Positions 1 through 64,000 of a stretch of 64,000 nucleotides of DNA are shown here, in pieces; position 1 is the first letter of the stretch, and every line of letters begins with the position of its first letter. The stretch covers positions 46,066,001 through 46,130,000 of the forward strand of contig CM060733.1 of NCBI GenBank assembly GCA_030704615.1, given 5' to 3'. Made by a program: the position numbers and the translations under genes. Origin of the DNA: Takakia lepidozioides (Eukaryota > Plantae > Bryophyta). The notes under the pieces were generated by a model. That model was not told where the DNA came from. It did no database searches and was given only the letters and a program-made list of their open reading frames with translations.

Positions 1-38
1 ACTATTTTGCCCACTATGGCAGTCACTAGTCCACACAA

Positions 39-534
39 TGATAAAGAAGAAGAATACAAGCACGAGCTTACAAATCTGAAGCATAAACTCATGCATATAT
101 AACCTCATCACTCAAATACAAGTCAAGCCAAGTGCACCCCACGCCATGGGGAATCCACACTACGGCGCCATAGCTAGGCGCGGTGAGGCTCAACTCGAGA
201 AAGATGAGCCTTCCGCGCTTGCCGTGAAAATAACCACTCCAAGGCCTAAATCTGCCTTGACCCCTGGATTGACACTTGGGCCAATCCCAAATGTCAATAT
301 GTAAAAGCTAGCTATTTCCTAGCTAGTTTCACACTAGTGGTAAAATAACTTGACAGCTGTCGTGCGCATACATATCGCTACACAACTACATCGCTGTCCA
401 AAACCACACAACACATGTGCACACCACACACTAGTATACCACTAGTCCAGCCACTAGTCCAACCACTAGGCTACAACTAGTCAGTCACTAGGCTGCCACT
501 ATGCTGCCCACTATGGCAGTCACTAGTCCACACA
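39..534 (-). repeat. 3' LTR of the PHD-finger Ty3/gypsy element (~496 bp, TG...CA)
   Basis: On the minus strand, TGTGTGGACTAGTG starts at 534 right after a G-rich PPT (GGGGGGCGAT, 535-544) downstream of pol. It ends ...CTTTATCA at 39. The same start sequence recurs at 37. Confidence 0.65.
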
Positions 535-794
535 ATCGCCCCCCAGCTGGTGCTTAGGTCCCTCTAAGTCCAGGTAGCCACAAGATGTGATAGTGACCAT
601 AGCCTCACTAAGTCCTCCACCACTATCCCTACTACACTCAAACTCGATAGATCAAGAGGCCGAGTGCAAGAGTTGCCCCATCGTTAGTCGCCGTCTTGCA
701 ACCTGTGAACTTGAGCTTGGGATCTCATGTATTGACTCCTATGAGCTTGGCCTCCCATGTCTTGTTAGCTGCCTCCAGTCATGTCCACTGCCAC

Positions 795-935
795 TATCCC
801 AAGCAGTGTGGACACAACCAATCTCCATCAGGAACCTTCTCAAGAGGTGGTGTCAAGCATCCATATGCCAACCCCTTGAGCATCGATCACACACCAGCAT
901 GGTGGCTGCCCCTTTGGCAGACCCACAGAGCATGC
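795..935 (-). other. PHD finger at the integrase C-terminus
   Basis: CMLCGSAKGAATMLVCDRCSRGWH, then after a frameshift CLTPPLEKVPDGDWLCPHC: the C4HC3 PHD pattern with the conserved W. Confidence 0.85.
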
Positions 936-3685
936 ACCTCAAACCTGCAGGTACCACTGCCAAGTTTGGGTCAACTCTGCCATCGACATTGGGAAGGTGA
1001 CATGGCGCACAATTACGCACATGGTCCTTCCAAGTCATGCCATCCCGACCCTCTAAGATCAGGACCCCTGAGGGCAACACCTCTCGAACCCTCAGAATAA
1101 CACGCCCTGCAGTAACATCCAGAGTCGTAGGAGCAGTCTGCTGCAAATAAACATAGTCACCAGGGCTAAACCTCCGAACCCCAGGACAATATCCTCCTCC
1201 ACGTATAGTGGCATACCTCAACGTATCACGGTGCTGTGCAATGGCAAGGTTCTCAAAAGCCATGGGCATGACTTTCTTGAACAACTCTGCACGCTTATCA
1301 CATGCACATACCCACACGTCCGGATCGTCAAGGTTAAGGACTTGAGCAGTGTCCCTACGAATGGTTGCAGGCAAATCCGGCTCTTGGCCAAAGAGAAAGA
1401 AATATGGTGAGAGAAGGAGGCAAGTGATGCTTGTTTGCTGAACCTGTGGCCCATGGCTAACCAAGGAACCTGAAGATCCCAATCTCCTAGGTGTCCCTTC
1501 TGCAAGCCATACTTGCGCAAACCCCTCTTCACCGTCTGAACAACTCTCTCTGCTAAGCCATCGGCCTCAGGATGATCCCGAGAAGTGGTGCGGTGGTCTA
1601 TCAAGGCTTTATCACACAAAGCCTGAAACTCCCCCAAGAACTCTCTCCCTTGGTCCGTGAATACCTCAGCTGGAGCACCAAATCGGCTAAGCACACGATC
1701 CAAGAATGCATACGCAGCCCCCCTCACTAGCCTTATCAGGCAATGGAACAACTCAATCCACTTGGAGAAGTGCTCCACCATCACCAAACACATATCTGTG
1801 GTGGCGCATAGTCAGTGGCAACGGTCCTGCGAAGTCAAGACTCCACCTGTAGCCCAATCCCATGATTGGTAAATGATGCAACTGTGGAGTAGGGGCGTTG
1901 AATGAAGCAAGCACCTGTCACACACCATGCACCTAGCCACGAACTGTTGCACCTCTGTATGCATACCACGCCACCAATACTGCCCTTGCAGTAAACTGTG
2001 AGTGCGTCGTACTCCAAATGCCCCAACTCCTCATGGCATGCCGCACTAACCGTGCACGCTGTGTGGGGTGAGGCACAATCCTCACCCGACCATCCTCCCA
2101 CACTCGAAGTAGGTGTATCCCCCTCCCACTTGAACCTCTTGGTTCGTTGCAGGATCCGATCCCTCTCCCTGGCAGTCATAGTGGCTGTCGTGTCTCCCGT
2201 GCGGAGGTAGTCCAACACAGCCGAATCCTCATGTATATCTCTGGCACCACCTGGCTCATCACTAGCCTTAGGGTCCTCAGACACTCCGTCTATAGTCATC
2301 CCTGTTGTAGGTCCAACCTGACCTCCCGATGCCAAGATACACAAAAATGCAGATGCGTGCCATCCCGGCACCATCTCCTCGTCCGTCTCACCATGCCACC
2401 GAGCTCTTGTGTCATCCTGCTGGCTCATGCATGGATTGCGACTCAATCCATCCGCATCCCGATTGACCAAACCTGGTCGATGCACAACCTGAAAGTCATA
2501 CTCCTGGAGTATGAGTGCCCACCGTGCAAGCTTCCCCGTAAGCTTGTCTGACTCCATCAACCACTTGAGTGGCTGGTGATCCGTGACAAGGGTGAAAAGA
2601 TTGTCGTATAGATAGCACCTGAAGTGTGCCACGGCCCACACTGCAGCTAAGCGCTCTCCCTCATATAAGCTGTACTTAGCCTCTACAGCGTTGTTCGAGC
2701 GGCTAGCATAAGCCACTACGAACTCTCTTCCCCTCAATCCACCTGTGTGAGCACCGCTCCAAGCCCCAACATGCTCCAATCCGTATGCAGCTAAAAGGGA
2801 CGCCCCCTGATAGGTCGTCTCAGGATAGGCGCCGAGGTCAACCTCGCCTTGAGCTCTTGAAAAGCTCGTTCCTGCTCATCTTCCCACTGCCACTCCTGGT
2901 CCACCTTGGTCAGCTTGGTTAGAGCCTTTGCAATGGTACTAAATCCCTTGACAAACGTCTATAATAGTTTGCCAACCCATGAAAGCTCGAACTCGGCTCA
3001 CATCCGTGGGGCGTGGAGTGGAGTTTGTGCAAATGGCCTCTACCTTAGTCTGCTGTACCCCCAATCCTCCAGGATATATCATGTGACCCAGATACTCAAT
3101 CTGGTTGTGGAAAAACTTGCACTTCCCCGGATGCAACTTCAATCCGTGCGCTCTCAAGCGCTCCAATACCACCTGCTCATGCTCCTCCATCGTAACACTA
3201 AAGATGATGATGTCATCTATGTAGCACCGAGCAAAGTCCACCCCTGCCAAAATCCTATCCATGACTCTCTGAAACTCTGCAGGAGCATTCTTAAGCCCAA
3301 ATGGTAAGAACCGCCACTGATATAGGCAATCCTTGCCGTGCTCATTGATCCCCCAGAATGCCGTCTTCTGCTTGTCCGCCTCCTTCATTGGGAACTGGTG
3401 ATATCCGGATCGTAAATCCAAAGTGCTAAAGGCCTTAGCATGCCCTGGCATCAAAGATCTCCTCTGGTGTTGGCATGGCATACTTATCGGACTTGGTCTG
3501 ACGATTTACAGGCCGGTAATCACCGCACATACGTCTCTCCGTCTTATTGCCATAGACATCCTTCCTGGCTGGCATCACTGTGGCTGAAGCATACTCTCCA
3601 CCAGAGAGCTCCACCAAGCCTGCCTCCCAGAGATCTTGAGTCCTCATCTGAATCAAAGACCTCTCCATGTCACTGTATCTATAGG

Positions 3686-4412
3686 GTCAGCACGGCTTGT
3701 CACAGCCCCTCACAGCCCGTCACAGCCCCACAGGCCACTGGGCACAGCCTGTCACAGCCCCTCACAGCCCATCACAGCTCGCCACAACCCCTCATAGCCC
3801 CAAAGGCCTCAGGCACGGCCTGACACAACCCCTCACAGCCCCTCACAGCCCAAAGGCCTCAGGTATGGCCTGTCACAGCCCCTCACAGCCCGTCACAGCC
3901 CCAAAGGCCTCAAGCACGGCCTGTCACAGCCCCAAAGGCCACGGGCACAGCCTGTCACAGCCCCTCACAGCCCCACAGGCCTCAGGCACGGCCTGACACA
4001 GCCCGTCACAGCCCCAAAGGCCTCAGGCACGGCCTGTCAAAGCCCTCACAGCCCATCACAGCCCTAAAGGCCCGGGCACAGCCTATCACAGCCCAAAAGG
4101 CCACCGGCACAGCCCTCACAGCCCGTCACGACCCCGAAGGCCACCGGCGCAGCCCGGCATAGCCCCTCGCAGCCCTGAAGGCCACCGGCACAGCCCCTCA
4201 CAGCCCATCACAGCCCCGAAGGCCATGGGCACAGCCTGTTGTCAGCCCCTCACAACCCTCACAGCCCCACGGCCACTGGGCACAGCCTGTCACAGCCCGT
4301 CACAGCTCACCACAGCCGCCTCACAGCCCCAAAGGCCTCAGGCACGGCCTGTCACAGCCCCTCACAGCCCGTCACAGCCCCCAAGGCCACAGGGACAGCC
4401 CATCGCAGCCCC
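3686..4412. repeat. Degenerate tandem array built on CACAGCCC (~10-bp subunits in ~45-55-bp higher-order units)
   Basis: Dozens of copies of (C/G)TCACAGCCC and CCCCAAAGGCCTCAGGCACGGCCTGT. The same core occurs in the LTRs and post-pol spacer of gypsy A/B. Confidence 0.9.
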
Positions 4413-5819
4413 ATCCATGGCCGCTCTGGCAGTTTAGCCATTTCTCCAAGGGGTTTAGCCACGCCAAGCTAGGGTTTGTGTCTCTTGGACTCTAGGCTTC
4501 TTTCCACCGAGCTATGGCGGCTGTGAGGAAATCAGCAAGGTATTCTTGCTCTTTCGGCTCACCACACACCAACATAGTAGCCCTAAGCCATGAGGTGGTT
4601 GCCACAAACCAAGCCTTCTTTCTCACTTAGCCTCCCAAAAACACGCCACTAAACTCAATGGCAAACAACCAAGCCCGCTGGTTCCCAGCCCTTGTGAGAC
4701 GCACTTTCAAGCACTCTCCTTGGCCATAGCATCTATCTTAGAGCCATTCCAGCACCCTACCCATGACTGCTGCTTTAAGAGTTGCGCTCCCTTCAAGCTT
4801 GAAGTTGAAACCCCAACTCACATAGGCCCTACAAGTGCTTTTGTTTCACTCCAAGTGGAAACCAGCTCTAATAGACCTCCGTTCTAGCTCTCTAAAGCTT
4901 GAAAACAAGAGCCTCAATGGGCGAAGGCATGCTCCACACATGCCCCACTCTCACCATAAGAGAATCAGCTCCTTTGCTTCATTTCTAGCACCCACAAACC
5001 TGAAAATACAAGCTTCAGCAGACTGAAAGCATGCTCCACATGCCCTACAAGGAAACCAGCCCTTCCTTCATTTCTTGCACTCCCACACCTGAAAGTGCAA
5101 GCCTACCAGGCTGATAGCATGCTCCACACTGCATTGCCCTCACATAAGGGAAGTCAGCCCTTCCCTCTTCCTTGCTTGCCCTCCAAGCTGAAGATGGAAG
5201 CTTCAATGAGCTGAATACATGCTCCACACATGCAACCTCTTCACACAAGAGATATCAGCCCCCTATCTTGGCTCCTTGGCTCCTTGATGCTCTCTAAGAC
5301 AAGACTAAGCACTCCACAGCCTTTGCCAAGCTCCTGAAACCCTAAGGCTTACATTCCAGCCACAAGACACTTTCTCTTGTGGTGCAAGAGCTCTTCTTCC
5401 AAGCTCTGAAACCCTAGGTGCACATTCCATGGCCTTGCCGCACCTCTTAGCTCCTGTTCCAGCCCTGCTCTTGCCATGACAAGAGCCCTTTCAATGCTGA
5501 AGCTTGAGATTGAAACCCAATCTCACCATACTCCACAAAGTGCACTGATTTGCCCAAGCCAAATCACCCTTTTGCTTGGTCTTGCAATCCTTCACACAAT
5601 GAAAGCTCGCATTCCCAAGTCCAGTTCTCAGCTTTGCCACCAAAGCAACTATAACCTGCTCTTGACTGGTCCTCTTCCCAATCGTGCTTGCTCATGCATG
5701 TACACAATCTGAAACAATCAAGGTGCTCTGCAATGCACGCTACTCTCCTCGCCTTGCGCAAAAAATTGGCTCTGTCCTTGCCAGTCAAATGTTGCGCATC
5801 TGGAGTCATATTGGAATCA

Positions 5820-7628
5820 CGGGCCTCCTCTCCTCCCTCATAACCTGCAACATGGGGCCCTTCGGGCGGACATGAACCCTGCCACGCACCAACGTGGGGT
5901 GTGGGGTGGGCAGGAACAGGAACATAACCTATGCTCGGAGCTGGTGAGCTTGGGAATTGAAGAGGCCGCGAAGCGTTGCAATTGGGTGAAGCTATGGGCT
6001 ACCTGGAATAAGGGCGATGCAACGGCGCACTATACATGGGGCTTCTGGGATACGTTGCCTGGGGAGGATGCGCAGGTGGGGGAGGGTTGGGGTGAGGGTA
6101 CCACACACCTTCGTGGTAGTGCCCATGCTGAACAGGAGCATGTTGTGCTTCCCCAGTTTGCGGAAATGCCCCACACGGAACTGCACATGACCGGTTCTCC
6201 CCTGATGGGCTGTTTGCATTGTACGACTGAGAAAAGGGCGGGTGAATTTCAGGGGCGGCTGGAACATGAGCAGTCTGTTGTTCATACTGTGCATACCTCT
6301 AAATGCCAGGGGATTAAAAACACACCAGTGTTACGTGGAAAGGAGGGAGGGCCTCCTCCATCCGGGTTGGTTGGTTGAAGACGTGGGGAGGGATGGTTGA
6401 AGACACCTGCCGGAGCAACTCCCTTCTTCTTTCTCACTGGATCCTGCAAATCAACATGTGGGAAAGAGTTATGTAGGAAGATAAAGCATGAACATCATGT
6501 AGGATACATCAACAAAAAACGCACTCTATTAATATACATACACTGAATGCAGCAGAAATCGCACCCAAAATGCATTTAGGTCTGATCCATGGAACACGCC
6601 AAACGTCAATTGGAAAGCTCCTTGTATGTTTTGACCCTCTTTTGGGGGTTCTTGGGGGATCCTTGTAGGCACAATTTGGCCCCGATGACCATCGTACATA
6701 TCAATGAGAGTACAATATGATAATGGCGATAATGGCTTCACATATTATCAACATTGACAATAGAGGGGGCAGGAAGATGGGGGGAGGAAGAGTCGTGAGC
6801 GCCCCCTCTCGGACATGGCTGGCTGATGAGGCGGTTGGTTCATCGTGCTCCTGGGGGTCCTCCTCTCCCACTACAATTTCTTTCTTGTTGCAACATGACA
6901 CCACAATATGCAGCCCCCTACCTGTGCAGGTCCCTCCCTCTCCCACAACCCCCTTTGCGCTTTTTGGGTATTAAGACAGGCCATCACAAGTTTGAACCTC
7001 CTGTGAGGGAGTCAGCAATCTGCAGAGTTGCATTTCTCATTGCACAAAATGGAAAATGTATAGAAGACTTTAATAACAGATTTGGGTTCCAAGGAATAGC
7101 AGTAGATAAACCCTTGTATCATGAGGTATAGAGGGCAAGAAAGTGGTGCTTCATCCTGCTAGTGGAAAATGGAAAAAAAAACGCGGGACCAAAGGAAAAA
7201 CAAATAAGAAGATGCAAATCCTGCCACAAACCTAAGAAATCAGTACAGCAAATGCCCACTTACCTCTTGTGGAAGAGGAGCTGGGCGTTTTGGTGCCCTC
7301 GGAGCATGCGTTGCATGGGAGGCTCAGTCAGTCCACATGCACCACTGATGTAGTTCTCCAAATCTGATACTTGTCCACATCATCTCCATCCTCGTCCTCC
7401 TCTATGTCCCTCGTGCATTTCCTCCTCCGAATCGTCGTCGTCATCTATGTTGTAATCCTCATCGAGCTCCTGATCACGCTCGTCGAGTTCCTCTGCCTCA
7501 GAGCCCACCAACTGGGGAGTCTCGGGCTCTTCCTCCGCCATCGAAGGTAATGCTAGTTCTTTCAAGCACCCACTTCGTCGAGGAGGCACGTTCCACACAA
7601 CTTTGGAGCTCCTAGCGGCCGTGTACAC
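5820..7628 (-). pseudogene. Intron-containing degenerate gene, divergent from the CACTA transposase (acidic N-terminus, Pro/His/Gln-rich C-terminus); possibly the CACTA second ORF
   Basis: Acidic ORF MAEEEPE...DDDDDSEEE. Minus-strand splice sites: donor AG|GTAAGT ~7262, acceptor TGCAG|ATTG ~7020, donor CAG|GTAGGG ~6922, acceptor TGTAG|TGGG ~6871, acceptor TTTGCAG|GATCC ~6444. Last exon is low-complexity with stops. Confidence 0.45.
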
Positions 7629-7799
7629 TCCTAGCTAGCTGCGCACACATTTCCAAAACCTGTGTGTGAATCTTGCCCTAAACAAAAGGCGATCGTGAAA
7701 GTTGCCATCACCATGAACCTATGGGAGGGAAAAGCAGTAGGCTAATGTGGTGGGGAAACCCCTACTCACTACCTGGTAGCATGCATACTAAGGACAAGG

Positions 7800-10700
7800 G
7801 TGATCTGCTCACCTGCGCGCAACGCTTCTAATGTTCAGCTGAGATTTGCAGTTGCAGATAATGTGCAAAGCACCATTAATGAGGATGAAGGGCTTGGAGA
7901 AGACGAGCGCCATCATGATGGACAAAGTCATGGGGATGGGGATGACGGTGCTGCTTTCCAATTTCAGCATCAAGCAACCACACCTCTGTATGTTGGCTGC
8001 CCACACCAGCTGCTTGAGTGCGACGTTGCTTTTGCTCAATGTTAGTGCTACTCATGGTGTCACAACGCAGCGATGGATGAGCTCTGAAACTTTTTCACGG
8101 ACATCTATTGCCTAAAGGGAACTTTTTGCCCAAATCTCATTACGAAGTGAAGAAACTTATAACAAAAGCTGGGCTTAATTACGATAGCATCCATGCTTGT
8201 GAGAAGGGATGTGTGCTATATAGGGGAGATCTGCAGGATGCACCATCTTGCCCTAAATGTGGGGCGCCTCGGTACATCCCTGGCATGAAGACGTTGGTTC
8301 CACAGAAGGTCTTGCAGCATTTCCCCTTGATTCCCCGACTGCAGCGCATGTACAAGTGCAAGGAGATATCTAAGCTTATGGTGTGGCACATGGAGAACCA
8401 AAGTCAAGATGGGAAGATGAGACACCCGCCTGACAGCCTTGCATGGAAATACATTGACGACATGTCCTGCTTTTGCAGCTGAACCTCGCAACTTGCGACT
8501 AGGTCAGGCATGGGATGGTATCAATCCCTTTGGTGATAAATCATCAAAAAATGGTCTACGTGGCCAGTCTTGCTCATGAACTACAACCTTCCTCCTTGGC
8601 TGAGCACAAAGCCTTTTTTTATGATGTTGACACTCTTAATTCCAAGGCCGACATCTGTGAAGAAGTCCAATGCGGATGTGTTCTTGCAGCCTCTGGTGGA
8701 TGAGCTGACCATGTTGTGGGAAGGTGTTAGGGCTAATGATGCATCTGGCAATGAAGGATCAAGGACCTTTGTCATGAGAGCCATTCTGATGTGGTCAGTA
8801 CATGACTATCCTGCATATGCCATGCTAGCAGGGTGTGCAGTTGGGGGCTACAAGGCTTGTCCCGTGTGCGGGCCCAATCTTGATGCCAGGCACTCCAGTG
8901 CACTGAGCAAAATGGTGTACCAAGGGCACAGAAAATTCTTACCAGCAGGCCATCCATATAGACGCAATCGCAACCACTTCAATGGAGCCTCCGATCACAG
9001 ACCACCCCCCCCCCCCAAGTATCCACTGTGGATCAGCTCCAAAATGCGGAGGAAAACGAGAGGTTCATGGAAACATTTGGCAGCCGTCGCCGGAATGTGT
9101 GCCCTGCCAAATCCCATTGCATGAAGCGAAGGTCGATCCTTTGGAACCTGCCATATTGGAAGGTGGGTATGTCTTCATTGTTTGTTTGTCGGCAGGGCTG
9201 ATTTCATAGTTGCATGGATACAGTTGTAAGGATCATCACACACGACTTAGATTTCAGCCTAATGCAAATTGTATGAAGCAAGTTTGGAGTCGCCTATGTA
9301 TGGCACATGTAGCAGCAATATGGTTGTTTCCATGAAAATGTCTGGCTTTTGTCTCTCTGGATACTGTCTGCAGCATGCAAGGCTGGTTTCTTCCTTTTCC
9401 CATTATTAAGATGTCATCTCTTGGCTTTACCATCAAAGTATACCATATTGATGGTGGTTCCATGATTGTAGGATTTGTTGATACGATATACCCTTGATGT
9501 TATGCACTGTGAAAAAAACATTTCTGAAAACATATTGCGCACCATATTGGGGGAAAAGGACACAGTAAAGAGCAGGAAGGACATGGAGAATGAGGGCATA
9601 CGACCTCACTTATGGTTAAAACCCCACCCCGGAGATGGCAGGAAGTTGGTGAAGCCGCAGGCTCCTTACGTGTTGAATCGACAGGAAACTACTACCTTCT
9701 ATGCAACTTTGGGTGCTCTAAAGACACCGATAGGGTATGGTGCTTCATTTAAGAAGCATATTGCTAAGAACAAGCTTTCACACATGAAGAGTCATGACTA
9801 CCATCTACTGATGCAACAAGTTCTACCTTTGTGCATTCGAGGTTTGCTGGGCAAAGATCCAAGGCTCGCAATCATGAAGCTATCTCGTGTATTTCGCGCA
9901 TTGTGCATGAAAACAGTGGATCCCGAGGAACTACCAGCCCTGAAGGAGGATGTGGTTGTAACGCTTTGTTTGTTGGAGAAAGAGTTTCCCCCTCATTCTT
10001 CGATCTCATGACCCACCTTGTGCTACACCTTGTGAATGAATTGGAGGTTTGTGGTCCCGTTAGTTCGCGTTGGATGTACCCCATCAAGAGGTACATGAAA
10101 AATTTGAAGGGATATGTGAAGAGCTATGCCCGGCCAGAAGGTTGCATGGCCAAGAGGTATTCTCTTGATGAGGCTCTTGGCCTCCTCACAGAGTACATGG
10201 CTGCATTTCCAGGAACTCGTAGAAGAGTCTGGGATTGCAACAAAGAAGAAAGTGTTGCGGGAGAAGTATTAGAGGGCTTTGGAACTCCAAGGAAACTGTC
10301 GGCTGAGCTTCGGGCTAGTGCACATGACTATGTGCTTCACAACACGGCGTGCATGAGACCGTTTCTGAGGTAAGTATACATCATTTATTTGGCTTCACAT
10401 GCTAACTTTGGGGGCCATTTCCGGACACAAAATTGGCGCATTCTCAATTTTCACTCAGCCTCTTTGTACATACTATGGTCCTGACTAAGTGTGAATTGAG
10501 TATGACCAGACTTTATGATTATTGAGAAGGCCACCATAGAATCAGCCAGAGCCGAATTTCGAGCCACATACACCACCCAAGGGAGAAATGCACACCAACG
10601 CACCGTTCCATACCCCGAAAACATGTTGCCTTTGCCTGCTTTTCATATGTGGATACAGTCGGCAGTACAAAATGTTGTTTCAAGAGGAGCAGCGTATGAT

Positions 10701-11440
10701 GCAAATATTCGTCATCTGTGTAAGCCACCAGGGTTTGTTGCTCGTTCATTTCGGTCTATGTGGGCATACGGAAATCACTACAGAGTGGTGGAAACAGGTG
10801 TGGTTGATTACCATGTCACATTTGACTCTGGGGTTGCACAATTTTTTGCCGAAGAGTCAACGGGAAGGGGTGTGGATGGTAACCCTGTCATGAACCAGCT
10901 GCATTATGTTGGTGTTGTTCGTGAAATTTTACAGCTTCAGTATGGTGCTGTCACTCTTGTAGTATTCATATGTGAATGGGTCAGAGCAAGCTTGACAGGT
11001 CGCAACCGCACCATGAAGAAGGATGAGTATGGTTTCCTACTCGTGGACTTCGATCACATGTTGCCACCTGGAGATGAACCATTCACATTTCCATGGCTAG
11101 TCGAGCAAGTTTTTTTTTGCAGATGAGCCCTCCAACGCTGGTAACTGGAAAGTAGTACTTCGGAAGGAGCCGCGCTCACGGCGCGTGGTACATGATGTCA
11201 CTTGGGTGAGAATGAGTCATGCGTAAGGATGCAAGTGGCGGAGGCATTGGAGGATGTGAATCCCAACACATAATTTGGACCTTCAACGACCCTTACCGAA
11301 GCTGAGATGGCTACTATTGCTATGATGAGGCCCCCACGAAGGGACGAACCATGGCACCGAGATAGTGAGGATTGCAACACTGACCATGAGTGTAGTGAAA
11401 GTAGTAGCGATGAAGATGACTACATCTCGCAAAAGGACAA
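7800..11440 (+). mobile_element. CACTA (En/Spm) TnpD/Tnp2-type transposase pseudogene with introns
   Basis: Transposase_21 motifs IHACEKGCVLY, HPPDSLAWK, YNLPPWL, LQPLVDEL, DYPAYAMLAG, KRRSILWNLPYWK, LDVMHCEKN, MKSHDYH. DUF4218-like SFFDLMTHLVLHL...RWMYP and DUF4216-like DEPF...EQVFF. Introns 9163-9471 and 10370-~10509. Frameshifted; TIRs not located. Confidence 0.92.
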
Positions 11441-11710
11441 TAGCGTCATGTTGACATTTTAACTGACACACTGAGTGACATTTTCAGTTCCAAATCACTG
11501 GACACCTTGTGCTTCAGCCACTGGCCTGGTAAAATGACATATGCATTATATGACATTTTGAGTGGCACACTGAGGCGCATTTTGAGTCCCAAATCAACGG
11601 ACATCCTGTGTTGCAGCATCCACTTGTTGCGGTTATTTTCCCTGTGAATGTAGCAGCGAGGAAGATGATTCCTGGTAAAAGGGCAGTAGCGTCATGTTGG
11701 CATTTTGGGT
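11430..11710. repeat. Short imperfect direct repeats downstream of the CACTA transposase
   Basis: TGACATTTT...CACACTGAG...CCAAATCA..GGACA occurs twice (~11450 and ~11550). AAAAGG.CA.TAGCGTCATGTTG occurs at ~11431 and ~11677. Confidence 0.55.
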
Positions 11711-13334
11711 TGCTTCAGTTGTTACTCCACCTCTCTACTATCTCCCCCCCTGCCCACATCCATGCCTTACTTACTCTCTAGCTACGAACTGAATTCTGAT
11801 GCCTCTGCTCCTCCCTCCCCCTCTCTATTTTCCCTGTGTTCAGATTGTGGGGGTTGGGTGCAATGTGTTGGGGATGTACTTCTTTATAATGTTTGTTTTG
11901 GTTTGGTGCAGTCGGGGGACAATCTGCACAACAAGTCACATGTTGGATCTGATGGGCATTGCAACTGTGGATGCTGAACCCTCACTGTGACAGGGATGAG
12001 GTTTCTATCATTGCTCAATTTAGAGGCAATGTGATGGTGGAGGAGAATGTTCATGAATCACAAGAAGGTATGTGGCACCTCGTAACCCATGAATTCATAA
12101 TCATGGAGATTCCAGATTCATATATAGCCAAAGTTGATCTTTTGCTTTGTGATTTCTCTCTGTTTCTCATGTTTGTGAGATTCGGTGCTTCATCCCTCTG
12201 CATGTACCACCCCGCTTTGTCATGATTGCGAGTTGGAATTGTAGAGATGACCTTTCTTTGAAAAACATACATAGTTTGTATGGGGGGCTTGAGGTGAGCA
12301 ATCCAAAGACCATTATGTGTTACAGACACCAATTACCAGTCCACATTATGGGTGTGTACTTTGCATGGATTTGCAACCCCCCACATTATTTGGTCCTTCC
12401 GAAAATAAAACTCTTTCTTGCTAGAGCTGGAAGCTCATGGGCGCTATGCCTTCAACCATCCAGATGTGCTGTTATTTGTTCTGAATGTGGACATCACCAC
12501 ATGTGCACTTGTAATTTTACCGCCCATTACCAAGTTGTTGCACCACACATGAAACAAAAGTATTACAGATTCATAAGCAGTATGGTTGAAAGGTCTGAGA
12601 AGTAGATAACAAGAGGCAAGCTGAACGTCGTACAAGGGACACTCAGTTTTTGACAGGAGAGGCCAGTTAAGTACATAAACTAGAGGCAAAACCCAAAAGG
12701 ATAATGTACGCAGGCTGAAATGTGGATAGTCTCTGCATTGCTACTGCTTCACCCCCAAACCATCACACCGTCACAAGTACCAACGCTGAAAACTGAAGCA
12801 AAAACGTCATGCATGAGACGATTGCGGGAAGCTACAGTGCATGAATCTACATTGCAGTGTATGTCAATGACACTATGTATATCCTCGCTCACCTCGATCC
12901 ATGATCACCATGACATCGTGCTCATCCGAGAGGGCATGGAAGGCCAGTCAATGTGTACCACAGGGAGTAATCGTGGAGCAACGGGTACTTCTTGCCAGCA
13001 GATCGGAGCCTCTTATTGCAATTTGCAAGGCACCAAAAGTAGGCCACAGGCTCCTTCTTGTGTATGTTCCCATTTCTTGTGTTTTTTGTTAATTGTATGT
13101 TCCCATTTCACACAGGTGTGTAACATGCCATGTAAACTAAGCCAACCCCTGCCACGCTCATGGCTGTTTTCACACCGTTCTTGCCTGGGGTGTGGACCAC
13201 ATGTGAGACACCCCACAGTTAGGGCATATTTAGACCCACACCTTGGCTTAGTGTACAGACCCAAGATAAAAGCCGTGGAATGTGCTAGGTGTGAGATGGT
13301 AGAGCCGTGGAAAAAGCCGTTTTTTCTTCTAGTG

Positions 13335-15186
13335 GAAGTGGCTGACACCATAAGGGAAATGCAGAAGAATATTGATATCCCTATGGCAGATACTTCTGAC
13401 TCTGATAGAGAAGATGGAGAGGGTGAAGATGAAGTGAAGAAAGAAGCCGCACAAGTGCAGAGTAATGAAGGGACTTTGGCTGAAGTAATATGCCAGACTA
13501 AAGCTGAGATTACCATTGGACAATTATTGGCTATGGCACCTCATTGTAGGCACAGGCTGTATCAAGCAATTAATCAGATTGCTCATGTGACAGAGAACAC
13601 AGACCTGAACAGCAAGGTGACAAGCTATAATGTGAAGCCAGAAGGGCAAGAAACAGTCATGGACTTTGATGATTCTATGCCAGTAATCCAACTGAGAATT
13701 GGAAGCACAAACCTGACTGATGTACTGATAGATGGAGGCTCGGGAGTGAATATCATGACAAACCAATTAAGGCAGAAGCTTGGTATGGGTAGTATGAAAC
13801 CAGCTCCGTTTACAGTAACAATGGCAGATCAAATGAGTGTACAACCATTAGGCTTGATAAGATGAGTTAAGATACAGATCCAGAAGATGATTTTTAATAT
13901 CATAGTGACTGTGTTGAAAATGGATGATGTTATGGAAGCTTACTCCTTATTGATGGGTCGACCATGGCTGAAACAGGGCAGGGTATTCCATGACTGGAAT
14001 TCCCAGTTACTGACTGTGCATGATGGGAAGCACAAGATACAGGTCACCACTAAGAAATCTAGTAGGCTACCTGCTACCAGAAGACCTCGGGGAGTCAGAG
14101 AGTATGACTGGAGAGGAGGACTCGATGAGGAGTAGGAAGCTACCCTATTTGCTGCGCACCCAGAGTGGGAGCAGGTTGCAGAAATACAACTGGGGGGCCT
14201 GAGTTGTTTTAAAGGTATCTGTTGTGGTGCAGTAACATCAACACCAATTGAAGGGGAAACAAGTAGTTACCCACCACATTTCTATGAGGAAAGAGAGGGA
14301 GAAATGGAAATCCTAGAAGAACTAGCCACTGTGAGTTTACAGGATGAAGTAGTGGCTGGATGGACAATCACAGCTGAAGAGCAGGTGAGAGACGTGAATG
14401 TGGGAATTGAAGAGGAACCAAGAATGGTGAAAGTATGGGCTGACTTGGAGCCAGAATTCTTTGAGGAGGCTAAGAGCCTGTTTATCAAATACAAAGATGT
14501 ATTTGCATGGAGTTATGAGGATCTGAAAGGGATACCACCTGAGATTTTCCAGCATAAGATTGAACTGGAACCAGGGTCAGTGCCAATCAAACAGGCAAGG
14601 TACAAGATGAATCCCAACTATGCACAGAAGGTTGGGGAAGAGATCAAGAAGTTGGCTGAGGCTAAGTTCATATACCCAATAGAGTATACAACTTGGTTGT
14701 CATCCATTGTGATAGTCCCCAAGAAGAATGGTAAACTGAGAGTTTGTGTGAACTATAAGAAATTGAATGCTTGTACAAAGAAAGATCCCTTTCCTTTGCC
14801 ATTCACAGAAGTGATACTGGACACTGCGGCAGGCCATGAGATGTACTCATTCATGGATGGCTTCAGTGGATATAACCAAGTACAAGTGGCGGAAGAAGAC
14901 AAGGGAAAGACAGCTTTTATCACAGATTGGGGTGCATATGCATACAAAGTCATGCCCTTTGGACTTTGTAATGCACCAGCAACTTTTCAGAGAGTGATAA
15001 GTGAATCCTTCCATGAGTATCTGGATGATTTCATGCAGGTGTTCTTAGATGACTTCAGTGTGTACAGCTCTAAGAATGAGCATCTGCAGAAGTTGGAATT
15101 ATGTTCGGCCAGATGCAGGTTGAGAGGTCTTGGTCTGAATCCAGAGAAGCGTACTTACTGTGTGAATTCAGGGTACTTCTGGGACA
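13335..15186 (+). mobile_element. Ty3/gypsy copy A, left part (gag end, aspartic protease, RT N-half), 5'-truncated
   Basis: Protease LIDGGSGVNIM; RT KKNGKLRVC, MDGFSGYNQ, MPFGLCNAPATFQ, FLDD. Colinear with copy B (47380-49860, minus strand). Confidence 0.93.
15174..15186. repeat. Left target-site duplication of the giant LINE
   Basis: TACTTCTGGGACA versus TACTTATGGGACA at 30661-30673 (12/13 identical). Copy B has a single TACTTCTGGGATA at the homologous site (~47374-47386, minus). Confidence 0.88.
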
Positions 15187-15360
15187 GAGAGAGAAGACTC
15201 CGGCCGAGGCCAACATAACTAAGAGCCACCTCGCCTTGCGGCTACTGCCCCCTTTCGGGCGTGGGCCCTATAACAAAAAGTGTCCAGGGGGACACCAGGT
15301 GACCGCTAAGAATAGAGGGGGCGAGGGTACGCCTGGGTACCCAGGGGTATCCCGGGGGAC

Positions 15361-16030
15361 CTAAGGTGCGTTTGAAGTGCCGGATTCCAGTTGGTGTTTG
15401 CTGGTGATAATAGCTGTGAGTGAACGGAGTGCTGTGAGATGGATTTCTTTGAAACATTTGTGGATGGGAAGAATGGGAATTTGGAAGTTATCATGTATGT
15501 CCGTGATACTAGCGTTATGAATGCCACCTCGAGTGCCGGCTGTGATGACAGTTAACGGGCCGGTTTTCCAGCCACGCCTTCGGAGTGCAAGGATAAGCGG
15601 GGCATATTTTTGCCGTTTTTCTAAGATTGAATCATTTGGATAACGATCATGGCAAAATGTGAATTCAATGAAATGGATGGTGAGTTGTGGGGATGGTGAG
15701 GTGGGGGGTAAAGTGTTGATAGGTAGACCTTGGACGAGGAGTATGTCCAGGCAAAGTCGAGCGGGGCATGAGCATGGTGTTTGGGTACATATGCATGGTA
15801 GTAGCCACGATGGTACTGTGTGGTCGGGTGGCCGTCCCTGGTAGGTGCTTGCATTCATGAGCGAGAACCAACGGGTTTCAGCAAGTTTTATAAGGAGCTT
15901 GTGGAGGTGCCAGACTGCCTGGTTATGACGAGTGATATGTAAGTCATGTATAACTGGGTGTGTACATTGGCTGAGGAGATGTGGCCAAGTGTCACGAGCT
16001 TGGTGGGTGGTTGCACATAACGGACAGTAT
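15361..16030 (-). pseudogene. CCHC zinc knuckle plus restriction-like (PD-D/ExK) endonuclease of the giant LINE
   Basis: CPLC...DTWPHLLSQC...RHNQAV...RLCLDILL (RPD position)...FIEFTFC...EKRQKYAPL...ITAGTRGGI, the motif order of R2/Dualen RLE domains. Confidence 0.82.
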
Positions 16031-16389
16031 GGGGATGGGAACAGATGTGGCGAGAATATGTGTTTGCGCTGGTGGCCCATGTATTGGGCATATCGGAATT
16101 TGAGTGTTTGTCGGATTTGTGCGTCGGTGGTGGCTTTGGTTAGCCAGAAATGATTGGAGAGTTTATGGTGTAGTACATTGGATTGAGTCCATTTTTGGAT
16201 GTGTACTTTGGTATGGCTGATGGAGGTTGCCGTTTGTTTATTTGCTTCTCTGGTCAGAGTGGTCAGGAGGTTTCGGACTGGTCTGGGAGCAGGTGGGTCT
16301 GGAACGGGGTGTATGAACCAGAAAGGATGGGTGTGGGCGATGTGAATAGGGTCGTTCGAGGGTTCAACTATGGGTTGGGAGGCGCCAAG

Positions 16390-16770
16390 TTGGGCGAGTA
16401 GGTCTGCTTCTTCATTACCATGGATGCCAGTATGCGAACGGGCTTTGAGTATATGGACTGGGTGGCCTAGGGAGATGGCCCTCTGGACAATAGCGGCAAT
16501 GAGGTTGCGATCGGGGTGATGATGATGGGCAGAGGGGTTGGAGATGTGGTTACGAATGAGGAATAGTGAGGTAAGGCTGTCGGTGAAGATGTGGTGGGGG
16601 GGAGAAGGTGTCAAGTAGAGAGAGGACGTCATAAATGGCCATGAGTTCAGCCCGGAGGATGGTGGCAGGGCCAGGGAGCTTGAGGGCAACGCCTTCACTG
16701 GTGCCGACATGATAAATTACATACCCTGCGTTAGGTTTGGTGAGGGATCCGTCAGTGTAATGTGAATTGG
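16390..16770 (-). pseudogene. RNase H domain of the giant LINE
   Basis: HYTDGS...TILRAELMAI, frameshift, then IFTDSLTSL...KARSHTGIHGNEEADLLA. Confidence 0.9.
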
Positions 16771-17269
16771 CCAGTGGGTATTTGGGGATAGTGTTTTGTT
16801 GATATATAGGGATTGGGGGTAGAGGTGTTGTTGGTGTGACCTGGGAAGGGCGTGGTGTCGCAATGTTCCAAGCTTTGTTGGTTTTGATCCGGGACAATGT
16901 GGTGGGTGTATGGGTGTGGGAGAGGATGGTTGGATAATGGATGGTGGCATTTATTTTATGAGTGATGGTGAGCAATTGTTTGAGCCGAGAAAAGAAAGAT
17001 GGCGGTATGGCTGTATGCCGGGGGTTTTGGATGTGTAGAATCAGAGTTAGGGTGGGTTCCTTCCGTTTGAGATATTTGGGAAGAGGAGGGGTGTGAATAT
17101 ACTTAAGCTGGTTTGGGTCAATTGTGGCGAGTAGATTGACCCCTTCTGGGAGTTGTAAAAGAGGGTGAGAGATATTAGGAGTGTTTTGTTGTGTGAGGAT
17201 GAAGATTGTGGATGCAGTAGGAGAGGAGTGCGCAGCAAGTTTTGCCCATTGAAGAGCTTCGTGAGAAGG

Positions 17270-17480
17270 AGAACCAGGTGGAGGGTGGGCAAGGCCCCGG
17301 CCTTCCCAGGTGCGCTGAGTGGTAGTACCAGTGGCTCCAAAGATACAGTCTCTGTGGTGCGGGCTAGAAAATGTGGGCAATGCCATAGGGCATGTCAGTG
17401 GGTTGGAGTAATATGAGTGAGTAAGCTGGAATGTGTTGATAAGTAAGGAGAGAATATCTTGGGGTATAGTATGGTGCGCA
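17270..17480 (-). other. Adenine-methyltransferase-like (PCIF1/Dam-like) segment in the LINE polyprotein
   Basis: HTIPQDILSLLINTFQLTHSYYSNPLTCP..FSSPHHRDCIFGATG..WEGRGLAHPP resembles FASPLN..YCS..D..FGS.G..GS..ANPPF by eye. The NPP(Y/F) motif appears as HPPP. Confidence 0.45.
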
Positions 17481-17939
17481 CTTGTTGTTTCCAATTTAGT
17501 GAGGGACCGTGGTTTCTTGGGGGGAGCGTCTTTTAGGTAGCGATCAACCAGCCAATATAATTCGGTAGCAAAGTCTTGTTTCGGGGGTTGTAGTGACTAT
17601 GGGGATGAGGTAGTAGTAGAGTATTTCTCCCAGAGCCACGTTAGTCTTGTATTGGGGATGAGGCCAATGAAACGGCCATGTTGAGCGTAAATGTTGGAAA
17701 GGCGGGGGCCCATGTGGACTAGAGGTTGATCATGCTTGACATCTTTGTCAGGATTACATTCAGTTATGCAGATGTGCACGTTGGGGGCATAGAGTGGCTG
17801 GTGTATATATCTGTTATCTGTAGGTTGGGCGGGAGTGGTGTGTTGTTGGTGCATGTGTGTTAGATAGTTGGTGTTGGTTTGTTTATGGAAGGTGGTGAGG
17901 AGGGCAAGATTGTGTTCGGGGTCGCAATCGACATGTCGG

Positions 17940-18090
17940 CCGAAGAGGTCGTCTTCTATCTGCCATGTGTTGTCTGCGGAAGAGTACCCAGCCCATTGAC
18001 AGTGATAGTATGTATCAATGCAGGTGGCTCCAAAGGCATCAATGGACGTTTGGGTTTTAACTCCTAGTATAGCTTCAATGATATAAGCAT
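17940..18090 (-). other. Chromodomain in the LINE polyprotein
   Basis: YIIEAILG...YYHCQWAGYSSADNTWQIEDDL matches the chromo consensus YxVExI...YLVKWxGY...NTWEPxxNL. Confidence 0.8.
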
Positions 18091-18995
18091 TGTTATTGTC
18101 GTCGTATTGTGGTGAGGGTGGGGGGGATGGTGCGGTGGTTAGGGGGGTGTGGGATCCTTGCCTAGCACGTGAGGGATTGGATGGCGTATGCAAGTGGCGG
18201 ATAGGTTCAAGGTGTTGTGTGTTAGTTACTTGAGAGGGGAAATCAGATTCTATGTCTCTTTGGGTATTGGTGGCATATGCCGTTTGGAGTGTTTGGTAGA
18301 TGGAGGTAGTAGGGGTAGAACGGTACTGGGGGAGCAGGTCTTGAGCCGTATGCGGATAGTAGAGGCATGGGAGGTCACATTGTAGAGTGCAGGCGATCGA
18401 GGGATGGCAGAAGAGGGTACGAAGATGATGTAGGTAGCGATTGGTTTTGGTCGTGGCTCTGGAGAATTTAAGAGTGAATTCGCTAGGTTTTAAAAGTCTA
18501 TGGCCAGTGGCGGTAGTAAGTTGGGTGAGGGTGGTGATGTGTCGTTCTTTGAAATATGTGAGGAGGGGAACCTTTTGTTTGGGATAAGAAATGCCAAACT
18601 GTGGTAGAGAAGGGCTTGTAAACCATGCGCGTTCTAAGGGTGATGAGGCGTTAGGATAGTCAGGCAGATCAGTTTGTATGCTAATTTTCATTTGGCGCAG
18701 GATGAGTAGTGTGCGTGTAGTGGGGGAGTGTAGGCAGGTTTGTGGGTGCAGGGATGATAATGAGTATAGGCCATTGTATTTAGATGCAAGGTATTTGAGA
18801 AGTCCCTGATAAATGATACCTAGACGCCCAGGATCATTGAGTGCTTCTTTTAATTGGGTGCCTAATGTTCGAGCATATGAGATGATTAATGGGCTTGAAC
18901 CAATGCCGTAGTGGTCCGTAGGTAGTTGTGTGAGGGCATTGGGGGTGCTAGTTGGTAGACCACATACATGTTTTGTTAGCTGGATAATACTTTTA

Positions 18996-20855
18996 TCAAG
19001 TTTTTTGATGTCTGATAAGGAAAAAGGTGCGGTGTGGAACGAATATTGAATTTGTGTTTGTAGTACTGATTGAATGATTGATTGGTCGAATGGCAATTGG
19101 GGATTTAAGCAGGGCAATACTTTTGGTAGTGAGTTTGGATGATGTAGATTCTTTTTGGATATGCCAAGTAAGGGAGGGAACGAGTTGTATGCCTAAGTAA
19201 GTGTATGGCTTGTCTGGTCCTAGGAAGGGGAAGGGTGTGTTTTGGTAGTGTACATAGAGTTTACAATGTGAGGCTATGGCAGTTTTGGTGAGCCGACTAT
19301 GATGTGTGGCGGCTGTGATGACGCACTTGTGTAAGCTGAGTTCCATGCCTGACCATAGGTTGAATCTGAGTAGTTTATTAACTTGTCGGTTGAGGTGTTG
19401 TGGTTTATGTGCCAGGATGGCTAGGTCGTCTGCATATGCTGCAGCTGAGATATCACTTGAGGAGGTTTTGTAGTGATATCCAAGCTTGCCTTGAGCTAGC
19501 CATCGAAGTAGGGGTTCTAGGAAGATAATGAATAGGTAGGAGCTTAAGGTATCACCCTGGGTAGTTCCACGAAGGATGGGGATAGGCGGGGTGGAGCCAT
19601 AGTATGTGCCAAAGTATTCAGTAGTGCTGTTTGTGTAGATGTTTCCTATTAGTTGGACGACATCGGTGGGGTACCCAAGATCAAGCATGATAGCAAGTAA
19701 TCTGGCATGGTCTAGGAAGCCGAAGGCATTTTTAAAATCGATGTATAGAAGATAGATGTCTTGCTTTGTAAGTTTAGCATCTTCAAGTGCGGAGAGAACA
19801 TATTGTATTTGTCGTGTTGTGCTACGTATAGCTCGGAATCCTTCTTGGGGGTCACTGAGAATTTGGTGTTGCTCGCCATATCTTGATAGCATTGTGGTGA
19901 GCGTACTGGTGAATAGCTTATATATGGTGTTGGCCAGTGTTACAGGTCTGTAATTACTGAGATCTGTAGGATCGCCTTTTTTGAAAAGTAGAATGGTCCG
20001 GCTGTGTTTCCAAGAGTATGGGATTCGTTTTAGTTTGTAACAGAGTTGAAAAAATTTAAAAAGGAGGTAGTGAAGTTGGGGGTTTAATGCTTGAAGTATA
20101 GCATTGGGTATAAAATCGGGGCTCGGGGCTTTAGATTTTGATAGTTTTTTGAGACATGATTCGTAAAGATCAATTGTGAATAGGTCTATGATGCGATCCG
20201 TTGGGGATCCTCTATTGTCAATCGAGAAGCCATCTATATCATGCCACGAATAGTGTTTAGCTTTACACATGCAATTGGCAGAGTGGAGACGGGGATGTAA
20301 GCAGTTTGGAACTGTGGGTGTGTATGTTAAGGATGCTTGTGACCATATTTCTTGGTTGATGTCCGCCGGATTGGTTAGCAAGTGGCCGTGTATGTGTTTG
20401 AGACAGTCAATAGGTGGGTTGAGGGCAGGGTTAAAGATGACTTTGTGAGCTTTTTTGGGGTGGTCGCGTAGCAATTGGTTAAAAGAGGAGACGAATTTTT
20501 TGTGATTGTCGACGGCTTTTTGTTTGGTAATATTGTAAGCGGCTTTTTTGGCATCTCTGCCAACTTTGGAGAGAACAGTTGTCCATTTTGGAATATCTTG
20601 GGGATTGGCAGGTGGTGGCATTAGTGCTTGACACGTTGTTAAGGTATTTAGACAAGTAATACGTGGATCCGATGTCCAGTTGTTCCCCTGGTGAATGGGG
20701 GTAGTGGTGGGTATAATAGCGAGGGCACACCTGATCGTGTGGTATGTGTTAAGATATGATGTCCATATACGTTTTTTGAGTACGGGTAAGGTAGCCACCA
20801 TTTTGTTTTGAGCGTGCAGTTTGTGGGATTTCAGGGGGGGCAGAGCAGGTGGCAA
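18996..20855 (-). pseudogene. Non-LTR reverse transcriptase
   Basis: KAPSPD, LLFKKGDPTDLSNYRPVTL, QEGFR, YIDFKNAF, GTTQGDTLSSYLF, AYADDL, YTYLGI. Confidence 0.96.
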
Positions 20856-21109
20856 TCACACTTTTGGTCATTTCTTGCATTGAAGTCGTGAGTATGGTCT
20901 CGGCGTCGTTCCATGCTTTGTCAGGGGACTGGGCGAGGTTTGCTTCGGAGAGTATATCGGAGAGTCTTAGCATGAGGTGTAAGGATGTTGGCTGGAAGTG
21001 TTTTAGAAAGGCGATTATGTTATTGTGGGGAAGTGGGGATAAGATTCTAGATTGCGGCGGTGGAACATATATGGGTGGGATAGGTCGAAAGGGGATGATG
21101 GATGTTGGG

Positions 21110-21890
21110 ATGGTGACTGAGACGGGATAATGGTATGAGTTGCATAAACTATTAATATGTACATGGCTGTTGAGGTATGAGGGGATGTCATTTTGTGTCT
21201 TGAAGTAGAAACCATCAAGAAGACTGAGGGATGAGTAGTTAAGTTCACCTTGTCTAGAGTAATGGTGATCGGCCGGTATGTAACGGAGGTGGTGTGAGTG
21301 AGTGAATTTTGTCCATTCATGGTCAACGGGGGATGGAGGTTTGTGAACACCATTGTATGTGTGGCCTACGAGGGCAATGTCCCTGTTGGAAATCGCCTGC
21401 TAGGATGTAGTGCTGGGATTGGTTGGAGGGTTGTGTGAGTGTGTTAGAGATGGTGAATAGGATATCAGATCAAGGGGAGATCTTCGGCATGTGAGGGCAT
21501 GTACAAGTGGATAAGGATAATGGGAGGGATAGTTGGGAGGTGTAGCTTGATGATTTGAAGGTGTGATCGGAGGGAGAGAGCAACAGGTATTTTGACCGTG
21601 GTGCTAGGGGAGTGATGTGTGCGAAGGATACCAAAAGCCACTCCGCCCCGAGTGGGATGATATGGCGCGGACCGTCTAAGTAGGCATTTTGTGGCTGTGA
21701 AGGAACTGTCATATAGCAAATAGTAGGCTGGAAGGAGATTGTTGATGTAGGAGCTGTTAGGGCCATGTGTGTTGAGTTTAGTTTCTTGTAATAGAATGAT
21801 ATGCGGAGATGTAGAGTCCGTTAGATGGATAAGGCTTTGAATGTTGGTAGCAAGTGACCCTACATTCTAGGAGAGTATGTTGAGTGCGTG
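21110..21890 (-). pseudogene. AP-endonuclease (APE) domain of the giant LINE
   Basis: LNILS*NVGSL (TAG at the conserved W), IILLQETKL, GGVA, LYMP, ILAGDF, LLDGFY, SYHYPV (SDH box). Contains frameshifts. Confidence 0.88.
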
Positions 21891-24800
21891 TGCTTGCTGG
21901 GAGGAGGGGGTGTGTGGGGGACTGTTGGGTCTAGGGGGTGTTGGAGGTGGGTCATTGCTGTGGCTGGGCAAGCAAGGTGTGATGATTGGTGGCGGTATCA
22001 TGGGAAGGGGTTGATATCCAGGGATGCATGTCTTGGCGTGGAGGGTCGCAGTGAGAATATTTTTGGAAATGAATGGGAATTTGTTGGTGAGAGTCTCTAG
22101 CTCGAATATGGTAGCAGCTGGGTGCGCTAGGTGTTCGCCAAGAATCTTGTGAACTACTCCGGGCTTGGCTTGTAGTAGGTCAAGGGATTCGTGGAGATTG
22201 TGTAGGTAGTGTGGGGGTGCTAGGTATCTGTGAGGTAGTGTGGGTAGCTCATGCAGTTGTTGTAGTAGCAAACATATGTGTATATCTGGTTGGGTTCTAA
22301 AGTAATCATTGCATATTGAGGGGATTGGAGAGATGACAACGATTAGTGAGAGTAGTAGGTGTTGTGGGGGGTATGTGCTAAGTTTATGGGTGGCAGTGAC
22401 TAGGGATGGGTGTTCGCAGGTAGGGATCCCAAAGGTGGCAATTGGATGCGTGGGTTTATGGTTATTGGTAGGAGGGTTAGGGAGAAAGGGAGAGAAGTGA
22501 TCACTAAGGTGATGATATGCAGGCACGAGTGTGACAGTGTCTGTTTGGAAATATAATTTATATCTGTCTTTATGATCCTTTGGAAGCTTGTTGATGATTC
22601 TAGTGATGGTATAGGGGCCTGGGTTTGGATGAATGTCGCCGCAGCGAAGTAGTGTAAGCGTTTCAAAGGCAAGTAGATAGGACTTAAAGTGGGATGGTGG
22701 ATGGTGAGAGGAGTGTTTGGATGCAAGGGGTCTCTGGTGATATCGTCCATGTGGGCAGTGGGTTATAAGGTGGATTTTGAGGGGGTGAAGGGTGGGGGTG
22801 TGTGGGGGGTAGTTGTGGAGAAAGTGTATGAGGGGGGTAGAGTTGGTATTAGCATAGTGGGTACTAGTGGAGCTAGTTGCATGTGTGTGTGTGGGGGAAG
22901 GTATTGCGTGTGGATTAGTGTGTGGGTTCGTCTCGGGATCATGAAGGAGGTTCGTTGTACATGAGCTCTCATGATGGGGGTAAAAATTGAATATGGGTGT
23001 ATGGTGGGTAGAGAGTATATAATTAACTAGAGTGGGGGAAAGAGGATAAGTGGACGACATCCATGGATGAATAAGTTTGGGCAGTGGCACGGATGAAAAG
23101 TCCTGTAATTGGGTGAGGTGGCGGTTATGGGTAAAGGGGATGTGAAACCGGGTGGTATGTTTGGGGAGACACGGATGAAAGTAGTAATGAAGATTTTTGT
23201 AAGAGCCAATTGTTTCACGCACAGAGAGTCTATGGTACGGTGGGATTTGTGATAGGATGTAATTGATAGAAGATGGATGATATGCCTCCGAAAGGAGATG
23301 AGTACCATAGTGACGGTAATGGATTTTGTAAATGTCATTGTATGAGAACAGAGAGTGAAGATCACGGTGTAGAATTGTTTTGAATGAGAACAAAGAGTGA
23401 AGATCATGGTGTAGAATTGTTTTGAGTGAGAACAGAGGGTAAAGATCATGGTGTAGAATTGTTTGGAAATAGTATGGATAGCAATAGAGTGAGGTAGCAT
23501 TTTCCCGAGGTAACATTTTCCGAAGGTAGCATTTTCCCAAGGTAGCATTTTCCTGAGGTAGCCAGTAGCTCCGAATATCAAAAAGAGAGTGGTAGTGTAT
23601 TGAGTGGCAATCATTTGAGAAATAACATTTATGAGAATTGAGTAGGAGCATGGAGTAAAAATCATTGTGTACAATTGTGTGGGGAGAGTAACAAGTGTGT
23701 AAAATTGTTTGGAATCGAGAGAGCCAGTGTACCCAAGTAGCTTGGGGAGAGGAGACCAAGAGTGCTGAGTGGTCCACGCTTGGAAAATAGCCTGCTTGAG
23801 AGTTGTACTTTCCTCGAGTTAAATTCTCATGAATGCTCATTCTATGCAATTGTGCCTGCAGGAGGTTGGAACGCCACATGTGATTAGTGAGTAGTCCATA
23901 GCACAACAACTGCAAATCATGGAGGGAACTCATTGGATATGGATTCAGAGGACAGTTGACCAGAAAGAAAGAAGGGAGCGACCACAAAGATGATTTGAGG
24001 TGAGAGGGTTCCCTGTAAGTCAGAGGACGCTGGGGTAGCGGGAAATTCATTTGCTGTTTATGGGAGGACGCCAAGGTGATGGGGTAGGTAGGAGCGGCGC
24101 TGGGCAAAGCCTCCATACCACGTCCCTGCCATGCAAAACCTACAAGCATCGCATTCCACGACCCCCCATCTTGTTCAGCCAGGGTGTCAAACACGCCCTT
24201 TGCATCCTCGATGCACTCACATTTTGCAGACATGTCCACCAGGGCATTGTTCAAAATGACAGTTGGTACAATTCCAGCTTTGAAGATGTCGCCATGGACC
24301 TCTTTGCCCTTTTCCAGATCTGCCAATGCAATGTGCACAGTGACATTTGGTACAACTACAGCAATGCCTGCAGGCAGCGCATTCCACACCACCAAGTCTC
24401 GTTCAACCATAGTGTCAAACACTTCCTTTGCATCCTTGATGCGCCCATATTTTGCATACATGTCCACCAGGGTATTGTTCAAAGTGACAGCTGGTACAAT
24501 TCCAGCTCTGAAGATGTCGCCATGGACCTCGTTGCCCTTATCCAGATCTGCCGGGGCAGTGTGCAGAATGGCATTTGGTACAGATACATCAAAACATTTT
24601 GCATACATGTCCACCAGGATATTGTTCAGGATGATAGTTGGTACGGATCCAGCTCTGGAGATGTCGCCTTGGGCCTCTTTGCCCTTTTCCAGATGTGCCA
24701 GGGCAGTGTGCAGAATGACATTAGGTACAGCTACAACAGAACCTGCAAGCATCGCGTTCCATGACATCATATCTCGTTCAGCCATAGTGTCAAACACTCC

Positions 24801-25058
24801 CTTTGCATCCTCGATGCACCCACATTTTGCGTACATGTCCACCATGGTATTGTTCAGAGTGACAGTTGGTACAATTCCAGCTCTGAAGATGTCGCCATGG
24901 ACCACTTTGCCCTTTCCCAGATCTGCCAGGGCAGTGTGTAGAGAGACATTTGGAACAACTACAGCACCACCTGCAGGAGCTGCCCACTCATCTGCAGCCT
25001 TGGCATAGTTCCACAGTACCACAAGCTCATCGCTATCTTGGTAGTTGAGCTGACCCAC
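21867..25058 (-). CDS. 1063-aa open segment of the LINE polyprotein: tandem PPR-derived modules, low-complexity linker, 2A-like peptide, start of APE
   Basis: No stops across PPR modules ([35 protein letters not shown]), NPGP and the first APE strand. Confidence 0.7.
   Translation of the reverse strand: [1063 protein letters not shown]
22614..22700 (-). other. 2A/StopGo-like peptide ...[22 protein letters not shown]
   Basis: Hydrophobic run followed by GDIHPNPG/P (canonical D[V/I]ExNPGP), in frame ~240 aa upstream of APE. Confidence 0.75.
23345..23560. repeat. In-frame mini-repeats (42 bp x3 and a GGTAGCATTTTCC motif x3-4)
   Basis: They encode TILHHDL.SLFS x3 and ENAT/KML motifs. Confidence 0.75.
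24150..24960 (-). repeat. Four tandem PPR-derived modules (~219/156/219/219 bp)
   Basis: Repeated [45 protein letters not shown](G...SWNAM). Confidence 0.85.
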
Positions 25059-25555
25059 AATGCGGCGCTGCTTGAGAGAGAAATAGTTCCAGTAAGTGTG
25101 CTGACTTGCTGCATGGTGGAGTGTCGGGATGACCAGCCTGATGAGCTACATCAGCTGGAGGTGAGTTAGACGAGGGTAGAAGGGAAGTGGTGGGTAGGGC
25201 CTGCTGATTGTGTGAAACCGCCATAAGATTGAGGACTTTGGCGGACTGGCTGGCTGGTTTGGTGCAGCGGCTGGTGGATGAGAACAGCCCTTGACAGTGC
25301 CACTACTTCTGAAGGCTGGCAGCTGAAGATGGTGGTTGGTAGCCATGCATGGGTATTCGTTAACAAGCCCGTGCACCCTTTGCTGTGGCAGCCAGCTTTG
25401 CACACTCCCATATTTGGCAAACCTGTCAGCCAGGGCAGTCTCCAGACTGATGTTCGGTGTTTTTTGAGCTAGGATGACACCGTCATGGACCTCTTCGCCC
25501 TTTCTGAGGGTTGCAGGGCAGGTACAGGTCAGTCCACAGAGTGGTGCGGGTGGGT

Positions 25556-27064
25556 TCAGCTGCACATCTGGAGGCAAGAGTGGTGCCCGTTGCCGCAACT
25601 CCGGGGTGACACTGTTGGCAGCTGAGCTTGACATGCATCCTTCATGCTCTCACATTTGGCATACATATCTGCAGGGGCAGTCTCCAGTCTGTTGAACACT
25701 CCCTTTTCATCATCAATGCACCTACATTTTACATACATGTCCACGAGGGTACTGTTCAGAGTGACCTTTGGTACAATTCTAGCTCTGATAATGTTGCCAT
25801 GGACCTCTTTACCCTTTTCCAGAGCTGCCATGCTTGCACACGTATTGTAAATGCACATAAACGTGTTGTGGTCAGGTTTCACCCCTTCCCCCAAAATTTG
25901 ATCATAGGTCTCCAAAGCCTCCATATCACGTCCCTGTTGCGCATACCCTATAAGGGTCACATTCCAAGACACGACATCCCGTTCAGCTGTAGTGTCAAAC
26001 ACTCCCTGTGCCTCCTCATATTTTGTATACGTGACCACCAGGGTATACTTTAGAATAAGAGTCGGTACAATTCCAGCTCTGACGATGTCGCCATGGGCCT
26101 CTTTGCCCTTTTCCAGAGCTGCCTGGGCAGTGTTCAGAATGACATTTGGTACAGCTCCAGCTTTGATGATGTCAACATGAACAACCTTGTGTTTTACCAG
26201 GGCTGCCAGGTTTGCACAAGCATTGCAAATGCACACAGATGCGATGTGGTTGGGCTTCATCCCTTCCACCATCATTTGATCATAGGTTTCCACGACATGT
26301 GTAACAACTTCAGCTTTGACATGGCCATTCAGCCTGGCCTGCCGCTTCTGCTGTGGAGGCAGGGGTACATATTTTCCCAGTTTGATGGCATCTTGAGAAG
26401 CTCCTGCTGCCGCAATTTGCAGTGTAGCAGCGCAGCCGTATTGGGCATAACCTAGCACAATTCCTGCATTTTTAATATCGGTATGGGCCTCTTTGAGAGC
26501 TGCCAAGCTGGCCCAAGCATTGAGACTGCAGGCAAATGTAACCCCTTTCTTTATCAATTGCTCATAGACCTCCAAAGCCTTCCTACCACACCCATAGCAG
26601 GCATATCCTGTGATCATTACATTCCATGAGGCCACATTTTGTAGGCGCATATTGTCATCCACTTGGCGTGCATCATTTATGCTGCCACATATGGCAAACA
26701 TGTCGACCAAGGCAGTGTCCGACATGATATCTGACTCAATTTCTGCTCTCATGATGGCAGCATGGGCAGCATGGACTCTGCTTAAGATGCTATAATCATC
26801 AAGGCCATGAAGAGCGGGGTAACAAAATACACTGGCCCGGGTTCTGGGAAGAACAAAGTGAGTTTTAGCAAGCAGGTGGAATCGCATACCGTTGAATCTT
26901 GGAAGGAGGTTGACGGTAGAGTGGGTATGAACATGTAACTGAGCAGCCAGAGCATTAGCTGGGCCTGAGGGGGATACCTGAGCGCCATCATCAAAAGATA
27001 AGTCTGTGTTTGCTGGTATCGAATCTCTGTCTCGGACAGGTGCTGCAACCCAGCCGCACTCCAT
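25556..27064 (-). pseudogene. Mosaic PLS-type PPR fragments within the LINE 5' region
   Basis: TALVDMFAICGSINDARQV...SWNVMITGYA and RDVVSWNVTLIGYAQQGRDMEALETYDQILGEGVKPD, interleaved with non-PPR sequence. No E/DYW domain. Confidence 0.8.
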
Positions 27065-29561
27065 TTTTGCAGAGGTCTGGCAAAGCCATGGGGTATCAGC
27101 CCCCTATACCTCCATAACAATAATATGGAGCAACAAATCCCTCATAAGGTATGATCCTCTCCAGCAAAAATATGTTGGTTGATTGGGCATGGAGAGTAAG
27201 GCATCCTTGATGGTACCTGAAATAAACATAGAGCATCTAAATGACTTCTGAATGATGATATTCTGAGCTAGGCCCTGGTAAGACAGCCTGCTAGAGTATA
27301 TGTACTGTACACCTTATACATGATTCGGTCAATGCACATTACTCTTGTTAGCTGGTCTCCTGTAGCCGATGCCTTATGTCAGTTTTAGATACCTTATGAT
27401 ACGAGTGACTTCCGTGTCCTTGGCTCAAGTGCTTCCATGTTTCTCCTGGTTATGGCTTTGCTCTTTGTAGCGCCAAAAAAAGTACCCAGTCTTACTATGT
27501 TGCTGGAAGATGGCTTGTTTGAATCAGGGGCAGTAGACTAGTGTCAGTGGCTGAAGAACACAAGTTCTTATTCATACCTTTGGGTAAATTGGATCTAACC
27601 AAAAAGTTGGCTGATATGGTGGGAAGATGTGCAGTAGTCTGCTGCCATTGGTTGAAGAACACCTGTAATTTCTGAACTCTTGCCAAGTTTGAATTATGTT
27701 GTGCCAATGTTCACTCGTAATCTGAGAGCAGAGAGAGGCCTTTTATCCATTTGGTATTCAAGTCCAAGAATAGAACTACATTGTAGAGGGAGAGCCTTAT
27801 GAGAATGGGTCTGGTATGCGCACTCCCTTACGGGGTGAGTGCATACCAAACTCACTCCATAAGGGACTGCCATACCAGGGGTTGGATGGTGGGTGCCCCC
27901 TCTCTCCCTCTCTCCAATTATCTGTTTGGGATTAACAATTTTTTTCCTAAGCCTATCTGGTTTGGAAATACCTTCTTTCTAATCCCTTCTGTTTTGGATT
28001 TCATCCATACCGGATGAAAACTATGCCAGGTACACTCCCTAACTGGATGATTTATTGTCTTGAACTTTACCACCGAGGATGTAGCCTGCAATTTTTCATC
28101 CATTACATCCTTCCTCGATGTAACCATAACGGATGTAAGCCTAAGAGGATGTAACCTTAATGAAAGTGCAAAATTTCATTCCCAGTGGATGAAATCGCGG
28201 GATGGTTTGCCTAACCGTCTCTCTGCCCTAAGCACAGCACGATACTCGTGCTTGTTTTCTCTGATGGAGGGCGATGGCGGTTGAGTGCTCGAGCAGCACG
28301 ATCTGCGCGCGCTTTGTTTTTTTAATGCGCGATGGCGACAGGTACTTCCATTTCCCGTGCTGGCAAACGACCTACTGTTGTGTTTGCCTGCAATCTTTCG
28401 CATTCATGAAGCAGCGGCGCTCTTAAGGAGATGGGGGAAGTTAACGTGCACTTTGTAAAGATGCAATTTTCCTCAAGTCTCCCATTTTGTTGCATTCTAT
28501 TGTGATCTCTTGAGATTCAGATGTTGAACGCCGCAGCGTCCCACTCCACAAACGATTAAGGTTCTTAGTGGTGTCCCATCTTTGTTCTTCTTTTGATCAA
28601 TTTGCTCACTGTAGAATGCATGTTGGACATGGATAGCAACTGTGAAGACCTGCTACTCACTTGGTGCATCCTCACTAACACCCATCTTGATGTGGTGGTT
28701 TTGGGGACGGGCACAGGTGAGGGTCTTCACTTGATATGTATTTTTCAGTTTGCAGATGATCAAAAAACTTGGCGATGGTGACGATTGACGCTGAATATTG
28801 CTTCAGTGGGGCATCTGATACGATTTCTTTTTGTTTTTTTATGATTGTAACCAACCGCTTCTGTTGAACAATATGGCAATGTGCTGAGCTATACAGACGT
28901 TCTATTAAGGCTCGGGGGTTTTTAACCTGATTATAAGTCAGTTTTTCTGGCATGATACCAGTATGAACTTTGGCATCATATTGATATGGTGCTGGAGTAA
29001 TATCTCTAGACCTAAAGCTATCCAGTGATGCTTAAAGCAGGCCTTCTTATGTTGTTTTAACATGGTAAGTATCCGTCTTGGCAGATGTCGGTCTTGGAAG
29101 TTACAAATTACAAAGGTAGGGCTTTTGGAATTGTTGCAGCTATAACTCCAGCCGCCAACAACCTCCAAGCTTAGGCACAGGTACAACTGATCCCTCCGCC
29201 TCGAATAGCTACCTCCACTGAAACATTTGAGCGGCTTCTCCATCATGAGGAAGTTGCAATGGGCTTGAGCAGGTATGAAACAAAAGACATTTGCTGGCCT
29301 GGAATACTTGGGCTTAATCATCACATTTGGGAAGCGAGAAAGGCAAGGGTATCTTGGCTTGAGCACCGTGTCAAGGGGGGCCAACAGCAGTAATTGGGCT
29401 GCTCCAAAGCCAATACGATTTGTGGCTGCAGCATATCTCTTAGCGCTAGCATTCGGGAGTATAGTGTTAGCTACCCAATTCTTGTCAACGCATCTCGCAT
29501 CGTCGAAGGTGTCCAGACCCTCCGCATTGAGAAGAATAGAAATAGCAAGATTGCACTCGTT

Positions 29562-30464
29562 CTAGGGCACTTGCATGATGGCAGGCTGCTGGAGGACGAT
29601 CTTGGTATGGTTGTCCTGTTGTGTACAATGTGCACAACATATCCAGGAGAGAACGTAGAGGGTAGCACCTAGCAACAACCTGAAGTGGCTATTAAAGGGC
29701 GTTGCAGTGAGTAGAGCTTTGTTCGTAGTCACGAAGGCAATCTTTCTCCCACCTTGTTGATAAATGTCGATCATCTTCTTGGCACGATCCTTGCTTGAGT
29801 GAGAGGTGTGTGAAGTAAAGAGGGTGTTGCAAACCCAGGCTGTGCCAGCTCGTACCACTTGCCATGAGAAAAACATAAAGGTAAAAAGCAGCCCTGGAAA
29901 GTGTAGTTGGGAATGAGGATAGCAATCTGTATACCTAACATAGTGCAAAGAATGACGAAATCGCCGGGCTAGCTTCTTCAGCTCAAGTAGCAGACCAGGG
30001 TCTGGAGCCCTAGTCATATTGTTGAACACTTGACGTGCAACGTTTACACTCCCACATTTGGCATACTGGTTGAGAGGCCAGCTGCTGGAAATGGTGTCTT
30101 CCGCAGTGCTGTGCTGCTTGACAGAGAGAGGAGAGTGTCGACAAGGAAGCATCAATAACATTAAAACGCTGCACGGTGGAATCATTTGAACTTGCCGCAA
30201 CAGGGCGGGATGTTTAGTCATGCGTTGCCAAGCTGCGACGATGCCCTGTGAGAACTCCACGGACGTGGCTTGAACATGCAGGTGGGTGGACATCCGGTTG
30301 TGAACAGCCATTGAAAACAAGAGGATAACAAAACAACATGATAAAACTATGGAAAGATAGCTTAAGCAGAGCTTTAAAAGGAGGTTGATCTTGCTGGGCA
30401 GGTAGAGGGGAGAAGAGCAGCAAGGCAGCTGCACAGCAGCGCGACGAGCTGAAACTCGCGCCAT
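29562..30464 (-). CDS. Probable N-terminal segment of the LINE polyprotein, with one PPR fragment
   Basis: GCCGCCATGG start ~200 nt inside the element's 5' end. Contains QYAKCGSVNVARQVFNNMT and a hydrophobic stretch near the N-terminus. Confidence 0.5.
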   Translation of the reverse strand: MARVSARRAAVQLPCCSSPLYLPSKINLLLKLCLSYLSIVLSCCFVILLFSMAVHNRMSTHLHVQATSVEFSQGIVAAWQRMTKHPALLRQVQMIPPCSVLMLLMLPCRHSPLSVKQHSTAEDTISSSWPLNQYAKCGSVNVARQVFNNMTRAPDPGLLLELKKLARRFRHSLHYVRYTDCYPHSQLHFPGLLFTFMFFSWQVVRAGTAWVCNTLFTSHTSHSSKDRAKKMIDIYQQGGRKIAFVTTNKALLTATPFNSHFRLLLGATLYVLSWICCAHCTQQDNHTKIVLQQPAIMQVP

Positions 30465-33228
30465 GGCGGCTGCCGTAGCTAGAAAGAAAGTAAGGGTTAG
30501 AGTAGCGGCATTGCTAACAATTGAAGAAAATGAGACTGTAAAACCGAGAAGGTGGCAGACCCCTAAAAATTAGTCACGACTACGGGATTTAGCTAAGGTT
30601 GGCGGTGGGAGATCGGAGCTCCGCCCTCCCGCTCCCCCGACCCCAGGGCATTTCGTAGATTACTTATGGGACACATTGTGTGTAAGAGGGGACTACTTGT
30701 GGATCCCAGAAAGACAGAGGCCATTAAAGCATCACCACCACCAAGAAATGATAAAAGTCTAAGGAGATTCCTTGGACAAACCAGTTACTACAGAAGATTT
30801 GTCAGACGGTATGCACAGATGGCAGCACCTTTGAGCAAGCTTCTGAAGAAGGATGCAGTGTTTACATGGACAGCTGAATGTCAACAGGCTTTTGAGGAAC
30901 TTACATTGTCAGTAACAACTATACCTGTGCTGATTAACCCACACTGGCATGTAGTATTTCATGTACACTGTGATGCCTCAGGAGAAGCGTTGGGAGCTAT
31001 GTTAACCCAAAACATCATAGAAAACGTAGATTCACCTGTGTACTATGCTAGCAGGTTATTGAACAGTGCTGAAAGGAACTATAGCACCACTGAAAGAGAG
31101 GCATTGGAAATGATTTATGCAGTCAAGAAATTCAAGCATTACCTATTGGGAAGGAAGTTTATGTTTTATGTGGATCATCAGGCTTTGATTTATTTGGTGA
31201 ACAAGCCTTTGATAAGTGGAAGGATAGCAAGATGGTTAATAATCTTGCACGAGTTTGAATTCGAAATTGTTTACAAGCCTGGCCGTTTGCATCTTGTGGC
31301 AAATCACTTGTCACGCCTATCAACAAGAGAGCCCGCCACGGGAGTAGACGACCAACTACCTGATGCGAGTCTATTTGTAGTGGAGGTGCAAGGAAGTGCA
31401 GATGATTAATTAGATTGGCAGTGGCCAATCAGATACTACCTTACTCATGGTCAGTGCCCACCCAGTTATGGGAAGGAACAGAGGAAGAGAATAGCTATCA
31501 AGGCTTTACCCTACACTATGATAGGTGGCAGATTGTATAAGCTAGGACCTGATGGAGTTCTTAAACGATGCTTGTACCACCATGAAGTAAATAAAGTTTT
31601 GGAAGAAGTTCATAAAGGAGTGGCTGGAGGACATTTTGGAGAGGAGACTACCAGCAGAAAAATACTACTCGCAGGTTACTGGTGGCCTACTCTGTTCAAA
31701 GATGTGCACAAGTATTGCAAGAGTTGTGATGAGTGTCAGAGGCTAGGACCTTTGCAAAGATCTGGAAAGATGGCTTTGCATCCTACGATGCCTACTGAGC
31801 CATTTCAAAAATGGGGACTAGACTTTGTTGGACCAATAAACCGACCAACCAGAAATACACAGAACAAGTATATAATCACAGCCACTGATTATACTACAAA
31901 GTGGGTGGAGGCTAAAGCTCTGAGGGACAACACAGCTAAGTCTACAACAAGGTTTCTGTATGAGAACATACTTACAAGATTTGGCTGTCCCCTGGAATTT
32001 ATCAGTGACCATGGAAGTCACTTCATTAATGAGACCATAAAACTATTGACTAAAGAGTTCATGATTGTGCATAGGAAGAGTACAACCTATTACCCACAGG
32101 GCAATGGGCAGGCAGAGGCCACCAACAAAATACTATGCACTATTTTAGCTAAAATAGTCACTGCAAATAGAACAGATTGGGATACAAAGCTGCTGACAGC
32201 TTTGTGGTCGTACAGAACTTCATATAAAGTCATCACTAAGTATACACCATTCCAATTAGTTTATGGTATGGAAGCTTTACTTCCAGTGGAATTCTTGTTA
32301 CCTACCATGAGAACTGAATGGGGAAGGAGAATGGAATTGGAGGATTCAATTAAAGTCAGGAAACATGAATTATATCACGTGGAAGAAGTACGTGCGGATG
32401 CAGCAGATAACATGACCAGAATTCAGATGAAGAGGAAGGATCAATTTTATGAAGGTAAATTGAAAAACTTTTAAGACGGGCGATTTGGTACTGTGGTTGC
32501 AAAAGAAAGGGAAGATCAAAGCTTCTAAGCTTAAGTCACCATGGAAAAGACCTTATGTCATACAAAAGATGTATGATAACAACATAGCCATATTACAAAC
32601 CATTAACAAAGAGATGCTTGGAAGAGTGAATGTCAATAAGTTGAAGGGATACAGTGGTATCCATGATAAACCATTGCAGCATGATTTGCATCTTGGAACA
32701 CAGATGTCATCATAGCCTACACCGGTGATACCAACGAAGCATGAAGCGCTTGTCGTAAAGCCGAATGTGTATGGCGTGAGCGGAGAACACGGGTGTTCAC
32801 ATCGCTATCACAGCCCATCATAGCATCACACAGCCTATCACAGCTTATCATAGTTTGACACAGCCTGTCACAGCCCAACACAGCTTACGCGGGTTGCATA
32901 GTCCATAGGGTCAGTGACAAGTGGACGCGGGTTAATGTCAGAAAAATGGCCGGCAAGTGAAAGGACAGCTTGGAAGTCAAACTCGGAGAATGTGCCATGC
33001 GGACAGGGGAAGACGGGAGCATGTTTAAAATCGAACACATGGCCACTAGGGTGAAGCACACCGTGGTGCATATATTGCAAAAGTGGGTGTCATCATGCAA
33101 GAGGACAAACTGGGCCGTCAACGTACCTACCCAATACATCAGCCAAAACTAATTGTGGGCCCATTAACGCATTCAGGGCAAAGGTAACGGAACCCTTTAC
33201 GTGTACAACAAAGGGGAACCTTTGCCAC

Positions 33229-36200
33229 ATGTGCTGTCCTAGTGGACAATCCAAGTGGGAATATCCACTGAGGGGAGTAAAATTAAGAAATTACCCAAGG
33301 GGGCAACAACCAATCAGGAGTGAGAATTTTGTGCAGGTGGTTCCCTCCAAGAAACAAGAACAAGAAATTACAAGAGTTATGAGCGGAAGAGTCGGGGTGG
33401 CTCCGAATAACCAGCATCTCGACGGGTGGGGCAATCAAAGCTATAGCTTTGTAGTTATGGCGGATATTACGGACTACACATTAGCTTTACTTCTCACGTA
33501 GTGGCAGAAGGACGGGCGGGTAGAAAAGACATTTTCTCTCACTCAGTATTTGCAAGCCCCACAGGCTTACGCGCACTTACCCATTCATTTCTATGCCAAC
33601 CATACTTTTATGCTCTACGCCCTGCAAGCTTTCCTAGAGCTATTTCAAACAAGGCCATCTTGTTTGTTTGGGATGAAGAGAATTAGGGGAATGGAGGATA
33701 TCACGGTGAAGAGCACCACGATTCTGCAGAAGCAAACAATTGCTACACCACAAGTAGTGCAGCTGCTGAAGGAGTTGCGATTGGAAGGGCTGGTACGCAA
33801 CGAATGGTCCTTGCATCATCGGAAGTATATGATTCAATTTGTTCAGAACTTTGAGCCTCGGATAGGAGTTACACATGTGAGGGGAGTAGATATAGAGATT
33901 ACTCCCTAGTACTTGCAGCAACAGTTTGAATTGCCATCTGGGCATGTAAATGTGGATGAACACAGGGCAAGATTGCAAATGGTCAATTTGTTCCTAGAAG
34001 CGAGTTTCTTCAAAACTCAAGGATACACTTGCACCAAGGCCGAGTACCCTGGGTTAAGGGAAGTTGGCCAAATACTGAATGTTCTGTTTGCCATGAAACA
34101 GAACCAACAGTACCTTAGCAGATCATTCACGGAGGAAATACTGAAAGCCTTGAGGGGAGAGGATGTGGCTTGGGCGCAATTGATGTACAGTGGTCTGGTG
34201 GAAGAGATTAAGCGGTTACAGGGCACTGCTGCTAAGTCTCCGATCATTGTGTCTGGCCCAATAATTGCGCAAATTATCCTTGATTCTTGTATACTAGATG
34301 CGCGAGAACGCAAGGAGATGGGAGTGTTTGAAACAGCTACAACTGCAATTGAGGAGCAGGGCTCGTCACATGGTGAAGGAGGATTGGAGGGGCAACACCA
34401 GTCCAAGAAACAGAAGCGGGATATGACTGTGCCAGATCCACTAACTTCAAGAAAACCACAAGATGATGTTTCCATAGCACTTGTGCAGGATGAGGAGCAG
34501 CAGCACGGGGGGCTGTTATTGCTGGAAGCATGGCCTTTGGAGAGGGAAAAAGAAGTCACCTCAGTACCACAGCCACCACAACCAGTTAGCTTAATTGTTC
34601 CGGGGGTCACTCAGTTAGTACATGTTGATACACCAGAGCCTATTGATGTGGAAGGAGAAGGGTTGGACATTCCCACTACAGAGCAGGTAGTAGCAGAAAT
34701 TGAGAAGGGTGACCTTCTCTATGAAAACTCTGGCTTGGTCAAGGAACCAATGGTACCCAAGATGTAGAGTTTGTCCAAGCAAGCCCCTGTTATGCATGTG
34801 ATACCCGAACCTGTGGCGGAGGTTCCAGGAGTAGACTGTCAGGGCACTGCAGTACTTGCGGCGGATCAGGTAGCTCAGGAGCAAGATCTTGTGGGATCAT
34901 GGCCTGATTGGTTCGTGAAACATCAAACTGTGGAGGATCAGGGAGAACAGCAGCAAGTTCACCATGAAGACCCACAGCAGGCCATGCTTATGAGTTCCAT
35001 AAGCAGAACACTCAATTTGTTGGGCACTTATGTGAAATCCCATGTTCCATCCACACAATTGGCAGCTTTGAGGGAGGAACTCAAGCAGGAGTTTGAGGCT
35101 AGAATTGCCAGGAAGTGTGCAAACAAGGTGGATGTGGAGGCCAACCTCAAGTTGCAGAAAGAGTTGGAGGACACGAAGGCTGCTCTGCAGCTAGCCAAGG
35201 GGAATCTGATTGAAGCAAGTCTGGAGTAGGGGAAATTGCATAAAGCACACAAGCAACAGCTATACCAATTGCAGGTGAAGCATGAGACAAATTGCAGGAA
35301 GTGAACGTGCTCCATACAGAGTTGGAGGCAGTTCATCAAAAAATGACCATCCAATGTGCCACACTAACAACTGCTCTGGACCAAACTGCATTAGAAGTTA
35401 ACAGACAAGCAGAGAGGTGTATGATAGCAGAGGCTGAGACAATAGAGCAAGGGAAACTCATTGCTGATTTGAAGGCTACAATCTGTCGCAATGAGAATAC
35501 TTTCCAACAGTACAGTCAGGTTGAGGCTGAGAAAGAAAGGTATATCCTGGAGTTGCAGCAAACACTCATGGTCCATAAGAATGAACTCTCTGTGGCTAAC
35601 AAGGCTTGGAAGGAAGCCAACAATCTGTCTGCTGCCTATGCGGCCCTGGTTGAACCTCATGCAAAGCGCATGGAGGCTTTACAGCAGCAGTTAGATGTGT
35701 ATAGACTCAAGGAGGAGCAGGCTCTCAGGGGTGCTACACAGGACTTGGTGGATAAACATCTTATGCAAGTATGGTTGACACAAGGGCCGTTGGAAGGGAA
35801 GGCACCAAGGAAGCTCACCCAGGGGAAGATGAATGATCACAGGTTGCAGGTGCAGAACATTGCTACAACTACTATAGACAATGTCTATAGTAGAATAGCG
35901 GAGTTACAGGATGATGTGGAAGGGCTGTAGACTCAAGTGAATGACTTGAGTTCCAACATTGACAAAAATGGTCTTTGTTCCTGAGGAGCAGCTGATGGCT
36001 ACTTATTTGCATGCCAAGACTCTGATTTTTCAGTCTTCATCACAGGAGGTGCAAGAGTTGCCAGCAGTAGGAGGGACAGTGGTGGCAATATCACAGCCCC
36101 CACAGTAGGTGGCTGTGCAGGTGGCTAGCACTGTTGATACCATGGCGAAGTCACAATATGAGGTCTGGGGGGATGCTGCTTTCAACCCACCAAGGACTCC

Positions 36201-37076
36201 TGCTGCACTGGAGTACAATCGGGTTATGATTATGCCCTTCAACCAAATTCCCATTGTGATGGATTTGGAAGGAATTCAGTCCTCCACAATCTTTGGCACA
36301 TTATTACCAGATCATGCGCATTTGGTTGTGAGTGGCAACTCGGACTAAGGTTCTTCCGAACAATCGACCCATTGAGGATCATCATTTTGCAAGGTACTGG
36401 TCTGAGGTAGGCACCATGTTGAAGGAATTAATTGCCTTCTAGGTTGTTCATGGGTACATCTACACCAAGACCAAGGATGTATCTAGTTTGGTCATGGGCT
36501 GTGGATTGTACTATGCTGCTTGTTTCATTGCACATTATTACATTGAGCAACAGAAGATGCAGTCAAGATTTCTGAGTTATTCCAGTGGAGATCATTGGGT
36601 CTTATCTTCAGTTCCACCCCATATGTATTTGTATGATGCGAAAGTCATGATGCAGAAGGATTCCCAGCTTCGTTCATGGTTTAATTTGGCTTGGAACAAC
36701 TTGGCAAAAGAAAAATTGGGCCATGACGATATTTTTTATAAGGGACCTGAAGCCTGGAAATACTTACATTGGAATTGGCACACCTCTCACCTATACGGCC
36801 AAGGAGTTCCGGGAGTTCACTCATTTTGCATGCAAGAGATTAAAGCAAGTAGTATAGTTCAAGCTTCCCGACATGGTGGGCCAACATTGTATGCCACGCA
36901 GGATTCCTGAGGAGCCACTTAAAGTTCGGCCACCGAAACACCTCAGGGGGGAAGATGATTCTGATACTACAGGTTCTACGGAGGAACCTTTTGACATGGC
37001 GGAGGACTATGCACTACAGATGGCAGAGAAGAAACGGCGGGGATCTCCTATGCCTGAGAGGTTACCTCGTTATTAA
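33229..37076 (+). pseudogene. Long extra ORF downstream of pol in gypsy A (Athila-ORF2/Transposase_32-like N-part plus coiled coil), fragmented by stops
   Basis: Successive same-strand ORFs (33550, 33913, 34771, 35292, 36109, 36488). Motif IQFVQNF...VRGVDIEITP..LQQQFELP and a heptad-rich region at ~35050-35930. A homologous start is present in copy B. Confidence 0.65.
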
Positions 37077-37260
37077 CCATAGGAGGGTCAGACATTTCCA
37101 TTTGGTGCTCAATCGCCTCCATCAGCCACTGACAGGGCCCGGGCTCGCACACAGAGCCCTCCAAAAGGCTCTCACCGTCAGAAGAGTGCTCGCTCACAAA
37201 GGTTTGCTGATCCTAACAATAAACCGTGAGGACACGGCTTTTTGAGGGGGGGAGGGCTAA

Positions 37261-38155
37261 TGTTAGAGGGCTGTCTGGGACTTAGACAGTTTTACATTAA
37301 TTTTGCGCAGACTTACGGATGGTAGACTTAGACCAACAGAGGCCTTAGGGGTGACAGGCACAGGCTTTAAGGGTGAAAGACAGGCTTACACACTCAGTCA
37401 CAGTCAGACACAGCCTTACACAGCCCGACACAGCCCGACACAACTCAACACAGCTTTGCACAGTCAGTCACAGCCCGACACAGCTTTACACAACCAGTCA
37501 CAGCTCGGCACAGTCACAGCCTGACACAGTTTGACACAACCATCACAGCGTATATAGGGAACGGTTATCATTGGCAGGGAATGACATCTGCGGAAGGAAC
37601 GTGTTTACTTCTTGGGTGACGGTTAGAACAGCTTGCAGGTAGATTAGGCAGAGTAGCAACTTGGGGGGGGGGGGGGTCTTCTTATCATCAGCAGAGGAGA
37701 TCAGGTGGAAAAACATGAACTAGATGAGGGATGGAGAGTACAGTGATGGAGGGGACGCGAACTGCTGATGTTTGATGAATGCAAGCTATAGAGATATACT
37801 GTAGAGCAGACTAGGATTACCATGGCTTCGGCTTGAAACTTGATAGATCTTAATCTGATATATTCCATACTCACATTGTGTAGAGAGACCTGAGTGAAGC
37901 TGTGGAATGAATGGATGAGTGATTGGGAACCTGAAAGATTGCTGAAACAATCTGATGCATAAATATAAACAGTAAGGTAATTTGCTGACATGAAGGCAAG
38001 AAAGAATACAAACATGAAACACTTCCATGATACACTAGTTGAAGGTCATGACTGATTGTTCTGAGCGGGCTAAGTGCTTAGAAATATCCAACTCTTCTAT
38101 CTTGGAGTTCCCACCTCGGATAGCGAAGGGATGGGTGAGTAAAAGCCGCTCGACA
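37261..38155 (+). repeat. 3' LTR of gypsy A (895 bp)
   Basis: TGTTAGAGGGCT...AGCCGCTCGACA with imperfect terminal inverted repeats, directly after the PPT. Homologous to the LTRs at 52846-54746. Confidence 0.9.
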
Positions 38156-38685
38156 CCTAGGGGTCGCACCCCGCGATGGAAAGCTGTCAAAGGGGGCCAA
38201 GTGTTTTTTTATATTTATGGGGCCCGGGGTCGCAAGCCGACAGCCCACCGTCACCAATACCATTTTACATTTTTTTAAAAAGGCGGGGCGCAGGCGTGCG
38301 ACGGCCGGGCGTCGCACGTAGGCGCCGTGCCCTTTTTTTCCCCTAAGTGCTTGAAGCACCTCTTTCCCCTTCCGTTTTCATTTGTTCTTTGGGAGAGAGG
38401 TAGTTCAGAGAGTGGGGTTTAGGGTGGAGGAGAAACGCACTTGCTGCTGAGCCCGAGGTGGTTGCAAGGCCCCAAGGAGGCCGCTCCAACGCCCAAGGTA
38501 AGCACCGCCTCCTCCCTCACTTTCTCTCTTGCTTTCTTGCCCTAAGAATGGGCTGATCTCTCTCTCCCCTATGTGGTAGCAACGCCGCCCAGAGGCACGA
38601 TCTAAACGAGCTGAAGAGAGAAAGAGTCGTGGTGAGGGGGGGAGAGACACCCTGCAGCGGCGGGGACCCGCGCCGTTGGCAGCTG

Positions 38686-38875
38686 TGTCGAGCGGCTTTT
38701 ACTCACCCATCCCTTCGCTATCCGAGGTGAAAACTCCAAGATAGAAGAGTTGGATATCTGTAAGCACTCAGCCCGCTCAGAACAATCAGTCATGACCTAC
38801 AACTAGTGTATCATGGGAGTGCTTCATGTTTGTATTTCTTCTTGCCTTCATGTTAGCAAATTACCTTACTGTTTA
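38686..38875 (-). repeat. Truncated LTR fragment (3' end) of the A/B family
   Basis: Reverse complement of ~37965-38155; homology stops at ~38875. Confidence 0.85.
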
Positions 38876-38989
38876 CCTGGAGAGCCGGGACCTCCAGGAC
38901 CTCCCCACATAGAAATTCGCCGTCTATTTTGCAGTTTCATTCCCCAAAATTTACCTCGTTCCCGGGACCTCATTATGTGTGTGTTTCTT

Positions 38990-41640
38990 GAATGCAGGTA
39001 CTGCAAGTTCTCCTTGTTGGAGAAAGGTCATTTGTCCTTCGAGCCGCCATTCTTCCTCGCATGGAGGAACCCTGGAGCTGACTCCATGTACACTGACGTT
39101 ATCGTGAAGGAGTGGAATCTGGAACATTTGCGCGATTGCCCATGGGTTGCACATGCACATGTTTCTTTGGCCCATACAATGTAACTGTCATGCAGATTGT
39201 GCTGTTGTCATAATGCACTGTGTTCGTGGATGCGCATAATTCATGAGGCGATGGAAAACGTGATGTGAGTTCAATGCCCGTGCACCCTTCTTTATCGTAA
39301 ATCTTATGGTTTACCTTCAATCCTGTTTGAAACTGCAGTGTATGCTTACATTGTCCATGCAGCCACTTGACATGCTTTGTGGGGTCTGTTCAGGATTTGT
39401 TGTGGTGCAATGGTGAACAAGACTACGGACGTCTGGTTCTTCCAAGATTCGTTGTCCCCTCAGATCCCTCTTAGACTAGAAGATGCAGATGATCTGGTGG
39501 ATGCCGTGTGATGGACTTTTGGGTGTGTTGCAAAAAATTGTCCCTTCCACATAATGTGCTTGCAACACCGAGGATTCACCATAGTCGAAGCTGTCTGCAC
39601 ACATCCAAAGCAGATGTTGCACATGAGCCCGGGTTGGGGGGGTGCTATTCCGTGAGCCCGGAGGCGTGAGCCTGTGAGCCTAGGAGCCCGTGAGCCTAGC
39701 ACAGGCTCACGCCACGTCAGCATGCATACATGGCCTATTTCCGCGGGTGTCACCTATTACCGCGAGTTGATCAGCCATTTTCAGGGAATGCAGACTAGAT
39801 GTGTTACATCCATTGTATCCATCCTTTCTATCCATTGCATCTATTTAGACGTTATTAACATACCAAGCCCTTGCATTGGAATGTGGCTACGTCGTGAGCA
39901 GGTGCACACTCACATCATCCAAAGCGGATCCCTGCGAAATGTTTTCTTACTTACCACCCTTGCCAACATGTATGGTATGTGCGGGAGCATCATGGATGCT
40001 TAACAGAAGAATGCATGAACGATCTTTGATCACATGGATTTTAACGTGGTAGATTTACCAAACATTCTTCTGGCTAGAATGGTTGGGAGACCAACGAGCA
40101 AATGATGCGAGAAATGCACTGCCCAAACCAAAGACGTTTGTTTGTTTTTGCAATGCACACAAGACTGTGAGCTCCGGAAAACACTAAAGAGATTGAAGGA
40201 ACAATATGGGCAGTCCATGCAACCCCCATCTCCAACGATAGTTTGTTCCCAGGAATTTGCATCCCACGCACACATTGCAAACAAGACAACAATGACACAC
40301 CACCATCCCATCTCAAAATTGGCCCCGAATAAAAGTAAAAGAAAACTTGATATCAAGTGACAAAGTCATCAGAATCAGAATCGACCTCCTGTGCTATGTC
40401 ATCCACAAAGATTCCGGCCCCAACACCACGTCTTCTACCACGACCGTCGATGGTTGGACTGCGAGTGCCATGAACGGACATGCTTGCTGCGAGTGCCTCC
40501 ACATAGACGGGTAGCATGTAAGACTGAGGAGGACTTGAAAGAAGTCCAAGAAGTTGTGATAGCCCTGGACAGTGGAAGCACACGGACTCCTGCACAAGTC
40601 GACAAAAACCCATTTTGAATACAATGATGCAATGCACAAGTCCAACAAAGAGGATGTCTCTCATGTTCACCTTGCCTTAAGAACAGTGATTCTAGTGCAA
40701 CAAGAATGCAAGCATCCACAGGTTGAACTTACTCACAGGCAAAGTCAGAGTCCAGCTCCTTGTCGGACGTCTCCCCTGTATCAATATCACCGAGAAGCGG
40801 CTTTGGAAGGACTTGAGAAGTTTGTCCACCCCAAACCCATCAGGAGGTTCTTGTAAATTTCGGCATCCCCTTCATGTGGACCTTCCGCCCGGCTCGCTTG
40901 ACTCATCCGAGTTTCAATTGAAGCTCGATGCGGAGGCCCGACGAAACCGGGCTCCGCTGCCTCCGCTGGGTCCAAAGGAGCCGAAAGCGCTTGCCAAGTC
41001 CAGGAAAGCGGCAGAGCTTGCTCAGGCAGGTATTCAGGAGAAATTGAATGAGAAGAATAAAGGACAAAAGAAAAGGACACGGAAACATGGGAGTACAGTA
41101 ACCCCCAAAAAACAGAAAACCACTGGGGCGCCAGAGGAGGCGCTGGAGGGTCCTCAAGGGAGTGACTCCGACAACGACTTTGTGCAAGGTCCTGCGACTG
41201 CTGCTGCTGCTACCAAGTCACCGGTCGTCCGGGTTCCCAAGTCAGTTCGGACTGGGACTGGCTCTGCCAAGAAGTTGGCATTTGAGGGCGAGCCAACATG
41301 GCGGTATTCGGCGGTGACGTTTCAGCAGAGGCCAAAGCTAGAACCCCCAACCATCATCCAATGCGTCAATGACAGCTTCCTTGATGCTCTGGCTGCCGGG
41401 CGAAGAAGTTGGAAGCCATGATGGAATTCTTCACAGCTGTTAGCAGAGATTGCAAGAGCACTCAAGGGGGGGGGGGGGGTTTGAGGTGGAGAGAGCCTGC
41501 GATATGATTTTCCTCGATATTCCAGATGGGGAGCTGTTGGAGGGCCTGGATGGTGTGCCCACCTGGATCAAGTTTACAAAGGACTACTGAGAGCCGGGTT
41601 TGGGCTGGCGGGGATGCATCACCATTCCAAACAAAATAGG
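38990..41640 (+). pseudogene. Unidentified degenerate coding region, probably TE-derived, including a short PPR fragment
   Basis: Exon-like pieces and a Lys/Arg-rich ORF at 40723-41421. PPR fragment EQVHTHIIQSG..NVFLLTTLANMYGMCGSIMDA at ~39895-40040. Confidence 0.35.
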
Positions 41641-41724
41641 ACGCACAACATTTGGAAACCATTTCTTTTATAACAAAATTTGTACAATACAAGTTTTTGC
41701 AATTGGATTCCTGAGCTAGCTAAT

Positions 41725-43436
41725 TTCCTCCCCTACGCTCTAAGGTTGATGTCCCCATCAACGCTTCTTCCGCTTTTGAGGTCGCCCTTCGAAAGCTGCA
41801 ACCGCCTCAGATGCGTTTCCCATTTCTGAGGCACGTACCCAAGATGCCTCCACATGATGATAGCCCTTCCATTTCACGAGATACTCCGTTTCTCAATTCT
41901 TGAACCTCCTCGACTTAAGCACTGCCTCTACCTCGTACTCAGGTTCATTTTCATGATCCAACAGCACAGGTGGCGGACGCAACACTTGAGGCCGATTCGA
42001 ACGTGCTTCATCTTTGAAGTAAGGCTTCAAAAGGGAGACGTGGAATACCAGATGCACCTTGCTGTTTGTCGGCAGCTCCAATTCATACACATCCTCATTC
42101 ATAACCTTCCGGATGCGAAAGGGTCCCGCATACGGAGGTACGAACTTCGGACTCACTTCCGGAGGTAGTCGAAATTTTTTGATGTTCAACTAGACCTCCG
42201 TGCCTGCCTCAAACTTAACCTCCCTCCGCTTCCGATTTGCCTGCCGTTCATACCGCTTCCTAGCTTTGGCAATGTTGTAGTTTGCGAGCTTCAACAAACG
42301 CTCGCGTTCTTCCAGCACTGCCGCTGCTGCCGGTTCCTCAACGTCTTGGGCGGCCCAACTTGTCGGCACCAGAGGTGCTTTTCCATAGACCAATATGAAA
42401 GGGGAAACTCCTGTTGCGGAATGTTTTGTGTTATTATAACAGAACTCTGTCGCATCCAAGTGCTCCACCCAATCCGATTGGTCTGCCGACATGTAATTCC
42501 GCAAGATCTGCTTCACCACGGAATTCACCCTTTCCGTTTGGCCGTCCGTTGTAGGTCGGAAGGCGGTGCTCATTTTGAGCCTCGTCCCCATTTTCTTCCA
42601 AAGTACCCTCCAAAATTTACTAGTATACTTTGGATCGCGGTCCGAGACAATATCCTTCGGGAGTCCATGATGCTTGAAGACGTGGGCGAAGTAAAGTCGC
42701 CCCGTCTCCTGCGCCGTTGTCGTCTCCTTGGTGGGGATGAAATGACCCATTTTACTGAACCTATCCACCACCACCATGATTGCGTCGAATCTTTTGACAC
42801 CGGCATAGCAGTCATGAAGTCCATCGAGACACTTTCCCAAGACCCCTCTGGAATTGGCAAGGGTTGTAACAGCCCCGCTTGCTTTTTGTACTCGCTCCGG
42901 TTTTGTTGGCATGTGGTGCATGTCTTGACATACTCCTCGGCCTCCTCCCTCAGTTTGGGCCAGAAATACTCTTTCTTCAGGAGTGCCGCGGTGCGCTTGG
43001 CTCCGCCGTGGCCCGCAAGCGGGCCATCATGGCATTCTCTCAAGAGACTATCTCTGATCCCTCCCATCAGCACATAGAGACGTTTTTTGCTTATACCGGA
43101 GCAGTCCATTTTGCAAGTGGAATTGCGATTTAACCCCCATCCTCAAGTCCCGCGTCACGGACTTCGCCATCTCATCCTTCCGGTAAGCCTTCCGAATCTT
43201 CCTTTGGAGTGTCGTCTCGCCCCTGTACACCATCATGAGCTGCTGCTTTCTACTTAAAGCATCGGCCACCACATTGTCCCGTCCCGGTTTGTACTGGATA
43301 TCCACGTCGAACAGTGCCAAAGTGTCTTGCCACCTAATTTGTTTTGGGGACAACTTAGGCTGCGTGGCAAAATACTTCACCATGACATTGTCCGTGAACA
43401 CCTTCACCGGGTTGGAGCCAATATAGTGGCGCCAAA
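41725..43436 (-). mobile_element. Chromovirus (Ty3/gypsy) fragment: RNase H end, integrase, chromodomain
   Basis: WRHYIG..KVFTDN, ECHDGPLAGHGG, SVSMDF, VVVDRFSKMGHFIP, SDRD, TDGQTER, YAGPFRI, EYEVEAVL...YLVKWKGY. PPT-like AGGGGAGGA at ~41730; no LTR recognised. Confidence 0.92.
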
Positions 43437-46400
43437 GCTCAAGGCAATGTGACTTCTTCCTCCCTCTCCAAAGGTCGTGCTTCTAGCAATAACATCCCCA
43501 TGTGCTGCTGCTGCTGCTCCTGTACAAGAGCTATGGAAACATCTTGTGGTTTCCTTATAGCTAGTGGATCTGCCACTACCGTCACATCCCGCTTCCGCTT
43601 CTTAGACTGGTGCTGCCCCTCCAATCCGCCTTCACCTTGTGAAGAGCCCTGCTCCTCAATTGCAGTTGTAGCCATCTCAAACACTCCCATCTCCTTGCGC
43701 TCTCGCGCATCAAGCAAACAAGAGTCAAGGATAATTTACACAATTATTGGGCTAGATACAATGATCGGGGACTTAGCAGCAGTGTTTTGTAACCGCTTCA
43801 TTTCTTCCACCAGACCATTGTACATTAATTCCGCCCAAGCCACATCCTCTCCCCTCAAGGCTTTCAATACTTCCTCCGTGAAAGATCAGCTAAGATACTG
43901 TTGGTTCTGTTTCATGGTAAACAAAACATTCAGTATTTGGCCTACCTCCCTTAACCCCGGGTACTCGGCCTTGGTGTAGGTGTATCCCTGAGTCTTAAAG
44001 AAACTCGTTTCTTGGAACAAATTCCCAATTTGCAATCTTGCCCTGTGCTCGTCCACATTCACATGGCCCGATGGCAATTCAAACAGTTGCTACAAATATT
44101 GGGGAATAATCTCTATATCTACTCTACTCACCTGTGTTACTCCTGTCCGAGGCTCAAAGTTCTGAATGAATTGAAGCATGAACCCCCGATGATGCAAGGA
44201 CCATTCCTTGCGTAGCAGCCCTTCCAATCGTAACTCCTTCAGCAGCTGCACTGCCTATGGTGTAGCAATTGTCTGCTTCTGCAGAATCGTGGTGCTCTTC
44301 ACCCTGATATCCTCCATTCCCCTAATTCTCTTCATCCTAGACAAACAAGAAGACCTTGTTTGGAATAGCTGTAGGAAAGCTTGCAGAGCATAAAGCATGA
44401 AAGCATGGTTGGCACAGAATGGAACGGGTAAGTGAGTGTAAGCCTGCGGGGCTTGCAAATAATGAGTGAGAGAGAATGTACTCTCAACCAGTCCGTCCTT
44501 GCGCCACTGCGTAAGAAGTAAAGCGAGCGTATAATCTGTGATATCCGCCATAGCTACAAAGCTATAGCTTTGATTGCCCCTCCCGTCAAGACATTGGTTA
44601 TTCGGAGCAACCCCGACTCTTCCGCTCATAACTTTCCTAATTTCTTGTTCTTGTTTCTTGGAAGGAACCCCTTGCATGAAATTCACGTTCCTGATTGGCT
44701 GTTGCCTCCTCGGGTAACTTCTCAATTTTATCCCCATCTGCTCACATTCCCACTTGGAATGCCCACTAGGACAACACATGTGGCAAAGGTCCCCCTTTGC
44801 TGTACACGTAAAGGGTTCCGTTACCTGCTCCCTGGATGCGTTAATGGGCCCGCAATTAGTTTCAGCTGCTGTACCGGGTAGGTATTTCGACAGCCCTGTT
44901 TGTCTTCTTGCATGATGGTACCCACTATCGCAGTACATGCAAAGCGGAGTGCTTCGCCCTTTAGGCCACGTGTTTGCATTCAAACACTCTCCCGTCTCCC
45001 TCTGTCCGCGAGGCTTTTTCTCCGAGTTTGACTTCCACACTGCCTTCACACTTACCAGCCACGTTTTTTTATGTTAACCCACGTCCACCTGTCACCGACC
45101 CTACAGACTGCGCAACCTGTGTGGGCTGCGTTGGGCTGTGACAGGCTGTGTCAAACTGTGATGAGTTGTGATAGGCTGTGTCACACTATGGTAGGCTGTG
45201 ATAGGCTGTGCTACACTGTGGTGGACTGCGATAAGTTGTGATAACTGTGTGAACACCTGTGTTCTCCGCCCTGACCATACACACTCGACTTTATGACAAG
45301 TGCTTCATGCTCCGTTGGTGTTACCCGTGTAGCCTGTGACTGCATCTGTATTTCAAGATGTAAATCATGTTGCAATGGTTTATCATGGATACTACTGTAT
45401 CCCTTCAGCTTATTGGCATTTACTCTTCCAATCATCTCTTTGTTAATGGTTTGTAACATGGCTGTGTTGTTATCATACATCTTCTGTATGACATAAGGTC
45501 CTTTCCATGGTGATTTAAGCCTAGAAGCTTTAATCTTTTCCTTCTTCTGCAATCACAGTACCAGATCACCCGTCTTAAAAGTCTTCAATTTACCTTCATC
45601 AAACTGATCCTTCCTCTTCATCTGAATTCTGGTCATGTTATCTGCTGCATCAACACGTACTTCTTCCACATGATATAATTCATGTTTCCTGACTTTAATT
45701 GAATCTTTCAATTCCATTCTTCTTCCCCATTTTGTTCTCATAGTAGGTAATAAGAATTCCACTGGAAGTAAAGCTTCCATACCATAAACTAATTGGAATG
45801 GTGTATACTTGGTTGTGACTTTATATGAAGTCTTGTATGACCACAAAGCTGTCAGTAGCTTTGTATCCTAATCTGTTATGTTTGCATTGACTATCTTAGC
45901 CAGGATAGTACATCGTATTTTATTGGTGGCCTCTGCCTGCCCATTACCCTGTGGGTAATAGGTTGTACTCTTCCTGTGTATAATCATGAACTCTTTAGTC
46001 AATAGTTCTATGGTCTCATTAATGAAGTGACTTCCTTGGTCACTGATAAATTCCAGGGGACAGCCAAATCTTGTGAGTATGTTCTCATATAGGAACCTTG
46101 TTATGGCTTAGCTGTGTTGTCCCTCAGAGCCTTAGCTTCCACCCACTTTGTAGTGTAATCAATGGTTGTGATTATATACCTGTTCTGTGTATTCCTGGCT
46201 GGTGGATTAATTGGTCCAACAAAGTCTAGTCCCTATTTCTGAAATGGTTCAGTAGGCATCGTAGGATGCAAAGCCATCTTCCCCGATCTTTGCAAAGGTC
46301 CTAGCCTCTAACACTCATCACAATTCTTGCAATACTTGTGTACATCTTTGAACAAAGTAGGCCACCAGTATCCTGTAAGTAGTATTTTTCTACTGGTAGT

Positions 46401-47631
46401 CTCCTCTCCAAAATGACCTCTAGCCACTCCTTTATGAACTTCTTCCAAAACTTTATTTACTTCATGGTGGTACAAGCATCGTTTAAGAACTCCATCAGGT
46501 CCTAGCTTATACAATCTTCCACCTATCATAGTGTAGGGTAAAGCCTTGATAGCTATCCTCTTCCTCTGTTCCTTCCCATAATTGGGTGGGCACTGACCAT
46601 GAGTAAGGTAATATCTGATCGGCCACTGCCAATCTAACCAATCATCTCCACTTTCCTACACTTCCACTACAAATAAACTCGCATCAGGTAGTTGGTCATC
46701 TACCCCCATGGTGGGCTCTCCTGTTGATATGTATGACAAGTGATCTGCCACAAGAAGCAACCGGCCAGGCTTGTAAACAACTTCAAATTCAAACTTATGC
46801 AAGATTATTAACCATCTCGTTATCCTGCCACTTATCAAAGGCTTGTTCACTAGATAAATCAAAGCCTGATGATCCACATACAACATGAACTTCCTTCCCA
46901 ATAGGTAATGCCTGAATTTCTTGACTGCATAAATCATTGCCAATGTTTCTCTTTCAGTTGTGCTATAGTTCATTTCAGCACTGTTCCACAACCTGCTAGC
47001 ATAGTACATAGATGAATCTATGTTTCCTGTGACATTTTGGGCTAACACAGCTCCCAATGCTTCTCCCGAGGCATCACACTGTGCATGAAATACTACATGC
47101 CAATGTGGATTAATCAGCACAGGTGTAGTTGTTACTGACAATGTACGTTCCTCAAATGCCCGTTGACATTCAACTATCCATGCAAACCCTGCATCCTTCT
47201 TCAAAAGCTTGCTCAAGGGTGCTGCTATCTGTTCATACCGTTTGACAAACCTTCTATAGTAGCTGGTTTGTCCAAGGAATCTCCTTAGACTCTTAACGTT
47301 ACTTGGTGGTGGTGAGGCCTTAATAGCCTCTGTCTTTCTAGGATCCACAAGCAATCCCTTCTTACACACAATGTATCCCAGAAGTACCCTTGAGTTCACA
47401 CAGAAAGTACACTTTTCTGGATTCAGACCGAGACCTCTCACCCTGCATCTGGCCAAACATAATTCCAACTTCTGTAAGTGCTCATTCTTAGAGCTGTACA
47501 CACTGAAGTCATCTAAGAACACTTGCATGAAATCATCCAGATACTCATGGAATGATTCACTTATCATTTTCTGAAAAGTTGCTGGTGCATTACGAAGTCC
47601 CAAAGGCATGACTTTGTATGCATAAGCCCCC

Positions 47632-47962
47632 CCCGAAAGCTCCTATTCTGTCAGTTACCAACGCAATTCCATCAGTGACGAAGGTCAACGAAGGTGAACA
47701 AGAACATTTCAATCTGCCCAACGAATCTGCCCGGAAAATTTTTAGAGTTTGAAATTGAATAAAAGATCACATTCCAAAAAGCGAAAAGTACCTTATACAA
47801 GGACAGAAGAGCTACATTCGTTCAACTTAGGTCCAACAAATATATATATTTTTCACCAGCATCATTGGACATTTCCGTAGTATACGATAATCCAAGCTAG
47901 AGATTAAAACGGCTAAAAAACATGCATAATTCTTCCACGTTAGAAGTCCTTATCTCATGTTG

Positions 47963-47993
<31 letters not shown>

Positions 47994-48355
47994 CCCCCAA
48001 CATCCATTTATTTCGTTTTACCTTTATGTTCTCCCGCTCAACCTCCACCTTCGGCAACCAAAGGTGCATGTCAGTACAATGTTGGTTTTATTTTTATTTT
48101 ATTTTATTTTTCGACATCCATTTATTTCGTTTTTACCTTTATGTTCTCCCGTTCAGCCTCCACCTTCGGCAGCCAAAGGTGGCATGTCAGTACAATCCCG
48201 TGTCATTTTTCATTATTGTTTATCACAAATCCAAGCATACAATTACGGGCAGCCCGAGAAAAAATATCATATTGTCATGTGGCCGCCGTTTGCGCATCCA
48301 CGTCACACTGATGGCTGATGACTGATGGCTGATAGCTGATAGAATAGCAAACCCC
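47632..48355. mobile_element. ~724-bp non-coding, AT-rich insertion in the RT of copy B (non-autonomous element)
   Basis: Interrupts DWG|AYAYKVMP and is flanked by GCCCCC on both sides. Subterminal inverted match CTATTCT(G/A)TCAG(T/C)TA(C/T)CA, internal ~115-bp duplication and poly-T. Absent from copy A. Confidence 0.8.
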
Positions 48356-50479
48356 GCCCCCAGTCTATGATAAAAGCTGTCTTTCCCTGATCTTCTTCTG
48401 CCACTTGCACTTGGTTATACCCACTGAAGCCATCCATGAATGAATACATCTCGTGGCCTGCCACAGTGTCCAGTACAACTTCTGTGAATGACAAAGGAAA
48501 GGGATCTTTCTTTGTACAAGCATTCAACTTCTTATAGTTCACACAAACTCTCAGTTTGCCATTCTTCTTGGGAACTATCACCATGGGTGACAACCAAGTT
48601 GTATACTCTATCTAGTATATGAACTTAGCCTCAGCCAATTTCTTGATCTCTTCCCCTCCAGTTCAATTTTATGCTGACAAATCTCAAGTAGTATCCCTTT
48701 CAGATCCTCATAGCTCCAAGCACATACATCTCTGTATTTGATAAACAGGCTCTTAGCTTCCTCAAAGAATTCTGGCTCCAAGTGAGCCCCTATTTTCACC
48801 ATTCTTGGTTCTTCCTCAGTTCCCACATTCACTTCTATCACTTGCTCTTCAGCTGTGATCGTCCATCCAGCCACTACTTCATCCTGTAAACTCACAGTCG
48901 CTGGTTCTTCCAGGATTTCCCTTTCTCCCTCTCTTTCTTCATAAAAATGTGGTGGGTAACTACTTGTTTCCCCCTCAATTGGTGTTGCTGTTACTGCACC
49001 ACAGCAGATACCTTTAAAGCAACTCATGCCTCCCAGTTGCATTTTTGCAACCTGCTTCCACTCTGGGTGTGCAACAAACATGGTAGCTTCCTGCTCCTCA
49101 TCAAGTCCACCCCTCCAGTCATACTCTCTGACTCAGATTTCTTAGTGGTGACCTATATCCCGTGCTTCCCATCATGCACAGTCAGTAACTGGGAATTCCA
49201 GTCATGAAACACCCTGGCCTGTTTCAGCCATGGTCGACCCAACAATAAGGAGTAAGCTTCCATGACATCATCCATTTTTAGCACGGCCATTGTGATCTTA
49301 AAGATCATCTTCTGAATCTATATCTTAACTCCTCTTATCAAGCCTAATGGTTGTACACTCCTTTGATCTGCCATTGTTACTGTGAATGGGGCTAGTTTCA
49401 TGTTATTTAGACCAAGCTTCTATCTTAATTGGTCTGTCATAATATTCGCCCCTAAGCCTCCATCTATCAGTACATCAGTCAAGTCTATGCTTCCAATTCT
49501 CAACTGGATTACTGGCATAGAATCATCAAAGTCCATGACTATTTCTCGCCCTTCAGGCTTTACATTATAACTGTCTACCTTGCTGCCCAGGTCTGGATTC
49601 TCTGTCACATGAGCAATTTGATTTATTGCTTGATACAACCTGTGCCTACAATGTGGTGCCACAGCCAATAGTTGACCAATGGTAATCTCCGCTTTGGACT
49701 GGCATACTACCTCAGCCAAAGTCCCTTCATTACTCTGCACTTGTGAAGCCTCTTGCTTCACTTCATCCTCACTTTCTCCATCTTCTCTTTCAGAATCAGA
49801 AGAATTTGCCATAGGGATATCAATATCCTTCTGCATTTCCCTTATGGTATCAGCCACTTCATTGTGCAGTTCCTTCTCATCTCTCTAAGCCTCATCATCT
49901 TCATTAACATCTTCTTCCTTATCCACTGGAGGTATTAGTTTAGCTTTGCTTCTGGTCACTATCATTGTACTTACTTTTGGTACAAAGCATGGCCTAACCA
50001 TGTGAGCTGCCACCACTGGCCCCTCATTCATAGGAGCTCTCATCTCATTATGGTGTCTGATCCAAAATGGACAAGCTGCTTTGCGATGTCGTGCAGGTGA
50101 TTACAATAGTAACACAGTTCTTCATCATTGGGTCCTCGCCCCTGGTCTGCTCTGGGATTATTTCTATAATCCTGATTCCCTGGCTGGTAATTCCCTCCGG
50201 GATTACCCTGATAGTTGCCTCTGGGTTTGCCATGGTAATTCCCTCTTGGATTACCTCTCCCTCCCATACGATTGTTATATCCACCAAGCCTACCATAGTG
50301 GTCCTGATCATTGTTTCTTCTTGGCTGGGGCTGCACTTGATCCACCCTCACTTGCCTAGGTTCTATTGCAGCTGTTCTTCTGTTGTAATAACAATACTCA
50401 GTAGAATGGTTATCCATTTTACAGATAGTACAATGTTTCTCCTTTATGTGACATTCAGCTGTGGTATGGCCTTCATCAT

Positions 50480-51585
50480 GGCATTTTGCACACCAAACAC
50501 CCTTCCTCCAATGTGTTGCAGCCTCTGTGACATACTTCTTCAAGATTTCTTCCAGTCTTTTCTCATAGTTGTCCCTCTTCAACTTTTCATTTTTCTTGCT
50601 CTTCCTCCTGAGCTCTTGCTCTTCTTCCTCATCTGACTCATCTTCAGAGTCAGATCATCATTTTTCTCTCTTCTGAATATCCCTAATTGCACAATTCTGT
50701 TGGCTGTTTCAAATGCCTCTTCCACTGTATTATGGGGTAGCATATCCACTTTCTTTTGTAATTCTGGTCTTAGTCCACTTACAAACCAGGTCTTCTGTAA
50801 CCCTGGTGTTGGAACAGCAACCAGCTTCTTCATCATCAACTCCATCTTCTCCATGTACTCTTCCAGAGTTTCATGCTTCTTTTTTCCTTAACTGCTGTAA
50901 ACTTCCATACACTTCATCCTCAGTTTTGCTTGTCCTGAACCTATTTCGGAATGCCGTACTAAGACCATTCTAGGTTAGGAAATGATTATCAGGAAATCTT
51001 GCATACCATTCACTTGCTTTCTTGATATTGCTTTCTTGGCATTTTGCACACCAAACACCTTTCCTCCAATGTGTTGCAGCCTCTATGGCATACTTCTTCA
51101 AGATCTCCTCCAGTCTTTTCTCATAGTTGTCCCTCCTCAACTTTTCCTTCTTCTTACTCTTCCTCTTGAGCTCTTGCTCTTGTTCCTCATCTGACTCATC
51201 TTCAGAGTCCTCATCATCCATTTTCTCTCTCCTGAGCATTCCCAATTGCTCAATTCTGTTGGCTGTTTCAAATGCCTCCTCCACTGTATTATGGGGTAGC
51301 ATATCCACTTTCTTTTGTAATTCAGGTCTTAATCCACTCACAAACCAGGTCTTCTGGAACCCTGGTGCTGGCACAACTACCAGCTTTTTCATCATCAACT
51401 CCATCTTTTCCATGTACTCTTCAACAGTTTCATGCTTCTTTTGCTTTAACTATTGCAAACTTCCAAACACTTCATCCTCAGTTTTGCTTGTCCTGAACCT
51501 CTTTCGGAATGCTGTACTAAGGCCATTCCAAGTAAGAAAATGATTATCAGGGAATCTTGCATACCATTCACTTGCTTTCTTAATA
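50480..51585 (-). repeat. 560-bp tandem duplication within gag of copy B
   Basis: KKASEWYARFPDNHFL...WRKGVWCAKC occurs twice, offset by 560 bp (e.g. 50921 versus 51481). Confidence 0.9.
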
Positions 51586-52825
51586 AGTGAACAAAGAAAC
51601 AGTCTCATCTTGGCATTATCGCCATTCTCATTGTTCACAATACACATGTGCTCAAATTGGCTGATGTGTACATTAGGATCCCCTTTCCCTGCATATATTG
51701 GGAAATGTGGTTTTTCCCGTGTTGGAGGTACCGCCATCTGTGGCCCCACACCCTGCCCTCTGACAGGTGTTGGTCCTCTTGTTGGTGTTGGTCCTTGAGG
51801 ACTTGTTGTTGTAGTGGTGGAACTCCCACCAGGTGCTGGCCCTTGAGCACTCCCAGCTACTGGCCCCTCTACACTTATAGTAACCCCAGCTACAGTTGCA
51901 CTACTTCCCACACTCCTTGTCCCCCTATAGCCAGATCCAAGCTCCCCGCCCGATCCCCCTAAGCCGACACCTTCGTTGGCCTGTGATTCAAGTGCTCCAC
52001 GCGCTGTGGGTTTGTTCCCCTTCCTCTACCGGACTTAATCCTATCTGGGGAATGTAGTCGATAGATGGCTGGTTCTTCCGGTATGGGTGATGTACTCTTT
52101 GATCTTAATGGTGTGAGAGGTCCAGATGATTCCCCTATGTCTATTCCCCTCTCCCAAAGATATGGATAATTAGCTTTCAAATAACTTTCTCTTTTCGCTG
52201 AATATCTGTGGAGTCTAGCTTCTCTTTCATCACTCATGTCCCATGTCTTTCATATCTTTAATGAGGCAATAACCAAAACTCTCTTCTGTAGTACCTCTCG
52301 TATATGCCTGGATTTCTTTCAATCTTCAATGCACCTTTGGCTATACCAGAAGTCTCCGTTACCATATAACCATATGGCAGGCACGTCTAAAAAGTTGTTC
52401 TTGGTGTAAGTTTGATCCACAAGATATCCTTGGGAATCTAATTCTTTACCAGTACAAGTTCTTCATGCATATGAGTGTAAACATTCACTTTCCGTTCCTC
52501 CCAGCCTTCAAACTCCACTCGTTTGATGGATAGCAATGCTATCACATAAACCAGTGTTGGTAACCAACTTGCTCTCCCTCTACAGGCCACTTGATAAATC
52601 TTTATCACTCCTTTCTCCAGACCCCACTCTGGATCTGCATCATGCATTCTCTTAAGAATGTTTTCTTTGCAATCGTCTGGCAATTCTAAGAACCTCTGAA
52701 AGAATTTTTAGGACAATCTTTCTTTCTCAGTTCCACAGGGAATTTGATTCATATCAAATTCTTTAATTCTCCATCCACCATGATCCCACCAGATGCCTGT
52801 CACATCTGGTTGTTCTTGACTTAGT

Positions 52826-52843
52826 TCCCCAGTATGGTTGCCA
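52826..52843 (-). promoter_or_regulatory. Primer-binding site, tRNA-Arg-like (degenerate)
   Basis: TGGCAACCATACTGGGGA lies 2 nt after the LTR's terminal CA and resembles the plant Arg PBS TGGCGACTCCACTGGGGA. Confidence 0.65.
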
Positions 52844-53343
52844 ATTGTCGAACGGCTTTTACTCACCCATCCCTTCGCTATTCGAGGTGGAAACTCCAAG
52901 ATAGAAGAGTTGGATATCTCTAAGCACTCAGCCCGCTCAGAACAATCAGTCATGACCTACAACTAGTGTATCATGGAAGTGCTTCCCGTTTGTATTCCTT
53001 CTTGCTTTCATATCAGCGAATTTATCTTACTGCTTATATTCAAGCATCAGATTGCTTCAGCAATCCACCAGGTTCCAATCACTCATCCATTCATTCCACA
53101 GCTTCACTCAGGTCTCTCTACACAGTGTGAGTATGGAATATGTATCATATTAAGTTCTATAAGATATCAGGCCGAAGCCATGGTGTCCCTAGTTTGCTCT
53201 ACAGTGTATATCTACAGCTTGCATGAACATCAAGCATCTACAGATCGTCTCTCCTCCTTCACCGTGCTCTCCATTCTTGCTCCCGTTCGTGCTCTCCGCC
53301 TGATCTCCTCTACTCATATCCAAGAAATGCTCCTCCAGAAGTA

Positions 53344-54320
53344 AGTCGAGCGGCTTTTACTCACCCATCCCTTCGCTATCCGAGGTGGAAACTCCAAGAT
53401 AGAAGAGTTGGATAACTCTAAGCACTCAGCACGCTCAGAACAATCAGTCAGGACCTACAGCTAGTGTATCATGGTAGTGCTTCCTGTTTGTATTCTTCCT
53501 TGCCTTCATGTCAGCAAATTACCTTACCGTTTATATTAAAACATCAGATTGCTTCAGCAATCTTCCAGGTTCCAATCACTCTTCCATCCATTCCACAGCT
53601 TCCCTCAGGTCTCTCTACACAGTGTGAGTATGGAGTTTGTATTAGATTAAATTATATCAAGCTACAGGTCGAAGCCATGGTGTCTCTAATCTGCTCTACA
53701 GTCTAACTCTACAGCTTGCATTCATCAAGCATCAACAGATCGCGTCCTCTCCATCACTATGCTCTCCATCCTTGCTCTAGTTTGTGCTCTCCACCTGATC
53801 TCCTCTTCCCCTGACCAAGAAGTGCCCTCCTAGAAGAAGTCCTCGTCCAAAAGTAGTCCTCCAATGTTGCTGCTCTGCCTAATTTATCTGCAAGCTGTTC
53901 TAACCGCGTAACTAACTAACTGTCACTCAAGAAGTAAGCACGTTCCCTCTGCAGAGGTCGTTCCCACAGAGTCGTTCCCTACTAATGATAACCATTCCCT
54001 ACGTACGCTGTGATGGGATGTGCCAAGCTGTGTCGGGCTGTGACTGTGCTGAGCTGTGACTGGTTGTGTCGGAGTTGGGTTGTGTAAGGCTGTGTCTGGC
54101 TGTGACAAGCCGTGTCAGGCTGTGACAGACTGTGATAGGCTGTGTACGACTGTGTAAGGATGTGACTGAGTGTGTAAGCCTGTCTACCACCCCTAAAGCC
54201 TGTGCCTGTCACCCCTAAGGCCTCTGTTGGTCTAAGTCTACCATCCATAAGCCTGCGCAAAAATTAAGGGTACCCCACATAACCCGTAAAAGTGTTCAAG
54301 TCCCAGACAGCCCTCTAACA
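53344..54320 (-). mobile_element. Solo LTR of the A/B family nested inside the 5' LTR of copy B
   Basis: A complete LTR flanked by AAGTA/AAGTG. Removing it rejoins 52846-53343 and 54326-54746 into one colinear LTR. Confidence 0.8.
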
Positions 54321-54746
54321 AAGTGATCCCCTCCTTGTTGCTGCTCTGCCTAATCTATCTGCAAGTTGTTCTAACCGCCTAACTAACTAATTGCCACCCA
54401 AGAAGTAACACGTTGCCTCTGGCAGATGTCGTTCCCACACAGTCGTTCTCTGCCAATGATAACCGTTCCCTATGTACGCTGTGACGGCTGTGCCAAGCTG
54501 TGTCGGGCTGTGTTGGGCTGTGACTGGCTGTCTCGGACTGTGTGAAGCTGTGTCGGGATGTGTCGGGCTGTGACTGGCTGTGTCGGACTGTGTGAAGCTG
54601 TGTAATGCTATGACTGACAATATAAGCCTGTCTACCACCCCCAAGGCCTGTGCTGGTCCAAGTCTACCATCCGTAAGTCTGTGCAAAAATTAAGGGTACC
54701 CCATAGAACCCGTAAAAGTGTCTAAGTCCCAGACAACAATCTAACA

Positions 54747-57272
54747 TCATGCTCCAGGCAGATACGGCCAATCTGGACTCTACGGCAAACACACTCAATA
54801 CGTTCTGCTTGGCCTCTGGGTTCAAAGTGAACTGGAACAAGACTTCAGCACTCTTGGTGGGTGACCTCATGGCTACAACCTTAGACCCAGTGCCAACTTG
54901 GGGCTTCCAACATGGCCTCAAATGGCTTCAGCCAGGTGAATCTACAAAATTGCTAGGATACACCTTTGGCATTGGCCTATCGGACGATCAGAGATTTGCC
55001 CCAATCCTAGCCAATCTTAAGCGCCAGCTTTCATTTTGGGGTTCTAAACATCTGACCATCTCAGGAAGAGCTCTTATAGCCAAACAAATCTTGGAGGCAG
55101 GAATCTGGTACTTTGCCTCTTCTTGGAGACCGGACACCAAGCATATCAGGGAGATCACCCACCTTCTAAGGAACTTCATATGGGGTGTGCAAAAAGCTGG
55201 GTAGGGGAAAAGGCCACAAGTAGCTTGGAAACAAATCTATATGCCCAAAAAACTAGGAGGATTAGGGGTCTTGGATCCTGAAACCCAAATAACGGCTCTC
55301 TTGGGGAAATGGATTCCTCGCTTTCTTGGTCCAAAAGGGGGATGGTGGAAGTTCCTTGTGGCCCCACACATTATGCAGGCTTCGCCCCTCAAAAAGGCCA
55401 AATGGAACCCCTCCTTCAGATGGGCGACACAAGGGTTTAAACACAAGATGGCAGGGTCCCCGCTCTGGCAAACCATATGGAGAGGCTGGGACAAACTGAG
55501 GAAATTCCTGGAAAAGGCAGACCCTACATCATTCTACGAAACCATTCGCCAAAGCCTCTTTCTCAATTCTAACTTTCCATCGGCTATCCAAAAGAAGGAG
55601 GCAAAACGATGGTCAGCCTGGGATCACCTTGGAATTTCCCAGATCAGTCATTTATGGGCAAATGGGGACTGGAAATCACTGGACACCATCGCCATAATGG
55701 TTGGTAAAGCGAGAGCCTCAAAGGCTTGGAAGAAATCAAACGATCCATCTCTCCCCAATGGCAAACCACCCTGCAGTTGGGATCGAAGTTGCCCCAGCAC
55801 AACCATTGGGCTCTGGCTATCTTCCGAGGCAGCCTCTCCATCTTCTTTGTACAAGAATCCACTGCCTCGCATCATGCCATCTTCCCCTTCTACATCGATC
55901 AGGGCTCAATGCTGCTTCAGCTCCTCTCAGATCAAATCATTCACATTCCTTGGACCCCCCTAACCCCGGTCAGAATCTTTGGATGGAGTCTTCCTTCCAA
56001 GGAGATGAACCCTATCCCGCCACCCTTGGAAACCACCGCCGAATGGCTGCAGGCTAATACATTCTTCTGGGTCCTAGCCAGACCTCTGACTGAGCTTCCC
56101 TGGATTTGGGTGAATGGTCATGGAGCTGTCCCAGTGGTCCCCACCCATTCTTCACCTACTCTACAAAACATGATACAAAGCCCTATTGAACGCCAAGCCA
56201 TTACAATCTAAGTGGGACACAAGGTGGCACCACCACGGATTTCTTAACGAGAAATGGACAATCATCTGGGGATATGTCTGGATCAAGACACGTCCAGCCA
56301 AGGTGGCGACCCTCCTCTGGCAGATTGCTAATAGGGTACTGAAAGTGGGGGAGTGGCTTCAATTCCATTCCTCGCTCCTCTGCGCATGCTGCCCTTTGGG
56401 TATTTTGGAAACCATAGAGCATGCGCTTCTAGGATGCCTTGCCCCCCGTACCATCTGGCCTCTTGTTAAGGAATTTTATAGCCACTGGAGCCCCATGCCT
56501 CTATCAGTTACTGACATCCTCCTCAATTACAACCCTCAATCCAAACAAAAATCTCTCCCATGCCCTGTATTCGAAGCCCTTAGAGGATCCGTCCTATGGC
56601 ACCTGTGGAAAGCCAGATGCACCAAAACCTTTGGAAACACTACCTCAATATCTGCATTCATGGCACTCATCTTCTATGATTTGGGTATTGAATCCCGTAA
56701 GGCCTGGGATTAACTTTGTGCAGACATCCAACGCAATTCAAGAGGAGCGGAGGCCATCTACGAGGCATTCAGGAACACCTGGGCGCGTCACGACCTCATC
56801 TGTGTCACCTCCTCGGAGGACTCCTGCACCTGGCTAGAGCTTCCACCCTTACAATGGCGAAACATGCGCTTGATAATCCACAGCTTCCCCGGAATTCGAC
56901 CGGGAGGTTAACTGGAAACACATAAAATCCACAACGACAGCTTCTAGGCTCAATTACCGTTGAACAATAATTAGCCTGTGGGATTCGTTGGTTGCTAATC
57001 CCTAGGATACTTCCTGATCGGATTGGCCTACTTATATCCCAACTCTACTATTAATGGACTGATCGCTTTAGGCAGTTGGTCGCCACAGTTGTCTTGCTAC
57101 ATGGCATGGTCAAAGGAGTCGCTCTCCGGCTAAGTTCTCCATCCACTGATCATGGTGAGTGTGCCAAGGGGTTTTAATTTTTTCCCCCAAATACCCCTAA
57201 GCCCCCCAAAATATTTTATAATAAAGTTAACCAGGGCATTATCCCCCTGTTAACCTAAAAAAAACAAAAAAA
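54747..57272 (+). mobile_element. L1/Tx1-like LINE, 3' part of ORF2 (RT end, zf-RVT), 3' UTR and poly(A)
   Basis: SGFKVNWNKT, LTISGRALIAKQIL, VAWKQI.MPKKLGGLG, CPLGILETIEHALLGC, LWHLWKAR. A-rich tail at 57257-57272. Cut at its 5' side by the LTR of copy B. Confidence 0.9.
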
Positions 57273-58644
57273 CATGAGAAGGTTTTTTCTGGAATTTTTA
57301 GGCATTAGTCACTTTGGTCCCATAATTTCCGTGCTAATTCCCGAAACGCGTTAGGCACTTTCAGTTTGAATTAATTATTAGTTCTGTTCATAACGGAATT
57401 TCGTACAAACAAAACCGTATGCCGAAAGGTGAAGCTGAGGTAACTTGGGAAGAGGAATGGAATACATGTGTGTGCTAGGAAAGCAGCGTGGACGTGGGCA
57501 TGACGACTGGAAGACACTGGTCCCTCATGAGAATTGAATCGAGATGCCTCAACAACAGACTGTTGGATTGCCAAAACATAGGTAAAAGTTCCATGATCAC
57601 ATCTCCCGCCCACCATCCCCCCGGCGGACTCCATTGAATACCAGTATATCAAGCAAGCGATATTTTGTGTTCAATTGATCTTCCATGCAAACACCTCCTC
57701 ACATGCACTGAAGCTAGTTCGTCGTTGGTGAATCAGTATAGACGGAATTCTTGCCAGGAGTGGATTTTAATGTACTGCATATGCTCACAGTACAAGAAGA
57801 CACGTATATATGTAAACTTCCTTAGGATACCACATTCCTTCACATTCACATCTCACTCCAATTTACCCAGGAGGGATGTGTATGATTGTGGAGACGCAAT
57901 TCTTTGGAGGTGCAATATTACAGACCCAACCCCTACACCTTACAGAAGAATCTAGAGCTCCAAAAGCATTGCTTAGTTATTACAAGCCATTTTGGGATTC
58001 CACGGCCTCCCAGGTAGGAAGAGAGCTACTTGTACATTTGAACATGCAGAATGATCACTAAGACACACAACCTGCTCATCAAGTTCTCAACAGTCAGTTC
58101 GCCTTTCATTAAAGGTCTGGACACGAATTGAGCCGACAACATCTACACATGTTCACGAGTCATAAACTGGACTGGCAAGCCCAAGAACCCCCATATGAAT
58201 CATGCATCGTACAACAATTACTAGGATAGGCAGCTGTGGACAAGGCTCAGGGGAAACCCAGGTGTAAATATCGAACATTTGCCGGAGACCTGAGAACTGG
58301 AAATCAGTTTTGCTTGATCTCTTTCAGACTACATGATCCTTCTTCTTCATAGACATCGGGTCAAATATGAAGACTGGCCAGTCCTTTTGGGCACCTGAAG
58401 CTGGCTGCACCGGTTTCAGAGAAACACATGAGATAGTGCAGTGTAGGATCACACGAACGAAGAGATCTCCAGGAATCGTCCGCCCTTTGACATAGATCTT
58501 TTCACGGCCTGCTTCAATATACGATCATACTTTTAAGAGAATTGCTGACTTCAGATCCGGACGATGAGCTGGGATTTGACAAACCAACTTCCTGTACAGA
58601 TCTCATCAACATGTGTACTAGCTTACATGAGCAAATGCCATGAA

Positions 58645-60867
58645 TCAAACAGACTTCAGTTGTTTAGCTTTTACGTCACAAGGTTCACGGAGGGTTCCAA
58701 AGATCCAGTCCATGAAAACAGTATAGTGGCCATAGTTGTGGCGGTACGTGGTGTGGTGGATGGCGTGGAAGCCAGCCCCCATCACACCCCACACCCTGCC
58801 ATCGATGCAGTCGTGAATGTTGGTTGACCACACACCCTCCAAGAACAGCAGCAGCTCGTGTGTGAAAAAATGCATCGGCACCACAAACAGTACCAGCACA
58901 TGTGGCGCTGCCTGCAGGATTCCGTCCACCGGATGAAAGGCCAAGCCTGCGACCTCCAACAGTAAGTATATAAATGTTGCTAGATGCATCCTCCCATTCT
59001 TCCGAGGTCATCACGAGGACATTCGATTGAGCTTTGACGGATCCATCAAGCAAGAAGTCCGAATTGCTGAGTACCAAGTGAGTGACAGGGCACGGATGAT
59101 TGCACATATATGAAAACTAAAAACTGTACATAAATCTGTCTTCTCGTCTGGAACGAGGATATGAGCCATATGGTGGACTGATGTCTTACTCACTTACCTG
59201 CCTTCATCTGGAACCCTTTCCAACCAGAGGGCATCTCACATGTTGCCATAGCTCAAGAGTGAGCACAGGCACCCTTCACATGTGGCACAAGTTTAGAAAA
59301 TTAGTAGTTACCTCGACTAGTACCAGCTGATAACTTGAGGCTGACAATCGCAGTTCAGACGAGCAATACGGCAAACACTCAACCCATAGCATGTTCAGGA
59401 ATAGTAGGAAATCTCTGGCCAGCAGTCTGTGCCATTTTAGGTGCTCATGAATCCATGTGCAGAAACTGCTGGCAAACGAAAAGCTTAGTTTGGAGGGCCA
59501 ATGATGCTTGTGGCACCACATCAAGATTATTTCCATGCCCAAGAACTATGTTATGTACAGAAAGGTGCTTAGGAAGACTTTACAACAAATCCAGTCCGTG
59601 AACATCCCAGTGAACGTGCCAGTTCCAGACACTATGCGGATCACTCTGGATGTCATGCACATTGTGAGCTTCCGAGAAATCCCTCAATTTTTCTAAGAGC
59701 ATCAACTGTGCCCCCCAATGGGACACAGTAGAACCGCCGAGAAGGAACACGGAGACAAAAAAAACAAATGAATCAGAAGCCTGGCTGTAAGTAATAAAGT
59801 TGAGAGGGGCATAGAGAGAGAGAGAGAGAGAGAGAGCTCAGAAACCTGCAAAAGGTGACAGCGTGTCTTGTTTGTTGTATATATGATGAGTGGCATGAAG
59901 GTGCTTATAGAGTGGTTTGATGTCATGCAGCCCACGGTGCATCCAGTAGATGCCAAACTCCACCAAAGCTAAGTATGTGGCCACAAAGCCCAGGTAAGTA
60001 GGCCAGCCCACTGCGTCTACCCGCGAGTAACACCTCGTCCATCCTTGCTCCACCATATACTCCGACACTGTGGGCAGGACTATGTAGAATGGCATCGCCT
60101 GCATTGACACTCGGATCTGCAACATAATTGGCCCTGTCCCCGGAATGCCGCCTGAAAGCGATGCAAGAACAGAATGAGACCTAGCTAGCAGCCAATATAT
60201 CCGGGCAAGATTGCTCTATTAATCATAGAGTGGCAGGAGCAGCCTGAGGATGGCTATCTACCCATAAATTGCCATCTGTAGTAACAGGATGCTGGCATTC
60301 ACAACCCTTGAAAGATGGAACTACCAACTATGGACCTGTGTAGGAACCAAGTGCAAGAGGCCCTCAACTAACGAGCATACAGAGACTATGAATCTCAGCA
60401 TTTGAATGTTTAACTAAGTTTGTGTCCAGAATTTTTAGGTGGTGCCAGGTTTTCTATTGCTATCTGTCCGACTGACCTGCAGGGAAGAAGACATGCCATT
60501 TCCATCGATACACATAAAGGCACCACAACCCGCTAGACAGAAAGTAGACGGTTACACCTGCTACGTAGTTCCGCAACCATGTCTGAACAACGTGAGGTAT
60601 ACGCTCCCTCAGTCCTGAAGGCATCCATGGGCCCAGCACCAAATCGTTATACAGCTGTGTTTCTGCAAGGAACAGATGCAAATTCTGTGTGCTGCCAAAT
60701 CTCTTTACATGCCCAAGCAACGGTTTAAGGGAGATGAATGCATTGGGGACCTTCTCCACAACCGAATCATAAATGGGTGATCCACTGAAGCCCACTGATC
60801 CCGCTATCAAAGGCAGGACTGCCACGGTGCATACGATCAGGAGAAGAAGAAGGGACGGTGGTGCCAT
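58645..60867 (-). CDS. STE1: Delta(7)-sterol-C5(6)-desaturase (STE1/DWARF7); exons 60867-60477, 60151-59846, 58946-58645 (332 aa)
   Basis: [84 protein letters not shown]. Three His boxes. GT-AG introns give a 999-nt intact frame. Confidence 0.95.
59812..59836. repeat. (AG)n microsatellite in STE1 intron 2
   Basis: About 12 AG units. Confidence 0.9.
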
Positions 60868-61126
60868 TGCGGATGCCCGGCCTTCCCTCCAACAGGGAGA
60901 GACGTGTATGCACTTGCAGTTAGCGCCCATCGCAGACTCAACAACCTTCACAGTCATCGGACGAGTGTTATGCCTCTTCTCAGTTCAATGTTATTCGTCA
61001 GATTCAGGAGTCAGATATGACATTCTTACGGGCTACTAATTCAGAATTTCTCGGTATGATACGTTCATCCCTGTGGGCTCGCTAACTGTGTCTCCTCCAC
61101 CTAAATAACTCCAATCTAGTGTACAG
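60868..61126. promoter_or_regulatory. Compact divergent (probably bidirectional) promoter region
   Basis: Only ~260 bp separate the opposing start codons of two intact genes. Confidence 0.55.
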
Positions 61127-63914
61127 ATGGATGGAGGAGAGGCTCCTGATTTAGTGCCTCCTATCGCCAGGCAGCTCTTGCAGTCCAGAGCAGTCAGTGC
61201 AAACTCGGCTATGGCGAAGGATTTTCAGCCGCAATTGTCAAGGCAGCCGCCAGCCGAGCTTCCTCCCCAGCCTCCAAATGGCGGAAAGGTAAGTGCACCT
61301 ACAATACAGCTGCCACAAGGACGTTTTGGTCATATTGTAACCGTGCTTTTGTTTTCACTCGGGCTACAATTCGGATATGCACTAACCGGAGTGAAGGCTG
61401 AGAATGAACAAAGATCTTCATTCAAGAAAGTGTCCATTGCCCTATTTACAGATCCAGTGTGTTTACTTGCTTTAAGTTGGTCTAGCTCATCATTGCCGAA
61501 TCTAAATACAATTCTCAAGTAGAGTGCAGATTAAACAGAGGTTGCAATTCTGCATCTGGTCCATGCCCATCGGAATCGCGCACTCAAGCATATCTGCAAT
61601 TCGGTTGCAGCCTGTAGGAGTTTGAATAAAAGCGAAGCCAGATTGATGGTTCTCTGTTCATCGAATTTGCACAGCCTGTAGGAGTTTTTAAATAGAAACG
61701 AAGCCAGATTGATGGTTCTCTGCCTCATAAAAGAATGAAATTGGGTTCGGGTTTATGCTCAAGTTCATGATCGATTGATCCTTTGCAAAAAGAATCGAAT
61801 TTCAATTTGAAATCTCTGCAGTCACGATCAGGCTTGGCGTTTGCGATCTGAACACATGACCGCAACTAGGTCAGGTCTTCTGCTCTTTCGGTACCTGGGT
61901 TAACGCACCGATGCCGCTCACCTTGAATGCTGTTAATTTCACCAGTTTAGTAAGTGTCCTTAGAATCTCCTGGCATATGCATCAGAGAATGTCAGCGCTC
62001 TTAGTATCCATGATGCTCTATGTTGATCATCTTCCTCTAACGCTGAAGAATGTGTGGTCACAGATATCTTCATGAGTGATTTGTGTTCATCTTTCACATT
62101 ACAATCTGTGGTTCCGTTAGAGAGCCAATTTTACCTTGTAGTCCAGTAGTCTCTCGCACCATTATGCCCCCATCGCCTTTACCTGTGTGGGAGCCAACGT
62201 ATGTAAGTTCCAGACATGCAAGATGTTCTGTTTGAAGGATGTCATTTTCAGTTATGAGCCTACAAATGACGGCATCGATAAGAGGATGATTGCAACCAAT
62301 TTAACATGTTTATGTGGGTTCTGCAGTACAAGATAGCCGCATGCCAGATTTTGGTGACGGCTGATAAGGAGGCCAACATAGCCCATACTCGTAGTGTAAT
62401 AGAGGCAGCTGCAGACAAAGGAGCTCAACTCATCCTCCTGCCAGTAAGCTTTCTAGATCCCTTCAGGATGTCTGGCAAAGATAGATCGAGTTTGATGATG
62501 GAGAGGTCTTAGTTTTCAGTAAGCTGTCTGCTTTGGGTTCAATAGAAGGAGCCATCCGTGCAGACAATGCCTATTACCTCATCATTTAAGCTCTTGGCCT
62601 TTCTGTGGATATTATAAAGTCCCTTTCTTGTTCCTTGTCTTTAATACATGAGGGTATGAATCTTATCCTGGGCCGATCTTTGTAGCACACTGTAGACAAT
62701 GATGTCATGCACCCCTACTACTTCTACTAAGACAGAAGTGGCTGGTCTAGGACCAGAAATAAGAACATTGATACCCATAAATCTGTGCAGTTTAGGTTCC
62801 TGTATTACTATGTGTGGAAAGACACAGTTCAGTGTGAACTTAAACCTTCTTGTCAATGTTTCCAGGAGATGTGGAACTGTCCTTTATCAAATGACAGCTT
62901 TCCAATGTATGCGGAGGACATTGATGCTGGGTATGAAGCTTCTCCGTCTTCAGCAATGCTGGCTGAGGTGGCGCGCACAAAAGAAGTGACTATAATTGGA
63001 GGATCCATACCTGAGCGTAGTAACGGCCTCTTGTATAACACATGCTGTATTTTTGACAAAGACGGAGAGCTCAAGGCCAAGCACCGCAAGGTGTACACTT
63101 TCACTGAACAAGCAGGGGGGGCCAATGTTCCAAGAGCACTTTTCATACTTTCTGTCATTGTTAGATTGTTTGCAGAATTCCATGTGACAAAGTTAAGGAA
63201 CAGCAATGTCGCCATCTCCTGGGATATGCAATCTTTCTTGTTGTCTCCGCCATAAGGTAGAGACTAGGCATTCAACTGTCAAGGTCACTAATTATTCACC
63301 CTGTGAGTTGTCTGGTTGCCTAGCTCAGCATGGGCTGGGCTAGGTGAATCATCTCTTGAGAGGGCCAAGCCGTTGGGTGTGAAGGAGGGTGCTTCACTGA
63401 ATTAAATGGCATTTTGTGTTAAAGAGTGTCTTCTAACTTGATTGTTATCACCACATAAACAAACAGAGATGGAAATTTTTGCTAAGGCTGGAGTTGCATC
63501 TCTTTGTGGTCAGGTGCATCTGTTTGACATTGACATACCGGGGAAAATCACTTTTAAGGAGTCAGAGACGCTACACCCTGGAGAAGGCCTCACGGTTGTG
63601 GACACAGGTGGCCATATCAAAGCACCTAGCTGTTCTCTTTAATACATTGGGCACCAAAAGAGAGCCTAGCAAAGTCTAAACTCACTTTTGAGAGGTAGCC
63701 AAGATGAAAACATAGCCACATTTAGGGTAAGGTTTCCTGTCACATGTTTCCTTTCTGATGTGCCTGTTTGTATCACTGTCACACATGTACTTCCCTTTCC
63801 ATCCTTCTGTTTTCACTCAAGGGTGTTTTCTGAGTGCAGATGTTGGGCGCATAGCAGTAGGAATTTGCTATGATATCCGTTTTCCCGAAATGGCTATGCT
63901 CTATGCTGCCCGCG
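61127..63914 (+). CDS. Omega-amidase (Nit2-like nitrilase family, NLP3-like), 3'-incomplete; exons 61127(or 61211)-61288, 62327-62443, 62866-63090, 63514-63607, 63840-63914
   Basis: [24 protein letters not shown] (catalytic E), GGSIPER...LYNTCC...[18 protein letters not shown] (K), [12 protein letters not shown] (C). GT-AG junctions are in frame. Runs off the window. Confidence 0.95.
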
Positions 63915-64000
63915 GTAAACTGGCCTCCTCCTGCATTCTAATCATATACTCAAATTGAATGATTTTTGGACCGGGTCAAGTTGAAAGAAAATTCTCTTTG

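Follow-up and report, generated by a model that had tools for sequence, protein, structure and literature searches.

A Dualen/RandI-like LINE joined to a host-like PPR-rich 5′ segment within a gypsy element of a land plant

An APE-type endonuclease (APE) combined with a restriction-like endonuclease (RLE) is the hallmark of Dualen/RandI elements (Kojima and Fujiwara, 2005, cited in PMC9977147, PMC4640811 and PMC3708506). Microsatellite 3′ tails have been reported for RandI (PMC3747384), and the active Chlamydomonas element Dualen-4b often generates duplications of hundreds of bp (PMC9977147). The cryptophyte element Dualen-1_GCr has a 5,287-aa ORF with a SET methyltransferase and a C48 peptidase upstream of APE (PMC5029228). 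In the Dualen/RandI ORF2p of Haematococcus lacustris, a 2A-like peptide has been described, upstream of which N-terminal PPR and/or Josephin domains are found (bioRxiv 10.64898/2026.06.17.732966). 2A peptides are contained in the APE-type LINEs L1Tc, Ingi, CR1 and L2 (PMC3708506).

The element described here, found in a 64-kb window (the whole stretch of DNA that was analysed), resembles Dualen/RandI in having APE upstream of the reverse transcriptase (RT), with RNase H, a CCHC zinc knuckle and RLE downstream, and in ending in a microsatellite instead of poly(A). It differs in possessing chromo-like and PCIF1-like domains between RT and RNase H and in residing in a land plant, whereas the literature searched records Dualen from no sources other than green algae, cryptophytes and plankton. 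Its target-site duplication (TSD) is 13 bp, unlike the long duplications of Dualen-4b. Like the Haematococcus element, it has a 2A-like peptide before APE and host-type domains including PPR N-terminal to 2A, although the host is a land plant rather than a green alga, Josephin is absent, and the PPR part, foreign in its composition, evolves neutrally. Since this PPR belongs to the PLS type of land plants (D-M-Y-A-K-C-G motif), its capture is independent of that in Haematococcus. With Dualen-1_GCr it shares its giant form, accessory domains upstream of APE and C-terminal CCHC and RLE, whereas that element is not reported to have 2A, chromo or PCIF1-like domains. As in L1Tc, Ingi, CR1 and L2, the endonuclease-RT ORF has a motif of the D-x-E-x-N-P-G-P type close to its N-terminus; those clades lack RLE, while the 2A of the window is an H variant with putative skipping activity. 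The accessory set had been regarded as unfamiliar in the original prediction. Neither a chromodomain nor a PCIF1-type cap methyltransferase-derived domain has been reported for LINEs in the literature searched, and the chromo-like, PCIF1-like and 2A-like domains are real and conserved in relatives. On the other hand, giant Dualens with N-terminal accessories, and PPR with 2A upstream of APE, have already been published (PMC5029228; bioRxiv 10.64898/2026.06.17.732966), and domain plasticity is therefore less unprecedented than had been thought.

Insertion site and layout of the block

A 15.5-kb block interrupts a gypsy element, copy A, between 15186 and 30661. The two parts of gypsy A (13335-15184 and 30661-34559) align collinearly with those of a second copy, gypsy B, on the minus strand (49860-47376 and 47386-43449). 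The final 13 bases of gypsy A before the insertion (15174-15186) recur where it restarts (30661-30673) as a direct repeat with 12 of 13 positions matching, and a three-way alignment of the junctions finds this repeat only once in gypsy B, the empty, unduplicated target site of which lies at 47376-47386 on the minus strand. The Pfam domain RVT_1 of gypsy A stops at the left junction and RT_RNaseH and integrase restart past the right junction, whereas a gypsy B ORF (46656-47609) contains RVT_1 and RT_RNaseH without interruption. The alignment of the two copies and the Pfam domains thus bear out the split RT with its duplication and the unduplicated site in copy B, both of which had been read from the sequence earlier. 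The insertion of the block into gypsy A is real, and its arrival in one insertion event with a TSD, as also proposed, holds. No second copy of the block is present within the window.

A sharp compositional break at about 24060-24100 divides it into two unlike parts, a native element of 8.9 kb (15187-24059) and a host-like segment of 6.6 kb (24060-30660). The sense strand of the former contains 12.6% G and 34.5% C, and that of the latter 23.3% G and 24.8% C. The skew is lost within 100 bp, at around 24100, and the same C-rich sense strand is seen in every relative of the element. The non-native part amounts to 6.6 kb in place of the 5′ cargo of about 9 kb claimed before. Nor do minus-strand ORFs run almost end to end as described, since 27104-28940 has no ORF beyond chance and the reading path from 27103 to 15364 contains three in-frame stops and six frameshifts. 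Disruptions per kb are about as frequent in the PPR part as in the native element. As for a single ORF, the frame is broken in the window copy and in all relatives fetched.

The native element

The domains of the native element are collinear on the minus strand in the order 2A-like, APE, RT, chromo-like, PCIF1-like, RNase H, CCHC and RLE, which agrees with the order given in the original prediction, where the fifth was called MTase-like. The domain order recurs in thirteen relatives from metagenomes, in which the 2A motif is canonical, the sense strand is rich in C and the 3′UTR motif is also present; they match the element from 2A through the 3′UTR and have nothing in common with it upstream of 2A. 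The presence of APE upstream of RT, and of RNase H and CCHC-RLE downstream, supports the predicted Dualen/RandI-type architecture of the native element.

All the following features are on the minus strand. Upstream of 2A lies a native, fast-evolving N-terminal region (22653-24059) with the family strand skew and 470 fully open codons, an openness reached in 0 of 2000 shuffles. No homologues of this region were found, and its length of 1.4 kb, compared with 2-3 kb in the relatives L001, L005 and L009, is compatible with a 5′-truncated progenitor. The 2A-like peptide (22614-22652) reads G-D-I-H-P-N-P-G-P in the window and G-D-I/V-E-x-N-P-G-P in relatives; across 14 sequences G, D, N, P, G and P do not vary, and the window copy and P0245 have H instead of E. 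Between 2A and APE, a conserved region of about 250 aa (21870-22613) is kept in all relatives. APE (21121-21866; Pfam E 0.012) is recognized by an alignment of its motifs N..E (Q-E-T-K-L), G-D-F/N-R-D, S-L-L-D-G-F and S-[Y]-H. This copy had been called decayed, and indeed an in-frame stop (21867-21869) lies just upstream of APE, two frameshifts occur near 21468 and 21385, and S-D-H is changed to S-Y-H. APE of relatives clears the Pfam cut-off (35.9 bits in P0100, 26.7 bits in L005), and the APE profile matches structures of exonuclease III and L1 endonuclease. The RT ORF (18999-20855), with an RVT_1 core at about 19185-19979 (Pfam 4.6e-30), has 354 database relatives, the best of which are 54-59% identical. 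In pairwise scores against PDB, it is closer to vertebrate R2 (4e-29) than to human L1 ORF2p (1e-15).

The chromo-like domain (17945-18088) scores 22.8 bits with Pfam Chromo, below the cut-off of 25.1, and its profile matches the PDB chromodomains of Chp1, CBX3 and HP1 with E-values of 1.5e-4 to 0.09. A homologous segment is present in relatives with the Y-L-C-Q-W ... W pattern kept, but without a Pfam match. The PCIF1/CAPAM-like domain (17273-17596) matches PF12237 in the window with an E-value of 5e-4 (20.2 bits), and L001 (43.4 bits) and L002 (38.1 bits) exceed the cut-off of 31.1; its profile aligns with the structures 6irx and 6irv over the motif region (E 0.02), and its structure model has a pLDDT of 31.6. 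The window has A-H-P-P-P in place of the catalytic A-N-P-P-F. Catalytic N-P-P-F is not found in the element family, in which the aligned position is H-P-P-P, H-P-H-N or H-P-N-T. RNase H (16393-16762) retains all four acidic motifs and is split by a frameshift near 16553-16716. The window gives a weak Pfam match to it (E 7e-4 and 0.015) compared with L001 and L002 (1e-13 to 1e-14), and the profile matches RNase H1 structures in PDB.

The C-terminal part (15364-16026) consists of a CCHC zinc knuckle (15964-16026) and RLE, identified by motif alignment, an AlphaFold model and Foldseek. The alignment of relatives locates the RLE motifs RHN (15913-15933), (P)D, here L-D (15733-15753), E of I-E-F-T (15655-15672) and K..KY (15595-15618), which, like CCHC, are conserved across the aligned relatives. 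The sequence profile of RLE gives no match in PDB. The core of the model has a pLDDT of 70-83, and its six best Foldseek matches are R2 retrotransposon proteins (E 1e-4 to 3e-3; probability 1.0 at 1e-4), followed by PD-(D/E)XK nucleases. The 3′UTR (15187-15363) ends in a short (TC)n-type tail without poly(A); a motif and a stem in it are common to the window copy and L001, L002 and L003, the last of which has a (GTT)n tail. Type elements of Dualen/RandI are said to carry a cysteine protease domain as an accessory, not as a defining part, whereas Pfam scans of the window and relatives detect no protease family.

The 5′ host-like segment

The inserted block starts with a 196-nt leader (30465-30660) free of the family skew, followed by an upstream ORF (28941-30464, minus strand like all features of this segment), the ATG of which (30462-30464) is in a gccgccATGGcg context. 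With this leader and an ATG in a strong context, the 5′ end of the block resembles that of a host mRNA. The upstream ORF has 335 and 207 open codons with one stop (29562-29564), an N-terminus rich in Arg, Ser and Ala, and one degenerate PPR motif (30000-30239); it matches nothing in Pfam or PDB. It is followed by a 1.8-kb non-coding spacer (27104-28940), in which no PPR similarity, repeat or RNA signature is detected. Next comes an irregular PLS-type PPR mosaic (25398-27103) with a 515-codon open frame and an ATG at 27064 (Pfam PPR and PPR_2, 1e-13 to 5e-16), which is connected via a single frameshift at about 25559-25649 and a single stop at 25146-25148 to tandem PPR-derived units of 76, 49, 76 and 76 aa (24060-25145) with about 85% DNA identity and host-like composition. 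The tandem array shares its frame with the element ORF, and no stop intervenes at the passage into the element. Each of the open stretches of 362, 515 and 335 codons in the segment is matched in 0 of 2000 shuffles. The 5′ region had been described as PPR-rich, which is true of 24060-25022, 25398-25565, 25628-27061 and 30000-30239; PPR similarity is absent elsewhere in the segment.

The PPR repeats, about 3 kb in total, are irregular and have their best matches in lycophyte, fern and gymnosperm PPR proteins, in agreement with the earlier assumption of a land-plant host. PLS-class PPR proteins are defined by a regular P-L-S array, a C-terminal E/DYW domain and purifying selection; here the array is irregular, the PPR part has no E or DYW domain, and comparisons of the units give dN/dS values of 0.5-2.5. 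The units evolve neutrally at the protein level, with dN/dS about 1, and this together with their irregularity argues against a working PPR domain. Among singleton changes between units on the sense strand, T>C is five times as frequent as A>G (Fisher p 0.003), and the asymmetry in the element family is in the same direction. No PPR similarity is found in the 13 related loci up to 9 kb upstream of 2A, nor in 41 N-terminal homologues, and 10 homologues with at least 123 aa (most at least 150 aa) before the 2A-region match contain no Pfam domains there. The PPR segment, which also lacks the family skew, is thus not a feature of the family, and recently captured host sequence is a better description of it than the established cargo proposed originally.

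Origin of the block

Non-element sequence between the 5′ end of a LINE and the upstream TSD is known from L1 5′ transduction and chimeric retrocopies. The extra sequence of the window is likewise in the same orientation as the element and moved in one target-primed reverse-transcription event, although it is 6.6 kb long and fused in frame with the element ORF. With a probability of about 0.5, the block stems from a single retrotransposition of a chimeric RNA, in which a host PPR 5′ segment of recent capture was joined to a Dualen-like LINE. The 3′ 8.9 kb would be a decayed member of a Dualen/RandI-like lineage, and the 5′ 6.6 kb recently acquired host-type DNA, starting like the mRNA of a PLS-class PPR gene or pseudogene and ending in PPR repeats fused in frame upstream of 2A. 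A progenitor lying within a PPR locus or behind it, and oriented like it, would have been transcribed from the PPR start (5′ transduction or gene-trap fusion), and the element's RT, recognizing its own 3′UTR, would have copied the whole 15.5-kb RNA by target-primed reverse transcription into the RT gene of gypsy A, leaving the 13-bp TSD. Ribosome skipping at the putative 2A would release the APE-RT-RLE protein from upstream translation, by which 5′ fusions may be tolerated, and the PPR part would be a passenger and not a functional PPR protein. We infer that the block arose by read-through, that 2A acts in this way and that the PPR-bearing form exists in few copies. An RNA starting at the host transcription start would lack the upstream promoter of the gene, which is expected of a dead-end copy but is not proof of one.

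Some observations count against recent capture. The PPR frames and the upstream ORF are open beyond chance and have few disruptions per kb, so that they were intact at insertion, which also fits a maintained module; the T>C asymmetry parallel to the family hints at some shared history with the element; and published Dualens with N-terminal host domains, including PPR upstream of 2A, may by analogy point the same way. The 6.6-kb region might instead be a module already established in a multi-copy subfamily of giant Dualens and inherited with it, essentially as the original prediction held. An upstream ORF and a spacer would then precede some 3,900 codons of a PPR-N-terminus-2A-APE-RT-RLE ORF, and the module would be the source of an internal promoter and of start codons, and perhaps of RNA binding like that of ORF1. 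The in-frame array, the long open stretches, the similar disruption density of both parts, the asymmetry and the precedents in Haematococcus (bioRxiv 10.64898/2026.06.17.732966) and Dualen-1_GCr (PMC5029228) speak for this module. It is nevertheless rather doubtful, because the segment has no strand skew at all while even the fast-evolving native N-terminus is fully skewed, PPR is missing from relatives and homologues, dN/dS is about 1 in irregular units, a 1.8-kb non-coding spacer lies within the segment, and the window holds no second copy.

In L1-U6 and L1-mRNA chimeric retrocopies, the RT switches templates. An RT on a 5′-truncated element RNA could similarly have switched to a PPR transcript of other origin, entering it at an internal site and continuing as far as its 5′ end, consistent with the common orientation of both parts, the abrupt junction, the mRNA-like 5′ end of the block and a native 5′ part shorter than in relatives. 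Such a switch is unlikely, however, for it requires a second template of 6.6 kb or more that contains the non-coding stretch, the junction lies within a PPR repeat and not near a 3′ end, with no remnant of a 3′UTR or poly(A), and the in-frame join would be a one-in-three coincidence. A trivial composite, in which PPR DNA later came to lie at the 5′ end of an ordinary insertion of 8.9 kb by insertion or rearrangement, or unrelated reads were joined during assembly, is very improbable. The halves do differ in composition and the junctions are those of the assembly, but the TSD flanks the whole block with no native sequence between the PPR segment and the right TSD, terminal repeats, a second TSD or a TE protein are absent from 24060-30660, and the PPR frame passes into that of the element with no stop between them. 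In favour of the chimeric RNA, the junctions show neither a small RNA nor the signature of a nested element.

Beyond the single read-through event preferred here, it is tentatively conceivable that a land-plant Dualen lineage is in the midst of domain capture, in which 2A as an insulator would admit any in-frame host ORF, the PPR array and the upstream ORF would be inherited by a young subfamily, and a conserved PCIF1-type-derived domain and a chromodomain would belong to the same lineage. If true, Haematococcus with its PPR and Josephin modules and the cryptophyte Dualens with their SET and C48 modules would be cases of convergence with this lineage.

Insertion of the block into gypsy A

Of the two gypsy retrotransposon copies compared here, gypsy A aligns to gypsy B on both sides of the block at 15187-30660: positions 13335-15184 align to 49860-47376, and positions 30661-34559 to 47386-43449 (window self-comparison; ~87-92% identity), with an overlap of ~11 bp between the two alignments in gypsy B. 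Because both flanks are collinear, the 15.5 kb found in gypsy A is missing from gypsy B. A 13-bp direct repeat (15174-15186 and 30661-30673, one base different) borders the block, and it occurs only once in gypsy B when both junctions are aligned with that copy. The left junction is the end of RVT_1 and the right junction is followed by RT_RNaseH and integrase, while RVT_1 and RT_RNaseH are unbroken in the gypsy B ORF at 46656-47609 (Pfam). The alignments, the repeat, the empty site in gypsy B and the Pfam context bear out the original prediction of a single insertion with a target-site duplication (TSD).

Several other repeats lie in the window. A third Ty3/gypsy fragment (RVT_1, RT_RNaseH) occupies 850-3500 on the minus strand and is followed at 3690-4413 by an internal tandem-repeat array with units of ~80-170 bp (70-84% identity); a second LINE copy had been considered for the strand-skewed region 1-5500, and was rejected since the region is this gypsy fragment. 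The two gypsy regions have direct and inverted repeats in common (37260-38155 with 52846-54747; 37966-38156 with 38685-38875), which, together with a 553-bp tandem duplication (90.6%) at 50476-51585, are possibly LTRs or LTR fragments. The plus-strand ORF at 10515-11126 has a sub-threshold match (E 3e-5) to DUF4216, a domain usual in plant CACTA-type transposon proteins.

The dual-endonuclease LINE and its relatives

The native part of the block (15187-24059) is read on the minus strand; the order of its parts was taken from stop-to-stop frames, and the ORF pieces were searched one by one. A 2A-like peptide (22614-22652), recognized by motif alignment with relatives, is followed by a region of ~250 aa conserved in the relatives (21870-22613) and by an APE endonuclease (21121-21866). 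The Pfam match of the APE is weak (E 0.012), although its motifs align with those of relatives above the Pfam cut-off, and its profile matches exonuclease III and L1 endonuclease structures. Downstream are the reverse transcriptase (RT; 18999-20855; Pfam, 4.6e-30), a chromo-like domain (17945-18088; 22.8 bits; PDB chromodomains, E 1.5e-4), a PCIF1-like domain (17273-17596; Pfam and profile comparison with PCIF1), RNase H (16393-16762; Pfam and PDB) and a CCHC knuckle with a restriction-like endonuclease (RLE; 15364-16026), and the element ends in a 3'UTR (15187-15363) with a motif and a stem common to relatives. The RLE shows the motifs CCHC, R-H-N, (P)D, E and K..KY. It was detected in PDB neither with a single sequence nor with a profile, and fold comparison alone succeeded: in a Foldseek search with the AlphaFold model (core pLDDT 70-83), the first six matches are R2 retrotransposon proteins (E 1e-4 to 3e-3, probability 1.0), ahead of PD-(D/E)XK nucleases. 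The PCIF1-like domain retains the fold-level motifs of PCIF1 (17273-17296, minus strand; alignment A4), and its own AlphaFold model is unusable (pLDDT 31.6). Since H-P-x-x stands where PCIF1 has the catalytic N-P-P-F, methyltransferase activity is doubtful.

Dual-endonuclease LINEs are regarded as a link of RLE-type with APE-type retrotransposons, and their accounts in the literature searched come from algae and protists. The combination of APE and RLE in one element has been described as unique to Dualen/RandI (PMC9977147, PMC4640811, PMC3708506), and the LINE in the window carries the same hallmark. Judged by domain content, the core of the block is a predicted Dualen/RandI-type element and thus of a kind already known. 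The RT matches vertebrate R2 (4e-29) far better than human L1 ORF2p (1e-15), which, as pairwise scores and not a phylogeny, is compatible with a Dualen-like position. Host domains ahead of the APE also have precedents: in Haematococcus, Dualen/RandI proteins with a 2A peptide have at their N-terminus a PPR domain, a Josephin domain or both (bioRxiv 10.64898/2026.06.17.732966), and in a 5,287-aa Dualen from a cryptophyte SET and C48 domains precede the APE (PMC5029228). What is new with respect to the literature searched is the occurrence in a land plant, the accessory domains of chromo-like and PCIF1-like type and the PPR leader of land-plant type. The window copy is decayed: its reading path 27103-15364 is broken by six frameshifts and by three in-frame stops, at 25146, 21867 and 17597, and its RT differs at five of 81 near-invariant columns.

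A set of 5.8 billion proteins yielded 354 relatives of the RT, the best of them just 54-59% identical and all from metagenome or uncharacterised assemblies; the lineage is common in environmental eukaryotic contigs. Thirteen related loci from metagenome contigs were taken for comparison, shared features being judged on loci of sufficient length. The domain order from 2A onward is common to the relatives, the six longest loci showing it as far as the RLE, and PCIF1_WW and RNase_H exceed Pfam cut-offs among them. The canonical 2A motif is invariant in 14 sequences. One metagenome protein, P0245, has H in place of E as in the window copy, so this variant may mark a lineage instead of reflecting decay. 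The 3'UTR motif T-A-T-A-G ... C-G-A-A-A-G ... A-G-T-A-G is conserved in the window (15195-15285, minus strand) and in three of the loci (L001:13972-14048; L002:16305-16381; L003:14650-14735). A long-range stem is conserved as well, with some compensatory changes. Motif and stem are found just upstream of microsatellite 3' tails and are probably a structure recognized by the RT; such tails have been reported for RandI (PMC3747384). Across the lineage the sense strand is strongly C-rich and G-poor with sharp edges (window 15187-24059; L001-L009; GC skew -0.4 to -0.8), and polarised singletons in four related copies are strand-asymmetric, T>C exceeding A>G, A>C far exceeding T>G, and C>T exceeding G>A.

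The foreign 5' segment

This skew stops within the block. On the plus strand it is +0.3 to +0.6 over 15000-24099 and around zero or below from 24100 onward; the sense strand has 12.6% G and 34.5% C in the native part, against 23.3% G and 24.8% C in 24060-30660. At its 5' end the block has a leader of 196 nt (30660-30465, minus strand, as is the rest of the segment), and an ATG in a strong context, gccgccATGGcg, starts an upstream ORF (28941-30464; 335 + 207 codons, one stop) that is open far beyond chance. Its N-terminus is rich in Arg, Ser and Ala, and apart from one degenerate PPR motif (30000-30239) it has no Pfam or PDB match. After a 1.8-kb stretch lacking any ORF beyond chance (27104-28940), a PLS-type PPR array of ~3 kb (27103-24060; Pfam) reaches the frame of the native N-terminus and 2A via one frameshift and one stop. 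The repeats are irregular and lack an E or DYW domain, and tandem duplication has given rise to the final four units (~85% DNA identity; dN/dS 0.5-2.5). In database searches they come closest, at just 25-36% identity, to PPR proteins from Diphasiastrum, Adiantum, Ceratopteris and Ginkgo; the similarity points to a land-plant host, on these matches perhaps a lycophyte or fern. No donor gene was found among the database matches, and Rfam, tRNA and repeat scans revealed neither a small RNA at the chimeric junction nor a nested element in 26500-30700. The PPR-native junction has no match in JGI metagenomes, ten window ORFs have no exact match among 15 billion proteins, and for the sequence ahead of 2A a word search of the 5.8-billion-protein set gave no homologues.

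Origin and meaning of the PPR leader

The reading we favour, with a probability of about one half, is that the PPR part was joined to the LINE by recent read-through or gene-trap capture and is a passenger. A chimeric RNA, running from the apparent start of a PPR-type host transcript to the LINE's own 3'UTR, would have been copied into gypsy A in one event of target-primed reverse transcription. The 2A peptide would free the enzyme from upstream translation, and such a 5' fusion would then be allowed. The main rival, an established PPR-bearing subfamily, is less probable. Both the PPR frames and the upstream ORF stay open for much longer than chance would give (0/2000 shuffles each), with about as few disruptions as the LINE itself. 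Singletons in the PPR units show on the sense strand 7.4% T>C versus 1.4% A>G (p 0.003), in the same direction as the LINE family (4.1% versus 1.8%, p 7e-9); with 56 changes and a test picked among several, this sign of a shared history is suggestive only. On the other hand, PPR similarity occurs in none of the 13 related loci, some of which extend as much as 9 kb beyond 2A on the 5' side, and their upstream regions are not conserved with the window. An exhaustive HMMER search gave 41 homologues, whose matches with few exceptions begin near the 2A motif; in the ten with most sequence ahead of the match, a scan showed no Pfam domain. Since the skew is complete even in the native, fast-evolving N-terminal region (22653-24059) but absent from the PPR segment, and relatives lack the PPR part, the capture is recent on the time scale over which skew builds up. 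Less likely than either capture or a subfamily is template switching, which appears improbable, and a trivial composite or misassembly is more improbable still.

The block presents a dual-endonuclease LINE in a land plant, of a lineage with conserved 2A, chromo-like and PCIF1-like domains, joined to fresh host PPR sequence. Whichever reading of the leader holds, the lineage-wide strand skew and the 3'UTR motif are simple handles for annotation. A PPR leader confined to this copy would be a 5' transduction of 6.6 kb, by which a piece of a PPR locus was duplicated; with a heritable leader, this copy would document how such elements gain N-terminal host domains time and again.

Follow-up and report, generated by a model that had tools for sequence, protein, structure and literature searches.

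A LINE insertion that probably carried part of a PPR gene, and the chimeric open reading frame within it

The minus strand of the 64-kb stretch of DNA analysed here (the window) contains an open frame of 1063 codons at 21867..25058 that begins with GTG; the plus-strand translation of the same interval has many stops. Read from stop to stop, between the TAG codons at 25146-25148 and 21867-21869, the frame comprises 1092 sense codons, and its earliest in-frame ATG is codon 72. Codons 1-318 (25058-24105) are PPR-derived and match Pfam PPR at E=1.9e-15, and the remaining 745 belong to a LINE, with a G-poor leader of 493 codons, the 2A-like motif GDIHPNPGP and 252 further codons in that order. The frame was first described in a sequence-only reading as four PPR modules fused in frame to a retrotransposon and closed by a TAG at the conserved Trp of the endonuclease (APE). 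The ORF is present at exactly these coordinates, and alignment to related elements places the TAG at the W of the 'NIITWNASSL' motif with which their endonuclease begins. Dinucleotide shuffles predict 9-16 stops for each segment of the frame, where none is present, and the other two frames of the same segments contain 7-25. Composition therefore does not account for the openness, which reflects formerly coding segments lying one after another.

Table 1. Features of the inserted unit and of the Ty3/gypsy copies, in window coordinates.
Feature	Coordinates	Strand	Basis
Ty3/gypsy copy 1, left part (RT region), cut at 15185	13335..15185	+	Colinear with copy 2; Pfam RVT_1 on ORF 14304-15215
Whole LINE	15186-24104	-	Parts listed below
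LINE 3' untranslated tail, 175 nt	15186..15360	-	Sequence reading
LINE ORF2 body: reverse transcriptase, long C-terminal region, RNase H	15361..20855	-	Pfam; colinearity with L002
Endonuclease (APE) region, with more stops and frameshifts	20856..21866	-	Three-frame translation; tblastn alignment to P0123
TAG ending the 1063-codon ORF, aligned with the conserved Trp (..TWNASSL..) at the endonuclease start of relatives	21867..21869	-	tblastn alignment; ORF reading
Conserved N-terminal domain of LINE ORF2, between 2A-like motif and endonuclease	21870..22613	-	30-40% identity to metagenome relatives
2A-like motif region	22614..22658	-	Motif GDIHPNPGP at 22640-22614
LINE leader upstream of 2A-like motif, stop-free, G-poor	22659..24104	-	Composition, repeats, stop statistics
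PPR-derived tandem array	24105..25058	-	TRF; self-BLAST; Pfam PPR 1.9e-15; alignment to canonical PLS protein
Array modules	U1 24741-24968; U2 24594-24740; U3 24366-24593; U4 24138-24365	-	Module coordinates
L-motif stub of array	24105-24137	-	Same array
In-frame TAG bounding the frame upstream	25146..25148	-	Stop-to-stop reading
Decayed PPR tract, different frame (ORF 25556-27064)	25395..27064	-	Pfam PPR_2/PPR; BLAST; translation
Stretch inside the inserted unit without PPR similarity	27065..29561	-	Similarity and repeat searches
300-codon ORF, N-terminal part of PPR gene	29562..30464	-	Translation; BLAST
185 nt between the unit's 5' end and the PPR start codon	30465..30649	-	Junction reading
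Ty3/gypsy copy 1, right part (RNase H, integrase)	30650..34559	+	Pfam; colinearity; junction reading
Ty3/gypsy copy 2, uninterrupted, empty-site reference	43449..49860	-	Alignment to copy 1

The frame lies within a larger block that splits a Ty3/gypsy element in two (Table 1). The left part of the interrupted copy is colinear with the uninterrupted copy at 87-92% identity; the alignment breaks at 15184/5 and restarts at 30661, and the two blocks overlap by 11 bp on the uninterrupted copy. Reading outwards from the insert, the left flank ends in TACTTCTGGGAC (15174-15185) and the right flank begins with TACTTATGGGAC (30650-30661), a 12-bp target-site duplication identical at 11 of its 12 positions that encloses 15.46 kb (15186-30649). 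The uninterrupted copy runs continuously over ~47376-47386 and so provides an empty site, which is paralogous rather than orthologous. The 3' end of the LINE abuts the left duplication, and all of the extra sequence joins the 5' side of the LINE in the same orientation. The split element, the flanking duplication and the position of the LINE 3' tail together identify the block as one LINE-made insertion and, since this single insertion holds both the LINE and 6.5 kb of PPR gene, it was the element that brought the PPR sequence along. The arrangement matches that expected of target-primed reverse transcription with a transduced flank (PMC6035798).

The LINE is of an unusual type, with a sense strand of only ~10% G and an ORF2 ordered as leader, 2A-like motif, N-terminal domain, APE, reverse transcriptase and RNase H. 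Its 3' tail terminates in CTTCTCTCTCT without poly(A), adjoins the left duplication and has no significant fold (z = -1.1). The ORF2 body now reads as four ORFs that differ in frame (18996-20855, 17597-19117, 16550-17494 and 15361-16710); it matches Pfam RVT_1 above the cut-off (4.6e-30) and RNase_H weakly, and from 20387 to 15382 it is colinear with the 1645-aa ORF2 of a relative, L002. Beyond the closing TAG the frame continues to a next stop at ~21465, and these 133 codons match Exo_endo_phos weakly, starting at position 4 of the profile (E=0.012, short of the cut-off), and align with relatives whose products bear Exo_endo_phos annotations. No Pfam family matches the N-terminal domain. The 2A-like motif, as defined in PMC3708506, has His in place of the canonical Glu. 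The leader contains in-frame ATGs and two sets of tandem repeats (42-bp x3.1 at 23338-23468; 16-bp x4.5 at 23491-23562), and, beginning near residue 301 of the 745-aa query, it weakly resembles the leader of another relative, P0148.

The 2A-like motif and N-terminal domain have homologous counterparts in the relatives, which read GDIEPNPGP or GDIHPNPGP at the same position and whose leaders are also open, over 31-502 codons. By this comparison, the 745 LINE codons belong to the element itself, as its leader, 2A-like motif and N-terminal domain. The relatives also have a large C-terminal extension of ORF2 with PCIF1_WW and RNase H (the PCIF1_WW-like domain is seen in L002), and a conserved, non-PPR ORF1 that is 48% identical between L002 and L003 and has no Pfam match in either. 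In L002, the region from ORF1 up to the stop of ORF2 exceeds 11 kb. At the PPR/LINE junction, neither an ORF1 nor a LINE 5' UTR is present. The PPR tract stands where the relatives have ORF1, as the idea of a captured ORF1-like module predicts and as a 5'-truncated or ORF1-less donor predicts equally. None of the 123 related or 2A-pattern loci has PPR sequence upstream, and a second copy of the fusion was found neither in the window (by self-BLAST) nor in the sequence collections searched, which do not include the host's own genome. In these collections the best reverse transcriptase match is 59% identical, and the junction 24-mer and the exact protein are absent.

The PPR array has tandem periods of 228, 147 and 375 bp at 85% identity (TRF) and comprises modules of 76, 49, 76 and 76 codons with neither stop nor indel. 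It does not consist of P-L-S triplets in tandem, which have motifs of about 35, 36 and 31 residues: aligned to the canonical protein P0162, each 76-residue module lacks ~25 residues of the 101-residue triplet, what is missing being the greater part of the L motif and some of the S motif, and only P motifs score individually in Pfam. The PPR sequence breaks off within an L motif at ~24104/24105, coinciding with a fall in G content to ~10% at ~24000-24100. There is no E or DYW extension between array and LINE or elsewhere in the unit, where all Pfam matches of this kind are to PPR families. Upstream of the array, a frameshifted tract is 77-86% identical to the modules at the DNA level, and its closest homologs are land-plant PLS PPR proteins. 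The stretch that follows shows no detectable PPR similarity and is not repeated elsewhere in the window. Beyond it, the 300-codon ORF opens with an ATG at 30464 (context GCCGCCATGG) and has an N-terminus rich in Arg, Ser and Ala that bears the first PPR P-motif (..YAKCGSVNVARQVFNNM..); the 185 nt in front of it are consistent with a PPR 5' UTR. PPR relics occur in LINE orientation at 30098-30003, 27064-25395 and 25058-24099, and the PPR share of the unit begins ~185 nt upstream of the gene's ATG. The earlier proposal that host PPRs had been captured is borne out in that they lie inside the retrotransposed unit of the LINE; the four modules were not taken up alone, being the 3'-most part of a 6.5-kb segment that begins near the 5' end of the gene.

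The modules evolve neutrally. Pairwise dN/dS among them ranges from 0.58 to 2.2, about 1; changes fall across all codon positions with no excess at the third, and neutral simulations leave the array stop-free in 16-28% of runs. The module comparisons thus give no sign of purifying selection on the captured PPR part. The frame is broken on both sides, in the PPR tract upstream and in the LINE downstream. The sequence-only reading had taken the keeping of a frame over 3.2 kb as suggesting selection for translation, and had named neutral 5' transduction as the outcome that would refute it; the evidence favours that outcome. The keeping of the frame does not point to selection: 745 of the 1063 codons are LINE-native and the relatives' leaders are open too, the triplets are truncated and the first in-frame ATG is codon 72. 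Nothing indicates a selected PPR-retrotransposon fusion protein, and the fusion looks non-functional.

The evidence as a whole suggests that 15186-30649 is probably a single, now dead, chimeric retrocopy of a LINE and the front part of the PPR gene upstream of it, with the PPR sequence most likely carried as a 5' transduction. At a donor locus elsewhere in the genome, the LINE would have lain in sense orientation among the repeats of a PLS-type PPR gene. A transcript beginning at or upstream of the 5' end of that gene, presumably from the PPR promoter, would have read through the PPR sequence into the LINE, whose machinery would then have copied it into cDNA, starting at the LINE 3' end, by target-primed reverse transcription. 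Insertion of the cDNA into the Ty3/gypsy element would have created the 12-bp duplication. Whether the tandem duplication came before or after the insertion is inferred, as are the arrangement at the donor locus and the use of the PPR promoter. The 1063-codon ORF would be the remnant of two frames, that of the PPR tract and that of the LINE leader, 2A-like motif and ORF2, which happen to be in phase. One of its bounding TAGs lies in decayed PPR sequence and the other at the endonuclease Trp.

Several features of the locus sit less comfortably with this history. The direction of events is read from a single locus. A cDNA of 15.5 kb is long for a LINE insertion; the length of L002 offsets this in part, and later additions within the unit are possible (the non-PPR stretch of ~2.5-2.9 kb and the tandem duplication). 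By a rough estimate, an array free of indels and stops that is also in phase with the LINE has a joint chance of a few percent, low enough to leave a cause other than accident some room.

In the model of the sequence-only reading, the LINE lineage would have taken up the PPR modules as a working, ORF1-like RNA-binding part at its N-terminus, or as a decoy or source of small RNA, with the frame kept by selection for translation. The array, free of stops and indels, lies within the retrotransposed unit, in phase with the LINE frame and at the position of the relatives' ORF1, and the downstream 2A-like motif could in principle free the upstream product from ORF2p. We nevertheless give this very little credence, given the neutral and truncated modules, the share of neutral runs that stay open, the late first ATG behind a frameshifted PPR tract, broken APE, reverse transcriptase and C-terminal parts, and the lack of PPR sequence at all 123 comparison loci. 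Moreover, a unit driven by a host promoter would lose that promoter on retrotransposition, so that a propagating lineage is not expected. The 2A-like motif itself carries His at the Glu position, where non-conservative changes inactivated the non-LTR 2As that were tested (PMC3708506). Another possibility is that there was a single retrotransposition whose phase was not accidental, ORF2p being made efficiently only if the PPR frame ran on into that of the LINE. Ribosomes would have started at the PPR AUG and read across the leader and the 2A-like motif, and cis-preference would have favoured an in-frame chimera, so that the frame would record a one-off need for translation at the jump rather than lasting PPR function. 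The PPR start at 30464 and the ORF start at 25058 share a phase (position modulo 3 = 2), a weak point given later indels; the LINE leader is open as far as the junction, ORF1 and the LINE 5' UTR are absent, and a 2A at the N-terminus of ORF2 suits release of an upstream peptide. We regard this as unlikely, because a one-in-three coincidence suffices for the phase, ATGs within the leader could start translation on their own, another copy could have mobilised the transcript in trans, and the activity of a His-variant motif is doubtful.

A broader form of this argument holds that the long stop-free leader and the 2A-like motif let LINEs of this clade be translated as passengers in host frames, with the motif freeing ORF2p; that this is so, and that the PPR-LINE unit is a case of such host-ORF-driven expression and mobilisation caught in the act, we consider distinctly unlikely. 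In its strongest version, the RNA-binding PPR tract would have replaced the missing ORF1. Alternatively, the PPR gene and the LINE need never have been neighbours, if reverse transcription had reached the 5' part of the LINE RNA when the enzyme switched to a PPR mRNA of independent origin and went on copying as far as the 5' end of that mRNA. The PPR part does have the orientation of the LINE and reaches approximately to an mRNA 5' end, and at the junction the LINE has neither ORF1 nor 5' UTR. In template-switch chimeras of the U6/L1 type, however, copying of the second RNA usually begins at its 3' end; here the PPR part breaks off within an L motif, the junction shows neither an E/DYW domain nor a 3' UTR or poly(A), and its 6.5 kb is long for an intronless PPR mRNA. 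Such a switch is a less likely variant than 5' transduction, and very improbable in its own right.

Under the 5'-transduction reading, the locus is a clean, internally documented case in which a LINE has moved a large part of a host gene, in a land-plant genome of seed-free type, with target-site duplication and empty site both within the same 64-kb window. It shows a route by which PPR gene fragments can be scattered and by which long, misleading chimeric ORFs can originate. It also brings to light a little-described LINE clade with a sense strand of ~10% G, a long and putatively translated leader, a 2A-like motif and also, in two relatives, a conserved ORF1 that matches no Pfam family and, in L002, a PCIF1_WW-like domain in ORF2. 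If the in-phase join was required for mobilisation, it would suggest a role for the 2A-like motif in the expression of retrotransposons from host genes.

PLS-class PPR proteins of land plants are organellar RNA-editing factors. The captured sequence resembles them in its P-motif consensus (..SWNAM..) and S-motif core (..I..G), and it is best matched by PLS proteins of lycophytes, ferns and gymnosperms, but it differs in its truncated 76-residue modules, the absence of E/DYW, a dN/dS of ~1 and the frameshifted upstream tract. Chimeric retrogenes and retrocopies made by LINE machinery have been surveyed in rice and other plants. As in these, host coding sequence has been retroposed and joined to other sequence; the difference is that here it was joined to the LINE itself and that nothing marks the product as a gene. 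Retrotransposition of an upstream flank together with the element, or 5' transduction, has been described for human L1 (PMC6035798). The present unit is similar in having non-LINE sequence that adjoins the LINE 5' end and shares its orientation, one duplication around the whole and the LINE 3' end at the priming site. It is dissimilar in that the transduced part is 6.5 kb long, is the 5' portion of a host protein gene and is in phase with the LINE, in that the element has no poly(A) tail, and in that the host is a land plant. N-terminal 2A-like sequences occur in the ORF2 of several non-LTR retrotransposons (Ingi/L1Tc, CR1, L2, Rex1 and Crack; PMC3708506). Like these APE-type elements, the LINE described here has a GD(V/I)xxNPGP motif upstream of APE and reverse transcriptase in the N-terminal part of ORF2 and, between motif and APE, a tract of no assigned function, whereas the His in place of the key Glu, the open leader of 493 codons, the extremely G-poor sense strand and, in its relatives, the large C-terminal extension with PCIF1_WW and RNase H set it apart.

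The sequence encoding PPR motifs and the LINE, a minus-strand non-LTR retrotransposon, lie together inside a Ty3/gypsy element (gypsy copy 1), for which the window also holds an uninterrupted paralogue (gypsy copy 2). Copy 2 aligns with one flank of the PPR/LINE unit and then directly with the other, the two alignment blocks overlapping by 11 bp on copy 2. The left junction reads ..GGGTACTTCTGGGAC|AGAGAGAG.., the right junction ..GTAGAT|TACTTATGGGACACATTG.., and the homologous site in the uninterrupted copy ..GGGTACTTCTGGGATACATTG.., from which it follows that gypsy copy 1 was hit by one insertion, flanked by a 12-bp target-site duplication. At one end of the insertion the LINE 3' tail adjoins the left duplication exactly; the opposite end is 185 nt before the PPR ATG. 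Target-primed reverse transcription is recognised by just such a duplication length combined with a LINE 3' end on the priming side, and flanking sequence is known to be carried along in the process (PMC6035798). Retrotransposition moved the PPR gene fragment and the LINE as one piece.

Features of the window and of related metagenome contigs. Stops are counted per segment of the open frame; the mean refers to dinucleotide shuffles.
Feature	Position (strand)	Size	Stops, ORF frame	Stops, other frames	Shuffle mean	Observation
Inserted unit	15186-30649	15,464 bp
LINE	15186-24104 (minus)
LINE part colinear with L002 ORF2	22658 to 15382
LINE RT ORF	18996-20855					RVT_1, 4.6e-30 (Pfam)
Further LINE stop	near 21465
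Open frame	21867-25058 (minus)	1063 codons				starts at GTG
Stops bounding the frame	TAG 25146-25148; TAG 21867-21869	1092 sense codons between
First in-frame ATG	24845					codon 72, within first PPR module
PPR array	25058-24105 (minus)	318 codons	0	9 and 13	14.5	codons 1-318; Pfam PPR, E=1.9e-15
LINE leader		493 codons	0	8 and 25	15.9
Tandem repeat in leader	23338-23468	42 bp x3.1
Tandem repeat in leader	23491-23562	16 bp x4.5
2A-like motif	22614-22658 (minus)					GDIHPNPGP
Post-2A part		252 codons	0	7 and 16	8.8
Decayed PPR tract	25395-27064
Non-PPR stretch	~27065-29561	~2.5-2.9 kb
PPR start ORF	30464-29562					ATG in context GCCGCCATGG
Gypsy copy 1	34559-30661; 15184-13335
Gypsy copy 2	43449-49860 (minus)
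Copy 2 part absent from copy 1	47633-48357	~725 bp
Other gypsy-type RT/RNase H ORFs	1838-2779 (minus)
Repeated blocks	52846-54320; 37261-38875					79-93% identity, partly inverted
PPR-like relic	39890-40036 (+)					tblastn with array, E=0.005
ORF1 of relatives	L002:1202-3421; L003:827-2728	~640-740 residues				no Pfam family
ORF2 of relative	L002:7410-12344	1645 residues				RVT_1, PCIF1_WW-like domain, RNase H

Gypsy copies 1 and 2 are 87-92% identical over their aligned parts, and a protein search with the gypsy RT/RNase H gave a best identity of 60%. The repeated blocks elsewhere in the window are unrelated to the PPR/LINE unit and could represent either long terminal repeats or a different element. 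Rfam and tRNA scans returned no matches.

The open frame runs on the minus strand, and translation of the same interval on the plus strand meets many stops. The sequence-only reading had counted four PPR-derived modules in it and placed its terminating TAG at the conserved Trp of the endonuclease (APE); the count is right (76, 49, 76 and 76 codons), and in alignment the TAG falls on the Trp of 'NIITWNASSL', the endonuclease start in a relative's product. The same frame runs on for about 133 codons past this TAG, and that piece gives a weak, sub-threshold Pfam match to Exo_endo_phos from profile position 4 (E=0.012). Beyond the PPR/LINE junction the frame passes through G-poor leader codons to the 2A-like motif and then through the post-2A part, so that the LINE's own frame supplies 745 of the 1063 codons. 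The minus strand over ~15000-24000 has only ~10% G and ~35% C, and the low G means fewer TAG and TGA codons. G-poor composition alone is ruled out as the cause of the long ORF: a segment collects 9-16 stops when shuffled and 7-25 when read in another frame, which shows that each of the three segments stems from a reading frame.

The four PPR modules follow one another in tandem, the array having periods of 228, 147 and 375 bp, 85% matches and not a single indel; they are 77-86% identical at the DNA level to stretches of the decayed PPR tract directly upstream, which is in a different frame. Set against a canonical lycophyte PLS protein, each module retains one full P motif and is about 25 residues short of a triplet, with the greater part of the L motif and some of the S motif missing; in the last module alone does the sequence continue into an L motif before the LINE starts. 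Further upstream, the ORF that opens the PPR segment has an Arg/Ser/Ala-rich N-terminus and its first P motif is spaced from the start at about the canonical distance. The stretch separating this ORF from the decayed tract shows no PPR similarity, yielded no terminal repeats in a repeat search, and is repeated nowhere else in the window; it may have been inserted later or may be gene sequence that has decayed. The best PPR homologs come from Diphasiastrum, Ginkgo, ferns, conifers and Sphagnum, at ~30-36% local identity, which makes the host a land plant, in agreement with the gypsy RT/RNase H search. The PPR part derives from a PLS-class gene, yet it falls outside the structural definition of that class. 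Beyond the inserted unit, the opposite strand carries a weak PPR-like relic.

The closest protein relatives of the LINE, found in a word-index protein search with its RT, are 45-59% identical and come from metagenome contigs. Exhaustive phmmer with the 745-residue LINE part gave 41 weak matches, nearly all within residues 300-720, which span the 2A-like motif and the following domain; the matches bear the motif themselves (e.g. LLKCGDIEPNPGP-M). Two of the contigs carrying relatives, L002 and L003, give the clade architecture 5' to 3' as ORF1, G-poor leader, 2A-like motif, N-domain (the tract between motif and APE), APE, and RT/PCIF1_WW/RNase H, their ORF1 products being 48% identical. Several non-LTR clades are known to have 2A-like motifs at the ORF2 N-terminus (PMC3708506). 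The relatives have GDIEPNPGP or GDIHPNPGP, usually with Met next, and since the His variant recurs among them, it is a trait of the lineage and not damage to the window copy. Upstream of the motif the relatives have 31, 68, 161, at least 193, 360 and 502 open codons, so that the long open leader of the window copy is likewise a family trait. This leader contains two tandem repeats, and the frame stays open through the 16-bp repeat although 16 is no multiple of three. On the LINE sense strand G makes up just 4-15% in the window copy and in the relatives on L001, L002, L003, L105 and L112; the strand is C-rich in the window copy, L002, L105 and L112 and A-rich in L001 and L003, and the relatives' ORF1 has normal base composition. 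Being clade-wide, the G-poor bias does not reflect decay of the window copy. The window element is dead: besides the terminal TAG it has a further stop, frameshifts in APE and four downstream ORFs in different frames, in which the ORFs beyond the RT give weak Chromo and RNase_H matches. No significant fold was found in its 3' tail, which also does not resemble the tails of the relatives.

The long frame had been read as a product of selection for translation of the fusion, which the analysis does not support. Compared in pairs, the PPR modules give dN/dS of 0.58-2.2, and third codon positions show no concentration of changes. When the observed number of changes was placed randomly on a majority PPR unit (used in this null simulation only), 16-28% of runs kept all four modules free of stops, the share varying with the transition bias. 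Roughly 3 kb of PPR sequence contains two frame changes, a rate at which we estimate 954 bp without an indel to be unremarkable, and the prior for matching phase where PPR meets LINE is one in three. We estimate the combined chance probability for the PPR side of the ORF at a few percent, a chance worth reckoning with when the ORF is the longest one selected in a 64-kb window rich in transposons. Overall, the data favour neutral decay to either side of an in-phase join that was fortuitous or once useful. For the latter case, it seems improbable that the phase was needed once, during mobilisation, for putative translation of ORF2p from the PPR start codon.

Searches for other copies covered the 64-kb window and protein and metagenome collections, and say nothing on genome-wide uniqueness. 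Self-BLAST of the window found no other copy of the LINE family or of the fusion; the RT word-index search did not find the same family (no match above 59% identity), and phmmer with the LINE part gave no match above 44%. The 1063-aa product is not on record by exact look-up, and the junction 24-mer is absent from the metagenome contigs. A degenerate GDIHPNPGP pattern located 120 loci in these contigs, two from the same clade and the rest mostly from distant LINE clades, with PPR similarity at none of them.

How the two parts came to move as one can be narrowed further. Plain insertion of the LINE into a local PPR gene is ruled out, since gypsy sequence and not PPR borders the LINE on its left, and gypsy resumes only at 30650. 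Later insertion of PPR sequence into a longer LINE is likewise ruled out, as no G-poor LINE-like sequence separates the PPR segment from the right duplication. A template switch from the LINE RNA onto a separate PPR mRNA is the alternative, and is less likely: template switches onto a second RNA usually start at its 3' end, whereas the PPR part stops inside an L motif and the junction has no E/DYW domain, 3' UTR or poly(A).

We favour 5' transduction. At the donor locus a LINE would have lain in sense orientation within a PPR repeat tract, and a transcript starting at or before the PPR 5' end would have been copied at full length. A native ORF1 concealed in 24105-30649 was rejected, as tblastn with the relatives' ORF1 found nothing there at E<=1e-3. 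Since the clade's ORF1 is missing from the window copy, the donor would have been either 5'-truncated or of an ORF1-less subtype, and many 2A-bearing elements are ORF1-less (PMC3708506). Because a unit transcribed from a host promoter would not carry that promoter along, an amplifying PPR-LINE lineage would not be expected.

Among known systems, the window LINE belongs, with reservations, to the APE-type non-LTR elements with an N-terminal 2A-like motif: it differs from them in having His at the critical Glu position, and its APE is called from homology to relatives and a sub-threshold Pfam match. Compared with LINE 5' transduction, the locus shows every testable defining feature, namely a target-site duplication, an empty site, the 3' end at the priming site and a co-oriented flank, with a donor locus that we infer. 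The locus is a new example of a known process.
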